DNA of 64,000 bases from Styela clava (lineage: Eukaryota): NCBI RefSeq assembly GCF_964204865.1, contig NC_135263.1, positions 5,704,001 to 5,768,000 of the forward strand. The letters are read 5' to 3'. Positions 1 to 64,000 of the stretch are shown one piece after another. Every line of letters starts with the position of its first letter. Position 1 is the stretch's first letter. The notes below the pieces were generated by a model. That model did no database searches and was not told the DNA's origin. It was given only the letters and a program-made list of their open reading frames with translations. The position numbers and the translations under genes are program-made.

Positions 1-59
1 ATTCCATAGGTGCAATAGCATACAGGTGCAATTGTCATGGGTTCAAATGTAATGGAACC
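1..59 (-). mobile_element. Terminal part of a Merlin-like MITE (same family as 58271-58463), truncated by window edge
   Basis: The reverse complement of 1-59 (GGTTCCATTACATTTGAACCCATGACAATTGCACCTGTATGCTATTGCACCTATGGAAT) matches the left end of the TIR element at 58271. Confidence 0.8.
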
Positions 60-519
60 GATTGGCCCACATAATGATTTAATATGGCCATCGAAAGCAA
101 GTGTGTTTATTTTCTGTTTGCGTTTTAAGACACCACTAATTGTTATGTCATTATCACAGCTTTAAGTATGTGTATATTCGTAACAATTCAATTATGCCTG
201 TCCCGTGAATATCCGCCCGCTCCTAATTTGAACCCCCCCCCCCGGTCAATCAACTTCGGGAACCACTTGGTCATCATAATCGTAACATTATCATTGTGTA
301 GGTATATGCCCTGCTAGTCAGGATAAATTGATGCTTTTACAACCACTTGGCCACCACACACAAAGTTAAGTTCAATTCTCTCATTCACAATTTATTCATA
401 ACAATAGAAAAGTATTAAAGTTCATTTTGAAAATATAACTGAATGGCTGGCATCAATTCAATAGATTTCAAACAAGTCAGGTTCAAAATACCATTAGTAA
501 TTTCATAATCTATGTTTAG

Positions 520-1816
520 GTTTCACTATGCAACAAGCCGAAGCATTGACTATGTCTATGGTACAAATTGTGGGAGGGAATTCTGATACTCTGCAATCTT
601 CAATGGTGTCAAAATCACAAGCGGTATGTTTAATCATCCTGTCGGTCCAATGGGTATATAAAGGGTAATGACAGGGATATTCAAAGTTCACCCATTCACT
701 GACGTTCCAATGATGATTGATGTGCTTTGACATCATAATTAATATTGTACTAATAGTCATTTCCTCTATCATATCGCTAAGAAATGTTTTAAAGTTTTTG
801 GGCACAACACTGTATGGTAGTTAATTGGGGTGAACTTGTAATATATTGAGAAACATTAAGCATTGATTTATTTCTAGTCGAATAAATGACCGAAGTTAAA
901 TTTTAGACAATGTGCCAGAAGCCATATTTCATAATTACGTATTGCTTCTATTTTAGCAACTCACGATACAAAAATTTGCCAGTCAACTTGCAATACTTAG
1001 ACGAGATATGATGATTATGGAGAAAACTGATTTCACAGAATTGGTCACCAAAATTGAAAGAATAACTTCTGAACTAGAGCAATTGCGACGAACAACTAAG
1101 GTTAGTTTGTGAAATTTTTCTTCAAACCTAGCTTTATTATTTCGTCCATCTCCAGATACTCTTTGTCAGATATAATACATTCGTTTGCTTTATTTACAGG
1201 ATGAGATAACGAAGATTAGCAGTGATCTCACGCTTGACTTCAATCTTGAGAAAGGAAAAGTGAAGGACATGCATCTTGATCATCTTAGAGCGGTTGAAGA
1301 TAAACATGCGAAGATATTTGAAAAGGTGAAAAAGTAACCCATGTCCACCATTTTGCTCAGGTGTAATAAATAAAATTGGGTAGGCCGTAGTCCATACTGA
1401 ACCAGATTATGTCCGATATCAGTGGCTGTCATACCTGGCTGACTTAGTTGTATAAAATAGGCAAAAAAGGCATGACAATTAGTTCACCCATGATTCATTC
1501 ATTGTGCTCACGAAACACCGCTGTATGGCTTAACAATGTCTAAATTTAAATTGATTATCCATCTCTATTTCAGATCAACAACATTGAAAAAGAGTTACAA
1601 AACGTAAGAAGTTATATAAACACAGAGAACGCATCACTGCAGACATTATTTGAACGATACAAATCAGATTCAGTCAAAGTTGCGTTCGGTGAGTCATTGG
1701 CGCTTCCGATGTAAAGTATTGTTACCACTACACTTATATAACTAATTTCTCTCATTGCAGGAGCCATTGCAACCTGTATGACAATAGTTCTTGGATTCTA
1801 CAGAATTTGGTCATGA
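520..1816 (+). CDS. MCUR1: Mitochondrial coiled-coil protein, MCUR1/CCDC90B family; 3' part (5' exons outside window)
   Basis: GT-AG exons 520-623, 957-1100, 1200-1325, 1574-1688 and 1761-1816 splice in frame. Translation GFTMQQAEALT...LRRDMMIMEKTDF...LTLDFNLEKGKVK...GAIATCMTIVLGFYRIWS* matches the CCDC90A/B motifs DMIILEKSEF, LDFNLEK and C-terminal LGFYRLW. MCUR1 versus CCDC90B cannot be resolved. Confidence 0.9.
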
Positions 1817-1832
1817 TGTCTTGATGTCTTCT

Positions 1833-4800
1833 TCATTCACCTTCATCTTCTATGGAATTATGATTATATTTGTTTGGTTTTTGGTAGGGCAATCTGTCTC
1901 CTGCAACTGAATTTTTCACGATTCGTCTGATGTCACTAGATTATAATGGTGGTGTGTAATAATAAAAATTCAAACAAATATTACGTGTATGAATATACAA
2001 TACCAAAAATGTACCTGCCATATTTATCCTTATTTAAATATAAATGTTCGATTTGGCCTTCATGAGTGCAAAGATGACACCACATCTTCTTCAAACTACC
2101 TTGAGGATTAGTTATTACCCTCGGCCATTCTGGATTCTCTGTGAAACAGATTACTTAATGACGAAGGTCTGGCGCACTTAGTTTTTCTCTATTAATTATA
2201 TACTGGGTCTAGCTGATTGATAAGGGCATTAAAGAGACTTTGATAATATAAACAACTTACGTGGTTTCTTTTTCGATAAAACTATGTAGGTGAATGTTTC
2301 TTGAACTGCACCTTCTTTACCGTGGAATTTCTGTTTTAAATTGAAAATTTCGAAATCATGTTATTAATTTTGTTTATAAACCCTGATGGTTGAATGCAAT
2401 GTATTATTATTTCTGTGCAAACTAGCTCAATGCAAATCACATAACTTGGACTGCGTTAGTTAGAAATGTAGTGAATAAATTTCTTACCTTTGCATACAGT
2501 GGCGGAATATATGATTGTGTGAAATTGCATGGATTGCCTTGAAACTTGGGACATGGTTTGCTGTGTGGACACTGTGAAACACAAAACTCGTTCTTATTTT
2601 GTTTGTATTGCATGAAAGCGCTTATGGTGATTCCATTATTTACCTTTGTAGGCTATTTAATCAAATATTGTGATCAATAATGCTTGCTTCAGACTTAATT
2701 TAGACTACCTGTTTAACACAATTTACTAGGAAGAAGTGTACTGATACCAAATTCGAACTTTTGGGGTCTGAGCAATTTTTCTATCCTTGTGTTGTTCATT
2801 TTGTTATAAAATTGTGAGTACCTTTTTTAAGAAATATATCATATCAATGTCTTCAATAATAAATACTAACCGGAGCAAAAATGTGTCCTTTGTTAATTTT
2901 ACTGTTTGATCTTCGTTTTTTACTCAAATCGGCGCCTTCTATACCCTGCAAGAGAAACCTTGTTAAGATTTTCTTTCGAAGAACCGGAGACTTGAAATTT
3001 ATCAAAAGTCACTTACATGAGCTATTAAGTTTCTTGCCTCCATAATCATATGATATCCTGGCCTATTACCTTGTTCAATGATTACCTGAAAGAATGTCAT
3101 GTTTTAGTTTGTTCAATGAAAGAATTGCCCCCTCAATAATACAGAACAGTTTATTTCTGCAAGTAAACATTTGTAAGATGAAGTTACCTCTGATTTGGTT
3201 TAGCCTACTCAAAATATTTCCAGGAAAGTGAAGAATAAAGATGTATATTTCAGAATTATCTAATCTAGCAAGGGCCAACAAAAGGTTCATGAGCTGTACG
3301 TGGATCATCAAATCGACTCGACAAATCAAGGTCATTATATGAACAAAAGAGATTACTTCAATTGTGAGTTTGGTTCTAAAGTGACATATCGATTTTAATA
3401 AACATTTTTTACAGAGCGCACCATATCACAGTGATTTTTGAAAAGGATTGTTCAGTAGAGGCCACATAGCACTAAAAAGATATGGAACCAGTAAATAATC
3501 AACTTGAGCACTCATAAAAATTTGTCAAAATCTAGAACAAAGATGGGTAGATTTTCATATGTCGTGCTTATTACCAAATACTTGTTGGTCTTCTCCCACA
3601 GGATTTTTAAAGTTGTCAGTCTTTCTTTTTCTGAAGGTAATTCACTCAATGTGTATGCGGCTACTACTATGTCATAGGTATGCTGAAGGAGAATAAAAAT
3701 CATTTGACGATTTAAGGTTATTACCATTGAAATACTTTTGAAAAGCATTATGAATAGAGTCTAATTCGATAGAAAATAGAATATACATTGTCTTTTGAAA
3801 CAATCCAAGGATAACAAATATTTCTATAAATAGGGAGCAAACAATAACGTGCACTCCCTACTATGTTTACCAGGTTAAGGTTAGGCCATAATTTAATTCC
3901 GATTTTCCCTATTTTTTAGTTCTGTTACGAGTTTGGGGACTGTTTGTTAGTAAAGTAGACAAACAAAGTTAGTCACCTCCATATTGGTACACATACTTCT
4001 GGAGCGCCCAAAAATGTATTTCAACTATATAACAATATAAAACACAAAAAGATTGGGCATTTTCACCTTATACGATAAAGGCAACATTGGCCTGATATAA
4101 ATGCCTGATAGTTCAGCATCATCTCCACCACCAGAGAGTAGAAACTGTGAAGTTTGGTTCATACATTGAGACCAGTCAACGCACATGAAATCTTCAATAT
4201 CTTTACCGAACACAGAGTTGGCTGCCCTGCAAAATACAATGATATGGTGACTCATTCAGGGTATATTTACTTTGGTAATCCGTGGCAAACTGGAAACTCC
4301 AAACATTTATCCTGGAAGAGTGGAAAGCCTATAAGATGGTTCAATCATATGAAGAACCATGGGAGCTCTTCCAGTTCCATTGAATGGGAAGTATAGAAAT
4401 AGTTCACCATTTGTTTGTTTCAGATGTATGGACTTTTGATATTAGAGGAAGGAGTCTCGCATATAATTCTCCCCATGAGATGCGAACCCCCACATTGTCA
4501 TCCTCTCTAGTCCTAGCACAATCACTGAGCCTCTATCATAGCCATAGAGGTTTGTTTAGAAAATACCTGCTATACAAGTGAATTAGTCTGTCCGTTTTGG
4601 CATGGTATAGCAACACATCTGTCTGTGTGTGTCTAGAAATCCCTTTCGGAGAAAGAACCTGTCCCTATATGTAAAAGTGATGGAAAAAAGTTGCCTAGAC
4701 TTACCAGACAGCAGTTCCAGTGCCAGAACCATAATCTAACATGGATTTTGGACGAAAAATTCTATCCCTTCTTTTAATCTAAAATAAAAAAAAAAAATTT

Positions 4801-7800
4801 TCAAACGTATTGTGTATAGATTTTAGGACAATTTAAAGTTCAATTTTTAAAAATAATAATCTAAACCTAATTCCTAAAAATACCATATGCTGTGATTAGT
4901 ATACTTTCTGAATCAATTTAAAAGCAATTTGTTTGTAACTTCACATCTTTTGTTCTGAGTGCAGTGAAGGAGCAATAGTACATAGAAGCTTGAAAACCAC
5001 TGGGCTAAATGATAAGACCATCATATCTTAATCCAGAAAACTACGAGTATTCATTATTTTTTTATTAGCTATAATCAGAAAAATATGAACTCAACATTGT
5101 TAATCATGTTAAATCTTGAATATATGCTTTGATCAGATCACAACTGGCATGGCATTGTAGAAATTCCTCCATTAATGCAAACGGAATGTTCTTACTAGTA
5201 AAAAGTATAACAATTTTGTGTTCACCTCAATAAGTACTCTTACAGTGGCCGCATATGCAGCTGGTGCTCGTCCTATAAGATAGGCGACGCAATTCAGTCT
5301 GTCATATCTGAAATATAGAGTTTACATAAGTTAGTTGCAAAGTATACAACATTTTAAATAGGATGTCCTGTTAAAAGATCATTAATAGAGACGGGCAGAT
5401 ACATAGACACAATGTGTTACTTGAAGCTCTCCTACGGCATGTATTGAATCTTTTTATTTAACATCTTTATACTAAGTATTTTGTCCAGAAAAAGCCTCTG
5501 CGTAGGATAGTTTGAGAGTACCTGGATCTTTTTGGTTCGGCATTACCTCACTTTGGGTGAGATTCTCTACACAATTTATTTCATACTGCTCCATTGTGGG
5601 CATGAGGTAATTGGGATGTGCCGCATATTCAGGCAGGAGATCAATTCAAATTAGAAAGAATAATAATAATCTTAACCATTATTGTGCTATTATAAATACC
5701 AATTATCTTTATTTTTTCGGAATGATGATACATACACAATTTGTCTCCATAGACTCATCCTGAATCTTTTCTTCTCTATATCTATTTTCTCTTCTGCTGT
5801 CATTTCATAATTTAGATTTAATATATCTGCAAAAAATTGAATAATATACGAGCATCAAGCTTTGATTATCTTTGTTTTACATATCAGTGTTAATATGAAG
5901 AAGCTACTGATGATGTTGGTGTTTTGAAAGATTAGATGTAGCGAATGCTTGAACAATAATAGCTATATCATTAGAGATAATCTAGTTACAAAACTATGGA
6001 TGAAAATATTCACAACTTTGGACCAGACATTACAAACACCCCATAATGTAATTAAAATGTCCTTCCGTGGAACATAAAATCAAATATTTGCTCGTCATTT
6101 TTATACGATGGCTTTCGATTCACACACGGCCCTGTATAATCATTCACTGATATTTAAGAATATGTATGGTAGAGGCGGCCAAGCACGATAACTTTTTTGC
6201 ATTGCCTGCACAATTTGTTTACACCTACGATGCCAACTGCTTTTATTTCTAGGCCCTTGCAACTGTCTATGATCAAAATCTATTTTATTGGGATGCCACT
6301 TTTTGAGCCAAAGTAGGTTTCAAAGAAATAATTCATATACGACTAATTTGCTAATTTCTTTCACCCATTCTTGCAATAATATTACTAAAAATACCATAAA
6401 AACGAACTGAACAAAAATAATATTCAGGTATCAAAATAGATATGTAAAAAATATACCTTGCTTTGTTAGTGTCCAATTCTTGTTGGATTTTTTATTCGAA
6501 TGTTTATCCAATCCTACAGGTAATGGTCGATATTGAAGAACATCGCATAACTTTTTGCAAAGTTCAAACACTTTCTTTTGCGGTTCCAAGTTGTAAAATT
6601 CTAAAAAATAAATGAGCTCGAAACAATCATACGAGTTTAGATAATTTGAATTCACAGAGATGGACAAAAACTCTTAAATGTTGGAGTGTTAAATATTTGC
6701 TCGGTAATAACTGTGTGCACTGTATAATCAGTCAAGATTATGAGTCCTTACACTCCAAACAAGGCCCTGTACAAGAACCCCTGTTGTCTAACAATATGTT
6801 AGAAGCTTCCATTTCATAACGACCCGAATTTTTTCCGTTGGGCATTATCTACACAATTTTGGGTACTCCCGTAGTATGTGCACAAGGTAAGGGTTAGGAT
6901 ATTATTTCAGATACAAATACTACGGGAATCACCTAGCTAGTCCCCAAACTCATAAAAAAATAAAATAGGGAAAATTGAAATAAAATTATGTCCTAACCCT
7001 AACTTGGTACACATACTACGTTCCAGTGTCTGCCATCTTGGTTCACATACCTACTTCGGGAGTACCTAATTTTAATACCCCCCCAGGTCATAAAAATCGG
7101 ATTTGAACCAAAGATGTGCAACCTGTGATATCGACATTGTTAAGTCTAATGCTTTGACCACTATCTAGCACTGTAGAATCATGAACAAGGTCATTAATTA
7201 AAAATCCTCTGATTTGGAATTTTGGACTTTTAATGACCATAATTAAGACAAAATTTTCGAGTCAGAAACTCACAAGTTGACTTGATATTCTTAATAGGCA
7301 ATTAATGAAGGCTTGCGTACACAAAGGATTTTGTTACCAAAATGTGATTTTCCAATAGTTACAGAATTGGCGTCAAATTTTTTTGGGGGTTTTGTGTAAA
7401 TTTTTTTACATACCTGAGGGGATGGGGCAGATACAAAGGTAACCAATCTAATACAATGTTTGACAAATACTTCTTTTACCTTTCAAATATGCATTAGCAG
7501 ACTCAACAAAATTATTCGGAAGTCGGACTATCCCCACTCTACATCTCCCAGGATGATAACGCATTCCGCCTTTCCACCACGGAGTCCAGTTCGAATCAAG
7601 TACGAATTCTTTAGAAGGGGAAAAAGAAACATCAGATTCGGTATTATTAAAAGTACTCGAATCAGCGTCTACATAGGGTTCATTATCAGGATTGCACTCG
7701 GGAGTAGACTGAGGTTTGAGAGAGGACTCAGACTGAGGATAACTTTGTGAGTAATATTTTGAAGCACTCAGCATCTTGCTATGTAAAAAACATCTTGCTC

Positions 7801-7822
7801 TTATCACAGAACTCAGTGCCAT
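1833..7822 (-). CDS. METTL17: METTL17/Rsm22 mitochondrial small-subunit assembly methyltransferase-like, about 13 coding exons
   Basis: Exons are 7480-7822, ~6456-6600, ~5700-5827, ~5225-5267, ~4704-4777, ~4067-4227, ~3574-3675, ~3017-3085, ~2870-2945, ~2488-2572, ~2262-2331, 2015-2138 and 1833-1935. Motifs include MLDYGSGTGTAVW (SAM motif I), DIVVAAYTLSELP, IIEQGNRPGY, HIFAPCPHSKPCP...CNF and WPRVI...WCHLCTHEG. The N-terminus resembles a mitochondrial presequence. Confidence 0.92.
3850..4009. mobile_element. MITE family B copy (GG...CC termini, AACCCTAACC internal motif)
   Basis: Homologous to copies at 6862-7066, 8294-8401, 18005-18214, ~20550-20769, 23105-23318, ~28255-28349 and ~41489-41555. 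Confidence 0.75.
6862..7066. mobile_element. MITE family B copy
   Basis: Imperfect TIRs GGTACTCCCGTAGTATGTG ... CTACTTCGGGAGTACC; internal sequence shared with the other family B copies. Confidence 0.75.
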
Positions 7823-8293
7823 TGGATTTATTATTTACCTAGTGTATCTTCACTGTATATAGCACAAAAAATAGAAGTCAACATGTTGTTAAGTTTTCAA
7901 TTTTATTTCAAAAATAATATGTACAATTAAATTTCTAGACGCATCAAAGAGAAAAACACCAAATACGATTAACACATATAAATAAGCAGCAGGTATATAT
8001 ATACATATAAAGATATTTTCAACCAGATTTAATTCAAGTATATTTTAAAAGAAGGAAATCATGTAATCAAATAGTACATACATTTAGAAACAAGCTATCT
8101 TTTACTGCGATTGTGGGCACGATGGCCCAGCAGCTCAAGCCTTAGACTCTGCTGTGTTGGCATGGCAAATTCAAATCCCATATGAACCCCTCCAACCCAG
8201 GGCGTAATTTATTGAGTAGGCAAGGCCGAACTGAAAAAAATCAAGTCATTCATAGTAGCTCCCTATATATTGTTAAATATCAGTGGATATTTG

Positions 8294-8401
8294 GGCGTTC
8301 CGGAAATATGTGTACCAAGATGACGCAAACTGAACCCTGACCTGGTACACATACTATGTTCAGGTTGTGCGCCATCTTGGTACGGATACTTCGGGAGCTC
8401 C
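8294..8401. mobile_element. MITE family B, short copy with 8-bp TSD (Merlin-like)
   Basis: TIRs of about 30 bp (GGCGTTCCGGAAATATGTGTACCAAGATG versus reverse complement GGAGCTCCCGAAGTATCCGTACCAAGATG). Perfect TSD GATATTTG at 8286-8293 and 8402-8409. GG/CC termini with an 8-bp TSD fit Merlin. Confidence 0.8.
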
Positions 8402-9004
8402 GATATTTGTACAGGACCTTGTTCAATGAAAGAGAGTCGTGGATACGCATTGAATAAAAAAAATGACCCTTACCTGAAAAAATGTTTTTGGTCCATTCTA
8501 TTATAAAGATATAGAGTTATATTTTATCATGTAACTGGATGAAAGTTTAACATTCATAACATAATTACGTTTGAGAAAATATTGATTAAAAATACAGATT
8601 TTGGTCAAAATTAGAAATAGCTGTTGTGAATTCGCTTTGTGTTCTCCTGTTAAAATTATATAACCTGTCATAGAAAACCATTTGTTGAATAGAAAAATGG
8701 CCCAATTATTACATTTCACTCAATCTTTGCTGCTTTCTAAAGCTGCTGATGAAGTCGCATGTTAAGAAGGAAAAGAATAAACCTTAAATTGTTATATCTG
8801 TATATCATATATAGCCGGTTCCAACTTTGATTTACACAAGAAAGCTTAAACAAAAAAAGAAACAAATAGTACTTTAGGTAGCCCATAACAAACAAAGGGT
8901 TCAATGGATTCAGTAAAAGAGCATTTTTTCATGTGCCATGTGCTGCACAAAGATTATACAAGTGAAACAGTTTTTTCTTGCAGTCGATGTGAAATAGAGG
9001 AAAA

Positions 9005-9298
9005 AACAAACGAGAATTTCGGTCTTAGACCGAAGACTTATCGATCGAAAGTTAGGGGATCCCCCAAAACAGCACTCTTACTCCATAGTGACACCTTGTG
9101 TCCCATCACTAATTAATAACTCGCTGATTATACGACATAATTCGCCCAAAATCAATAGACTTCTGGTCCGAAATAAGATGAATGCACATGCAAAACCTGG
9201 AGCAGATTCAATCTCGCTTTCGTGAGATATCGCGTGCATCTAACAGACAGACAGACAAATACCTATCAACATACTTACCGATTAAAATCGATAAGTAA
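9005..9298. mobile_element. Helentron/DINE-1-like non-autonomous element
   Basis: Terminal hairpin TTCGGTCTTAGACCGAA, subterminal ACTTATCGAT inverted against ATCGATAAGT at the other end, a second hairpin CTTACCGAT..ATCGATAAG and a (GACA)n microsatellite. No TSD. Confidence 0.6.
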
Positions 9299-9897
9299 CA
9301 ATGTATCACTTGTAAAGAATACATAAAGATGTTTAAAAAAAAAGGTCAACCAAAAATTCCCTATAGTTGATAATTCTACAAAAAATCACCCAACTAACAG
9401 TTGGTTAGAGAGAACATTAAAGTTGAAAAATAAATAATGTTGGAAAAAACAAGGAGAATGTGATCTCATTCCGTTTTCTGTCCATATCTTTATCCTGATG
9501 TATTGTAAGTTGATAAATAGTGACAACTGACAATATTTATAATAACACGACACCAGGGTTGAGAAAAACAAATCAAATACATTTAAAATTAGTTACTGGG
9601 CAAGGTGCGGACCTATCTTGTTGTTGAGAAAAAAAGACTTTTCGCTAATGGATTTCAAATTTTCAGTTCTTGAAGATGGGAAGGGCCACTATTTATTCAA
9701 AAAAATTGCTGTTTTATTTTAACACTTTTCATTCAATCGTGCTTGGCCGCCTCTATCAGGCTTGTCTGCCATTTATTTCAGCGAACTCAGTTCTTTCAGC
9801 CTTACAGTACCTATACCTATGGATATAGCAAATCTGTGATTAGATAACTATTTAAAATGATTTCATTTCAAAACTCAGTATTTCCAGCAACAAACTT

Positions 9898-10062
9898 AAA
9901 AAAATAGGTTTCACTCAATCATTAACAAAATTTGGAAATTGAACAAACTGATGAATTTTTCAGATTTGTAGTTCGATATTTATAAAAAAAAATAGGTTTC
10001 ACTCAATCATTAACAAAATTTGGAAATTGATCAAACTGATGAAATTTTCAGATTTGTTCGAT
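9898..10062. repeat. Tandem duplication of an ~80-bp unit
   Basis: AAAAATAGGTTTCACTCAATCATTAACAAAATTTGGAAATTGA(A/T)CAAACTGATGAA(T/A)TTTTCAGATTTGT occurs twice (~9898-9977 and ~9987-10062). Confidence 0.9.
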
Positions 10063-10599
10063 TTCAAAGTTGATATAATAAAGTATATTGTAGTATTCCT
10101 TGTAAAACAGCTAAATTTTTTCAGAAAGTAAGCCCAGTATAACTATAAACCAAATGACATCCAAAGATAAATTTCAACAAATGCATTCAAAAATTGATAT
10201 CCAATGTCTCAAGGTGTAAAGTTGGTAAGCAATGCTAAAAATGAGATTTATGTTCTTCCAAACGTAGTAAATGTAACCCAACATAAAATAAATGTGCTAA
10301 TCATGCGCATGGGGCTCAGCTTGCCTTGCATTGAGAAAAAGTAAAACAAACCATATCAACTCAAAAAATGAATATTTCAGTATGCACTATAATATATATA
10401 TATAAGAATTAAATATCAAAAATTTCACCGGGATACAAGCGTATCAAGTTTTTAGTAAGTTTGGCTATCAAAAATTAAGTAGCCTATATATACACATATA
10501 TATCATTCATGGTAATTAATATTGCACGACCCAGACTTTGTGGGATGGCATCAATCGTTCTCCTTGTGAATAAGCGTTATCCACCAACAGATAAAAAAA

Positions 10600-11238
10600 T
10601 TAAGCAAAATATTTCCAAATGAGAAACATGAAAATTGTTGTAAGTATCATTCCACCGAAGAGAACAAATTTATCCTGAGTCGTTCGTTTTTCAATCAAAC
10701 GCATGACAGTGTTCGACATTCCGAGAGTGTTGGCAATATTTAGCATTTTGGTTTTGATTCCTTTTAAAGATCCACGCTGGTTTCGTAAATTTTCTATCAC
10801 GCTACTGCCATGACTTATGAGATCATCCATTCCCTTATGAGCACCTTGTAATTTATGATGGTGATTTAAGCTGGCATCCATCTGTATTGAAGTATCGGCG
10901 TCATTCGTAGTAAATTTAGTTTCCATTAATAATTCTCTTTCTCTTTGCTGCTGATTTCTCACATATCTTCTATGTTGAAAATTACGCAAAGCAGATTGTA
11001 AATGTTGACAATCATATTTGACTTGATCGACCTTTAACCTCGCATTTTGCCGCCTCGTCGGATGTTCTTTGTTTACCAAAATATCCAGCCTGTCACAATT
11101 ACCAACAATTTGATCGATGCGAGCTTGTAATTCATTTTCAATGACGTGGATGTCTTCATCTCGTGCCGTTTCTAATCGTCCCATATTTTGTTGGATCTCA
11201 TGAACCATTTTATTGGTTTGATGATATAGATTCTCCAT
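10600..11238 (-). CDS. GOSR2: Golgi SNAP receptor complex member 2 (membrin/Bos1), intronless CDS, 212 aa
   Basis: MENLYHQTNK...ARLKVDQVKYDCQHLQSAL...LNIANTLGMSNTVMRLIEKR followed by a C-terminal TM helix. The true start is probably Met21 of the track ORF (11238), which directly follows a pyrimidine tract and AG (TTTGTTTAAG|ATG). Confidence 0.95.
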   Translation of the reverse strand: MENLYHQTNKMVHEIQQNMGRLETARDEDIHVIENELQARIDQIVGNCDRLDILVNKEHPTRRQNARLKVDQVKYDCQHLQSALRNFQHRRYVRNQQQRERELLMETKFTTNDADTSIQMDASLNHHHKLQGAHKGMDDLISHGSSVIENLRNQRGSLKGIKTKMLNIANTLGMSNTVMRLIEKRTTQDKFVLFGGMILTTIFMFLIWKYFA

Positions 11239-12453
11239 CTTAAACAAATATAAAATAAATATAGGAGCTAAAATACTGGAAACAGAAAAAGATTTCATAT
11301 ATCAGTATATAGGCAAGTCAATAAGGCAAATAAACATTTTTCCATTTCTCAAATTTCTAAATTCACTGATTGTGGTGATGTCTTTTGGGTCTGATACAAA
11401 AATAATTCGGCGATTCAACATGTTGATTCAGCTTAGTGAAAACTAGAACAACTCCTTATTACAGTATTATATTGTAAAGCAAAAAAATGTGATATGAAAT
11501 TTTCATGTTTTTGAAAAAAAGGGTGATCTGGCGGAATGAAATTCAGCGTTAAATTAAATCATACCCATCCAATTTTAAACTAAGCAGGTCGTGCAAAATA
11601 GGATATCAATAGCCTTCCGTACAAGACAAACTTATCTTTAAAAACTCAAAATTTGGGCTGTATATTTTACATTACATTTTTGTTTTGCGTTATTTACGCT
11701 GTCACAGAATTTATTTTCACAATTCATTTTTGTTTGCTGTCATTTAACTACTTACGGCCTGTACTTCGCTAGACCCCATTAATTCGCTACACATTAATTT
11801 AAACTCGTGACATAGAATATTAGTGAAAAAATATCAAGCTACTCTCTAAATGGCTTTATAAAGTTAAAGAAAAAATTATGTCCCCAAGCTTTGCAGAGAT
11901 GAGTTTATTGAAAACTAAACCCAACATGTTTTTGTTATGACTTCAGAACTTAGGTTATAAAACAATGAGCGCTCGGAAAATACGGTTAGTAATAAAGATA
12001 AAATATTATCACGCCTATTTGTATATATATATTTATATATACGAAAAAATATATATACAATGTAAGTTTAGCATCTAATATAGCAATTTCAAACTGTGAC
12101 TGCCCCCTACGCTAACCAGTAAAAGACAGGCTAGCCGTAAGCGAAGCCCCAGGCTTGACGTGTCCAATATTAATAAATTTAATCTCATTTTATCTCTGCA
12201 CTCAGAAACTATTCGAGCGTATTGAAATAGGAAAGCACATGTGAGAATATAAAAGAAACATAAAGAGAAACAAAGACGAGAGAGACAAGATTAAAGAGAG
12301 AAACGCCATTTTTTTAAAGGGCTAACGAAAGTAAACATTCGTTGAAATTCAAGAACCGGCGGGGTCGTTCGGAATATGTTCTTGTGGATTTCTTTTAGTG
12401 AACGGTATCTCTGTTCAGTGAGACGATAGGTATTCGTCTATAATTAATGAAAG

Positions 12454-13695
12454 ATGGATCGATTGAGCAAAAAAATATTACAGAAAAATAGGCTTTTATT
12501 GGCACGATCATTGGACATCAGCGAACTCTTGCAATATCTGGTTCAAGAAGGAATTTTAAGCGATAGAATGGTTGAAAAAATCGAATCGAAATGCACGACT
12601 TTTGGTAAAAATGTCGCCTTTTTAAATATATTACCCACGAGAGGACCCCTGGCATTTGAAAAATTAGTAACTGGTTTAAAAGAGACGCAACAGGACTATT
12701 TAGCGGAGGCTCTGCAGTTTGACGAAGGTCCCCGAGATGAAAACTCGAACCTGCTCGAAGGACGCGACAGGACAGATACGAAATTCCACGCAAAAGAAAA
12801 TATTTTGACCTCAATGGAAAATCCCATAGACTCTCATGATGGTCCTAGCAATTTGTTGGTCGAAAAGTCCACACTAGAATTCTATCGGGGAAACTACAAC
12901 CGGGGATATAAGATGACGTCACGACCGAGAGGATATGCGCTTATCATAAATGTGACTGAATTCGACAACGGAGTTGATCTCCCGCAAAGACAAGGAGGAA
13001 ATTTAGATAAAGAAAATCTTGGATCCGTTTTACATCATTTAGGATTCGAAACACTTCTTGTGGAAAATCGTACTGCCTCAGAGATAAGCAGCTCTCTGGA
13101 GACGTTTGCGCGCAATGAAAATCATAAATCACGCGACGCTTGCGTCGTCGCCCTCCTTACCCACGGACAAGAGGGAGTTGTCTATGGCCGCGATGGGAAA
13201 ACACTAGTGATTGAAGATATAATATCCCTTTTCGACAATGCTAATTGTCCGAATTTACGGAACAAACCTAAAATATTCTTTGTACAAGCGTGTCGAGGGG
13301 ATCTCTATGACAGGGGAATCGATGAGATCGACGGAGGCGCAAAGATCAGAAAATCTCGGTGCACAACGTCGACGTTTGATTACAGCTTTGACGAACCTCG
13401 TCTTCCTACACGATCGGACATGCTATTTGGATATGCAACTCAGCGAGGGCAAGCGGCAATGCGCAACACTCATCATGGAAGTTGGTACATCGAAGCACTT
13501 GTAAAAGTGTTAGCGAAAAACGCCAAGAACCACGATCTTGCAGAAATGCTGACATCGGTAAATAGCGTCATCAAAGGAATGCAGTGTCACTCGCCTGGAT
13601 CGGACCTTCACAATTGCAAGGAAATGCCCATATTCCACAGCACCTTATGCAAGAAATTGTATTTATTCCCTGGAATATTTCAGAATAAAAAATGA
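12454..13695 (+). CDS. CASP2: Caspase-2 (CARD + p20/p10), intronless, 413 aa
   Basis: CARD (KNRLLLARSL..SELL..LNILPTRGP), DSHDGP prodomain site, LLTHG catalytic His, QACRG catalytic Cys, linker DRGIDEIDG, RLPTRSDM, AAMRNT..GSWYIEAL and LYLFPG. These are caspase-2-type motifs. Confidence 0.93.
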   Translation: MDRLSKKILQKNRLLLARSLDISELLQYLVQEGILSDRMVEKIESKCTTFGKNVAFLNILPTRGPLAFEKLVTGLKETQQDYLAEALQFDEGPRDENSNLLEGRDRTDTKFHAKENILTSMENPIDSHDGPSNLLVEKSTLEFYRGNYNRGYKMTSRPRGYALIINVTEFDNGVDLPQRQGGNLDKENLGSVLHHLGFETLLVENRTASEISSSLETFARNENHKSRDACVVALLTHGQEGVVYGRDGKTLVIEDIISLFDNANCPNLRNKPKIFFVQACRGDLYDRGIDEIDGGAKIRKSRCTTSTFDYSFDEPRLPTRSDMLFGYATQRGQAAMRNTHHGSWYIEALVKVLAKNAKNHDLAEMLTSVNSVIKGMQCHSPGSDLHNCKEMPIFHSTLCKKLYLFPGIFQNKK

Positions 13696-13975
13696 AGATG
13701 ACGGGTTTTCTGCCACCAAGCACAATGGTTGAACAGATAAAGCCTCTTCGACAAATCCATGAATCAAACTTTTCCTACCTTTTATTCCTCTTGAAGAAAC
13801 CTTTCTTTCATTCTAACTCATTGTAGAAGATATTGTTCAAACCCTCACTCTAGTATTTAATATATAGCAATGCTTAATTTTAACAAAAATTTTATTTAAA
13901 AAAAAGTCTATTTTACGAATACAAAACATGTAATCATGAAAAATTCTGTTTTTAATAGCTTACAAAAAGCAGCAC

Positions 13976-16838
13976 TAGAGATGTACCGATACCACTTTTT
14001 TCGCCGATACCGATACCGATCCGATACCAACTAAAAACGCCGATACCGATACCGATACGCCGATACTACAAAAAGGCCGATACTACCGATATTCCGATAC
14101 CGATACTATGTAATTATTACTTAATTAGGTGTGCTGTGTAGGGCAGACGGGTTAAAACAATGGTCTTTGAGCGTTGTTCATAGCACACATTATTTCAGAT
14201 CGAAAAAGAGATATATCACATAATATGAAGTTGATGTTTGGCATCCAGATGCTTTAACTGATTAAGATACAGGCTAGTAATCTCGGTGTTCAATTAGAAA
14301 AATCCTGATCCGGGATGTCCAATTCAGATTTATTGTTAATATCGCGACCTTCGAATATCGTTATTCATGTTTAAAAGAATATCGCCCACACATTCTAGCG
14401 CCGCCGTCCTACGTTCAAATTAAAAGCATTTTACAAATATTTTATTTTGTGGCTAATCGTAATCGTCGCCGCAATAAAACAAAGCCAACATGAAAGAATA
14501 TCAATCAGCACCGACAAGAAGAAGGCCTACCTATAACCGTCGAGGAGGTTTTTTCACTTTACTATTTTATATTATTTTACAATTGCTATCATATATTTTG
14601 AGACAATCTAGTCTAACTCTAGGCGGTCATGTCAAAATATCTATAAAGAAATTGTGTAGTTAAACAAAATTAAAATTAATACCTGCGTAGACTGATAATT
14701 GTGTCGGAATTTAGTTTATCGATGTTGACGGACTAGGCTTGCACGTAATTGACAAAAATCAATTCCGTAATTACGGCCAAATCGATTACGTAATGACCCC
14801 GTAATTGCGATATTTTTTTCACACATTTAAACCTATCATAACAACCAATTTAATCCACTTCTATTCCGAATGGGACATCGGAGTTTGGTTTTCATATTCC
14901 CGGCAGTACTACACGCCGGCTACAGATGTTAAAGACAAATATCAATAAGTGAATTCAAAATAATTTTATTCTGATTTTTATCTTTTGTATTAGCTTTGAT
15001 TTTTTTTATCCACTTTATCACCAAATTTTATGCGATCAATTTTATCATTACCAACACTGGTAATATATTTAGGAAACGATAGTTCACTTTTTTAAAATCG
15101 TATTAACGTATTAATACGACTTAATAAAAATTCCGGGTTGCTAATTTAATAATCAACTACAAGCGTATTCTCTCGTTTGATTATACTTTCGCTTGCCTCG
15201 CGACGAAGACTTGTTATTTCACCGTTTTCTACAATATCCGACTTTACTACTTAGTTAGCATTTTATGATAATTATTGATGCCGACTTATTGACGATATTT
15301 CGAATTCCATGCTTCATTCTACATTAAATCATTTCGCGGCCTAAAAGTTATAACATTATTTGCGATAAATTTAGATCAAATATTAATTATTTGCGCATTA
15401 TTTAAAATACCGTACTTATATGACATGCCTTCTCTGAAAATACCAAGTTATGTCGCAAAACAATGCATTTTGTGACATTTATTTTGCACTCATGAAAATA
15501 TTAATTTATTTTTCTAACTCAAGTCGACAATCCTATTTGCCAAGATTGACACAAGTTTGGTCGAGTGCCGGTGGTATTCGAGTCGACGATAAATCAAAAT
15601 AAGTTGCCGCATTTGGTAAAGACAGGTAATCATATTTGGCCGACATATTGCGAGGCATTGTGAAAAACATATTGAGAAATGCCAAGTCCGGACAGATATA
15701 TAACGATAAAATCGGTAACAGAACATCAAGATTTTGTAATAGAAAATGGATCTCGCGCAGAAAAAACCCTGGGAATCCCGTCGTATTGTTGTTTCTCTGC
15801 CGTCTCAATCGCTTTACCGATGCCGAAAAGACGAAGTTGCGTCGGTTCATTACGCAATTTCTCTTCCGTCTTTATATTGCTGTTTGATAAGCGCGACATT
15901 AATTATCACGGCATTTACAAAAAGACCATGTTTTATAAGTTGATCTCTTACATTCTTTAGTCATTTCACCCGAAGAAGTTGAAACCAGGTGTGTTGACGT
16001 CCATCGGTCTCAACACAATTCTATTCTTTATCTACGGTTAATATGTACATTGGCCATCCTAGATAAGTTGATAATAGGTTAGTAAATGACGCGTTATGCC
16101 TTCCCCATCTGCCTAACAAGAGAGAAAAAAACGGCTGCGAATACCGGAACTCTAACTTCTTTTACTTAAACTTTAATTTTTTACAATCGACGGAATTGAC
16201 TGCTCTGAAGAGAGCTCGTTTCAATCGCGAAAGCGCTCGACCAATAATTACGACTTTACGTAATTCGTAACTTCCCTTCCGTAACTCGAAATAATTCCGT
16301 AATTCCGTAAATCCGTAAATTACGTGCAAGCCTATGACGGACTAAATGACAGTCGTTCTTGACGACAAACAGTCAGAATTTATACCCGTGCTAAAAGTCC
16401 ATGTGCCGTTAATAAGGACCCCAATTCTACTGTATGGTTTAAAACTGGGCGCCTACTTGCTTTTTGTTATGTGCTATGTTGACATATTTCTTCATAATTA
16501 CTATATAATATTAAAAATGTTAATATAAAAATTTGACAGCGAAAATAGCCAAATTAGTTGAGCTAGTTTGGCTGATAAATAGCTAAAAACATGTGAATCC
16601 TATTCTCTCGCGAGGGTGGGGACATGTATGGCTCATAGCTCACGATCTCTACAGACAAAAAATAAATTGAAAGTAGTATTCCAACTTATCTTTTAAAACA
16701 TTCTGGACCAAATCAAAAAGGTAAATATATCGGAAATATCGGCCTTAATCTAACCGATACCGATACATGGCCGATACCGAAAAAATGACCGATATTGCCG
16801 ATACCGATACCCGATACCGATACATCGGTACATCTCTA
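13976..16838. mobile_element. Non-autonomous hAT (Ac-like TAG...CTA ends) with CCGATA subterminal repeats
   Basis: TIR TAGAGATGTACCGAT / ATCGGTACATCTCTA; perfect 8-bp TSD AGCAGCAC (13968-13975, 16839-16846); CCGATA arrays at both ends. Confidence 0.93.
14734..16334. mobile_element. Second non-autonomous hAT nested inside the 13976-16838 element
   Basis: 17-bp TIR TAGGCTTGCACGTAATT / AATTACGTGCAAGCCTA; perfect TSD TGACGGAC (14726-14733, 16335-16342); subterminal CCGTAA repeats. Confidence 0.93.
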
Positions 16839-17148
16839 AGCAGCACTGGAAAAGGTATCTGGTAGAGACACTTATTAAACGATAAATAATTGGGAGGAAA
16901 TTGGTGGTCACCTGTTGTATTATAATACAATTAACTTGATAACCCAAAATCACTTGGGTAGGTAATTTAAGAGCCAGAGTGGCATTCGGCCTCGGAAAGC
17001 AAAAACGAACAAGGTGTTTCCCTCTTCCCAATGACATCTTAACCTGAATGCAGTTTTTTACTATTATCTATAAATCTTTTGCCATGGTCACATTTTTATT
17101 GCTATATCGCTGCTGTATAGAGCTAAATTGATCCCTGTAGCACGAGTA

Positions 17149-17639
17149 CCGTATATGCTCGTTTTACCGCCCGATCTAGTTTAACGGCCCGTGCTTGAAT
17201 ACCCACCTGATGTAAAATCTGATTTTTCAGTGGTAGACAACAATAGGAAATAAGAAGCGCTTTTGTCACAACGCTGTTGAATTTTAAGCACCGGTAGATA
17301 ACACTCACGCCTTAGGCGTCCAAGTACATAACAGATAGCATTGATTACATAACACCATGGTTTTCAAACTGGGCGTCGTGCGTCGTTTCAATATTGATAG
17401 GGCGTCGCAAAACTTTTCTTCTTTTGCGGATTTGTACCTGCGGTGCGTAGAAAAAGTCAAAATTTTCGCTATTCTCGTTTTAATCATACTTGAGAACTGG
17501 AAATAGCAATATATTATTTATTGTAACGATCGAAAATAACAAGCACCTGTGCTTGAATAAGGGACGGTTTGAATAAGGGCCCGGTTAGTGAGTTGGTTGA
17601 AAAAAACATGGGCCCGGGCTACAAAACGAGCAAATAAGG
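17149..17639. mobile_element. pogo/Tc1-mariner-type MITE
   Basis: Imperfect TIR CCGTATATGCTCGTTTTACCGCCCG versus reverse complement CCTTATTTGCTCGTTTTGTAGCCCG; TA on both flanks. Confidence 0.75.
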
Positions 17640-17806
17640 TATTTCAAACCTCTCCAACAATAATATGATTGTTGAACCCACTAGGAAAACACAAGACAAA
17701 GGCAGACAATTCTCTCCATTGGGCCACACTTAGGACAGAGACATAATCTTCTTCATTCTCAGTTGTATATCATTTTCATCATACTGAAACGTTGTCTCTT
17801 AAATTT

Positions 17807-20800
17807 TCAAGAAGTTGACTCTACTTGAGACATATCCACTCCAATTGCTTTCCTTATTCCATCAACATTGCTGACTTGTTCAGGTTGAGTGTGCTCGATC
17901 AAATCAGTCAATTCGCCTTGTAATTCGGAAGCTGAAAATCAAGTCACTTGATTAGAATATAATATCTTTCCCTATTCATAATTATTCTATACATCAAAAA
18001 TATTGGATGCTCCAGAAGTGTGCGTACCAATATGGAGGTACCGTACCTAATTTTGTTGGCCTATTATACATCATGTTGTGTAAAGGGACTGAAACCTATG
18101 GGCAAAAGGTATATTCACTTGGCTAACACAGACAGTCCCCAAACTAGAACTAAAAGAAAAATTGAAATAAAATTATGGCCTAACCCTACCTGGTACACAC
18201 ACTACGAGAGTACCTAGTGTGAATCAATCATATTTGGTCTATTTTCGATCGCTGTGGACACATCATGAGACAAGAATACTTAGTATAGTTCTGACTATAA
18301 ATTTCCTAATCCTTAGCCCACTTCAAGAGAATCATCGATAAAAAAAACCTAGTTTTTTTTTCAAAAGGTTTTAATGAGTTTTTTTTATTTATCACGCTTA
18401 ATAGTAAAAAGTTGGCAAACCTAAGTAAGAGAATGAATGCGTTCAAGAACTAGATGAATCATTCAATTTGCTAATTAATGTTGTTATTGCAAATATTACA
18501 TGGTGAAGGATTTCACTCATTGCTCTCAGAAGTCGTATAGGTGGGCCGGGCCAAGTTTGAGAGACCCTAGTGGCAACTTACCTATGGCAGTCTCTTCAAC
18601 AGTAGGTCCTTTTAAATTGGATTGACCGAGTGGTGGCTTTTCACTCAACCTCTCATTCTGTTTTTGTTCTAATTTAACAACAAGTTCGCCTGCTTTGTCC
18701 AATTTTTCTTGAATGGTGCTGAGCAAATAAAAAATAAAAAACAATCGGATGATTCTAAGGAGTGGAACATTAGTAGTGGCATCTTCAGCTGTTCATATTC
18801 AAATGTTTTTCTTGAAATTCATCACAAGTATTGATTTTCACTATTAATCAGAAATTCTAATTAAATTTTTACGAATTTGAATCTGGATTTTGGGTTAGTT
18901 GTTTAACCGTATTCATTTGTTTAATACTGTTGAACGGTTTAGAAATAGGGTAGTATTTTCATATTTATCCCAGGAAAGAGAAACTCTATAGCAAACCATG
19001 GTCTCATGTTTGCTTACCCGTTCACATCAGAGGTGAGAATAATTAACCAATAATTTCAGATGCATGGATAAATATCATAAGGCATAATTCAAACAAACCA
19101 TAGGCAAAGAGAGACAACTCACAACAACATTCTAATTTTCCATCATTCTATTGAGCACTAGTTTTATTGCAGAAGATTTAGATAGAAATCTCACCAAGTA
19201 GAAGGTTCTTCCTTGTCTGCTTCTTTTTTCACTTCTTGAGAAACTGGAAAATATACACAAGTTTTAATGATGCAAATGAACAACCAAAGTATTTTGAACT
19301 ATCTCTAGGTTTATATTTATATAATCTTTACAAATAGTTTGAAAATGCGTTTAAGCAGGTTATTTTCCCAATGGTTTATCTTATGCAAACCAGACAGCAA
19401 AGAAACAAGCAGCATTCTAATCTCACTGAAGATACTTGAATCAGAATAACTTAAATTAGCGAGTGCAGGATGTCACAGTCTGGAACAATGGATTAAACGA
19501 TCGAGGGCCGTGGATCATGAAATTTTAAGTTAGATAAAACGAGTGCTGGCAGGCTAGGTCGGAAGCACTCACTGTAGATCTCTAATAACGAGTTTATAAA
19601 TACAAAAAGAGTATGAAAATGCCATCTCTGAATTCAAAGAGAGAATATTATTATAGTGACTCATACTCACACTGTCCTATCTCAACTGCAGCTTGTTTTG
19701 CTTTTTCTGCTTCTTCCTAAATTTACAATACAATTAACAATTTTACTTCAAAAGGTTGAAAAAAATTTAGAAATTTTTAAAATTCAAAACATATGCCGAA
19801 AATAAACCATAAATCAATATAAACCATGATTTTGCTGTCGAATAAATTCAGTCAAAAGATTTGAAAACCGATTGTGCAAAGCAGGTTACAAAACTTCGAG
19901 AATATGGATATCCTTGACACAATTATACACAAAAAACAACAATTACCAATTTTCGTTTATTATCAATACTTTCAATTGCTCTCTTGTGAGCTCCATGAGT
20001 TAAAGTATCTAAAAGATCATCCACCATATTTATCAAGTCACTGTTGGAATCCTTCACAAAATGATGCAAGCTGGAAATATAATTCATTAGTCAGTTAAAT
20101 TCTCCTACCAACTCTACCATCACCCTAAAAAAACAGGTGAGGTAATTCACAGCAATTTTATTCTGTTTTCTGTTCTGTATTCATCCATACATACAAACAA
20201 TAGTTTACAATATAAGTGATTTTGGAGTTACCAAACACCTAAAATACTGTTCATATATAATTTTTTACAGAGGCATCCCAAGTCGTCACTCCAAATAAGA
20301 TGCTACACCCTACACAAGCAAATGAAAATGAATAAACAAAAAAATAGTGGGTGAATAACAATGTTTAAAATACCACAGTTTAAAACTTTTACAAGTCTTT
20401 TTGCACCACAACTGCTCTGAACAAGACTCTAAACGAATTGCCGCCAATTCCAAAACAAAAATTAATTTAAAAACTTAGTAAAGTAAAAGAAAACTTATGA
20501 TTATGTCGAAACATCATTCTTTCTACTGACACACGAGGACAATCCCAGAACTGCGTCAATTATGTGTACCAATATGGAGGTAAATAATTTTGTTCGCCTA
20601 CTTTACATCAAGTTGTGTAAAAGGACGGAAACCTACGGGCGGACGGAACGGAAACCTACGTATATTCACTTGGATAACACAGACATTTCCTGAACTCGTA
20701 ATGGAACTAAAATAAGGAAAATCGGAACAAAATTATGACCTAACCCAATACACACACTACGGGAGTACCCCCAAGAACAGCCTCGAGATGTTTAAATAAA

Positions 20801-23800
20801 ATACAAAATAAATAACCAGATCACCTAGAAAATTTGTTATTAAGAATTGAGAATAATATGAAAAAAAGTCAACGAACCTCTTGGCAAATAAATATTCAGT
20901 GTCTCCTCCATAAGCAGACAATAATAAATCACTTTCCTCCTGTGTTATATTTGCAACTCTTGAATCGTATGTCGGTGAAAATGACCCAAATGGTCCATAG
21001 CTTAAATATGTTACTGAGAATAAAACAAAATTGATTTTTGTTTGAAATTTGGAATAATGTTATAGAAATAGAAAAAAATAAATAGGATCGAAATGAGGTT
21101 TCACTGTCTTATTTCAGTAATAAGCACAGTAATAATAAGAATCCATATTTTAAGTCATTTTGGAATCTAGTTAATATTTCATTTTGTTTTTTCAGTTTGT
21201 TTTTTATGTTTTTGGCCCTTGGCATCCCATTGATTTTATTTTTTATAAAGTGTTCGTGTATCATCAAATCTAACACTTACAAGGAGTTACTCTATTCCTT
21301 TTATCCTCTTTAGCTTCAGGTAAGGCATCAAGTCCATTTGCTAATCGTCCAGTCAGTGTACCAAGATCAACAACATTACTTTCTGGGTCTAAAAATAGGA
21401 AATTTGTTTTAAATCATGAACTCAGAGGCAATCAGTTATGATCAATTTGAATTGACGACAGAAATCAAACAAAAAATTGGCGTTGAAAAATATTTTAGAA
21501 ATAAAATTTCGATTGGATTCTGATATGGTCTAGTTGCCCTTGCCACTTCAAGATATTTGAAATGATATTCTCAAATCGTGGCCCTAAAAAACAAAACCCA
21601 TGATTCTCTAAATTACTTATACGAAAATGAAGAAAATTTATTCAACATTTGAATATCTGTTTGTGAGGTTATTCCTGATTTTCTGAGTTATTCCTATTCC
21701 TGAGCTAGGATAGGATTCACATATTTATCCCAGGGGATGGAAAAACCGATAAGACTGCTTAATCATATGGCAAACCACGGCCTCTCGTCCGGTTACCAGT
21801 CCATGTCGGGTATGGGATTAGGTTTCGGAAGCATGGATTTGATGGTGGAGGAAGCCGTAACCGATCGTTCACATTTCTACCAACAAATAAAATATTTACC
21901 TGGTAAATCAGGATTTAGAAAATTAAATGTTGTTTTGCCAACTTCATCGATTCTGAGAAATCCCATCTGAAATATTAGAAACCAATAACAGAATTTTACT
22001 GAGTCCTAGAAATCGAGTTACGAACTTTGCACAAATAAAACCTCCTTGCTGAAACAATCAAACACAATTGTACATGGATATATTTATATCAAGATTCCAA
22101 ATGTTGTCTGATAACCATATGCCAAAAAATCTGCTTCCAGAAAATGAGAGAAACATAGGAAACATATAGGCTATTCTTAAATTTTTAACCCCTTGCAACT
22201 TTTCATTAAAAATATTTTGGTGAACTTTGCTTCAAACTATAATCAGCTTCAAGAACACTTACACCTTCAGAAAAATTTAAAATAAAAATTTTCACCCTTT
22301 TGCTTTAAATCCCTAGCTAATACTCGCCACTGAAGCCATCCCCAAAGGTCAGACTCATCTTGAAAAAATCTTCTAGTAATTTTGAGTCAATCAAATGGGT
22401 AAACATATACGCCAAACCATAAATAACAGAATACTGAATAGACAAGTTCTACCTTAGTTTTTGGACACATTTTATCCAATCTTTCTTTTGCTTCTTTAGC
22501 AGCTTTGAGTACATCAGGAGCAACAGTTTCTTCATTATCAGCATCTGTGAAACTTATCGCATCAGGATGTGCTCGGAGATCAAAACTAAAGAAAATAACA
22601 AATAATTGAGATCAAGGTCAGGTTATCATTTTATCCTAGGGAATGAAATCGATAATTTTAATCATATGGCACACTACAGCCTTCTGTTCGGTTTGCACAA
22701 AGTCCTGGTCATGTATGAAAATAGGTAACCAGTTACCGGTAATCATTCTGGATGCGGAGACTTGATGAATAGAAGTTCAGCAATCCTCCCGAACATATTT
22801 ACCCCGAGGCATATGAACCCAACAACCACCGCAAAGCAATAAGTAATGGCTAGGGCATCAATGACTCTTAGTATGATTAGCTGTCCAGTGAATTGACAAT
22901 TTGGGGGGATGTCAAATCTTCCTTCAAAACAAGGCGTAACTGATATGCATGGCTGCTTTATTCTAGTGTGGAAAGTAAGTATTGGTGCAGTGCAGCATAA
23001 CCAACGTATTCCACTCTGGGAGTCTGAACCTAAGATCATTATCTGACAATGTTAATATAGATACGCATTGCTTAACAGCAATTACAACAAGGCTACTTTT
23101 CATGGCGCTCCAGAAGTATGTGTACCAATGTGGCAGTAACTAATTTTGTTCGCCTACTTTACATCAAGTTGTGTAAAGGGATGGAAGCCTATGGGCAGGG
23201 GGTATATTCATTCGGCTAACACAGACAGTCGCCGAACTCGTAATAGAACTAAAATAAGGAATATCGGTATAAAATTATGGCCTAACCCTAACCTGGTACA
23301 CACACTACAGGAGTGCCTTTGTGAATTAGTTTTGAACTATAAGAATAAACAATGTAAAAAAAATGTTCTCATACTCTGATTCATCTGTGGAATTATCAGC
23401 TTTTGCTTGTTTTGTTGATATTTCACCAGGAATTGCTAATTCTGTACCAACTTCAACATCCATATCTGTTACATCAACCACATTGTCCTCCTGGAAAAGA
23501 ATTGCAGATATTAATAAGAGATCGCTCAAATTGCTAGGAAAGTAGCACTCTACCAATCTTTTCTGAACAATACTACAAAAACTTTTTATCCATATGTTTG
23601 TATGAAAATCTACTTTTTAAATAATAATCCGTTTTCGAATATTCATATTCATGCCCCTAATTTCATACAACTGACACATTCAAGAATAAAATAGGATTTT
23701 AATATTTTATGCCAGGGAAGAAAGTGAAAAACCGATAAGACGGCTTAATTCATGTGGTAAACCACTATCCCTCAGTTACCAGTCCATGCAGGGTTTGGGG

Positions 23801-26800
23801 ATAGTCAACCTGTTATTCATTTTAAATGCATGGACTTGATGGTGGAGGAAGTCGTACATGGCCAGTGGTTACATTTACAACCATATTACAGTCAGGAGTC
23901 CAGCAATCCTCTCGCATATATTAATAGCGCACAGGATTTAGAGTAATGGACAGCGTATTCCTAACGCTTAGCACAATGCACTAACCACCGCGATTCCAGA
24001 GATGAGTTGGTCAATTTGTATTCCAAAGCAAGAGTATATAATTTATGGTCTCACCTGAGGTATGGGTAACCCCATGATCAATGCACATTCAGCTTTACTT
24101 AGGTCATGAAGAAAACTGAGACTTCTTTTCATATTGAGTAGTCTTTCCTGAAATCAGAAAATTGGTTCAAATTTTTGTTTATAGTTAAATCAAGTGATAG
24201 TCAAATTATATAAATTCAAAAAGCTAGACCTGACTTATTTTGGAAATTTTCTCTGTAAACCAGCAGTAACTTATTTATATATATAATGTTGAAAGGACCA
24301 AAAGCAATTCAAATTTGACACTTTGTAACTCATGCACAGCAAAGGTAAGATATGTATTACATGCTGTACATCTCAAAATAATAAGTTAAAATGTGTCAAA
24401 TTTAAAATGCATTCAATGAAAAACCATATAAAACTGGGAGACAAATTCTGTAAATATTCAATCTATAATTTATTATTAGAACCATAAAGGGACAAATTAA
24501 AATAAATTTTTAAGTGATTCAGAGTCTAGCTACACGCTGACACAAATAATACATTTCTGTTACATTCATCTGATCAAAATAGGACTCATGTACAGATGAT
24601 AGTCAGCCTTACAGAAGCTCGATCAGCACTTTTTTGAAGAGAATTTTTCTCATGTGAGTAATGTTACCTTGCTCATTATTTTCAAACCAGCCGCCAATAA
24701 TTTCTTTGCACTTTCATAAAATATGGTTTCAGGACGATTGTACGTGCAGCAGTTCTCTATCATCAGTTTGAAGTCATCCTAAATTATAAGTAAAGTGGAA
24801 AAGTTAGAGTGGTAGAATTAGCTCAATATACAGATTTGAAGTATTTGAAAAGGCGTCAAAAAATCACCATTGAATTTGCGGATTTGAAGTATTTGAAAAA
24901 CTCAAAACATATCTTAATTCTGAACGCAAGAATAGAGAAAGTAAGTAGATATTCACTGAGTATGAACTTAATCAGTCGAACCATCGGAGCAAATTAACAC
25001 ATACAGTAAGACGGATGCAGTTGCTCAACGTTAATCAGTGCTTACAACACGAAGAATAATAATGTAATATGATGAGATCTAACAAAGTAGTCCAAAGTGT
25101 AACTAACCCTAAAATCATTGACATCATTATATTTATGTTGAATAATTTTCTTCCTAATTGTACTGAAGTCCATAGGTTGTTGAATAAAGTCAGAATATCC
25201 TGGTGCTATCATGTCGTTTACTGGCCATGCAAATATTTCATGTGGATCCTTCCTGCAGAATGTTACAATGTTATATTACAACTCAAAATAAATAAAAAAG
25301 AAATAAATTATCCACTATCCAAACTACCATAATCCTATAGAGAGGGGAGGGGTCTGTATGGGGCCGATACCAGTATGGGTAATTAAGATATGGCATATGG
25401 GTATATTTGAATTGTTGCGAATATACACGTATGCTAAAACTGTGATAATGACGTAACAATTGGGGGTATCTAGAATGCAAAAATAAAGTGTTAAACTATT
25501 TCACTCAAGTTCGGCGGGCCATATTAAATCGTTTCGCGGGCCGTAATTAGCACTGATATAATAGGATAGAACAAGCAATAAGCATATCAGGTCAATCGTA
25601 AGAAAATTAAAAATTAAATTTAAATTTAATTGATGATAAAATTGATCAAGTTGAACCATTGGCCAATCATTCCAAGTTATTTGACATGAGCAAGAATTTC
25701 CTAAGCTGATATGTGAATGCATTACCTTTCTAATTGCCTTAGCAAATGTTCCAATAATTTGTCTAAAGATTTTCTCATCAAATCTGAAAAGTAATTTTTA
25801 CTGGATTTAGAACATATTTGGTAGGCCTACTAGGATTTTAGGATTTAGGAATTTACATATATTTATCCTGACGGAGAGAAAATCTGATACGACGGCTTAA
25901 TCATATGGTGAACCACGGCCTCTAATCCAGTTACCATTCCATGTCGGGTATGGGATTAATCAGCCAGTTCTTTTGTTTTCCGAAGCATGAACTTTAAGGT
26001 GGAGTAAATGGTTACGTGAACCCAGGGTAACCAGAGGTGCGATGGCAAGAGTATTCCTAACGCTTAGCACGATGCACCACACTGCAGAGACAATACTATT
26101 TAGTTCTTAAAATGCTGAGTGCTTACAAAAACTTTTTGTTTCAGAAAAATATATGGTGGATAGATCGGTGTGGGCCTACTAAGTGCTAAACACCAATTTC
26201 ACAACTGTTCTGCCAGAGGTAGCAACAATTATCGCCAGTTAAAAGAGAATGAAGAGTGTTCCAGAGCTTCCAAGGAAAATATATGTGTACTGTTATGAAG
26301 ATACCAAAATATGGAAAATGGATCAAGTTCATGTAGCCTATTTATGTTTTCTGAAGCTTAAGACAAGTTCAAGTTTAAGTTATGTGAAAAGTAAAAAATC
26401 TGGCAAAGCAAAAACTTGACAATGATAAATGAAGTTACACCAGCTAATCGCGAGACTCCTTGCTGTTGTAAGGTGGTTCATGTAACATCTTGTCAGTTAT
26501 GGCTTACTCCACTATCAAGTCAATGCATCCAAAACAAATGACTGGTTAACTATTCTTATTTATGACATGAACTACCGGGTAGTAACTGGCCAAGAGGCCG
26601 TGGTTTTTCATATGAATAATAAGCTATCTATCTCACTTCACTCTGTGCAAACATGAAAATTCTATCTGTGATAGAACCACCAGGCAACAACACAACAACC
26701 AATCATCTATCACACCTATTTAACCAGATACATCAACTTCGTGTATAATACTATAATATTCGTATATAATACCTGTAAAAGCCATTGTTTTCTTGATAAT

Positions 26801-29356
26801 AATTTTTGTTGTAGTAGGAGCAGGAGAGAATGAGGTATTGTGAGAAGATTGACTGGTGTTATCAGGAGAGATAGGAGCTGCAGGTGGAACACTTCCTGGA
26901 GGTTCGGATCTAGTTTCTGCCTCTGCCAGTAATGACTCTTCATACTCCTTCTTGAATCTCTGCATTCGATAAGGTTGTGATTAGGTATTGAATGGGTACA
27001 AACTTATTCTACACCAGTAATGATTAGCTGTAATCGTTCATGTTGATAAAATTATTTGTGTAAATGTGCTTCATAACACAGCCGGATGGCATATATACAG
27101 TATTATTTGGCCTAGTCCAACTCTAAAAGGTATGAATGGTGTTTTACAGTTAATGTTCATGGTAGAGTCGTATATTTCATGAAAAAAGAGACTCCAGCCG
27201 TGACGCAAAGTGCGAATCGTATAAAGAGCGTGGATTTCAAAATCGTCAGTCACATGTGTGAAATTGTTGACGTGACTCAGAGAGGAAATCAATCAATATC
27301 AATCCTTTATAATGACTTATTATTGGTATAGCCTGTATTTTCAGTCATACATATCATCCCTGGCACTGTGATGTTTTGATAAATATGATTTTGACTGCAC
27401 CATACTTGGCAGAGGTATCGAGATTTTTTAAACCTGAAAAAAACGTAAAATTAATGGTAATTTTCACGCGTAGCGGCGCACATTAGAATGTTTATGTCTT
27501 TCTACACGCATTTCCGTCGAAAAAAGTAACATTTTTTGCATTGAGGGGGGCGTGTGCGCTAATAATTTTGGAATTTTGGCGTAAAATTTTTTTTTTTTAG
27601 ATGAGTGCGTTTTACATATATTGCTGAATAGAGCTCTATCACACGCTAATAAAAAGCCATGAGTGAAGCTTTAGGGCCTAATGGTTGACAAAAAAATAAC
27701 CAAAGTAAAATGGCACCAGAACGACCGGCTGGGGAAAATGATGATTTACACAAATACGTATTGGGAAATTGACACAGAAATTTTAATGCTTCCTTTGCAA
27801 TTGCTGTAATCTCTTTGTGGAGCGAAATCTAAAAATATTCCTTTCCATATTTTTGAAGGTAGTAAAAAGTCGGGTTTTACACTATTTTCACTATATTCCA
27901 ACAAAAGCTGAACAACATGTAACGATGGTGCGACAATGGCGTTCTTTTCTTGTTAGTTGCATAACAATGACTAAAGTGACGCAACAACCGAAAATAGTTC
28001 CGTTTTGTCTATTTATTGCACTGTGACTAAACCTATTTAACGAACTAGCCTACTTGTAGTTTTTTGAACGAGACACGGTGGTCCAAGAATATTTATAATG
28101 ACGCATCAACATGCTGAAGCAAGAAATGATTTCCCCTGAAAAAAACAAAACACAGAACCCCTAAGGAACCCTATAAACTCACGGAACCCCACTGCATGTG
28201 TTGCGGAACCCTAGGGTTCCGCAGAACCCCTGTTGATGAGCACTGTTCTAGATATTCATACCAAGATGTCACACAACCTGAAACCTAACCTTGTACATGA
28301 CCTGAGTTCAGGTTGTGCGCCATCTTGGTGTGCATACTTCAGGAGGTCCCTTGTTTCAAATCAATGGGCTTGATTTGATGGTGGAGGAAGTAGTAATCGA
28401 CCAGCAGATGCATGAACCGCACTGCGGCAGTGAGGAATCCAGCAATCCTATCGCTCATAAAGCACAATGCTCGAAACGCCAAACTTTCATTTGCCACAAA
28501 AAGTTAAAGATAAATGATATTCTAATGAACCATGAAATTATGTGTTATATCAAATAACATATAACCTTATATCACAGCTGAAAAAATATTCATAAGATAA
28601 AGTTGACAATCACCTTTTTAATTTTTAAAGTTGTATGTTCATGTTCGTCTGAATTATGTCTTCGTTTTTTCTTTTTCTTTTTGTGAGATTTCTCGTTATC
28701 AATTGTATATTCTCCAGTAAATGATGCGGGAGATCCGGCAGCATAATCAGAATCATAAACACCTTCTCCGCCAAGTTTCAAAACGATCTTTAAATGAGGC
28801 TTCTCCTCATCTGAAAAACAAGAAGAGGAGTTTCAGATAATATTGTGATATACATATCTCCAATTTTGATATTTTTATTCAGCTATTTTTTTCCACTGTG
28901 CAACAAACATCGTACATATGAACGAAAAATATTTAAATGAATCTATGGAAAAAAAATTCGTACAATTTTTTAACAGCAATGGAAGAAGCGTTTGAATAGA
29001 CTATCAAAGTTATCAGGTCAGAGACACCATTTTCCAGCAGAAGATGACGTCAAGCAATTACAAAGGTGGGAGAAAGCATAAGAGGTACTGCGGTTATAAA
29101 AAATAGAATCTTGCTGGTTCAACTGAGCTTACTTACAATATGAGAAGTCATATCAAAGACACTGAGCAGTGTTTACTGTAGAAGATATTTCCCGAAACTG
29201 TTGCCATTAAATATTCCTGACATATTTAAGCCAGTACAACAAAAACAATTATATGAAGACTAACAAATAAAATAATATGATGAGGTAATATTAAATTTTT
29301 TTACTTTCGTCATCATGTCTTCTTTCAGACTTATGCTTCTTGTGTTTCTTTCCCAT
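17807..29356 (-). CDS. BRD7: Bromodomain-containing protein 7/9 (BAF subunit), about 17 coding exons
   Basis: MGKKHKKHKSE start (29305-29356) and KPHLKIVLKLGG (28614-28810). Bromodomain exons at ~25726-25783, ~25108-25253 (KDPHEIFAWPVNDMIAPGYSDFIQQPMDFSTI) and ~24668-24778 (DDFKLMIENCCTYNRPETIFY). Then YLSYGPFGSFSPTYDS (~20878-21014) and VDDLLDTLTHGAH. Last exon (~17807-17932) ends VDGIRKAIGVDMSQVESTS*, a BRD7-type C-terminus. Confidence 0.92.
18005..18214. mobile_element. MITE family B copy in BRD7 intron
   Basis: Closely similar to 23105-23318 and ~20550-20769. Confidence 0.8.
21705..21875 (-). mobile_element. tRNA-derived SINE, 3' part
   Basis: (TAGGA)n tail plus conserved core CCGATAAGAC.GCTTAATCATATGGCAAACCACGGCCTCTCGTCCGGTTACCAGTCCATGTCGGG, shared with 23692, 25831 and others. 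Confidence 0.75.
23105..23318. mobile_element. MITE family B copy in BRD7 intron
   Basis: GGCGCTCCAGAAGTATGTGTACCA ... TGGTACACACACTACAGGAGTGCC termini. Confidence 0.8.
23692..23992 (-). mobile_element. tRNA-derived SINE, near full length
   Basis: Minus-strand head GCGGTGGTTAGTGCATTGTGCTAAGCGTTAGGAATACGC, family core and ATCCTA-type tail. Confidence 0.75.
25831..26085 (-). mobile_element. tRNA-derived SINE, near full length with internal deletion
   Basis: A-box-like head GTGTGGTGCATCGTGCTAAGCG, family core and tandem ATCCTA/AAATCCTA tail. Further degenerate copies lie at ~4296-4520, ~18950-19070, ~22620-22830, ~26440-26660 (opposite orientation), ~28360-28475 and ~34815-35020. Confidence 0.75.
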
Positions 29357-30127
29357 TGTACGATACGTATACTAATTCAGCACTAGAGATAATTTTAACT
29401 AAAAATCATATTTACGGTAAGTTCGAAATAGGAAATAAAATTTAAATAAGTTAATAAAATTCATTGAATAACCAGGTGAATACACAGTATCCAGAATCCA
29501 CTGATGCAGATATTCACTCCAACAAAAGAAGACAGGATTTTAATGAATGTCTACAATGGATGGAAAGAGACTACAGAAAACTAATGTGAATTCAGTCTCT
29601 AATTCGGTTGCAAGCATGGCTGTGGAGTTGCATATATTCATTGATATTAGTTAGATACAAAGCCACAAGTATAATTTCTGATTTCTAATGGTGATAATCG
29701 AAGTGAAAACTTGTAATACAAAGTAATAAAGCATTAGGTTCACTAAGGTAAGTTCTCAAAAGACAATGAAAGAAACCGCTGCCAACAACTCTTGCCAATA
29801 TTTTCGAAATAACACCTGGAGTTCAAGATCTATGAAATAAACACTACGAAGCAATATTTCAATGATCATGTAGTCTGTAATTTACTGGTAAATGCAAATC
29901 GAGTGTCAAGCGATCTTTGGTCTTTTTTATCTACCTGCTAAAGTATAACAGCAATACTCCAGGTAAGGATGTATTAGTGGTTTGTACAAATGAATTATGC
30001 ACTCACACAACACAATCACTAATATATGCCGTTGTTTATATCAACACAATATGCACTGTATTTTATTTTTCAATAATAATTCTGGCAACAGGGTGAGATT
30101 TCCTTTTAAGTCATGCTCAATCTCTAT

Positions 30128-30475
30128 TTAAGATTTCCATAAATGTTTGTATTCATCAACATCAAATTCTTCAGTTTTGGTTTTTGTCTCCACTTCCTCA
30201 ACTATATTTTGTCGAGCCAGCCAAAGTTTTCTACGTTCCACATCACTAAGTGGAGCAATGTCTATTGGCATTTTTATCATTCGCATTGGTTCAGGATACC
30301 GAATTGTGTACGTAGATCCATCCTGTTTTACAACCGTTGTTTTGTACATCCCAGGATATGTTGATCGTTTTTGTTTACTGGCGATACATTTGTTCGAGTT
30401 TTGCCTAATGTTGACACAACTGCATTTTATTAATTTATTTTGAAGAGGAAATAATTTTTGAATTAAATTACTCAT
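30128..30475 (-). CDS. MRPL55: Mitochondrial ribosomal protein L55 (bL31m), intronless, 115 aa
   Basis: YKTTVVKQDGSTYTIRYPEPMRMIKMPID.APLSDVERR matches the MRPL55 core (VKQDGST.IRY.EP..M..MPID). Acceptor TTTTACAG lies 8 nt upstream of the ATG; AATAAA at 30062-30067. Confidence 0.92.
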   Translation of the reverse strand: MSNLIQKLFPLQNKLIKCSCVNIRQNSNKCIASKQKRSTYPGMYKTTVVKQDGSTYTIRYPEPMRMIKMPIDIAPLSDVERRKLWLARQNIVEEVETKTKTEEFDVDEYKHLWKS

Positions 30476-31844
30476 TTTAATTCTGTAAAAATATCAAGAA
30501 AACCTGAATAACAAACACACATATACAGAAACATCAAAACCGAATAAAACCTAGAAAAATACATCAAGCGACAAAAAAGTACAGCTCTTAATAAATCCTC
30601 ACAGTGGATCCAAATGTTCAGTCATCCAAGAATTTTGTATAATAATAGGCAGGGTTAGAAATGAACTGAAAATGTAAAAGACAATGAGGGATCTTGTTGA
30701 TGACACCTGAATGGGGATCATCTTAGATTAGTTGATGAAATGATTTATTAATTTTACAAATAGTTCAAATTCAAGAAGTTCAAGTGTCATGCCAACTACC
30801 TCACCAACACGCACGGAGGCCCAGTGATGACTATTGGACATATTAGAGGCTGATTTTCCATATCCATGTTTGTAACAAAGATGTAAAACGCCTATCTGCA
30901 TATGCATCTGTCTCATTAATAAAAGCACATAAATATATATAAATGTGTAACGACTTTCTAATCTTTTCCCTTCACTATAAAATGTAAAAATCTTGGGTAT
31001 ACATGATTCTATAATAAAACGATATTAAACACAATACGTGATCTAATCCAATTTACAATCCCAAAACAAGAAAAATAAAAATCCATGCTGACATAAATAT
31101 CTAAGCTTTCATATTACAAAAATGAGTTCCAGTAAAATTAAAATGAAACGAAACCAAACTGCATTAAATGAAATAATCGTTATAAAACAACAACAGTATA
31201 TGGCTATATGTTTTCCAGTCAAAAATAAACCTTTACTAAAATTCAGGCAAATTTCACCTTCTAATATAAATACATTTGTAAACACTAAACAGTGATATGA
31301 ATAATAGTACAGACTTCGAATGAACATAGGATGAAAGAGTATAATACATGTTCATTTTATTCGGTAATGAATTTCGAACTTATTCAAAATAATTGTGATA
31401 ATTTTTGTGAAATTTACCAATTCACTGGTAATTACTAATATTTTTTCACCCAATAACATTCACCAACATTTACGCAAATCTGTCACAACTCACAAGGTTA
31501 GTTACTAGTAACTCTTCTATCAATACTCTCTGTTTGAGACCCATACTCTGATCAAATTTGCGAGTTCAAACCAAACTTAAAAACTCAAAATATACTTTTC
31601 AAGAATTCAGATGATCTTAATGATTTTGTTCAAAAATTTTCTGTTTCACAGTGCTACAAAATAGATCCTTGTGGGTTTTTAGAAATCGAAAAATCACATT
31701 CTAGAATTCAAAAACTTTGACATGGACATGGCTATTGAAAAGCGAATATTTGGCAATATTTACAGCAATAATGCATAGATTAAATAATGTTTTATCAAAT
31801 TAATTACATCATAATTCTAATCTTTCAAATTCGAAAAAAAAAAA

Positions 31845-33110
31845 TCACATTTTCAACTTTCTTTCTCTATATAAGTAGGAATCATAGTAAAAAACTGCAA
31901 TAGACAATGAACCGAGAAATATAGAAAAAGCATTTGGAGCTGAGAAAGATAATTCTTGTAGAATGCCATTAGCCAGAGGCGCTCCAAACCTGGCCACGGA
32001 TAACACTGATGATCCAAGGCCTTGTATGTGTCCAATGTCACAACTTTCTGAATATTTCACAGTCAAAACCACACCACAAACTCGAAGTACTGAGGTACCC
32101 ATAGTAAGGGTTGTCATGGCTACTAGAATCACAGATATTTTCGAAGAAATTAAAAATAGAATAAAAGATAGCAAAACTAAACAACTTGCATGCATTTGCA
32201 ATTTCTCTTCATGGCCTTTGTAATATGCTAAATTCGACACAGTGCCAACTAAAAACCCAAAAAATAACCCAAGAAACCCATTATACGAGACAATATATCC
32301 AACTGTAGTTGAGGCTAAATCAGGGTGATAATGGGTTAACCATAAAACAAACGTTGAACGAAACATCAAAACTGGCAAGGCAAGCAAAAAACGAGAAGCA
32401 AAAACCCCTCTCTGGAAGCGTTTGAGGTCATCAGTTATATTTTCTACATTTGCTGTGTTTTCGGTAACACCGTTTTCGTGATTAAATCCATTTTTGTGTG
32501 ATTTTTCTGTTGGCATGGGTTTATATAACTCATGATTTGGATAAAATCTTAAAATTGACACAACTAAAAAATTTAGTAAAAAAAGAGAAGCACAAATCAT
32601 ATAACTAATGTAGAGTCCATAAGTATGGCCAAAATTCGCAACCAAATGTCCATGAACAGTGGGTCCAATAATAAATCCAATGCTTGCAATTGCATTAAAA
32701 CTTCCTATTGCCTGATTTTTGTTATGACCGGACTCTTCAATTAAGCAACATCTGCATAAATCTTGTGTGTGCTTAAAAATACCAGGAATTATCCTTAGCA
32801 ATGCCAAGCTGACCAATGATGAAACAAAAAATCCAGAAAAGAGATATCCAGTAGAAGAAATTATTAGGCAAGCTGAAATGGCATTTAAACGTCCTCTGGA
32901 ATCGCTCCATTTTCCAACCAAAGGACTTGAAAACAATTGTAGTGCTCCATAAATAGATGTTATGGCCCCTGTCAGGGTCGAAGAAGCTCCAAACGATTTT
33001 ATATGAACGGGAAACGCTGGAACGACGAGACTTACGGCAAGCATGTCTAAAAATCCAATCAAATATAGAAGGAAATGCCGAGCCTGTAGGTTTCTATTTT
33101 TCTTCGTCAT
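31845..33110 (-). CDS. MFSD9: MFS transporter MFSD9, intronless, 421 aa
   Basis: LYLIGFLDMLAVSLVVP...YGALQLFSSPLVGKWSDSRGR (MFS motif A), GIFKHT, FNAIASIGFIIGP; about 12 hydrophobic segments. Confidence 0.9.
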   Translation of the reverse strand: MTKKNRNLQARHFLLYLIGFLDMLAVSLVVPAFPVHIKSFGASSTLTGAITSIYGALQLFSSPLVGKWSDSRGRLNAISACLIISSTGYLFSGFFVSSLVSLALLRIIPGIFKHTQDLCRCCLIEESGHNKNQAIGSFNAIASIGFIIGPTVHGHLVANFGHTYGLYISYMICASLFLLNFLVVSILRFYPNHELYKPMPTEKSHKNGFNHENGVTENTANVENITDDLKRFQRGVFASRFLLALPVLMFRSTFVLWLTHYHPDLASTTVGYIVSYNGFLGLFFGFLVGTVSNLAYYKGHEEKLQMHASCLVLLSFILFLISSKISVILVAMTTLTMGTSVLRVCGVVLTVKYSESCDIGHIQGLGSSVLSVARFGAPLANGILQELSFSAPNAFSIFLGSLSIAVFYYDSYLYRERKLKM

Positions 33111-33502
33111 AATACAGTAATATTATGGTATGTCTTGGTCTTAAATAATCTCTTATCTCGACAGTGCAATAATCTAACATGAAAACATCAGGAAGCATGC
33201 CGAAACTAATCTTCAATTGCTAAGGAAGAGAATACGACAGTTACCTACTTTCCAGCATAACGCATTAGTGCGCCATATGGATGTTTCAAAAAACGAAAAT
33301 GTTCATATCTACGCAAGTTGGCGCAAGGCATCAATAAAAAAATGCACGCGATTTGACTGAATTTTCGAACCAAATGCTTACGGCCGTAGTTTGGTTTGGG
33401 ATTATTTAATTCTTTTTGTGAATAATTTTCTAACTGCAGAACCATCGTTCCATAGGTGTGAAATTATATGGAGGCCATGTTATAGTGTTACGCAACGACG
33501 GT

Positions 33503-33527
33503 TATATATATATATATATATATATAT
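33503..33527. repeat. (TA)n microsatellite in the MFSD9/MED22 divergent interval
   Basis: Directly visible TA run. Confidence 0.9.
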
Positions 33528-34262
33528 GCTGATATATCCGATGTCAGATCTTCACTTTTGTTAGATTACCGTGCAAGATTAAAGATTATACAATACAATT
33601 TTATTTTGATCTTTCGTCTACAACGTGATAACACAGAACGCAAAATAAAAGCACAGACAAGGGCGACGAAAAGATCGGGAAAATGGACAAAACCTCGAGA
33701 AAGGTTTATAGCAAACGCTGCAAGCGTTTGTGCCCATTTACCCTCACTCACACAGATTCATTCAAATAGCTCATAAGTCTGTAAGTGAGCGTGTGCTTTG
33801 TTCACGACGGGGATATCGCTCATGTCAGCGTGTGTACTCCTCAAAATCCTTACAGAGTTGAAGAAGTCATTTAATGCAGCAATGCCTGTTTTCCCCATTT
33901 TGCCATCAATATTGGGATGCTTTGTGGAAGATTGAATCAATCTTATTTAGGTACCTATTGCAGTATTGTTCTGCGAATTAACTTCCTGAATCAGTAAATA
34001 CACATACAGACACACATAGCTGACATAGAGCTATTGATCACCTCCAGACCTTACAGAATGTTTAAGAAATACGGTATGTTAAACTTCTCCACTACTACAA
34101 AAAAGCAAAATGTTAACATTACAGAATTATGTTCCTTGTGTGGACTTGATAGTGTTTAATTTTTTTTAAGATGCTGCTTGAGTACAATGTAAAATCATGT
34201 CTATAAATTTGATTTCTTTTTCTCAACTTTTAGCCCATAACGTAAAATTAGGATATAAAACA

Positions 34263-34742
34263 ATGGCAGGAAATCCAGCTAGATCTGCACAACTCTCTCA
34301 TACAACGCAAAATCTACTAAAATCATACAAAAGCAGATTACAGGATGACATCCGAACCATGTATGAGAACTTCAACGAAATTATACGATCTGCAAAAATA
34401 GCAACAGATGAAAAACAACTCGTACAAAAAGAATCGCAAGGCTATTTTGACGTTTACCAAATGAAAGTACGAGCTGCAAATATTGTTCGCGCAGGAGAAT
34501 CATTACTAAAACTCATATCAGATCTCAAAACTTTTGTCATTTTGAACGATTTCCCAAGTATAAATGAACAATTAAATCAACAGAATCAAGCATTGAAAAA
34601 CACTGGTGATCTTTTACAACAGAAGATTATTGAAATGAGAGATGAATTTTCTTCTGCTATGATAGATCTTGAAAATGAATATTATAATTCATTAAGAATT
34701 CCAGTTCGTAAGCCCACAAATCACAGCTCTTCTATGCAATGA
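34263..34742 (+). CDS. MED22: Mediator subunit 22 (Surf5), single coding exon, 159 aa
   Basis: LLKSYKSRLQDDI..ENFNEII..AKI...YQMKVRAANIVRAGESLLKLISDLKTFVILNDFPSINE...LENEYY. Start placed at 34263, after the acceptor TTTTAG (34232-34233). Confidence 0.93.
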   Translation: MAGNPARSAQLSHTTQNLLKSYKSRLQDDIRTMYENFNEIIRSAKIATDEKQLVQKESQGYFDVYQMKVRAANIVRAGESLLKLISDLKTFVILNDFPSINEQLNQQNQALKNTGDLLQQKIIEMRDEFSSAMIDLENEYYNSLRIPVRKPTNHSSSMQ

Positions 34743-35352
34743 TTTTGAATACAAGATTTCGATTTCAATACCCATTTGAGACCTCATCCTAGAAAGGGAA
34801 ATTTTATATCTGTCTTAGGATAGGGTAAGCTGATGAGGCAGCTCAATCATATAGGAAATCACAGCCTCTTGTGTTATATACATGCCTAGGTTAAATATGA
34901 GAAACTAATACATCGTTTCAAATACCAAGATGGTGGAGGAAGTTGCAATCCAGCATTATGTAAACAACTTTGCAGCAGTCAGGGTGACCAGCAATCTTCT
35001 CACATAATTATCCCGACAGGATTAAATATTAACACTTTCATCCCATATAGTGCCATCTTATCTCTGAAATATTTAAATTTCTTGCATGTTCATTCTTACA
35101 GTGCCTCTGTTAATTTTTTGTTAATTGAGTTATGAATGATAACTGACTTTTATTCATATTTCTACTTGAATCAAATGAATTGCCTTTGTATTGAGAGACT
35201 CCGAGTTGAGGTTCTTAACATAGTTCAAACCATAGTGTAAGTTTTATTTCTGGATTATTATGTATGTTTCTTTTTTGTTCATTATTGATTTGATTTTTGT
35301 ATGAGTTACGGTATATTTTTATTTTTGGGAAAACTTGTTTTTCATACTGGTG

Positions 35353-35403
35353 GGACGACCGGGTCTTAGACTTCGCCTTCGATTTGCCGCCTTTACCTCT
35401 TCC
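35353..35403 (-). pseudogene. Isolated 51-bp fragment encoding a histone H2A N-terminal tail
   Basis: GC-rich island translating GRGKGGKSKAKSKTRSS (H2A consensus SGRGKGGKxKxKxKTRSSRAGLQF). No ATG and no continuation into the histone fold. Confidence 0.7.
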
Positions 35404-35834
35404 AAAGCTGTTCTGTGTATATTCTGATTTTGAACCATTCAAAATAAATTGACTTAGTAGCAAAATTTGGTATCATGCTCTCCTCAAAATTTTCTGACCT
35501 GTTTCTCAGGTTAGAATAATTCAAAACTTAGGACAATTAACCTGGGATAAACAGAATCAAACAAAGAAATAAATGTAATGGTGAAGAAATAACGTAGTAG
35601 CACCATAAATTTGAATATAAAAACATTGGCTTTGGAGAGCATTTTCATTTAAATTTGAAAATTATGACTCCGTTGAAATTCACAATAAGACTCCCTATTC
35701 GTAAAACAGCAAAAACACTAGGCCCTAACTCCACAGCCCTGCTTTGTTATCTAGAGTACTAGTGCTTAATACAAACTTATCAGGCAATTTTTCTATTTTT
35801 TTTTAATTCCATTTCTCACAGACTTTATAACAAA

Positions 35835-39966
<4,132 letters not shown>

Positions 39967-40734
39967 TAGATATTTTGTTTTATCACTGCCATGGTACATA
40001 CAACTAACTGCACTCTGACGAAAATTCAGTAAAGTTAGAAAACGTCCAATTAGGGTGTGCTGTCTCATTTTGTGAACTTGCATGGAAGTGAAAAAACATG
40101 GAGCTATTCTCAAATTAGGCTTGAAGGATTATGTGAGTATGGTGATTACGCATGCCTGTGTCATACACACAGGATCAATGGAAATACAAATGATACAGTA
40201 TCAACTCTGTACCATACTGTTTTACTCTTAACTAAACCCAAACAAACTGTAAAATAGCAACCATATTCAAAATAAAATAAGAAGGCAGCTGCATAATCGA
40301 TGAGCCATTAGGACGGCATGTTAGTAATCGAGGTTAGGTATACTCTATGCCAGTGTTTTTCAAACTTTTTCCATCACAGCTTACTAGACGCAGCCAAATT
40401 CTTTCGCGACCTTCAGGAACTAAAATAAACCTTCATATATGGTTTATGGAAGAATGAATGATTGGGCTTCGTCCTTACCGTATTGCCACTGAGTTCAGTT
40501 AGCGTTAGCTTTTCAATATTTGTATCGTTTGGTGAGATATGATGGTTTGATTTCAACCACTAAAAGTTGTTAAAAATTGACAATTATCAAATACATGTTT
40601 ACAGAATGGAACCTAGCTTTATTTATTCTATGAAATTCAGTATTGAATTAATTAATATCATTTGGTGTACTGAAAAATGCAAAAGTTTAATTCCTGTTAA
40701 TCAGAAGAAAAAACTTTAAGGTAAGAAATAATAT

Positions 40735-41154
40735 CTTCGTCTAATAAGTCCGGCTGGCGAACAAAAACAACGAAATAATTTTCATAATTGGTCAGAAACA
40801 CCGGGCGTCCATTGGCTAAAAATTCATTTGTTGAAAACGAATACTGATTGTTTTAGGCCGAAGATTTAATAATAATGATACAATATTAAAAAATTATATA
40901 AACAAAAAAACGTTTAGGTACCTATATCCAACAATTTTTTGTCATGAAGTCCATTCATTTCACGTAAAATTGATCTATTATTATTGATATATATTTGAAA
41001 TAACGATGTACACCTGAAACGTAATTTATAAAAAATTTACCTTGTGAGCGTCAATTTTCATTCTCACTTGAGGGTAGCATTTCTGTAATTTCGATGCAGT
41101 CGTTAATAAAGCACTTGATGCCAATAGCACAAGAAAGTACAAACTTAAAACCAT
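40735..41154 (-). pseudogene. Truncated lipocalin paralogue (exon 1, part of exon 4, decayed exon 5)
   Basis: Exon 1 (41041-41154, MVLSLYFLVLLASSALLTTASKLQKCYPQVRMKIDAHK) is intact. Exons 2-3 are missing. Exon 4 remnant lies at ~40922-40970. The exon 5 remnant (~40735-40828) has its acceptor AG changed to AA and has lost the donor and the Cys. About 370 bp of upstream DNA is also homologous to 44120-44510. Confidence 0.85.
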
Positions 41155-41843
41155 ATTGGTATAAAATCTTCTTCGTACTGGTACTTTGTACACTTTTATT
41201 CTGTAGTGGTATAAGTGAGAATCAGCGCTTCCTATTTTTCTACGCCTCACTTAACATCTAAAATAAGTTAATTGACTTTGGAAAATACATAATTTCCTGT
41301 TTTCATATCTTTACGAACACTAATACCTAATTCAACTAGATCGGCTATAAACTTCGAAGAAATGATAAAACGAACAAAACACGCTCATACGCATCGTGCC
41401 TACTCACACAGCTAGGATGCAAATGCAGAGTTCATTGACTTTAGTGTCTGAGGTGCTCCAATACGTAATTCTTTGTGGTACAATATCTTCGGAAGTGGTG
41501 CCTAAGAGGCATGGTTTCATGTTTTCTCGTGGCCTAACCTGGTACACGCCCTACTAGGGGGCCGAATAAGCTATTGGGAGATCTAATTCTTTTTCAGTGT
41601 AATTTGAAATTATCGTGGGTCTTTGTAATTATCTTCTTCTTTTTTTAACTTACTAATGTTTTAATCATCTTGCCTACTTTCGTACTATTAAAGAATGTGG
41701 TGATAATTAACAAAATTTCTTGTGAATCTGTTAGTTTATTGATATATGGATTGGTACTAGTAAAAATTGAACCCCGTTTTTAATGTAATTAAGTTGGATC
41801 TGCAAAAACTCAAAAGTTTCGTCTCCATATTGTTATGTTTTAT

Positions 41844-44113
41844 TTACGCTTGACTCCAGTTTGTTTCCGAACACGTTGAAGCTTGAAAGTTGGCTGATAT
41901 TCCGACGTCATGAAGAACATTGATGAATGCCGCAACCTGTGACAAAGTAGGATTCGGACTGGGAAAATATCCCCAGATCATTCGATGTGCTGAAATATTT
42001 AAAAGATGGTACGGTTATTTTGTATATACCTATTCACAGACAACAAATTATTTTAATGCTATAAGCTAATATTTTATACCTTCATCAGCTAATAAGTTCG
42101 GCGGGCAGTCAAAAACGGCAAAATAATTTTCATAATCGGTCAGAAACGTGGGGTATCCCTCTGCTAAATACTCTTCTGTGAAAAACGAATACTGTATATT
42201 GCAGGTCAGTCATTTGAAAGAATGTATAATATATGATTAATAAAAAAAATTGAAAAAAAATACGATAACTTACCGATATCCAACAATACTTTGTCATGGA
42301 GTCCATTCATTTCACGATTAATCGCGGGTTGATCATTTTCTACAAAGAAGAGATTCGCATCATATGCGTAACCGTTGAGGGGTCATGCAAAATTTTTTAA
42401 ATGCTAGTTTGCGACGTTTGTTCTATTCTTGAACGATTTACTAAAACTGGATGTAATCTAGATTGCTATCAATAATCCTTTCACCAAATGAACCAAGATA
42501 GATGAGAATATGCAGTTATATAAATTGGATAACTTCGACACCTAAGTAAGTCCGAAGTGAGATTCTTTAGTATATTGTTAGATATTAGTGGCTGCCTCTA
42601 TTTGGCTTTGTTCGGGGCAAAAGCCCTCTCCCCCCAAAATATATATATAAATAAAATTTTGCGCTGGCCTTGGTTGGCTCAATGTGTAAATATATAACGT
42701 CATATTGAAACGATACAATAGCACAGTCTTACACAATTTGCGATTTAATGCAAACTAACATACCATTATCTGATTTGGTCAAATAATAAATTCCGTTCTC
42801 ACGTAAGCTAAAGCAAAGCCCAAGCTGAACAAATCTAGAATGAACGACGACATTATTAAATTATATTTACCAACAATAACATGATTATATGTATAGTTTA
42901 GAATTTAGATATTTCATTGAGTTTTGATGTACATCATCAATTATATTATTTATTTTAAATCTGAAATGAAATGTGAAAACAGCATTTTTTTTAAGAATCA
43001 ATCAATAAGACCGTTTTACCTGACACCTCGTTCTTTCACCAGCACCCCAAACCCGGATTCTGTAGCAGTAAAGTTGGTTAATCTAGCGCAAGGGATTATG
43101 GAGGCTACAGCATCATTTGTCTGTAGTCCGGTATACCACGTGGTTTTAGAAAGCTTCAAAGAAGAAAAGATTAATTTATATTAAATTAAATGACACGAAA
43201 TAGATCTATGAATCGTTGTTGTTGTTCTTCTTCTTGTTGATGTTATATTTGTGATGTGAAAATTTCGCTTTTCCCATTAATTACTAAATCAAATAGTGAA
43301 TATTTCCAGCGTTTAAAAAATTGTGGTTGTCAAAAATTTCTGTGGACTTTGTGGGATTCGTATTTTACTTTGAAGTTTTGTATGTTGACGTCATCAACAT
43401 TGAAAATTGCGCAAAGTTTGGCGGTTCCACGATCGTGAATCAGCGATATTGAGCTTAGCAAGTTCGGGAGTTTTTCGAAAATGCAGGCTACCCATAGCAA
43501 AACATATCACAGTTGTAACTCATTTGCTATATCGTTTCACATTGAGACAGGTCGACGCATGAATCATCATCGCTACAGGAACTGGAAAAGCGAGGACAGT
43601 TTGTGTACCGCCACTAAGAAGTCACGGTAGCAGCTCATTTAGGATATATATAGTTTTGTGGGTAAAAAAATCGTTTTGGTACTCGTGTACATGTATTTGA
43701 GCATTACTTTCATGTTCTTGATCAATTGTTATGAGTGCAGTTCATTGACGATTGCTTTAAAATGTGCTATTCCGTTGTCCTGGCCTACACTGTTTATTAC
43801 AAACAATATTCGAAATATCAAGTATTGTTGATAGGTTGGTAGTATTACGAGTGATAGTTTGGCACCCACAGCGTAACAAAGATTCTGATTTGAAATTTAG
43901 AAACATAATAGGTACATATAGTAAAAAGAGTTTTTTATCAAACAATCGTATAACTGAAATACCGATTCATACCACAAACGTTATTTATAACAAATTTACC
44001 TTGTGAGCGTCAATTTCCATTCTCACTTGAGGATAGCATTTCTGTAATTCCGATGCTGTCGATAATAAAGCATTTGATGCCAATAGCACAAGAAAGAACA
44101 AAATTAAAACCAT
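41844..44113 (-). CDS. Secreted lipocalin (ApoD-like), 6 exons, 208 aa
   Basis: Exons 44000-44113, 43020-43153, 42764-42834, 42274-42339, 42080-42175 and 41844-41989 splice in frame with intron phases 0,2,1,1,1, the lipocalin pattern. Signal peptide; SCR1-like CYPQVRMEIDAHKLSKTTWY; SCR2 LTDYENYFAVFDC; C-terminal Cys (ASTCSETNW); AATAAA overlaps the stop. Confidence 0.85.
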
Positions 44114-46580
44114 AATGGTTATTATAGAATCTTTTTCGTAGCGGTACTTTGTACACTTTTAGGCTATAGTAAAAGTATAAGTAAGAATCAGCGTGTTCTA
44201 TTTTCTACGTCTTGCTTCAAAACTAAAATAAGGTAATTGACTTTGGAAAAGTTAAATACATCAAAACGTATTTGCATATCTTTAGGAATCCAGACGTAAT
44301 TTAACTAAATCTGCTATGAACTTTGGAGAAATAGTAAAACCAACAAAACACATTTGAATACATCGTACCTCTTCACCCAGCCATGATGCAATTGCAAATG
44401 CAAAGTTTATTGATTTCAGTGTCTAAAGTACTCCAATGTGTAGTAGTTGTTCGTGATACGATTCCAATGTCTTATGAGGTAGCGTCTAACTCTAAGATGT
44501 ACGGTTTCTCATGTCACAACAAAAGTATATGGCAGAGTTGCCCGCTTGAGCAATGAAGTCAAATTGAATTTTACTCTACATTACATTTGGTATTGAAGGC
44601 AATATTAATATCATTTTTACAAATTTGTTGTTATACGAATATTGTCTCATCTCTTGACCAAACCCGGATTTGACTATCATAGTATTCAAATATTTTTTAA
44701 ATAGCACACTTCCGGCAATTTATAGAAAACGATTAAGGTTAATGTTGCCCGTATATAAATATTCAATTTTGTTACGTAATATATCATTATATGGCAGTGG
44801 TTCTCAACCGGGGGCCGATGGCCCCCTAAGGGGGCCACGAAGCAGTTCAAGAGGAGCCACGACACAAGACCAATAATAGATCATAAAGCAACTTAGTTTG
44901 CATACTTTTATTTTAAAATAAAATCTCCCGTTCAGGCGTTCACCGCAGTTTCATTACATGAATAGGTTATTTGCGATTTCAGGGTGAATTCACTTTCCCA
45001 TACGTGAATTGTTTCAACATATTGCCCACAATACGAAAATGGAACGACAGTCGCATTGGCGTTGGCTTCACCAAAGTAAATTGAGATGACAGAGTGAATG
45101 TAGCTATGAAGTGGCATTTCGTATTCTTAGTGCAACGGTACGACTTAACCGGAATACCGGTAGGTGCTCGCCACTAATACAGTCTAGTAATACTGTAATA
45201 ATTAGTTCAGAAGGTCCAATGTGCTGCAAAGACACACAAATAGGTTCGAAGTTCACGATGCAAACGAAGAGACTATCAAAATAGTGTAAAATCCACGCTT
45301 AAAGCAGATAAAATAAGAGCGACAAAATACGGTCCTTACCCAAAGCGTATATATAATACGCTTCTCGACCTCACCTATGTGCCAAATTTGTTTATATTCC
45401 CTTGTGATTTTATGTTGGGTTTTTATTCAAACTAAAAATCTTTTTTTTTCTTCTCCTTGTTCGGATATTCGCTTCTAAAATAAATATTAAAAAAATGTGA
45501 ATTTGTAAAAAGATGTGAAAATTATACTCTCTTTTACAGAATTTTAAACAAATCAAGTTAAATCAGCCAGGGAAACAAGCAGACAGAAGATACTTCAGCA
45601 AAACGCAAATTGAAAAAATACAGTGTTGACAAAGTGTCAATTCTACAAAAATCAGACAAAGAAAGTCTGGTTCAAAGTATGTGAACAAGTTTAGACAATC
45701 CATATTTTTTCCAGTGAAAAGATTTTGCAAAAAGAAATCTAGATTTGAAACAATCATATTTATATTTGCATTTGGGAGATGCACACAGTCTTGCAATACT
45801 CCACGTAAAATATATTTTATGGTGATAAGAAAACAGCGCCATCTTGAGTACATAAATAAATTTTATTGGTGTTTGTTCAGAATACCTCGCATTGTTAGGC
45901 GTTCGCAGTTTACAAAACACAGTTTTATACCTGATAATGCCAAGTATGCGCTTTGAAAAGATTATTAACGTATACGTCATTTGAATCAAAACTTATTGAC
46001 GAAGTGTTAATAGTTGCACAGAAAATTGCATTCCCTACATGAGGAATAAATTTGAGATGTGATTTTATCAATAAATATGTTAAAAATGCATGATAAATAA
46101 AACTTTTTAGTATCTTGAGCGTATTATTTTCTATTTTCTAATTCATACGAGCTCTGGAATAACGAGATGAAATAGTGAAAAAAAAGATCTGAATTTTAGG
46201 AAAATATTTGGAATTGTGTAAGCAAGCGACAGCGCAAGGAAATAAACGAATTATACCGATCACTATAATCAAGGTAGGTTGCTTTGTGGATAATATGATT
46301 ATTATACTAAAGTATAAAGTAATACTGCATTTCTGAGTTATTCATATATATTAATTATTAATATATATATATAGCAAAATGAGCCAAATAAAAATAGTAA
46401 AAACGATAGGAGCCAAAACTATCTGTAACTGCAGCACAAAGATTTTTTTTCGCGTGCTCAACTCGAGGGTGTGATGTAGGTTTGGCTCCATTATCAGTCA
46501 TCTTTTAAAATAACAATCTTGACTTTACAGCATTAATATAGATTGACAATACTTTCGATTGTACACGAATTGTAAACAAT

Positions 46581-46720
46581 GGAAATTCCCAAATCGTTCT
46601 TAAAGGAGATTAAATCTTCAGATTGCGGTTTACTCAATTTTCTACGTAAAAGTTGGCTACCATGGTTGCCATATTCCAATAAAAATTAAAAAACGCTTAT
46701 GGCAAATCGTATTTATAAAG
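46581..46720 (+). promoter_or_regulatory. Promoter of cystine-knot gene A: NF-kB-type site and TATA box
   Basis: GGAAATTCCC (reverse complement GGGAATTTCC, canonical kB site) at 46581-46590; TATAAA at ~46714-46719; ATG at 46766. Confidence 0.6.
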
Positions 46721-46765
46721 CTTCCGTGGTAAATATCACCATTTTGCTTTTGAGCTGCCGATGAA

Positions 46766-47992
46766 ATGAAACGGTTTATTCATTTTCTTGTCTGGCTGTG
46801 TGTTGGCCCAGCCTTCTGCTCGGCGGGAGGTCCACCAAGACGGGATAAAGCGCCACCACCACCACCACCAGAATGCCAACTTAAAAGACCACCGTAAGTG
46901 AACTGCGATTGCTTATATTTTTTAAGCGTAGTTATATTTTTATAATATTGTAATTATAATTTCTTGGTAATCTAATTCACCCATATCCGTTTCAATGTAA
47001 GTCAAATTGTCATTAATACGAATTCGTTTATATATATATAGAAAAGTCGTTTAAAAAAAAATTAAACAAGAGGTCCTGTCATATAATTATTTTTGATTCA
47101 TTTCACCTTTTTCTAAATATTTTCTATAAATTATTTTAGATTGAACAATCCGGATCCCTGTCCCATGCATGTCTATTGGGAACACAGATGTTTGCCTCCG
47201 AAACCATGTTTATTTACAATTAAGAAAGGGATTGTAAGAGAAAAAGGCGTGAAACATTACGTGAAACTGTCTCTTCCAGTAACACACTTATCTCGAGAAT
47301 GCAAGTATGTGGAATATCTGATTTATTGAATGAAATTTCAAAAGTTGCATGTTAGTAAATATTCTTCGATGTTACAATTTTAATAAGACAGCTGAAAAAT
47401 CTACGTTACATATTTAAAGTATAATTTCACATCACACAAATTCGTTACACTCGCAGAAAATTAAATTGTATTAATCTAATTTTATTTTCAGAAAATATGG
47501 CAAAATATGCAGTCCTGGAAAAAAATATTGCACATGCCAGCACAAGGGAGAGTGGGTTAAGATAAAGGCTTGGGTACTTTGGAAAAAGAACAATTTTCAT
47601 ATTTCTGCTCTCAAAAAAGTTGAAGCGCTAGTAAGTTAATGACAGGGGCAAAGCCTGACAAGATTGATTAAAATTATCCTGGCAGATATTGTAATGGCTT
47701 CTGTTTTCAAAATAGAGTTTGCTTGCAACATTGGTCTTAAAAATGGCTATTCAATGTATCACTAATAAATACTTCGCCATGTAATAAATCACTGTCAACG
47801 GAAACCGAATTCGATTGCAACAGAAGCCACTTATCATACATGTGATATAATACTAAGATTTAATACTTTATCTGAGACTTATGAGACTTATCTGAGCTTA
47901 TCCATTCACATTTCATTTCTTTTAATATTATTTTATAGGTCCCGGGTGGATGTATGTGTGCAAGGAGAAACATAGTATCTTTCGTACCATAA
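46766..47992 (+). CDS. Secreted cystine-knot-like protein A, 4 exons, 161 aa
   Basis: Exons 46766-46893, 47140-47304, 47492-47630 and 47939-47992 (phases 2,2,0) give MKRFIHFLVWLCVGPAFCSAGGPPRRDKAPPPPPPECQLKRPPLNNPDPCPMHVYWEHRCLPPKPCLFTIKKGIVREKGVKHYVKLSLPVTHLSRECKKYGKICSPGKKYCTCQHKGEWVKIKAWVLWKKNNFHISALKKVEALVPGGCMCARRNIVSFVP*. AATAAA at ~48045. Confidence 0.88.
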
Positions 47993-48823
47993 TATCTTTT
48001 TTATCGTAAATCATATTATGGAAAAAGCGATTTATCAAGTTGACAATAAATAAATTGCTATCGATGCATTTTTATTATTTATGCCATTCATGTGGATCAG
48101 TATTCAATTTGGGGAATTTCGCACCATTTTATTAGAAATGATGAAGAGTTCATATCAGTAAAGTTATCACATCACGACTGCGACGATATTTCCGTGATAT
48201 ATGATTTATTCAGACAGCTGAAACTTAAATACAATTCAAAACTAGATACAGAATTCAAAGTATAAATGCAACATGTCGTAGAAACGAAGGACATGAATAA
48301 CGAATAGCGTATTGAGTTATCCTTATCATTTTGAAATTGCGCGGTTAATAGTTAGGGTTCTCCACTGAACAAATCATCAACCCAAACAACCCCCTCTCAA
48401 GATCAAATTTGCCGAACTTGGAAGATTACTAATCTTCTGAATACATAGAAGCTGAGATGTGCACTTGTTAAAAAAAAAAACGGAAAAAAAAATTTAGATC
48501 ACAACATTAATAATTAAATATATATAGGGGGTAAAACGTTTTAAATATAACTAAAATTGCCAATGTGTTTAGCTATGAATGGGACACAAGCCATGCACCC
48601 TTTTGTGGAGTAAAGAATTGTATAAAGCGTCTAGTTTTTCAGATGAAAAAAATTAATAAAGTTGAAAATAAAGACTAGCACTGAATAAACTTCTTTTATG
48701 TAAAATCATCAATAGAGCAATCATCCAATGCTTGGGTACTTCTTCTTCAAGAAAGAGTTCCCTAAGAGAGAGTAGTTTGTGCGTTAGACTAATGTGTGGG
48801 GTGGTGCCGAGTCAGCTAGAGTC

Positions 48824-49119
48824 CAGTGGTTCCCAACCTTTTTTAAAACACTTAAATTTTGTCAAAAAATAAATTTCGTAAAATCTCGCACCGAGGATAT
48901 GCTCAAATACTAAAAGGCATGTAGTGCTTCTATTGCCGCAAAATTAAATTATAAATACAAAAAAAAATCTACAATATTATTAAGCAACATTTCAGTATCA
49001 AATACAAAATAAACAAAAAAATCCACTAGAAAATAAAATCACCTTTATGTTTAGATTGAAAAACAAAACAATAACGAGCAATCCAGTTTTCGGTCGCGAC
49101 CCGAAGGTTCGGGAAAATG
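48824..49119. mobile_element. Degenerate Charlie-type MITE between the two cystine-knot genes
   Basis: Left end CAGTGGTTCCCAACCTT; decayed right end CGCGACCCGAAGGTTCGGGAAAATG; no clean TSD. Confidence 0.5.
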
Positions 49120-50431
49120 AATTAGTCCATTTTACTCTACTAGGGTGATTATGCGCATGTGGGTTTCTTGACTCATGTTATTCTTTTCGTTTAATTATTC
49201 AAATAACCAAACTTAGCTTACAAAAATTCATATTGAACAAATAGGAAATAATTTTCCCTAATCCCCAGCCGAAGACGTGGGTTTCAATTAAATGACGACA
49301 TACCTAAAGACATCATTTGATATTAAACTGGTTAAAAAGTTGTGCACAGTTTTCGACTACAGCGCCGTCAAAATAGCATTTTGGCGTACTCTTATTTCTT
49401 TACGCAGCTGATAGCTTATTTAAAATTCATAATATGTTAGGATAAGTTTAATAGGTTTAAATTGGCCATAAACTGTGGCATTCAAAAATAATGACTATTG
49501 GTGAACTTTTCATCATTTTGTAATGACACATAACGATCTATCTATATATACAAGCAATGTATACACAGCAACAAAAGTGGCAGAGATAAATACAGTTTTA
49601 GCGAAATACAGAATATAAAAACGATAGCTTTTGTCTGCATTTGCTTTGTAAAAAATACAAGAAAATTTGAAATCAGGAAATTATTATTTTAAGCATACAT
49701 TTTTAGGTGAAAATAACGCATGAGTTTTATAATGAGGAATATTTTTGAACGTAGATACGTAGATAAAGACATAGTTTGTTTGATGCTAATCAATAGAAAC
49801 TTCCTTCTGGATATATATTGCATATTTAAGCAGTACAGGAAAATATATTTGCAAGCATCATCTTTATTTAAATAATAGTCATGGTTTCAGGAAATCTTAA
49901 AATGCTAAAAAAAATGATCTTATTGTGCGAAAATGGCGAAACTAAAGAATAAAATGGTGGAACGATATCGGCTTTAAAAGAATAACAGTATTAGTGAAAT
50001 TTTGGGTTTGCGCAAGGCAGTTCTTGGATCAGCGAACTAGTTCTTAATTTTTGTTTTGTCCCTGTTCTGAAATCTGTTGATAGCGAGTTTTACAAAAAAA
50101 AAAAATGTTTTCAAAATTTCGAATCCCACCACTCACTGACGGGGATATCATCAGAAATACTATTGTGACAAAACAAGTTGAATGGGCGAAATATACATGG
50201 CTGTGCTTTTAAAGTTTTTCGTTATTTGAATACGGTTAACACGGATAATTTACCAAATTACTGTTCTGGTTTTTACCAATACGACCATTATCTAGAATAG
50301 ATAATAAAATAAATGTGTGCCGTATACTGGAGTGAAAAAAATATTTAACTAAAATTATTAAAATCGAAACCGCGTGGCATTTGTTTTAGTTTTAATTTAG
50401 CATGCGTTAACAGCAATGCCGCAAGCAAAGA

Positions 50432-50577
50432 TTCCCGGAATATATTCCTCCGATCAAATGAACGTTGCAGTATTATCGCATGTCAGCAGCAATTGTCATA
50501 ACATTGGAAATTCCCATTCTTCCATTAATTCTACTTATAATACCGCTCCATCTGTAACAAGTACAAGTGTTATAAAG
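50432..50577 (+). promoter_or_regulatory. Promoter of cystine-knot gene B: STAT-type GAS site, NF-kB-type site, TATA
   Basis: TTCCCGGAA at 50432-50440, GGAAATTCCC at 50506-50515, TATAAA at ~50571-50576; ATG at 50706. Confidence 0.6.
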
Positions 50578-50705
50578 ATGTTCCCGAAATTGTTTTTCAG
50601 CCTTTAACAATCGTGACGAAAATAGGTTTTTGTGGTTTTTTAAGAATTTATATAATCTGGGTTATGACTGCCGAAGTCATCAGTTGCTGAATTTGCTGCG
50701 TTACA

Positions 50706-51890
50706 ATGAAATTTGCAGTTTTTTGTATTGTACTTGTTTGTGTGACTGCGGGTTGGTCTGTGCCGCCTGACGAACCCAAAGACGTGCCCCCCCTGCCTGT
50801 TCTTCCGCCGTGCAAACTCAAAAATCCACCGTGAGTATATACTGTCAAAAATATTGGCACCTAATATTTTGTCTTTCTAATATTTATGAATATTTTATAT
50901 TTGTAATGAAATTTTGCTTCAGATGGAAAAATCCAGAACTTTGTAGAGAAAAGAAAAAGTCTAAATGTTCTCCGAGAACTTGCCTCTTTACAATAAAGAA
51001 GGGATACATTTACATAAATCAAAAAAAGGTGGAGGTTAAAGTTACGAAACCGAAAACCATAAAAGTTGTTGAGTGTCGGTAGGTTAAATCCATGTATTGT
51101 GATATTACCTACATATGTGAATGAAGGTAGAGAATAATTCATGAATTGGTAACTCGGTACTTAGGATTGGCCAACGGTATTTCGACATGATTTTATCACT
51201 TCCATTTATGACTGGCCTTATCTGTCAACCTTTTGATAAAGGTTGATCTTGATTTTTACCCAATCCAGGTGTAATTAATCGGACAGAACGAACCGCAGAC
51301 AATTTAGATAAATCTAATGGCAAAAATATTCTACTACTAGAGAAAAGATGGAATTAAATGACTTAAATATGCCGAAAAATGTTTTGATTAATTAATCGAC
51401 ATCGCTATATTATTCGTACAAATATTTGATAATATACGAAAGAGTGCTACTTTATAGAATGTAATTAAATTATTTTTCAAAATATATGAATAAAAATAAT
51501 TACAGGAACTATCTGAATAAATGCAGCAACGAGATTTCCTTCCCATGTAGATGCAAATATATGGGGAAAAGAATCTTTGAAGACTTGTATATCGCAAAGA
51601 AAATTGAAGGAAAATGGAAATCTGTTAAAACTTGGGTTCAAGTCAATGTAAGTCTTGTGAATGTCATCATTTCAATGCAGATTTCGTAACAAATATAAAG
51701 TCCATTAATGGCTTAAGCAGTGCACATTTTGACGCAATTAAAAACAACACAAATATCTAGACAAAATGTAATAACTTCACAAACTTAATATAAATTGATT
51801 AATTTGAATTGTATAACTGAAAATAATATTTCCTTATCATAGATTCCTGGTGGATGCAGATGTGCCGAAGCGAACAGAATTATAACATAG
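50706..51890 (+). CDS. Secreted cystine-knot-like protein B (paralogue of A), 4 exons, 156 aa
   Basis: Exons 50706-50830, 50923-51078, 51506-51647 and 51843-51890 (phases 2,2,0) give MKFAVFCIVLVCVTAGWSVPPDEPKDVPPLPVLPPCKLKNPPWKNPELCREKKKSKCSPRTCLFTIKKGYIYINQKKVEVKVTKPKTIKVVECRNYLNKCSNEISFPCRCKYMGKRIFEDLYIAKKIEGKWKSVKTWVQVNIPGGCRCAEANRIIT*. AATAAA at ~51947 and ~51967. Confidence 0.88.
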
Positions 51891-53198
51891 CGTCATAGAT
51901 GGAGCACCGGACGCACGCAGAGAAAATGTCAAAATGATACGCTTAAAATAAAATTATCTCTGCAGCAATAAAGATTCGTTATTTTTGTTTCAAGCTGAAA
52001 CTGTATCAGTAATTAATTAGAGTTTGATATGTTGCCTATTAAAAACGTTGGATGGGTTTTCGCTTAACATATTCAGCAGAAATCCAGTTTTCTGTTAATT
52101 TGTCGGTAGGTAACGTTGTGCGACGCCTAGCAATAATAAATATAACAAGCTTTAATATTTTCAATATCTACAATTACATCATAATCGATAATATACAATT
52201 TTCATACCAATCTGAATATATTGGATGCCATCTGAAGTACTTCACGAATCACGAATTTGGGGTTTCATGTTGCAGTTGTTAGAAAATGTTGTTTCATAGA
52301 TCGAGTGCTGTTATGCTGGAGAAACCAGGATCACAATAAGCGATGTCAAGTGATCCAACCACCTATTTCAAATTCGTATATTTATTTTCAAAATGCTCTC
52401 CTAATACATTCGCGCACATATATTGTTTAGGATTAGGATTTAGTTCAAGTATAAAAATAGAGGCCAATGCGATGCGTTTCTAATTTCCAAGGTATAAAAT
52501 TTATAGGCAAATTATAGCAAACAAAACACACCAAAAGTATTATATTTATGTAGTGCGCATCGTCACACTCTCTCAAATTATTAGACAGACATAGCCTAAG
52601 ATTTATAGTTATAACCGAATTGAATCCCTCCGTCAAACAAATCAAGTCATTTTTATTTTCTGCGTGTTTAATACAAAGATAAAGTATATTTTGCAATGTT
52701 CTTAAAATTTGATCAAAATGACATTTACAAAAATATATTTCCTCAAATCATATGTTATAATATAGAAAGTCATAATCGTTTTATTAAAATGATGACAGAA
52801 AATATAATCTCACCTGTCGGATAAAAGCTTTCCAGTAACCCTTTCATAAACTTCTGTAGCAATCTTAAAAGCTTAGCAGGATCTTGCCAAGCCCAAAGCG
52901 TATATATAATATAATGTTGTTCTTACCCAGCGACAGCAGAAGCAAGAAGGACGAAGGGTGCGAACTGCAGCCTGTTCACATATGCAGTGGTGGTTGGAGT
53001 CGAGTAACTGAAACCAACTGTCGGGCGAATTAGGGCTCAGACTCCACACACCAATGCATATGCAATAACCAGACAAGAAATATAAATAAAATAATACACA
53101 ATAAAAAATAGTACAACTCCAGTCCCGCCACATTAGCCACTACATAGCATGAAAGCTTCTTCACTGATAGTAGGCCTATGACTTGCCACAACCCATCT

Positions 53199-53340
53199 GG
53201 CTTTTCTGATCTTGTCACCATCAAAACAAAATCTAAAAACCGTTTTGATGTTGACAGTGACATTCGTCTCTGGCTGTATCAAAGACTGTGCCCCATATAA
53301 GAAACCTTGCAAGGCAGTCCCAATTGCAAGATTCCCATTG
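53199..53340 (+). pseudogene. Frameshifted C-terminus of a Buster/Charlie (ZBED5/FAM200-like) hAT transposase
   Basis: GFSDLVTIKTKSKNRFDVDSDIRL / AVSKTVPHIRNLARQSQLQDSH* matches the family dimerisation-domain tail GFS.L..IKTK.RNRL....D.R.ALS...P.I..L....Q.Q.SH. Confidence 0.85.
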
Positions 53341-54152
53341 ATTGTATATATACTAAAAAGCTTGGACTTCTTTTTGTCTCTATATAGTTTGAGTTTTCTT
53401 GGATGGTGAACAGGGGAGCCACGAGTGCAATAAGGCGCCAGAAGGGGGCCACGAGCCATAAAAGATTGGGAACCACTGTTATATGGCATCCATTGGTGAG
53501 GATGTGCAGACGTAGAGTAACGCATAAATCCGTTGCATACACTTATTTACAAGCAGGTAATATTGACGAACAAATTTTGAATGACAGAAACTAAAAAAAT
53601 TATTTACACAACAATAATTACTTAACGCACGCACACACACACACAAACACACAATCGGGAGTGTAAAAAGCGAGACCTAAAATAAATTACTCTGTAAGAA
53701 GAAAAATATACAAACAAATAAAAAAACAATGAATAAATCCTTTTGCCACACCAAATTAATAATATTATGAGGATTGCTGAATTGGATACCGAATTAGTCA
53801 AAAAGAGTTATGTACTGTGGATAGAAAATAAATATTCCTAAAAAAACATCGTCAAGCTGATTTTAATTGGAGTCACCTAATGCCGAATTGCCCAATCCGA
53901 ATTGCCAGGTTGAATGCATGGAGAGGTGGGCTAGACTTGCTTCACTCACCAGATAGAAGAAAAACCTATCCAAATTAACTCCAAATTATTTTAAATACTA
54001 TTATTCAATAAAAGTGCCGGTAATTAAAATTAAGTAAGACACTGTAACACAGCCATGTTGCTGCTTCATCGTTAAGTTTTGTTCAAGATACCCTATTTCA
54101 GTGAATTTATGATAAAATATTTCATACATATTAATTATTATATACGTTTCAG

Positions 54153-54560
54153 AACATCGAATGATCTGGGGATATTTTCCAAGGCCAAATCCAACTTTGT
54201 CACAGGTTGCAGCTTTCATAAGCATACCTCATGACGTCGGAATATCAGTTAAGTTTCATTCTTCGACATGTTCAGAAACAAACTGGAATCATGATTACAT
54301 ATATACTAAACAAAATGAAGGCAAATTTCCGAGTTTTACAGATCACATTTTAATGAAATGGCTTAACAGATAATTTATCTGAGAGATGCCAAGCTATACA
54401 TATATATTATATCAACAAATTATTCGATTCACAAGAAATTTTGTTAATTATGACCACGTTTTTTCTAAGTAGTACAAGGGTAGTTAATAATAAAATCAAT
54501 AATAAGTCAAAAAGAAATAATTGCAACGACCTACGATAATTTAAAATCAGACAGAAACGA
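54153..54560 (+). pseudogene. Orphan lipocalin last exon plus 3' UTR, inverted relative to the other copies
   Basis: TTTCAG|AACATCGAATGATCTGGGGA... encodes HRMIWGYFPRPNPTLSQVAAFISIPHDVGISVKFHSSTCSETNW, paralogous to 41844-41989. Homology continues through the 3' flank (versus reverse complement of ~41580-41840). No upstream exons are nearby. Confidence 0.88.
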
Positions 54561-55575
54561 CTTTATTTATTTACCAATAGCTTATTCGAGATGGGAATTA
54601 AGGCCGCATGCACAGTGAATTTAATTTGAGCTTCAGACTTGCAAGAATTCGGAGCACCGACGCAAAAAACAAAAACAATCAGGTTCCCTCCATGACATGA
54701 CTGCCAACAGGGCCAATACCATATGTGTGGAACACCACCTATCCTATAGCAACAGTGAAAATATAACATAACTTTTTGTTCTTGGAGTGATTATGTCTGC
54801 CGCTTGATCTATAACGGTCTCTTTGTTGTCGCGGCTTGTCACATCCACGGCATCATTTCAGTATGAATCAACGAGAGTCGCAATATCTCACCCTTTGTGA
54901 TGAATGGCCTTTTCCCCACAAATAACAATTATAACATATATATAACAACAAGCCGGAGGCATCGTCGCCTCGGCATTAAACTGGGAGACAACTTTTGCTA
55001 TCTTTTGAAATGCGAATGACATCTGACAAAAATTAAGTTTGAGGAAATCAGCCGGGATATCGCAAAAGGTAATAATTTCTATAACATATGACGATATTTA
55101 AAGATAAAATTAAAACAAAATTACTTTACGACAAGGCAACAAATTTGAGGTCGAATTTTAATTTATTACATGCCAACCAGAGCTTCGGTGAGATCCACAA
55201 TGAAATCTTTTCTGAATGGAAGAGCGAGTGCCTGAGAAAAAGTGATGCGGTGTAAATTCGGGCATAGGCGTTGCCCCCCCCCTAAAAAAAATTTGTTCAA
55301 CGATTTCTTTTAAAGCCATTCTGCGGCATTTACTGTGAAACTCGTAAGTCTTCATAACTTAATTCTTATTCAAAAATCAAGTAATATTTTTCAAATTTCG
55401 GCGTTCTTTGGTTGAAACTCAATGTACATTCCATTTCAGATAACTTAAAGATATGAAGAAGAAAATGCCACAAGCTCGTAACAGCAAATGGATAGTGCAA
55501 TACACTCCCCTTCTGCCATAGACTATTCTCTCCTTATATATCGAGGGAATATCTAGGGATGTCTATAGACTAGAG

Positions 55576-56895
55576 CAGTGTTTCCCAACCCGAGTCCGAG
55601 GTCTCAAATAAGTCCGCGGAGCGTTTGAATGAGTCCGCAACGAGCCAGAAATTCGTGCGAGCCGCAAACGATTTTGCGGAACTTAACATCAGCCAATTTA
55701 CAATTTACGTTGGAATTTACATAAAACATAAAAAGCAAGTTTATTCACATAACATTAATCGAGTCAATAATTACTCGTTACTGAGTAGGGCTGGGCATAT
55801 ATTCGAATATTCAACTATTGGAATAGCAATTTAATATTCGAAAATTTGGTAACAGGTTACGCGACAAGTCACTTGCACTTGTGCGCGTCCCCTAATCAAA
55901 CGATTGGATTTCACAACTCACTCACGAATTTTCGACGAAAACACACAAGTCGGCACACGCGTCGATAGATGGTGGCAACCCGAATTTTCCAAATTGAAAA
56001 GCGGCAATACAAAACGGAGAACACCGTAAGTTTTGTTTTATGATGGACCGCGACCGATTAAAAACGCTTTTTTAGACATTGCAAAACGCAAAATTTTCGG
56101 GTGCTACCGTAGTATGCGTATACCAAGGCATCTTCCCTTAGGGTTGTTTGCTTTACTGCCTCAACATTGATACGCCGTACAGTACTGGTAAGTGTTGTAC
56201 GAACAGCTCAGATTTGTTGAATTCACAAAAATAGGAATCAAAACAAAATATAATCGGGCCCTTTACCACGCATTTTTATGTCCACGGATTGTCATGATAA
56301 TTTCTGAGTAGTATTGCTTTTATTTCGCCAACACAATCACAGATTAAAATGATCAAAATTAAATTAAAAATAAAGCAAGGCGATGAATATTCATTTTTCA
56401 TTTACTAATATATTTTAAATATATTTTTATTAAGTACTGAATCAAGTTGTACTTTCTGGAAATTTATAACAGATAGTGAAATTTTTCTAACAACGATAAC
56501 AAATTTGCAAGATCACAAAAATATGTAAAAAAACTAAATATAATCGGGCAATATAGTCTCACATTATTATGTTCACAGATTGCCGATTGGCGAGAAATGC
56601 TTTCACCTTGTCGTAAGTCGACGCAACCGCGAGTTACCATGAACACAATTAAATTAATATAGAAAGACATTGGATTGAATATTGTGCGACAGAAAGCCAA
56701 TTATACACTAAAAAAGTCGGGTCTTTTTAACGAACGCGTAATTGCTGCGAATTTCCGATTTTGAAATTTGTTACAATTCTGTTGTATTTGATTTTATTGC
56801 TTCTTCGCACAGGTTGCAATAAACGCACTTTGAGTCCGCAAAGATTTTCGCGGGAGAGAAAATAGTCCGCGACCAGAAAAGGTTGGGAAACGCTG
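55576..56895. mobile_element. Non-autonomous Buster/Charlie hAT
   Basis: TIR CAGTGTTTCCCAACC / GGTTGGGAAACGCTG; perfect TSD GACTAGAG (55568-55575, 56896-56903); AGTCCGC subterminal repeats. Confidence 0.93.
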
Positions 56896-57629
56896 GACTA
56901 GAGACTTATTTGAAGTGGCTATGTGAACGGACACCCTGCGAGCGAGCTCTTTAACGGGAAGTTTCGTCTGACTCGCGTTCTAACTTTTCACTATACAATT
57001 TCCCATTTCATTTTTCCACGTTTTATCATTTATTTCACGTCCATATTTATTGGACACGTTTAGTGACCATAACGATCGTTTCAATATTATGTTGTTGTTG
57101 TTGTTGTTCTTGTTCTTTGACACGTTTTTAAAAAATCGCTTTTCTCTTCGAATACTGGACCAATTGCTTTGAAATTTTCAGTGGTTAAAGATTAATTTCT
57201 TCGCTAGAAGGCTATTACTTTTATTTATTTCAAAATTTTGCGTGAATTCTATGAAATTTGATATTTCGTCTAAAATTTTGCTGTATTATTTTTTATCCAT
57301 GGGTACACGGATTTTAGTCAGTGTCATGACTGGCTGTACGTTTTGATTCTGCAAAATTCTTGCTACTGGAAATTCAGAACTTTTTTGAGGGTACCGGTAG
57401 CGTCAAAGGTACCGGTAAGGACTGATTCGCTCTGGTCTAACGTGTCCATATATTTGTGCGTAGCTCTCTTGTCTTATAAATAAACCTTGTTACATAGAAT
57501 AGTCTGTGATTTTTACTGATCATGTCCTGTAAAATGTGATGCCAGGATATTTACGGTATTTTTTATCGGGTTTTGAATGTAAATCCCAGTAATATGTAAT
57601 GCCAGGCGATTGCCGGTAAATATTTCATA

Positions 57630-58221
57630 TAGTGTAGGCAAATTCATGATTCGGGAAATCCTGAATCCACATGTGTATTTTCTTGCAGATGGCTTTAGCT
57701 GTATGATACTCCATTGTTGGTCCGTGAATATTCACTATCTCCTCGAATGCTTCCCCATTGACGTATTCGACACCAACAGAAAGCTTCTACAATCCTTAAA
57801 ATAATTGGAAGATAGAAAACAATAAAAGCAAAAGTCAGCAGTGAAAATCTCGAGGAAATTCGAAACTTAAATATTTTTATCTTTATTTGATATACTTCCT
57901 TAACAATATTTATAAGTTAACAGTCATTGAGGCAGTCAAACTTCTTTTTTCATAATATTCCGCACAATATTGTTTATTATTTGAAATGACTCGCTAGTAT
58001 TCAAGCCATGACACGTTGACTTAACACTTGCTTGGAACATTGGACACAATACGCAATTTTATAAATTGTAGATGGCCGACAAGTCATCATTGAACCCCAT
58101 CAAAATGTGTTGTTTTGGAAAATATTAAAAATAGTCGCAATATAATCTGGAATAACTTACCTACTCCGAAACCAGAGGTTGCACCAATGCATAAAACGAC
58201 ATCTATCATCAATCTCAACAT
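57630..58221 (-). pseudogene. Possible decayed secreted C-type-lectin-like gene
   Basis: Signal-peptide-like exon MLRLMIDVVLCIGATSGFGV with strong donor GTAAGT (~58161-58221). The downstream exon reads WGSIRGDSEYSRTNNGVSY / AKAICKK across a frameshift, like a CTLD start. Confidence 0.35.
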
Positions 58222-58270
58222 TTTTACCCTTCGACCGAACGTATTGCGGTTGAACTAAATTGAGACTGTT

Positions 58271-58463
58271 GGTTCCATTACATTTGAACCCACGTACATT
58301 TGAACCCATGACAATTGCATCTGTATGCTATTGCACCTATGGAATTTTTTTTGTTTCACGGATAGTCTAACCCTAACCCATGGGTTTTAGCACCCGCATA
58401 TAGATTGAACCCGTGGATATACGCATGGGTTCAAATGTACGTGGGTTCAAATGTACGATCACC
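58271..58463. mobile_element. Merlin-like MITE with 9-bp TSD
   Basis: TIRs of about 40 bp containing tandem TACATTTGAACCCA repeats; GG/CC termini; perfect TSD GAGACTGTT (58262-58270, 58464-58472). Confidence 0.9.
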
Positions 58464-59214
58464 GAGACTGTTAGTAACGTTATATATACCGTCGCGCCTG
58501 ACCATTTCTTCTATATTTAAACATTTTATTGTTATGTGTAATTAGAAAACTGAAATCTCGCCACATTCGGTGTCATGTGACATCATTAACTGAGTTGGCA
58601 ACGTAAAATCTTTTCAGTTCAAAAAACTCGTCCGGCTAATAAATTACGTCGCAATATATATCGCAAACTGCACTTAACTATAAGTTATAAATTATAAAAT
58701 ATGCATGCGGCCTTCGGCACTATTCTCAACATTTGATGTGTCCCTCGGAAGCCTGCAACTTTGGCATTGTTGCTGACTTGCTGTATTAAACTGGCACAAA
58801 AAAAATAATCTGATCTTACCAACACTCAACACCCACATGAAGAAAATTTAAATTAGCTAAGTTGGGAATAAATAAATCATTCTCATAAATTGATATCAAT
58901 TTCGGTGGTCGGGCTTTTATCTAAATTAATCTTCGGTGGCTTCGGTAGTAAAAAAAACTCAACTTTTGTTTCAAAAATTGTTCTCAGTTATTTTTGTTCG
59001 AATTAAAAATAAATGCATCTGTCAATCACTGTAAATTTAACAAAGTTCACAAACGTTTAGTGAAAAATTGACAGGAAAAAATAAGGTAGTTTTAAGTAAC
59101 TGTGGAAAACAATTTCCAATCGTTTTACAAGAATTCATGTCGAATAATCGTTTTTAATGAGAACAAAGTTATAAAAATCTTAAGAAGGCAATTGTAATGT
59201 ATTTTCGAGTGAAC

Positions 59215-60239
59215 CATGAGATACTGTTTGAAAGTTGTAGTAAATTTCAAGTGAATTTTTATGATTTTAAATGTTACCGTTATGATTGATGTGAATGAAC
59301 AGTAGAAAGAAATTTGTAGAAAAAATGCATAATTCAACAGCATAATATAATTGAAGTATTGGAATGTTAGTTTTAGTTATCTCCATGGTCAAAGAGTGAA
59401 CAGCAGTATCAAAATGTTGATTCTTATTCCTGCATGTATTGGAGCCCACAGATGTCCCAGATCTGCAGCATTTCAGGGAATTTGTTGATGTGATGAAAAC
59501 ACACACAGTACGATTCCTATTGTAAAGGTGTGGACCGGGATGGCGTGGGACAGAGTTCGTTTGTTCGGTTCCAATACAAAGAGTCCAGTTAATGAATCTT
59601 TTATTTGCAAACATACTTTCTCTATATTGATGAGTTGTTGGCTCGGCCTATCCTGCATAAATATTTGATATGATAGTATACTGTTTAATGATATAAATAC
59701 AAATATTGCTCCTCTACAATAATTAAACAAATTTTACACGCTCCAAAAAAAATAAACTAAACAAAAATTGCTGTCGCTACAGATTCACTACGGTATACAC
59801 AAGAATAAGGTTCGGGGTCGAAGTCATTTTTAAAAAATAAGCAATTCTAAACGATTTAAAAAAAATTGAATTTCTCAATTCGAGATGAATGAAGTTTCCA
59901 ACAAAAACGTTTTTGTAAATACAATTTCAATATTCTGACGTGTTAAGAGTCAACTTTTTATTACTTTTACTACTCCTCGCATTAGCGCAAAAGCGTTGGA
60001 AACGAAAATGGAGTAGTTACTTCATAAGAGCCCTAATCAACTGCAAAAACAACATAGTTCATAACAATTTTTGTATGTTATTGTTTTACCAGAAAGAATT
60101 AGTCTTGAAACAGAATGGGGAAGCTTCATCTCCACCACGTGAGACATATGACTTTCTTTCCTTCCAGCCAGCGGGCGCACTTGTTGTTTATAAAGATGAA
60201 TATGTTGAAGCACTTCGATCTTTTAAATATTCCGATTGA
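59215..60239 (+). pseudogene. Possible decayed C-type lectin domain gene
   Basis: Stop- and frameshift-interrupted segments occur in CTLD order: SCSKFQVNFYDFKCYRY, KEICRK, EPTDVPDLQHFREFVDVMK, VKVWTGMAWDR (WIGL-equivalent), then after an AG acceptor KELVLKQNGE. Confidence 0.4.
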
Positions 60240-60948
60240 ATTATTGGAGGGGCCCTTTGCCAAACAGAGGAATAATCTCGTTGATACATTAATGCATGCT
60301 TTGATAGCTAGTGTTGACGAAGAAAATGGGAATAAAACGCAATATAATTCATTTTCGAGTTTCATTTATGTCGGTGTTGAGAGATTGAATGGCAGTAAAA
60401 AGCTTTCTAATGCGGTCAGTGTCAGGGGTTCCATATTGAATAGAGAAAGTATTTGTCTCAAAATTTGTTTGTGCCAATCTCATAATAGTTGCACGCTTAC
60501 TCTCAGCGTCAGTTGCCCAAGTTGCCTACTTGTTGCCTGATATATTTACTTATTTCAAACCACCATTTTGATTCCAAGTGTATAACCAACCACCTGTCGT
60601 TCAAAAGTACTGGTAGAAACTTCAGTATGGTTTATCGCAGCCTTTCCAAAACTAATTTTATATTGTTGTAACTGAATTAAGATTCGAATCCCAACAACAC
60701 TTAAAATTAAAAAAAAAAATAGGAATTATCGAGTTAGGGTTAGGAATGCATATTGCGCTGGGAATTCAGAGTTTCAAATCCTTGCTAACTCCAATTGGAT
60801 AATTACTAAGTTGTTATTATTTGATTTACTCCCAACCACAATTATGAGCTAATATTCACCACCGTAAATTTTAATTGTTACGCCATGATTAGTATCTCGC
60901 TGATTAGCCAATGTTACATAAGTAAACAAGTAAGTGGATGCTCTATGG

Positions 60949-61855
60949 CAGTGGTCGGCAACCACCGGGCCGCGGCCCATTACCGGTCCGCGGAGAGGTT
61001 ACTGCCGGTCCGCAGAAGGGTGACACAAAAACGAACAAGGCCCAAATAACACCTCTACAATCTAAAAATCACAAACCCGCCGACTAAAAAACAGCACCCA
61101 ATAGCAAACAAAACAAATACAACACATCCGAGCAGCATGTCTGACTTCACAAACAATTTTCACGACAATATGTTGCAATAATGCCGCGTCAATTGCGTCC
61201 TCTGAGTCTGTGTGAGAAATAAGATCTCGCAAACAAAATGATTCTCGCTAACAATGTGACTGCTGGCTCGCAGCTACAGTTCCGTACGTAGTCAGCTATT
61301 TACACTGTGCTTAACCCATACTCTATTATGATAATCATAAAGCTAGCACACATCTTGTAATAAAATTATTTATGGCTGAACTAACATGAATAATGCAATT
61401 CTTGAACGACTGCGCCTCAATATCTAACTGTGAGAGTAGATATACCGGGCGACATCATCCAAGAGAAGAAAAAAATTCAAGAGCAAGAATTGTATTTGCA
61501 AAATGGATTTGTAGCCGTAAGTGACAGAAACGAAATTTGCCCAGTTTGCGTCCTTTGTCATACTAAGCTTTCAAATGAGGCAATGAAGCCTTCGAACGAT
61601 GAGATTGTCTTGTCAAAGACAAAATACCGAAGTAGGATGAACCCAAGAAACACACCACGTTTGACCATGGCTAAGAATTGGGAACAGTTATTGGTCAGCA
61701 AACAAATGCAGATCTTTATTAATAGATTAAATAGCATCATCTTTGTTTTTGAATATAAAGCCAACATACATTTTCTAACGCTTAATATTTACTACAGAAG
61801 CTTAGTTCGTTTGTATAAAGGTGGTCCGCCACTTAAAAAAGATTGCCGACCATTG
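60949..61855 (+). mobile_element. Internally deleted Buster/Charlie hAT with transposase remnants
   Basis: TIR CAGTGGTCGGCAA / TTGCCGACCATTG; perfect TSD CTCTATGG. ORF 61430-61897 joins a BED-finger piece (YLQNGF...PVCVLCHTKLSNEAMKPS) directly to the C-terminal KTKYRSRM motif. Confidence 0.93.
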
Positions 61856-61970
61856 CTCTATGGAACACCCGTTGTCGGGAATCGTAGCAAAGTTTAACGT
61901 GTGAGGTAGTTTCTTTTTTTGGAATTTGAATAAAAGTCAAATTTTTTTAATTAATATTCAAAGTCTAGAG

Positions 61971-62053
61971 TAGGGGTGTAGAGTAGGGCCGACCCGCGGC
62001 TTCACCCAATTACTTGAATCTGGCCCTCCTGTAATAAAGGTTTCACACCCCTG
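61971..62053. mobile_element. 83-bp Charlie-type MITE
   Basis: TAGGGGTGT / ACACCCCTG ends; TSD GTCTAGAG / GTCTAGAC (7 of 8). Confidence 0.7.
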
Positions 62054-62068
62054 GTCTAGACTCTAAAG

Positions 62069-63425
62069 CAGGGGTGGCCAACCTTTCACATACCATGCGC
62101 CACGTTTTAAACATAATGTTTCAGATGCGCCGTAAATCTCTTGTATTCCCACGCCTAATGTCCGCTTCTTGTTGAAATTATATAAATTTATAATACACAC
62201 ACATATATACACACGTATATGTAGTTTTTACAATTTACAACTTCACGTGAATAGAAATTAAGCAAGGAAGTATAATAAATAAAACTGATCAATTTTATTT
62301 AAGTACCGCCTTTATGAGACTTTTGCTGCTGTACACAACTGCAAATGTTTACAAACAAAAATCATCCTTAATACACGCCTTTACACACACAAGAAGAAAC
62401 TTTACCAATTAAATTTACAGAAAACCACTCATTTGGAGAATTACCGAATCACTGAATGAACAAATTTCAATGACAGCGCATATATATAGTTAACTCAACG
62501 AAAATTCTCGTATCCACGCAAAAATTCGAGCAATTTACGATAAACAGATTACGATTGATTACGAAAAGGGAACCATTGTGACGCCATGCTTCAAGTAAAA
62601 ACTACAGCCTTCCTGAAAGTGGGAGAAAAACGCATTCTGTCTTATGAGCATTACGCAATAAAGCTGTTTTAACGACGAAGAGAAAAAGGTACGATTAAGA
62701 AGTAAAGTTAGGCGTAATATTGTGAGAACAGGCCTTTAGTATCAATATCTACTCCACTCCACCCTCGATTCTAATTGGCTTTTGCTATTGCTAATCAGCT
62801 GTTTGGCCTAGCGTCGCGTGATTTTACTCCAGGCTTCTTCGAGATAAGTACTTGCGTCACAGCAAGCGATATTTCGCTTGTGTTGACAACGGTCATTTGA
62901 AGTTTGGATGAAAAAGGTGGTATTTAGGGGTCATTTTCAGCATGTTGTGGGTTGATTTATAATACATTTTTTAGGCTTGGGAAATTCAACTGGTTGTTCA
63001 ATGGTTATTGGGAGATATTTGGGGAGTCTGGGCAATGGAAAATCCATGTTTCAAGCTGATAAATGACGATTTTCTATTTTTCCAGAAGTTCTGAACTTTT
63101 TACTTCAGTAGGAAAAAAATAGTAAATTTCACTAATTTTTGCTAAAAGTCTAGAATGAATGTCACGAAGTCCGTCCAAAAGCTAACGTCGATAATCGCCT
63201 GTTGTTTCTAATTCCAACAAGCCGTAAGGGGGCGACGTGGAGTAAGAAGAATAGATTTTAGCTACAATCAAAAGTCACCATGTAAATCGCAAAAAAACGG
63301 CTTGGTGTGGAGAAGCCAAGTGCAATTAACAATTTTGGCATGAAAAGGGTTAAAGATGCAATGCGCCACCTCTAATCATGCAATGCGCCACGTTTGGCGC
63401 ATGCGCCATAGGTTGGCCACCCCTG
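62069..63425. mobile_element. Non-autonomous Buster/Charlie hAT
   Basis: TIR CAGGGGTGGCCAACCT / AGGTTGGCCACCCCTG; perfect TSD CTCTAAAG (62061-62068, 63426-63433); ATGCGCCA subterminal repeats. Confidence 0.95.
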
Positions 63426-64000
63426 CTCTAAAGGGTTTGACATTTTGGTGTGAAGTCTAATTTGAAGTCGCTGTTATTTTGCCAATACCTTGACCTTCTT
63501 TTTCGCTGAATTGTTTTTTTCGGTGGGTTGCTCCTGTTTATATCGTGGCATATTATTGGCTTAGAAATAGCTAAACAGATAATCGTTCCCAATGCATGAA
63601 CGTGAATGGTGGAGCAATGGAAAGCGTTACACGAACTGCAGTTTTCATCTAAATTAGAAATCCTAATAACGAAGCTTGACACAAAGTTTTGAGCGGAGAA
63701 ATGCGAAAGTTTGCCAAATGATTATAAAAAAAATTCGGCCGAGGATATATTTCTGGATGAGTAATAAGCTCTAATTCCTCAGTATTACTGTGAGGTTTCT
63801 TTAATTCTTGTAAATTTGAAAAAGTTCATAAATTTCCACTAATGAAGTATTGACAGAATAAAATAAGGCAATTCCAATTTACTGTGCAACATTACAGAAA
63901 AAGAAATCGCAAACTGTAGTGAAAATTCTAGAAAGTCTTCGGGTAAATACGGTAAAAATAGGGAAATCGTTAATGTTTTAGGTTAGGGTGTCTAGACGTA

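What the first reader, a model, noticed from the sequence alone, without database searches (positions are those of the whole stretch)
44795..53478. A hAT DNA transposon carrying two complete cytokine-like genes as cargo
Seen: matching Buster/Charlie TIRs 8.7 kb apart, the same GG(G/A)GCCACGA subterminal motifs at both ends, a perfect TA-centred 8-bp TSD (TTATATGG) and the transposase 3' remnant just inside the right end. Possible decayed 5' remnants lie near 45590-45750 (tentative). Two intact intron-containing genes with their promoters lie where the transposase body should be. Established: Pack-MULE/Pack-TIR elements capture host DNA, usually as fragments. Inference: the two paralogues are strongly diverged while the TSD is pristine, so an old tandem pair was probably captured whole. 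The unit may be mobilisable in trans, giving a mobile immune-gene cassette.
Basis: partly seen in the sequence, partly recalled or inferred. Interest (0 to 1): 0.9.

Follow-up and report, generated by a model that had tools for sequence, protein, structure and literature searches.

The report
Gene pair nested inside hAT MITE
In the sea squirt Styela clava, a 7.5-kb copy of two secreted cysteine-rich protein genes was pasted into a small repeat that already sat inside a short, dead hAT transposon, so it looks like transposon cargo but shows no sign of capture or movement by that transposon.

Summary
The inverted ends, the 8-bp TTATATGG duplication, the four GGRGCCACGA motifs and the two intact genes are all real. 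The "transposon" is not an 8.7-kb element that lost its transposase to cargo.

- **Outer layer.** The two ends (44795-45130 and 53133-53478) are the two halves of a ~684-bp non-autonomous hAT element, which is contiguous in other copies.
- **Middle layer.** A ~417-bp TIR-less repeat is inserted there, flanked by a TTAG duplication, and is itself split in two (45131-45342 and 52918-53132).
- **Inner layer.** Between those halves lies a 7.55-kb segment (45361-52895) holding both genes.
- **Parent.** The segment's only other copy is on scaffold C19, in unique DNA without any of these repeats.
- **Junctions.** They show an 8-11-bp target duplication, CCCA microhomology and a duplicated 16-nt filler. 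That filler is itself a dispersed genomic motif, and its role is unexplained.

So an old tandem pair was copied whole into a resident element, as in the transposition-independent "gap-filling" Pack-TIRs described in animals (PMC8277862). No second copy with hAT ends was found. No close transposase relative appeared in a search limited to a 40-aa remnant.

Gene 1 (XP_039264625) is under strong purifying selection. Gene 2 evolves fast but keeps all its cysteines. "Cytokine-like" remains only a lead. The scan had already noted these two genes in other notes.

The parts
44787..44794 (.). Left copy of the 8-bp target-site duplication TTATATGG of the hAT MITE
   Evidence: Read directly; identical to 53479-53486.
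44795..45130 (+). Left half of a ~684-bp non-autonomous hAT element ('MITE-1'), with the terminal inverted repeat and two GGRGCCACGA motifs
   Evidence: 94-97% identical to the left halves of other copies, which run straight on into the right half. Motifs.
45127..45130 (.). Left copy of TTAG, duplicated when the second repeat inserted. It belongs to the MITE-1 sequence.
   Evidence: Intact MITE-1 copies read ...TATTCTTAGCCACTAC... with a single TTAG. The window has TTAG on both sides of the insert.
45131..45342 (+). Left half of a ~417-bp dispersed repeat without TIRs ('repeat-2'). It starts TGCAACGGTACGAC and has a constant 3' end CCCGCCACA. Probably a retroposon or SINE-like fragment.
   Evidence: Dozens of copies at 95-98% identity, with the two halves adjacent elsewhere.
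45332..45342 (.). Left copy of the target duplication made by the 7.55-kb insertion (GTCCTTACCCA). Read as 8 bp perfect or 11 bp with one mismatch.
   Evidence: Intact repeat-2 copies hold this sequence once. The window holds it at 45332-45342 and again at 52918-52928.
45343..45360 (+). Left junction filler AAGCGTATATATAATACG. Its first 16 nt are identical to 52896-52911.
   Evidence: Absent from the C19 copy. 20-nt direct repeat including CCCA. The 16-mer has at least 100 exact copies in the genome.
45361..52895 (+). Duplicated host segment S (7.53 kb) holding both genes and their upstream regions
   Evidence: Colinear with C19:12505520-12514511. Homology stops at both ends to the base, and no other genomic copy was found.
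46766..47992 (+). Gene 1 (LOC120340436, XP_039264625, 161 aa). Exons 46766-46893, 47140-47304, 47492-47630, 47939-47992.
   Evidence: The joined exons translate exactly to P0001. 159 of 161 aa identical to the C19 copy, pS 0.08, pN 0.005.
48817..49072 (+). Old fragment of another hAT-like MITE family (end CAGTGGTTCCCAACC at 48824), between the two genes
   Evidence: Many genomic copies at 74-84% identity. Present with a decayed end in the C19 copy, so it predates the duplication.
50706..51890 (+). Gene 2 (my model, 156 aa). Exons 50706-50830, 50923-51078, 51506-51647, 51843-51890.
   Evidence: Canonical GT-AG at all introns and an open frame. Intact in C19 too, 66.5% aa identity, dN/dS about 1.2, all cysteines kept. 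Exons paralogous to gene 1.
52896..52917 (+). Right junction filler AAGCGTATATATAATA plus TAATGT
   Evidence: Absent from C19. Repeats the left filler.
52918..53132 (+). Right half of repeat-2, starting with the second copy of the target duplication (GTTCTTACCCA, 52918-52928)
53133..53478 (+). Right half of MITE-1. It holds the second TTAG (53133-53136), a frameshifted remnant of a hAT transposase C-terminus (about 53178-53340), two GGRGCCACGA motifs and the right TIR.
   Evidence: 94-96% identical to other copies. Remnant: (lead only). Motifs.
53479..53486 (.). Right copy of the 8-bp TSD TTATATGG

Best explanation
This is a three-layer nest, not an 8.7-kb cargo-bearing transposon.

Shown:
1. 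A ~684-bp internally deleted hAT element inserted at this site on scaffold C18 of Styela clava and made the TTATATGG duplication.
2. A ~417-bp TIR-less repeat then inserted near its middle, making a TTAG duplication.
3. A 7.53-kb copy of an already old tandem pair of secreted 10-cysteine protein genes was then inserted into that second repeat.
4. A parental-type locus of the pair lies on scaffold C19.

Inferred: step 3 was a transposition-independent, DNA-level duplicative insertion at a break. The likely process is template switching or gap filling guided by CCCA microhomology, leaving an 8-11-bp target duplication and a duplicated 16-nt filler. The hAT ends are bystanders. The genes entered a resident element, and nothing shows that the composite has moved since. 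Both genes stayed intact after the copy, gene 1 under strong purifying selection and gene 2 under fast, cysteine-preserving change.
For: - **MITE-1 halves.** They are contiguous in other copies, including copies with other flanks (TSD GTCTATAG; also L008), with a single TTAG at the junction.
- **Repeat-2 halves.** They are adjacent in at least 7 other copies, with a single GTCCTTACCCA.
- **The interior.** It matches only C19:12505520-12514511. Homology ends to the base at 45361 and 52895.
- **The C19 flanks.** They are unique DNA and lack both repeats.
- **Direction.** Homology ends exactly at the filler junctions inside the nest. That follows by construction if C19 (or a C19-type locus) is the parent. 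It would be a coincidence at both ends if the window were the parent.
- **Timing.** The window's repeat-2 copy is about 4.7% from its family consensus. Gene 1 pS is about 0.08, and non-coding K2P is 0.04-0.17 against C19. These are roughly compatible with this order of events.
- **Mobility.** No second copy combines hAT ends with cargo.
- **Precedent.** Single-copy Pack-TIRs in animals are mostly hAT-associated and arise in resident elements by gap filling with breakpoint microhomology (PMC8277862).
Against: - The junction filler is not random. (C)CCAAAGCGTATATATAATA is a dispersed genomic motif, with 92 copies at up to 1 mismatch against 0 for the reversed control. It sits in direct orientation at both junctions, which hints at an unidentified element or enzyme.
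- A target duplication rather than a small deletion is not what simple gap filling predicts.
- The parent is on another scaffold, whereas gap filling shows a bias towards nearby parents (PMC8277862).
- Divergence from C19 is uneven: 0.04-0.08 at the 5' end and above 0.25 at the 3' end. In places it exceeds twice the age estimated for repeat-2, so the direct parent may be a lost or unassembled third copy.
- No population data, related genome or read data could be examined.
Confidence: 0.78

Rival explanations
1. A Buster/Charlie-type hAT lost its transposase body to host DNA during transposition-linked gap repair (Pack-TIR capture), and the resulting 8.7-kb unit is, or was, mobilisable in trans as an immune-gene cassette.
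For: - Consensus-like TIRs, subterminal motifs and a perfect 8-bp TSD bracket the genes.
- A TIR-less parental-type locus exists.
- hAT is the commonest Pack-TIR superfamily in animals (PMC8277862).
Against: - The cargo is not joined to hAT sequence at all. It is joined to the two halves of a different repeat that had itself inserted, with its own TTAG duplication, into an already 684-bp element.
- There is only one copy with these ends plus cargo.
- Most near-identical MITE-1 'copies' share one flank (GTCTATAG). They were amplified passively inside a larger repeat, not by transposition.
- The remnant's closest non-MITE relatives are at most about 85% identical over about 30 aa with short open frames.
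Confidence: 0.05
2. The composite was assembled elsewhere, by the same nested steps, and then moved here once by cut-and-paste hAT transposition. That would explain why no closer donor copy is seen.
For: - The ends are intact and the TSD is perfect.
- Parts of the segment are more diverged from C19 than the age of repeat-2 suggests, so a lost donor site is conceivable.
Against: - No excision footprint or empty donor site could be sought.
- The model still needs the same transposition-independent insertion into the nest.
- A perfect 8-bp TSD is equally expected from the original MITE insertion.
- Nothing requires this extra step.
Confidence: 0.05
3. The 7.55-kb unit was delivered by another mobile system whose terminus is the dispersed motif CCAAAGCGTATATATAATA ('TE-3'). 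This could be an element carrying the gene pair, a read-through transduction, or reverse-transcriptase template switching. In that case the pair is mobile cargo, but of a different and unidentified element.
For: - The motif is a real repeat-family feature: at least 100 exact 16-mers, and 92 20-mers against 0 controls.
- The 5 nt after ...AATA differ among the 12 copies that a degenerate probe recovered, a weak hint that this is an element's outer end.
- It occurs at both junctions in the same orientation.
- The insert has an 8-11-bp target duplication, like retroposon or MULE/hAT-type integration.
Against: - The C19 copy has no such motif and no TSD.
- Apart from an old MITE fragment, the interior matches only C19, so there is no multi-copy family with this body.
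- Both genes keep all introns and the intergenic DNA, which argues against an RNA intermediate.
- Elsewhere the motif mostly occurs singly rather than in pairs.
- Its (TA)n-like palindromic core could simply mark a fragile site and a source of templated filler.
- The family could not be inspected.
Confidence: 0.1
4. Assembly artefact: the 7.5-kb segment was wrongly joined into repeats on C18.
For: Repeats at both junctions are classic mis-join sites, and no reads could be laid.
Against: - Each of the three layers has its own matching target duplication (8 bp, 4 bp, 8-11 bp).
- The segment is 4-25% diverged from the only other copy, so it cannot be a mis-placed C19 read set.
- RefSeq annotates separate genes at both loci.
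Confidence: 0.02

Closest known systems
Single-copy Pack-TIRs of animals formed by transposition-independent gap filling (Tan et al. 2021, PMC8277862)
   Same: - Non-TE host DNA lies between the two ends of a short, degenerate hAT element that was already resident.
- It is single-copy, with a parental copy elsewhere.
- Microhomology (CCCA) and short inserted nucleotides occur at the breakpoints, which lie inside the element rather than at its ends.
   Different: - The fill is far larger than the one captured fragment whose size I read in that paper (291 bp). It holds two complete multi-exon genes with their upstream DNA.
- The parent is on another scaffold.
- The break lay in a second repeat nested in the hAT element.
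- The target shows a duplication rather than a small gap.
- The filler is a dispersed genomic motif repeated at both junctions.
Pack-MULEs of plants, and multicopy Pack-hAT such as Pack-hAT-N8_XT of Xenopus tropicalis (as described in PMC8277862)
   Same: TIRs and a TSD bracket captured host sequence.
   Different: Those elements are amplified to several loci with different TSDs and usually carry gene fragments. Here there is one copy and no evidence of movement, and the cargo is not joined directly to sequence of the TIR element.
Ordinary nested transposon insertions
   Same: Layers 1 and 2 are a plain nested insertion: a repeat inside a hAT MITE, each with its own TSD. Other first-stage notes report nests in hAT MITEs of this genome (unchecked).
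   Different: The innermost layer is not a recognisable transposon. It is a two-copy host segment with functional genes.
Templated-insertion and template-switching repair (FoSTeS/MMBIR, polymerase-theta end joining); from general knowledge and as cited in PMC8277862
   Same: Microhomology at each junction, short templated filler repeated near the junctions, and a duplicative copy of a distant template.
   Different: A 7.5-kb interchromosomal copy with a clean 8-11-bp target duplication is at the large and tidy end of what these pathways are known to give. No direct test was possible.
Cystine-knot cytokines (NGF / Spaetzle / IL-17 / Noggin clan)
   Same: Signal peptide, about 115-140 mature residues, 10 cysteines including two CxC motifs near the C-terminus. 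These families are the nearest ESM Atlas clusters, at 0.85-0.90.
   Different: - No Pfam match even at E of 10 or less.
- No PDB sequence match beyond chance-level spider-toxin knottins.
- No homologue outside Styela clava.
- The AlphaFold model is unusable, pLDDT 37.

Membership tests
hAT superfamily, non-autonomous element (MITE-1) | Short terminal inverted repeats of the hAT type | tested here: met
   CAGTGGTTCTCAACC and CAGTGGTTCCCAATC match at 13 of 15 positions, and other copies carry identical ends. That this is a Buster/Charlie-type end rests on my own knowledge.
hAT superfamily, non-autonomous element (MITE-1) | 8-bp target-site duplication | tested here: met
   TTATATGG on both sides here. 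An independent insertion has GTCTATAG on both sides.
hAT superfamily, non-autonomous element (MITE-1) | Multiple dispersed copies with the same ends | tested here: met
   40 or more scored matches for each end on many scaffolds. Caveat: most of the 94-97% copies are one insertion amplified inside a larger repeat. L008 and the copies at 89-91% identity are separate.
hAT superfamily, non-autonomous element (MITE-1) | Derivation from a hAT transposase gene (remnant of the C-terminal dimerisation domain, PF05699) | tested here: inconclusive
   The 40-aa frame resembles longer open frames elsewhere. The nearest named Atlas cluster carries PF05699, at 0.87. Pfam, PDB and word searches were blank. 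Candidate full-length relatives could not be fetched.
Pack-TIR (as defined in PMC8277862) | Non-TE sequence between the two ends of one TIR element, with a parental copy elsewhere in the genome | tested here: met
   45361-52895 lies between the MITE-1 ends, and the parental-type copy is at C19:12505520-12514511. The cargo is joined to a nested second repeat, not to hAT sequence.
Pack-TIR, mobile (multicopy) class | Two or more copies with the same ends and cargo at different sites with different TSDs | tested here: not met
   The cargo was found only here and at C19, and the C19 copy has no TIRs.
Pack-TIR, gap-filling (single-copy) class | The element was resident before the fill, and the breakpoints show microhomology | tested here: met
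   The nested order is fixed by the split repeat halves and their duplications. CCCA is shared by the target and the parental end at the junctions. Residency in an outgroup species is not testable with these tools.
Cystine-knot cytokine clan (NGF, Spaetzle, IL-17) | Significant match to a family profile (PF00243, PF16077 or PF06083) | tested here: not met
   No Pfam family at E of 10 or less for P0001, P0003 or the single exons.
Cystine-knot cytokine clan (NGF, Spaetzle, IL-17) | Cystine-knot fold | tested here: inconclusive
   The AlphaFold2 single-sequence model has pLDDT 36.9 and is unusable, so no fold search was run. The Atlas feature search puts these families nearest, at 0.85-0.90, with low recognition.
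Non-LTR retroposon or SINE (repeat-2) | Constant 3' end, variable 5' extent, variable TSD, no TIR | tested here: inconclusive
   The 3' end CCCGCCACA is constant and there are no TIRs. Four of 6 copies share extra sequence beyond the 5' end. A 4-bp duplication is seen here (TTAG) and possibly in one other copy (ACAT). No Rfam or tRNA-like match. No reverse-transcriptase partner was sought.

The most novel reading that the evidence does not exclude
The gene pair is bounded on both sides, in the same orientation, by the terminal motif of an undescribed dispersed repeat family (CCAAAGCGTATATATAATA, about 100 or more copies). It was delivered into the nest by that family's machinery, by transduction or as true cargo, with an 8-11-bp target duplication.
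Probability: 0.1. Interest if true: 0.8.

Novelty: new member of a known kind. Interest (0 to 1): 0.4.

Why it matters
The case shows how TIRs, a TSD and genes between them can mimic a cargo-carrying transposon. Halving the ends against the other family copies reveals the true order of events.

As biology, it is an unusually large and complete example of the transposition-independent Pack-TIR route. A whole two-gene unit with its regulatory DNA was duplicated to another chromosome-scale scaffold and both genes stayed intact. One paralogue pair is nearly frozen (dN/dS about 0.06). The other changes at dN/dS about 1.2 while keeping every cysteine.

That makes the locus a tidy natural experiment on the fate of relocated secreted-protein genes in a tunicate. 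The recurring junction motif is a concrete lead to the repair or integration mechanism involved.

Tried and rejected
**Readings rejected**
- **Flank homology between the two loci.** The match of window 55647-55860 to C19 at a similar distance looked like extended synteny. It falls within 55570-56200, a high-copy ~630-bp repeat, so it was rejected.
- **Pairing the right end with the internal end at 48824**. That fragment is old and the C19 copy shares it.
- **S as a transposon with its own ends.** It has no TIRs and no Helitron-type ends. The C19 copy has no TSD and sits in unique DNA.
- **A missing third donor as a necessity.** After aligning without gaps and dating repeat-2, the ages are roughly compatible with a C19-type parent. 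It is kept only as a possibility.

**Searches that came back blank**
- Pfam on ORFs at 45563-45989 and on the single exons.
- Rfam on 44000-54500.
- The PDB sequence search with gene 1 gave only chance-level knottin toxins.
- The AlphaFold2 model of gene 1 had pLDDT 36.9, so no fold search was run.

There is therefore no expression, splice, assembly or presence/absence evidence.
Other copies of the junction motif and candidate full-length hAT relatives could not be read.

The spliced gene 2 protein was never sent to a search or folding tool. Exons were searched singly by reference, and the joined model was used only inside local scripts for translation and dN/dS.


Full report
**Where we are.** The window is C18:5704001-5768000 of a 377-Mb assembly. 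Gene 1 of the finding is RefSeq XP_039264625, 'uncharacterized protein LOC120340436' of the tunicate Styela clava. DNA transposons make up 23.8% of that genome (PMC7540406).

**The observation**
- The left end CAGTGGTTCTCAACC starts at 44795. The right end ends at 53478, and its reverse complement is CAGTGGTTCCCAATC.
- Both ends abut TTATATGG.
- GGRGCCACGA occurs four times in the window, only within these ends, against 0.03 expected. All four are on the + strand, so the motifs are direct rather than inverted between the two ends.
- The ends, the TSD and the motifs are therefore real and not chance.

**What the ends are**
- Searching the genome with each end gave dozens of matches in which left and right ends lie only 570-920 bp apart.
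- BLAST of the window against those loci shows that 44795-45130 and 53133-53478 are the two halves of one ~684-bp element. That element is contiguous elsewhere and has a single TTAG at the joint.
- Most of the 94-97% identical copies share the same flanks and the TSD GTCTATAG. They are one insertion amplified inside a larger repeat on C19, C2, C5, C6 and C9.
- L008 and the copies at 89-91% identity are separate insertions.
- The right half holds a short frameshifted frame that looks like the C-terminal end of a hAT transposase. The evidence is weak and the formal tests were blank.
- The family is thus an internally deleted hAT derivative. The window copy was already short when anything else happened to it.

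**The second layer**
- The first 212 and the last 214 bases of the 8-kb interior are again two halves of one repeat of about 417 bp. They are adjacent in dozens of other loci.
- This repeat has no TIRs and a constant 3' end. In 4 of 6 copies it extends further on the 5' side, which fits a retroposon-like element.
- In the window it is flanked by TTAG on both sides, which intact MITE-1 copies hold once.

**The third layer**
- Intact copies of the second repeat read ...GGTCCTTACCCAGCGACAGC... .
- In the window this is split. GTCCTTACCCA sits on the left (45332-45342) and GTTCTTACCCA on the right (52918-52928). That is an 8-bp perfect or 11-bp imperfect target duplication.
- Between them lie 7.58 kb. 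Of this, 45361-52895 is colinear with C19:12505520-12514511 and with nothing else in the genome, apart from one old MITE fragment at 48817-49072.
- Homology stops to the base at both ends.
- The C19 flanks are unique DNA and hold neither repeat.
- A suspicious downstream match at 55647-55860 falls within 55570-56200, a high-copy repeat.
- The homology ends exactly at the junctions inside the nest. The window copy is therefore the derived one, and C19, or a lost close relative of it, is the parent.

**The junctions**
- Left: target ...CCCA, then AAGCGTATATATAATA plus CG, then the segment.
- Right: segment ...AAGCCCA, then AAGCGTATATATAATA plus TAATGT, then the target.
- CCCA is thus shared by the target and by the parental end, and the same 16 nt follow it at both junctions. 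This gives a 20-nt perfect direct repeat.
- Unexpectedly, the motif is dispersed in the genome. There are at least 100 exact 16-mers, and 92 20-mers at up to one mismatch against none for the reversed control. The preceding base varies. The five following bases differed among the 12 copies that a degenerate probe recovered. That is only a weak hint that an element ends there, because the probe selected for particular continuations.
Its nature is open: the terminus of an unknown repeat, or a fragile TA-rich palindrome used as templated filler.
- One decomposition that explains the target duplication: a very short fragment ending in this motif had already inserted into repeat-2, and the gene segment then entered at that fragile spot. 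This is inference only.

**Timing**
- The window copy of repeat-2 is about 4.7% from its consensus, 1.4% in the left half and 8.3% in the right half.
- Ungapped divergence between the window segment and C19 is K2P 0.04-0.08 over 45361-48360 and 0.10-0.17 over 48361-51860. It is higher at the poorly aligned 3' end.
- Gene 1 has pS of about 0.08.
- This is roughly what a copy made soon after the repeat-2 insertion would show. The unevenness leaves room for later gene conversion of the 5' part, or for an unseen closer donor.

**The genes**
- Gene 1's four exons reproduce XP_039264625 exactly. The C19 paralogue, XP_039257746, differs at 2 of 161 residues, with about 9 synonymous changes, giving dN/dS of about 0.06.
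- Gene 2 is my own model with GT-AG introns throughout, 156 aa. It is intact at both loci and 66.5% identical between them, with dN/dS of about 1.2. Its one indel in the signal-peptide/N-terminal exon is an in-frame 3-nt deletion, and every cysteine is conserved.
- Gene 1 and gene 2 share only 37-44% identity in their exons and no DNA-level similarity.
- No homologue outside Styela clava was found and there is no Pfam family.
- The ESM Atlas puts NGF, Spaetzle and IL-17 clusters nearest, at 0.85-0.90 with low recognition. The AlphaFold model is unusable. 'Cytokine-like' is a lead, not a result.
- The spliced gene 2 protein was not sent to any search or folding tool. Exons were searched one at a time by reference, and the joined step was left out.

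**Mechanism and comparison**
- Tan et al. 2021 (PMC8277862) found 370 Pack-TIRs in 100 animal genomes, 208 of them hAT-associated.
- Nearly all are single-copy. They formed in already resident, degenerate elements by transposition-independent gap filling, with microhomology at the breakpoints and with breakpoints inside the element.
- The present case fits that class: a resident short hAT, a single copy, a parental copy elsewhere, CCCA microhomology, short insertions at the junctions and internal breakpoints.
- It differs in five ways:
  - its size and completeness (7.5 kb, two whole genes);
  - the parent is on another scaffold;
  - the break lay in a nested second repeat;
  - the target shows a duplication;
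  - the junction motif is repeated at both ends.
- It fails the test for the mobile, multicopy class.

**Verdict**
The idea that an old pair was acquired whole also holds.
- Capture by the hAT element in place of its transposase is contradicted by the nest, and mobility has no support.
- The structure is a new, unusually large member of a known kind. One unexplained detail, the junction motif, is worth following.

Noticed in passing
window 45339-45358 and 52892-52911; genome-wide: The 16-20-nt junction motif (C)CCAAAGCGTATATATAATA is a dispersed repeat. There are at least 100 exact 16-mers, and 92 20-mers at up to one mismatch against 0 for the reversed control. The base before it varies. One close inverted pair lies at C4:8447904/8450658, 2.7 kb apart. 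The family is unidentified.
   Followed up: partly
C19:5.41-6.66 Mb, C2:25.15-26.16 Mb, C5:17.65-18.13 Mb (loci L002-L020, L064-L070): The same MITE-1 insertion, with identical flanks and TSD GTCTATAG, recurs many times. On C19 and C2 the spacing is roughly 70-160 kb. A large repeat unit carrying this MITE has been amplified, so most 'copies' of the family are not independent transpositions.
   Followed up: partly
window 50706-51890 versus C19:12512675-12513719: Gene 2 and its C19 paralogue have dN/dS of about 1.2 (66.5% aa identity) with all cysteines and the reading frame kept. Neighbouring gene 1 has dN/dS of about 0.06. The two members of the same duplicated cassette have sharply different fates.
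   Followed up: partly
C19:12507758-12509810 (intron 3 of the C19 copy of gene 1): The C19 copy has a 189-bp tandem duplication and about 1.5 kb of extra DNA in the intron that is 308 bp long in the window. This is either an insertion in C19 or a deletion in the window copy after the duplication.
   Followed up: no
window 48817-49072: Fragment of another hAT-like MITE family (end CAGTGGTTCCCAACC) between the two genes, with many genomic copies at 74-84% identity. The C19 locus shares it in decayed form, so it is older than the duplication.
   Followed up: yes
window 55570-56200: High-copy ~630-bp repeat, 86-96% identical to copies on many scaffolds. It produced a misleading 'syntenic' match to the C19 flank.
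   Followed up: yes
window 10600-11298 (-), 12454-13695 (+), 31845-33110 (-), 34197-34742 (+), 38887-39966 (+): Five long uninterrupted ORFs with clear Pfam domains: V-SNARE, CARD plus caspase (413 aa), MFS transporter (421 aa), Med22, and an SGT1/ecdysoneless-type C-terminal part. The neighbourhood is gene-dense and several of the genes look like single-exon ORFs.
   Followed up: partly
window 43949-44437 versus 40990-41462, and C18:5773047-5774514 just beyond the window: The left flank of the MITE has local paralogous stretches at 73-82% identity a few kb upstream and about 25 kb downstream. This suggests a locally repeated unit around the insertion site.
   Followed up: no
L035 (C16:15374772-15375188 and 15378329-15378745): Two repeat-2 copies 3.56 kb apart have identical flanks on both sides. 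Repeat-2 is embedded there in a larger tandemly repeated unit.
   Followed up: no

What the first reader, a model, noticed from the sequence alone, without database searches (positions are those of the whole stretch)
46766..51890. Candidate new family of secreted, basic, 10-cysteine cystine-knot ligands
Seen: both proteins have a signal peptide, a Pro-rich spacer and all 10 mature Cys aligned, with shared motifs CxLKxPP, NP.xC, CLFTIKKG, EC, CS, CxC and (V/I)PGGCxCA. They have identical intron positions and are Lys-rich. Established: the spacing C...EC-x(5-6)-C...C...P/VxxCxC at the C-terminus is that of growth-factor cystine knots (Spaetzle PSCCKC, IL-17 VGCTC, PTTH/trunk VACLC). Unlike IL-17, where two knot Cys are Ser, these appear to keep all six plus four extra. 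I do not recognise an orthologue. Inference: tunicate cytokines, possibly Spaetzle-like Toll ligands or heterodimer partners; a cationic antimicrobial or clotting role is an alternative.
Basis: partly seen in the sequence, partly recalled or inferred. Interest (0 to 1): 0.85.

Follow-up and report, generated by a model that had tools for sequence, protein, structure and literature searches.

The report
Sea-squirt orphan cystine-knot-like secreted proteins
Two neighbouring, expressed genes of the sea squirt Styela clava encode small, secreted, very basic proteins with ten conserved cysteines. They belong to a roughly 15-copy family found only in this species so far, and they probably fold like nerve growth factor or Spätzle, though no sequence method can place them in a named family.

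Summary
Two four-exon genes on the + strand (A 46766-47992, 161 aa; B 50706-51890, 156 aa) share intron phases 2,2,0. They are 33% identical, and all 10 mature cysteines and every quoted motif align. All six introns appear as GT..AG joints in contigs of runs guessed to be RNA.

The organism is Styela clava, and RefSeq calls both proteins "uncharacterized". I found about 13 more family loci in a cluster on contig C19 and none elsewhere in the genome. No homologue turned up outside S. clava, and there was no Pfam or PDB sequence match.

Four weak but concordant lines favour a neurotrophin/Spätzle-like cystine-knot fold:
- the cysteine spacing;
- two long beta-hairpins in low-confidence AlphaFold models;
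- best structural matches almost all to neurotrophins and other knot growth factors (Z at most 3.7);
- language-model neighbours in NGF/Spaetzle/IL17/Noggin clusters.

Membership of IL-17, NGF or Spätzle was tested and not met.

A is under purifying selection (dN/dS 0.06) and B evolves fast (about 1.2). A conserved NF-kB-type site sits about 180-200 bp upstream of the start codon of A, B and their C19 twins. The pair lies inside a hAT-like element with an 8-bp target duplication.

The scan has already reported other NGF-fold orphan families on other DNA of this genome.

The parts
46766..46893 (+). Gene A exon 1: start codon, signal-like segment, Pro-rich spacer, Cys1 (CQLKRPP)
   Evidence: (joint 46893>47140)
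47140..47304 (+). Gene A exon 2: Cys2-Cys5, CLFTIKKG, first predicted long beta-hairpin
47492..47630 (+). Gene A exon 3: Cys6, the CxC pair (Cys7, Cys8), second predicted long beta-hairpin
   Evidence: (joints 47304>47492 and 47630>47939)
47939..47992 (+). Gene A exon 4: VPGGCMCA (Cys9, Cys10) and stop codon
50706..50830 (+). Gene B exon 1: start codon, signal-like segment, Pro-rich spacer, Cys1 (CKLKNPP)
   Evidence: joint 50830>50923; X1 contig with no mismatches
50923..51078 (+). Gene B exon 2: Cys2-Cys5, CLFTIKKG, first predicted hairpin
51506..51647 (+). Gene B exon 3: Cys6, the CxC pair, second predicted hairpin
51843..51890 (+). Gene B exon 4: IPGGCRCA (Cys9, Cys10) and stop codon
46581..46590 (+). 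NF-kB/Rel-type decamer GGAAATTCCC, 185 bp upstream of the ATG of A
   Evidence: two matches in the 64 kb, 0.07 expected; also conserved in A' and B'.
50506..50515 (+). The same decamer, 200 bp upstream of the ATG of B, inside the only block that aligns between the A and B promoters
44795..53478 (.). hAT-like non-autonomous element that holds both genes. Terminal inverted repeats begin CAGTGGTTC. The 8-bp target duplication TTATATGG lies at 44787-44794 and 53479-53486. The arms (44795-45130 and 53133-53478) lie directly side by side in solo copies of about 685 bp elsewhere in the genome.
   Evidence: No ORF of 130 aa or more with a Pfam match lies inside.
45361..52878 (+). Block homologous (75-90% DNA identity) to C19:12505520-12514488, which carries the twins A' and B' at the head of the family cluster

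Best explanation
A and B are two expressed members of a Styela-restricted family of about 15 loci. They encode small secreted, strongly cationic proteins.

After signal-peptide removal and a short Pro-rich N-terminus, the ten cysteines most likely build a neurotrophin/Spätzle-type cystine-knot module. Cys4 sits at the start of hairpin 1. Cys5, Cys6 and the Cys7-x-Cys8 pair lie between the hairpins. Cys9-x-Cys10 follows hairpin 2. That would give knot pairs 4-7/8, 5-9 and 6-10, plus two extra disulfides that tie down the N-terminal part.

By analogy with that fold class, the proteins would act as dimeric extracellular ligands. The conserved Rel/NF-kB-type promoter site suggests they are switched on in immune or injury responses. 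A is conserved, and B diversifies while keeping the scaffold.

Shown:
- the gene structure, the splicing and that they are transcribed;
- that the two genes are paralogues, and the size of the family;
- the cysteine conservation and the charge;
- the selection asymmetry between A and B;
- the promoter motif;
- the hAT context.

Inferred:
- secretion;
- the fold and the disulfide map;
- dimerisation;
- ligand function and NF-kB control.
For: - Gene models and homology between A and B.
- Spliced contigs for all six introns.
- RefSeq identity.
- Family members with exactly 10 mature Cys, pI 9.5-10 and net charge +12 to +20.
- AlphaFold2 secondary structure shows two long hairpins. They span 66-94 and 119-146 in A. 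In B they span 61-91 and 116-141, with block pLDDT 72-86.
- Foldseek on model A: about 44 of the 50 listed hits are cystine-knot growth factors, with BDNF/NT3 first.
- VIA search of 48,161 chains: the top four for A are proNGF, NGF, sclerostin and PDGF-B. For B only three chains reach Z 2, and the top two are proNGF and VEGF-C.
- VIA second look: ranks 1-19 are all neurotrophins, aligning model residues about 59-160 to nearly the whole chain.
- ESM Atlas: the nearest clusters for both proteins carry NGF, Spaetzle, IL17 or Noggin domains. Scores are 0.90 with 182 shared features for A and 0.94 with 210 for B.
- dN/dS is 0.06 for A/A'. It is 1.2 for B/B', with all Cys kept.
- The kB-type decamer is conserved upstream of A, A', B and B'.
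Against: - The models are poor: mean pLDDT 47 and 54, and below 50 around the cysteine cluster.
- All structural matches are below significance: Foldseek E at least 0.29, VIA Z at most 3.7.
- The ESM recognition values (1846 and 2173) are under the tool's 2300 mark, so those scores count as weak evidence.
- No Pfam match for any of seven members.
- No PDB sequence match, even with a family profile.
- hhalign against 12 S. clava IL-17 domains gives 2.6% probability.
- No coordinates were available, so no disulfide could be checked.
- No receptor, dimer or induction data. Whether the runs are RNA is the tool's guess.
Confidence: 0.5

Rival explanations
1. Direct cationic effector. The proteins act on microbes or on haemolymph themselves rather than through a receptor, as antimicrobial, opsonising or clot-forming proteins. 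Horseshoe-crab coagulogen has an NGF-like knot too. This reading is compatible with the same fold.
For: - Net charge +12 to +20, pI 9.5-10 and 14-18% Lys in every member.
- Multi-copy tandem family.
- Fast evolution of B.
- kB-type promoter site.
- From established knowledge: many NF-kB-driven invertebrate effectors are cationic and cysteine-rich.
Against: - At about 135-140 mature residues with two long hairpins, they are larger than typical cysteine-rich antimicrobial peptides.
- A is under strong purifying selection over its whole length (dN/dS 0.06), which fits a specific partner better than membrane attack.
- No activity data exist.
Confidence: 0.25
2. A different disulfide-rich beta fold with an unrelated role, such as gamete recognition, tunic or adhesive material, or a toxin. 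The growth-factor-like appearance would be an artefact of low-confidence models of a hairpin-rich protein.
For: - Every fold-level signal is sub-threshold.
- There is no sequence link to any knot family.
- dN/dS near 1.2 in B is also typical of reproductive proteins.
- The Lys- and Pro-rich composition recalls some adhesive proteins; this is from memory and is a lead only.
Against: - Independent methods converge on the same superfamily: 3Di search, a full VIA scan and language-model features.
- Two Cys-free stretches of 30-37 residues, flanked by clustered cysteines that end in CxC, are not what compact small disulfide-rich folds look like.
- The conserved kB-type site does not suggest a structural or gamete protein.
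Confidence: 0.2
3. A divergent IL-17 family member, that is, an unusually complete-knot IL-17 retained in a tunicate.
For: - The C-terminal I-x-G-C-x-C tail is shared with S. clava IL-17 domains. It is the only segment hhalign aligns.
- IL17-carrying clusters are among the ESM neighbours.
- S. clava has at least 32 IL-17 loci and at least 5 SEFIR loci.
- PMC11087794 describes complete-knot (T1A) IL-17s in other phyla.
Against: - The Pfam IL17 model matches none of seven members at E up to 10. At genome scale it hits 32 other loci above cut-off (a 33rd below it) but not these.
- The hhalign probability is 2.6%.
- The IL-17 hallmark CxCxGC is absent.
- The IL-17 domain lies in one open frame at the 12 S. 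clava loci examined, whereas here the module spans three exons.
- The structural matches favour neurotrophins, and no IL-17 chain is listed.
Confidence: 0.05

Closest known systems
Neurotrophins (NGF, BDNF, NT3, NT4; Pfam PF00243)
   Same: - Small, secreted and basic.
- One cysteine before a long hairpin, three cysteine positions between the hairpins, and CxC after the second hairpin.
- They give the best, though weak, structural matches, covering nearly the whole neurotrophin chain.
   Different: - No sequence or profile similarity.
- Ten cysteines instead of six.
- No long pro-domain.
- The knot ring would close over C-x6-C rather than C-x9-C. The neurotrophin spacing is quoted from memory.
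Spätzle and coagulogen (Pfam PF16077), invertebrate NGF-like knot proteins
   Same: - Secreted knot-type proteins tied to NF-kB immunity or clotting.
- Spaetzle-carrying clusters are among the nearest ESM neighbours.
- Lineage-specific, multi-copy and fast-evolving.
   Different: - No PF16077 match anywhere in the genome (the tool warns that this search rang nowhere).
- A and B have no pro-domain and no activating cleavage site. Only the C-type members have RxRR, just after the signal peptide.
- Even number of cysteines, so no obvious inter-chain disulfide.
IL-17 family (Pfam PF06083), abundant in S. clava
   Same: - The C-terminal GCxC on the last strand.
- Secreted directly, without a pro-domain.
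- Tandem gene clusters.
   Different: - Not recognised by the IL17 HMM or by profile-profile comparison.
- Tunicate IL-17s are reported to lack the 1/4 disulfide (PMC11087794), whereas this family has cysteines at all six knot positions.
- Different exon structure.
Gene-capturing non-autonomous DNA transposons (Pack-MULE-like or hAT transduplication)
   Same: - Terminal inverted repeats and an 8-bp target duplication.
- Arms identical to short solo copies.
- An interior copied from another genomic locus.
   Different: The captured cargo is a complete, intact and transcribed two-gene block with promoters, not gene fragments.

Membership tests
IL-17 (PF06083) | Match to the family HMM at or near the gathering score | tested here: not met
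   No hit at E up to 10 for seven members. The genome-wide six-frame search finds 32 loci above cut-off (a 33rd below it), none on C18:5.75 Mb or C19:12.5 Mb.
IL-17 (PF06083) | Profile-level homology to bona fide IL-17 domains of the same species | tested here: not met
   hhalign of A5 against A6: probability 2.6%, with only 13 columns of the I.GC.C tail aligned.
NGF / neurotrophin (PF00243) | Match to the family HMM | tested here: not met
   No hit. The genome search gives only two sub-threshold hits elsewhere.
NGF / neurotrophin (PF00243) | Structural superposition on solved neurotrophins | tested here: inconclusive
   Neurotrophins rank first, but with Z 2.7-3.7, rmsd 4.3-6.7 Å and 66-90 residues aligned, on models of mean pLDDT 47-54.
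Spätzle (PF16077) | Match to the family HMM | tested here: not met
   No hit for the proteins or in the genome (with the tool's caveat that the search rang nowhere).
Spätzle (PF16077) | Pro-domain removed by an activating protease | tested here: not met
   Cys1 follows the signal-like segment by about 15-17 residues. A and B have no R-x-K/R-R site.
Cystine-knot growth-factor superfamily (structural class) | Two long two-stranded beta-hairpins that leave a cysteine cluster | tested here: met
   DSSP of both AlphaFold models shows strands 66-77/80-94 and 119-130/134-146 in A. In B they are 61-73/76-91 and 116-127/130-141, with block pLDDT 72-86 there. Overall model confidence is low.
Cystine-knot growth-factor superfamily (structural class) | Three disulfides paired 1/4, 2/5 and 3/6, with one threading the ring | not testable with these tools
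   Model coordinates are not returned. The cysteine order and spacing are compatible, but the connectivity is inferred.
Cystine-knot growth-factor superfamily (structural class) | Dimer formation | tested here: inconclusive
   Complex prediction of mature A with mature B scored 0.00, verdict 'no answer'. This is not evidence either way.
hAT-superfamily non-autonomous element | 8-bp target-site duplication and short terminal inverted repeats | tested here: met
   TTATATGG on both sides. The inverted repeats CAGTGGTTCTCAACC and CAGTGGTTCCCAATC agree at 13 of 15 positions. Solo copies have the two arms side by side.
hAT-superfamily non-autonomous element | hAT transposase in an autonomous relative | not tested
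   There is no long ORF with a Pfam match inside this copy. The autonomous partner was not searched for.

The most novel reading that the evidence does not exclude
Styela clava keeps a complete six-cysteine NGF/Spätzle-type knot ligand system, a class reported as missing from tunicates. A would be a conserved subunit and B a diversifying subunit that pair as a heterodimer. They would signal through a TIR- or SEFIR-type receptor in an NF-kB feed-forward loop. The whole two-gene unit, promoters included, was copied to a new chromosome by a hAT element.
Probability: 0.15. Interest if true: 0.8.

Novelty: new variant of a known kind. Interest (0 to 1): 0.6.

Why it matters
The Ciona genome was reported to lack the neurotrophin/Trk/p75NTR system (PMC2772990). 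Tunicate IL-17s are reported to have lost the complete knot (PMC11087794). An expressed tunicate family with cysteines at all six knot positions and a neurotrophin-like predicted shape would be a concrete, testable candidate for a missing or replaced class of ligands in the closest relatives of vertebrates.

The A/B pair also offers a natural contrast: one conserved and one fast-evolving paralogue with a shared promoter element. It is a rare case of an intact, transcribed two-gene block carried inside a DNA transposon.

If the fold prediction fails, these are still an unnamed family of abundant cationic secreted proteins worth an activity test.

Tried and rejected
- **Pfam.** Exon-by-exon and full-length scans gave nothing beyond chance.
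- **PDB sequence searches.** Single proteins and two family profiles gave only spider-toxin noise at E 0.09-0.6 for A.
- **Homologues outside S. clava.** None were found with an exon-2 profile against 1.84 billion representatives, or in three word-seeded searches of 5.8 billion proteins. Other styelid genomes are not in any collection I could reach, so "Styela-only" may reflect sampling.
- **IL-17 membership.** Rejected.
- **Spaetzle and NGF HMMs.** No match in the genome.
- **A/B heterodimer.** Complex prediction scored 0.00, verdict "no answer". The tool did not use the alignments and did not run its controls, so this counts neither way.
- **A weak exon-2-like hit on C1 (L004).** Not a family member.
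- **Literature.** Searches for the LOC and XP identifiers and for Styela cystine-knot proteins found nothing relevant.
Full report
**What is there.** The stretch holds two four-exon genes on the + strand.
- Gene A uses exons 46766-46893, 47140-47304, 47492-47630 and 47939-47992 (161 aa).
- Gene B uses 50706-50830, 50923-51078, 51506-51647 and 51843-51890 (156 aa).
- Every intron is GT..AG, and the phases are 2,2,0 in both genes.
- The proteins align end to end: 33% identity, blastp E 3e-16.
- The mature parts have pI 9.9 and 9.7, 20 and 24 lysines, and no N-glycosylation sequon. Each starts with a hydrophobic segment typical of a signal peptide. Secretion itself is inferred.

**Handling of the spliced models.** The exon-2 profile search returned two database records, P0001 and P0002, which are identical to my local joined translations. 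All later full-length work used those records. No typed joined model was sent to a search tool.

**Organism and annotation.** P0001 and P0002 are XP_039264625.2 (LOC120340436) and XP_039264515.2 (LOC120340344) of Styela clava, both "uncharacterized protein". No paper in the library mentions these identifiers.

**Expression.** Contigs of four public runs from three studies were laid on 46600-52000. They show all six predicted joints with GT..AG ends and nothing in the introns. That these runs are RNA is the tool's guess.
- B contigs in X1 are identical to the window, so B itself is transcribed and spliced as modelled.
- For A, the contigs of X1, X2 and X4 carry the three exon-1 variants that separate A from its twin on contig C19. 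They may therefore be A' or an allele.
- One X3 contig matches A itself across introns 2 and 3.
- The Pro tract (a CCA repeat) varies in length in frame between runs and between RefSeq versions.

**A family, not a pair.** A diverged copy of the whole block lies at C19:12505520-12514488, with 75-90% DNA identity. It holds A' (P0003, 2 amino-acid differences from A) and B' (P0007, 67-68% identical to B).

Downstream on C19, between 12.52 and 12.56 Mb, a three-gene unit is repeated three times. This gives types C, D and E, all with the same four-exon plan. Two weaker matches lie at 12.597-12.600 Mb. That makes about 13 loci on C19 plus the two here. The family profile hits no other contig.

Three of the C19 genes are annotated (P0008, P0009, P0010), again as uncharacterized. 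All seven annotated proteins have exactly ten mature cysteines, pI 9.5-10 and net charge +12 to +20. The D type has an eleventh cysteine in exon 3.

**No named relatives.**
- Pfam gives nothing, by exon or full length.
- PDB sequences give nothing, even with family profiles.
- An exhaustive HMMER pass over 1.84 billion representatives with the exon-2 profile found only A and B.
- Three searches of 5.8 billion proteins found only S. clava members.
- Other styelid proteomes are probably not in these collections, so the taxonomic range is open.

**Fold.** AlphaFold2 with shallow alignments gave poor models: mean pLDDT 47 for A and 54 for B. Both models nevertheless contain two long beta-hairpins. 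In A they span 66-94 and 119-146. In B they span 61-91 and 116-141, where block pLDDT reaches 72-86.

The cysteines sit at the hairpin bases. Cys4 opens hairpin 1. Cys5, Cys6 and Cys7-x-Cys8 lie between the hairpins. Cys9-x-Cys10 closes hairpin 2. This is the order expected for a six-cysteine growth-factor knot, as defined in PMC11087794: two pairs of strands tied by disulfides 1/4, 2/5 and 3/6. Four cysteines remain: the unused member of the Cys7/Cys8 pair and the three N-terminal cysteines.

The structure searches are all below significance but point one way:
- Foldseek on model A lists BDNF/NT3 first, and about 44 of the 50 listed hits are knot growth factors, at E 0.3-3.
- A Foldseek-independent scan of 48,161 chains puts proNGF, NGF, sclerostin and PDGF-B on top for A, at Z 3.4-2.4.
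- For B, proNGF and VEGF-C are the top two of only three chains with Z of 2 or more.
- The second look at Foldseek's own hits ranks 19 neurotrophin entries first, at Z 3.7-2.7. They align residues about 59-160 to nearly the whole chain.
- Foldseek on model B is noisier, but neurotrophins and TGF-beta recur.

The ESM-Atlas feature search places both proteins nearest to clusters that carry NGF, Spaetzle, IL17 or Noggin domains. Scores are 0.90 with 182 shared features for A and 0.94 with 210 for B. The recognition values are below the tool's confidence mark.

I put a neurotrophin/Spätzle-like knot fold at about 0.6. I could not read disulfide connectivity because coordinates are not returned.

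**Membership tests.** S. clava has at least 32 IL-17 loci by the Pfam model, none of them at these places. Their domains carry CxCxGC...GCxC. hhalign between the two family alignments aligns only the I.GC.C tail, at 2.6% probability. The Spaetzle and NGF models match nothing relevant. So this is not a member of IL-17, NGF or Spätzle by any test available, although it may work like them.

The paper PMC11087794 states that complete-knot IL-17 types are lost in tunicates and vertebrates. PMC2772990 states that Ciona lacks the neurotrophin system. That is what gives a complete-knot candidate its interest.

**Evolution.**
- A against A': dS 0.09, dN 0.005, dN/dS 0.06. The coding sequence is 97.7% identical, against 88-91% in introns 1-2.
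- B against B': dS 0.17, dN 0.20, dN/dS about 1.2. The coding sequence is 82.5% identical, lower than the 500 bp upstream (91.8%) and intron 1 (95.7%). All cysteines, the frame and the splice sites are kept.
- I did not test whether the ratio for B exceeds 1 significantly. It fits either diversifying or relaxed selection on a preserved scaffold.

**Regulation.** GGAAATTCCC is the reverse complement of GGGAATTTCC, which fits the Rel/NF-kB consensus GGGRNNYYCC; the consensus is from established knowledge. The decamer occurs exactly twice in the 64 kb, where 0.07 is expected. It lies 185 bp upstream of the ATG of A and 200 bp upstream of the ATG of B. It is also present upstream of A' and B'. It lies in the only block that aligns between the A-type and B-type promoters. 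Function of the site is inferred. No exact copy of the decamer occurs in the fetched loci holding the C, D and E genes; sites with mismatches were looked for only upstream of one C-type gene.

**Genomic context.** The pair sits inside an 8,684-bp element (44795-53478).
- It has inverted termini beginning CAGTGGTTC and a perfect 8-bp target duplication, TTATATGG.
- Its two arms lie directly side by side in many solo copies of about 685 bp elsewhere in the genome.
- Nearly all of the interior (45361-52878) is the copy of the C19 block.
- The wider family cluster is on C19. The simplest reading is therefore that a non-autonomous hAT-like element captured A'/B' with their promoters and moved them to C18.
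- This confirms an earlier first-stage note of this scan.
- The genome has at least three TIR and five SEFIR loci as possible receptor classes.

**Dimer.** Complex prediction on mature A plus B returned "no answer" (0.00), without controls and without using my alignments. It is not evidence either way.

**Relation to earlier scan notes.** Other follow-ups of this scan reported further orphan S. clava families predicted to have NGF/Spätzle folds, on other pieces of the genome. My family profile does not reach other contigs, so this is a separate family at sequence level. Those notes are not independent support.

**Verdict.** The genes are real and expressed. The family is unnamed and lineage-restricted. 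A neurotrophin/Spätzle-like knot ligand is the best-supported reading, but only moderately so. A cationic effector role is the main rival.

Noticed in passing
window 44795-53478 (TSDs 44787-44794 and 53479-53486): A hAT-like non-autonomous element with an 8-bp TSD (TTATATGG) and CAGTGGTTC... termini. It carries the complete, transcribed A/B gene pair copied from the C19 cluster. Solo copies of about 685 bp with the two arms side by side are common elsewhere in the genome, some at spacings of roughly 85-100 kb on C19:5.4-6.6 Mb.
   Followed up: partly
window 46581-46590 and 50506-50515; L006:2683-2692; L007:2604-2613: An identical NF-kB/Rel-type decamer, GGAAATTCCC, lies 176-200 bp upstream of the ATG of A, B, A' and B'. 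It sits in the only promoter block conserved between the A and B types.
   Followed up: partly
G000:C19:12520794-12558320 (L039-L043) and 12597381-12600686: A three-gene unit (types C, D, E of the same family) is repeated three times with a period of about 14-15 kb. The D type has an 11th cysteine (CSGYRCPCRC) and was not among the annotated proteins returned. There are two further weak exon-2-like matches.
   Followed up: partly
window 46852-46853: The CCA (proline) repeat of gene A varies in frame by 3 or 6 bases between transcript contigs and between RefSeq versions (160 against 161 aa).
   Followed up: no
L006 (C19:12507736-12509946): Intron 3 of the twin A' is 2,211 bp, against 308 bp in A. 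It contains a duplicated copy of the end of exon 3 (C19:12507863-12508096).
   Followed up: no
window 48825-48962: A short interspersed repeat between the two genes. Many transcript contigs from all four runs match only this piece and continue into unrelated sequence.
   Followed up: no
window 12454-13695 (+), 31845-33110 (-), 10600-11298 (-), 34197-34742 (+), 38887-39966 (+): Long uninterrupted ORFs with clear Pfam domains: a CARD-caspase, an MFS transporter, a V-SNARE/Sec20-like protein, Med22 and the C-terminal part of SGT1/ecdysoneless. Several look like single-exon genes.
   Followed up: no
G000:C3:14.84-14.87 Mb, C3:2.19-2.23 Mb, C5:15.02-15.08 Mb and others: At least 32 IL-17 domain loci, mostly in tandem clusters. 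At the 12 loci examined the domain lies in a single open frame with the motif CxCxGC...GCxC.
   Followed up: partly
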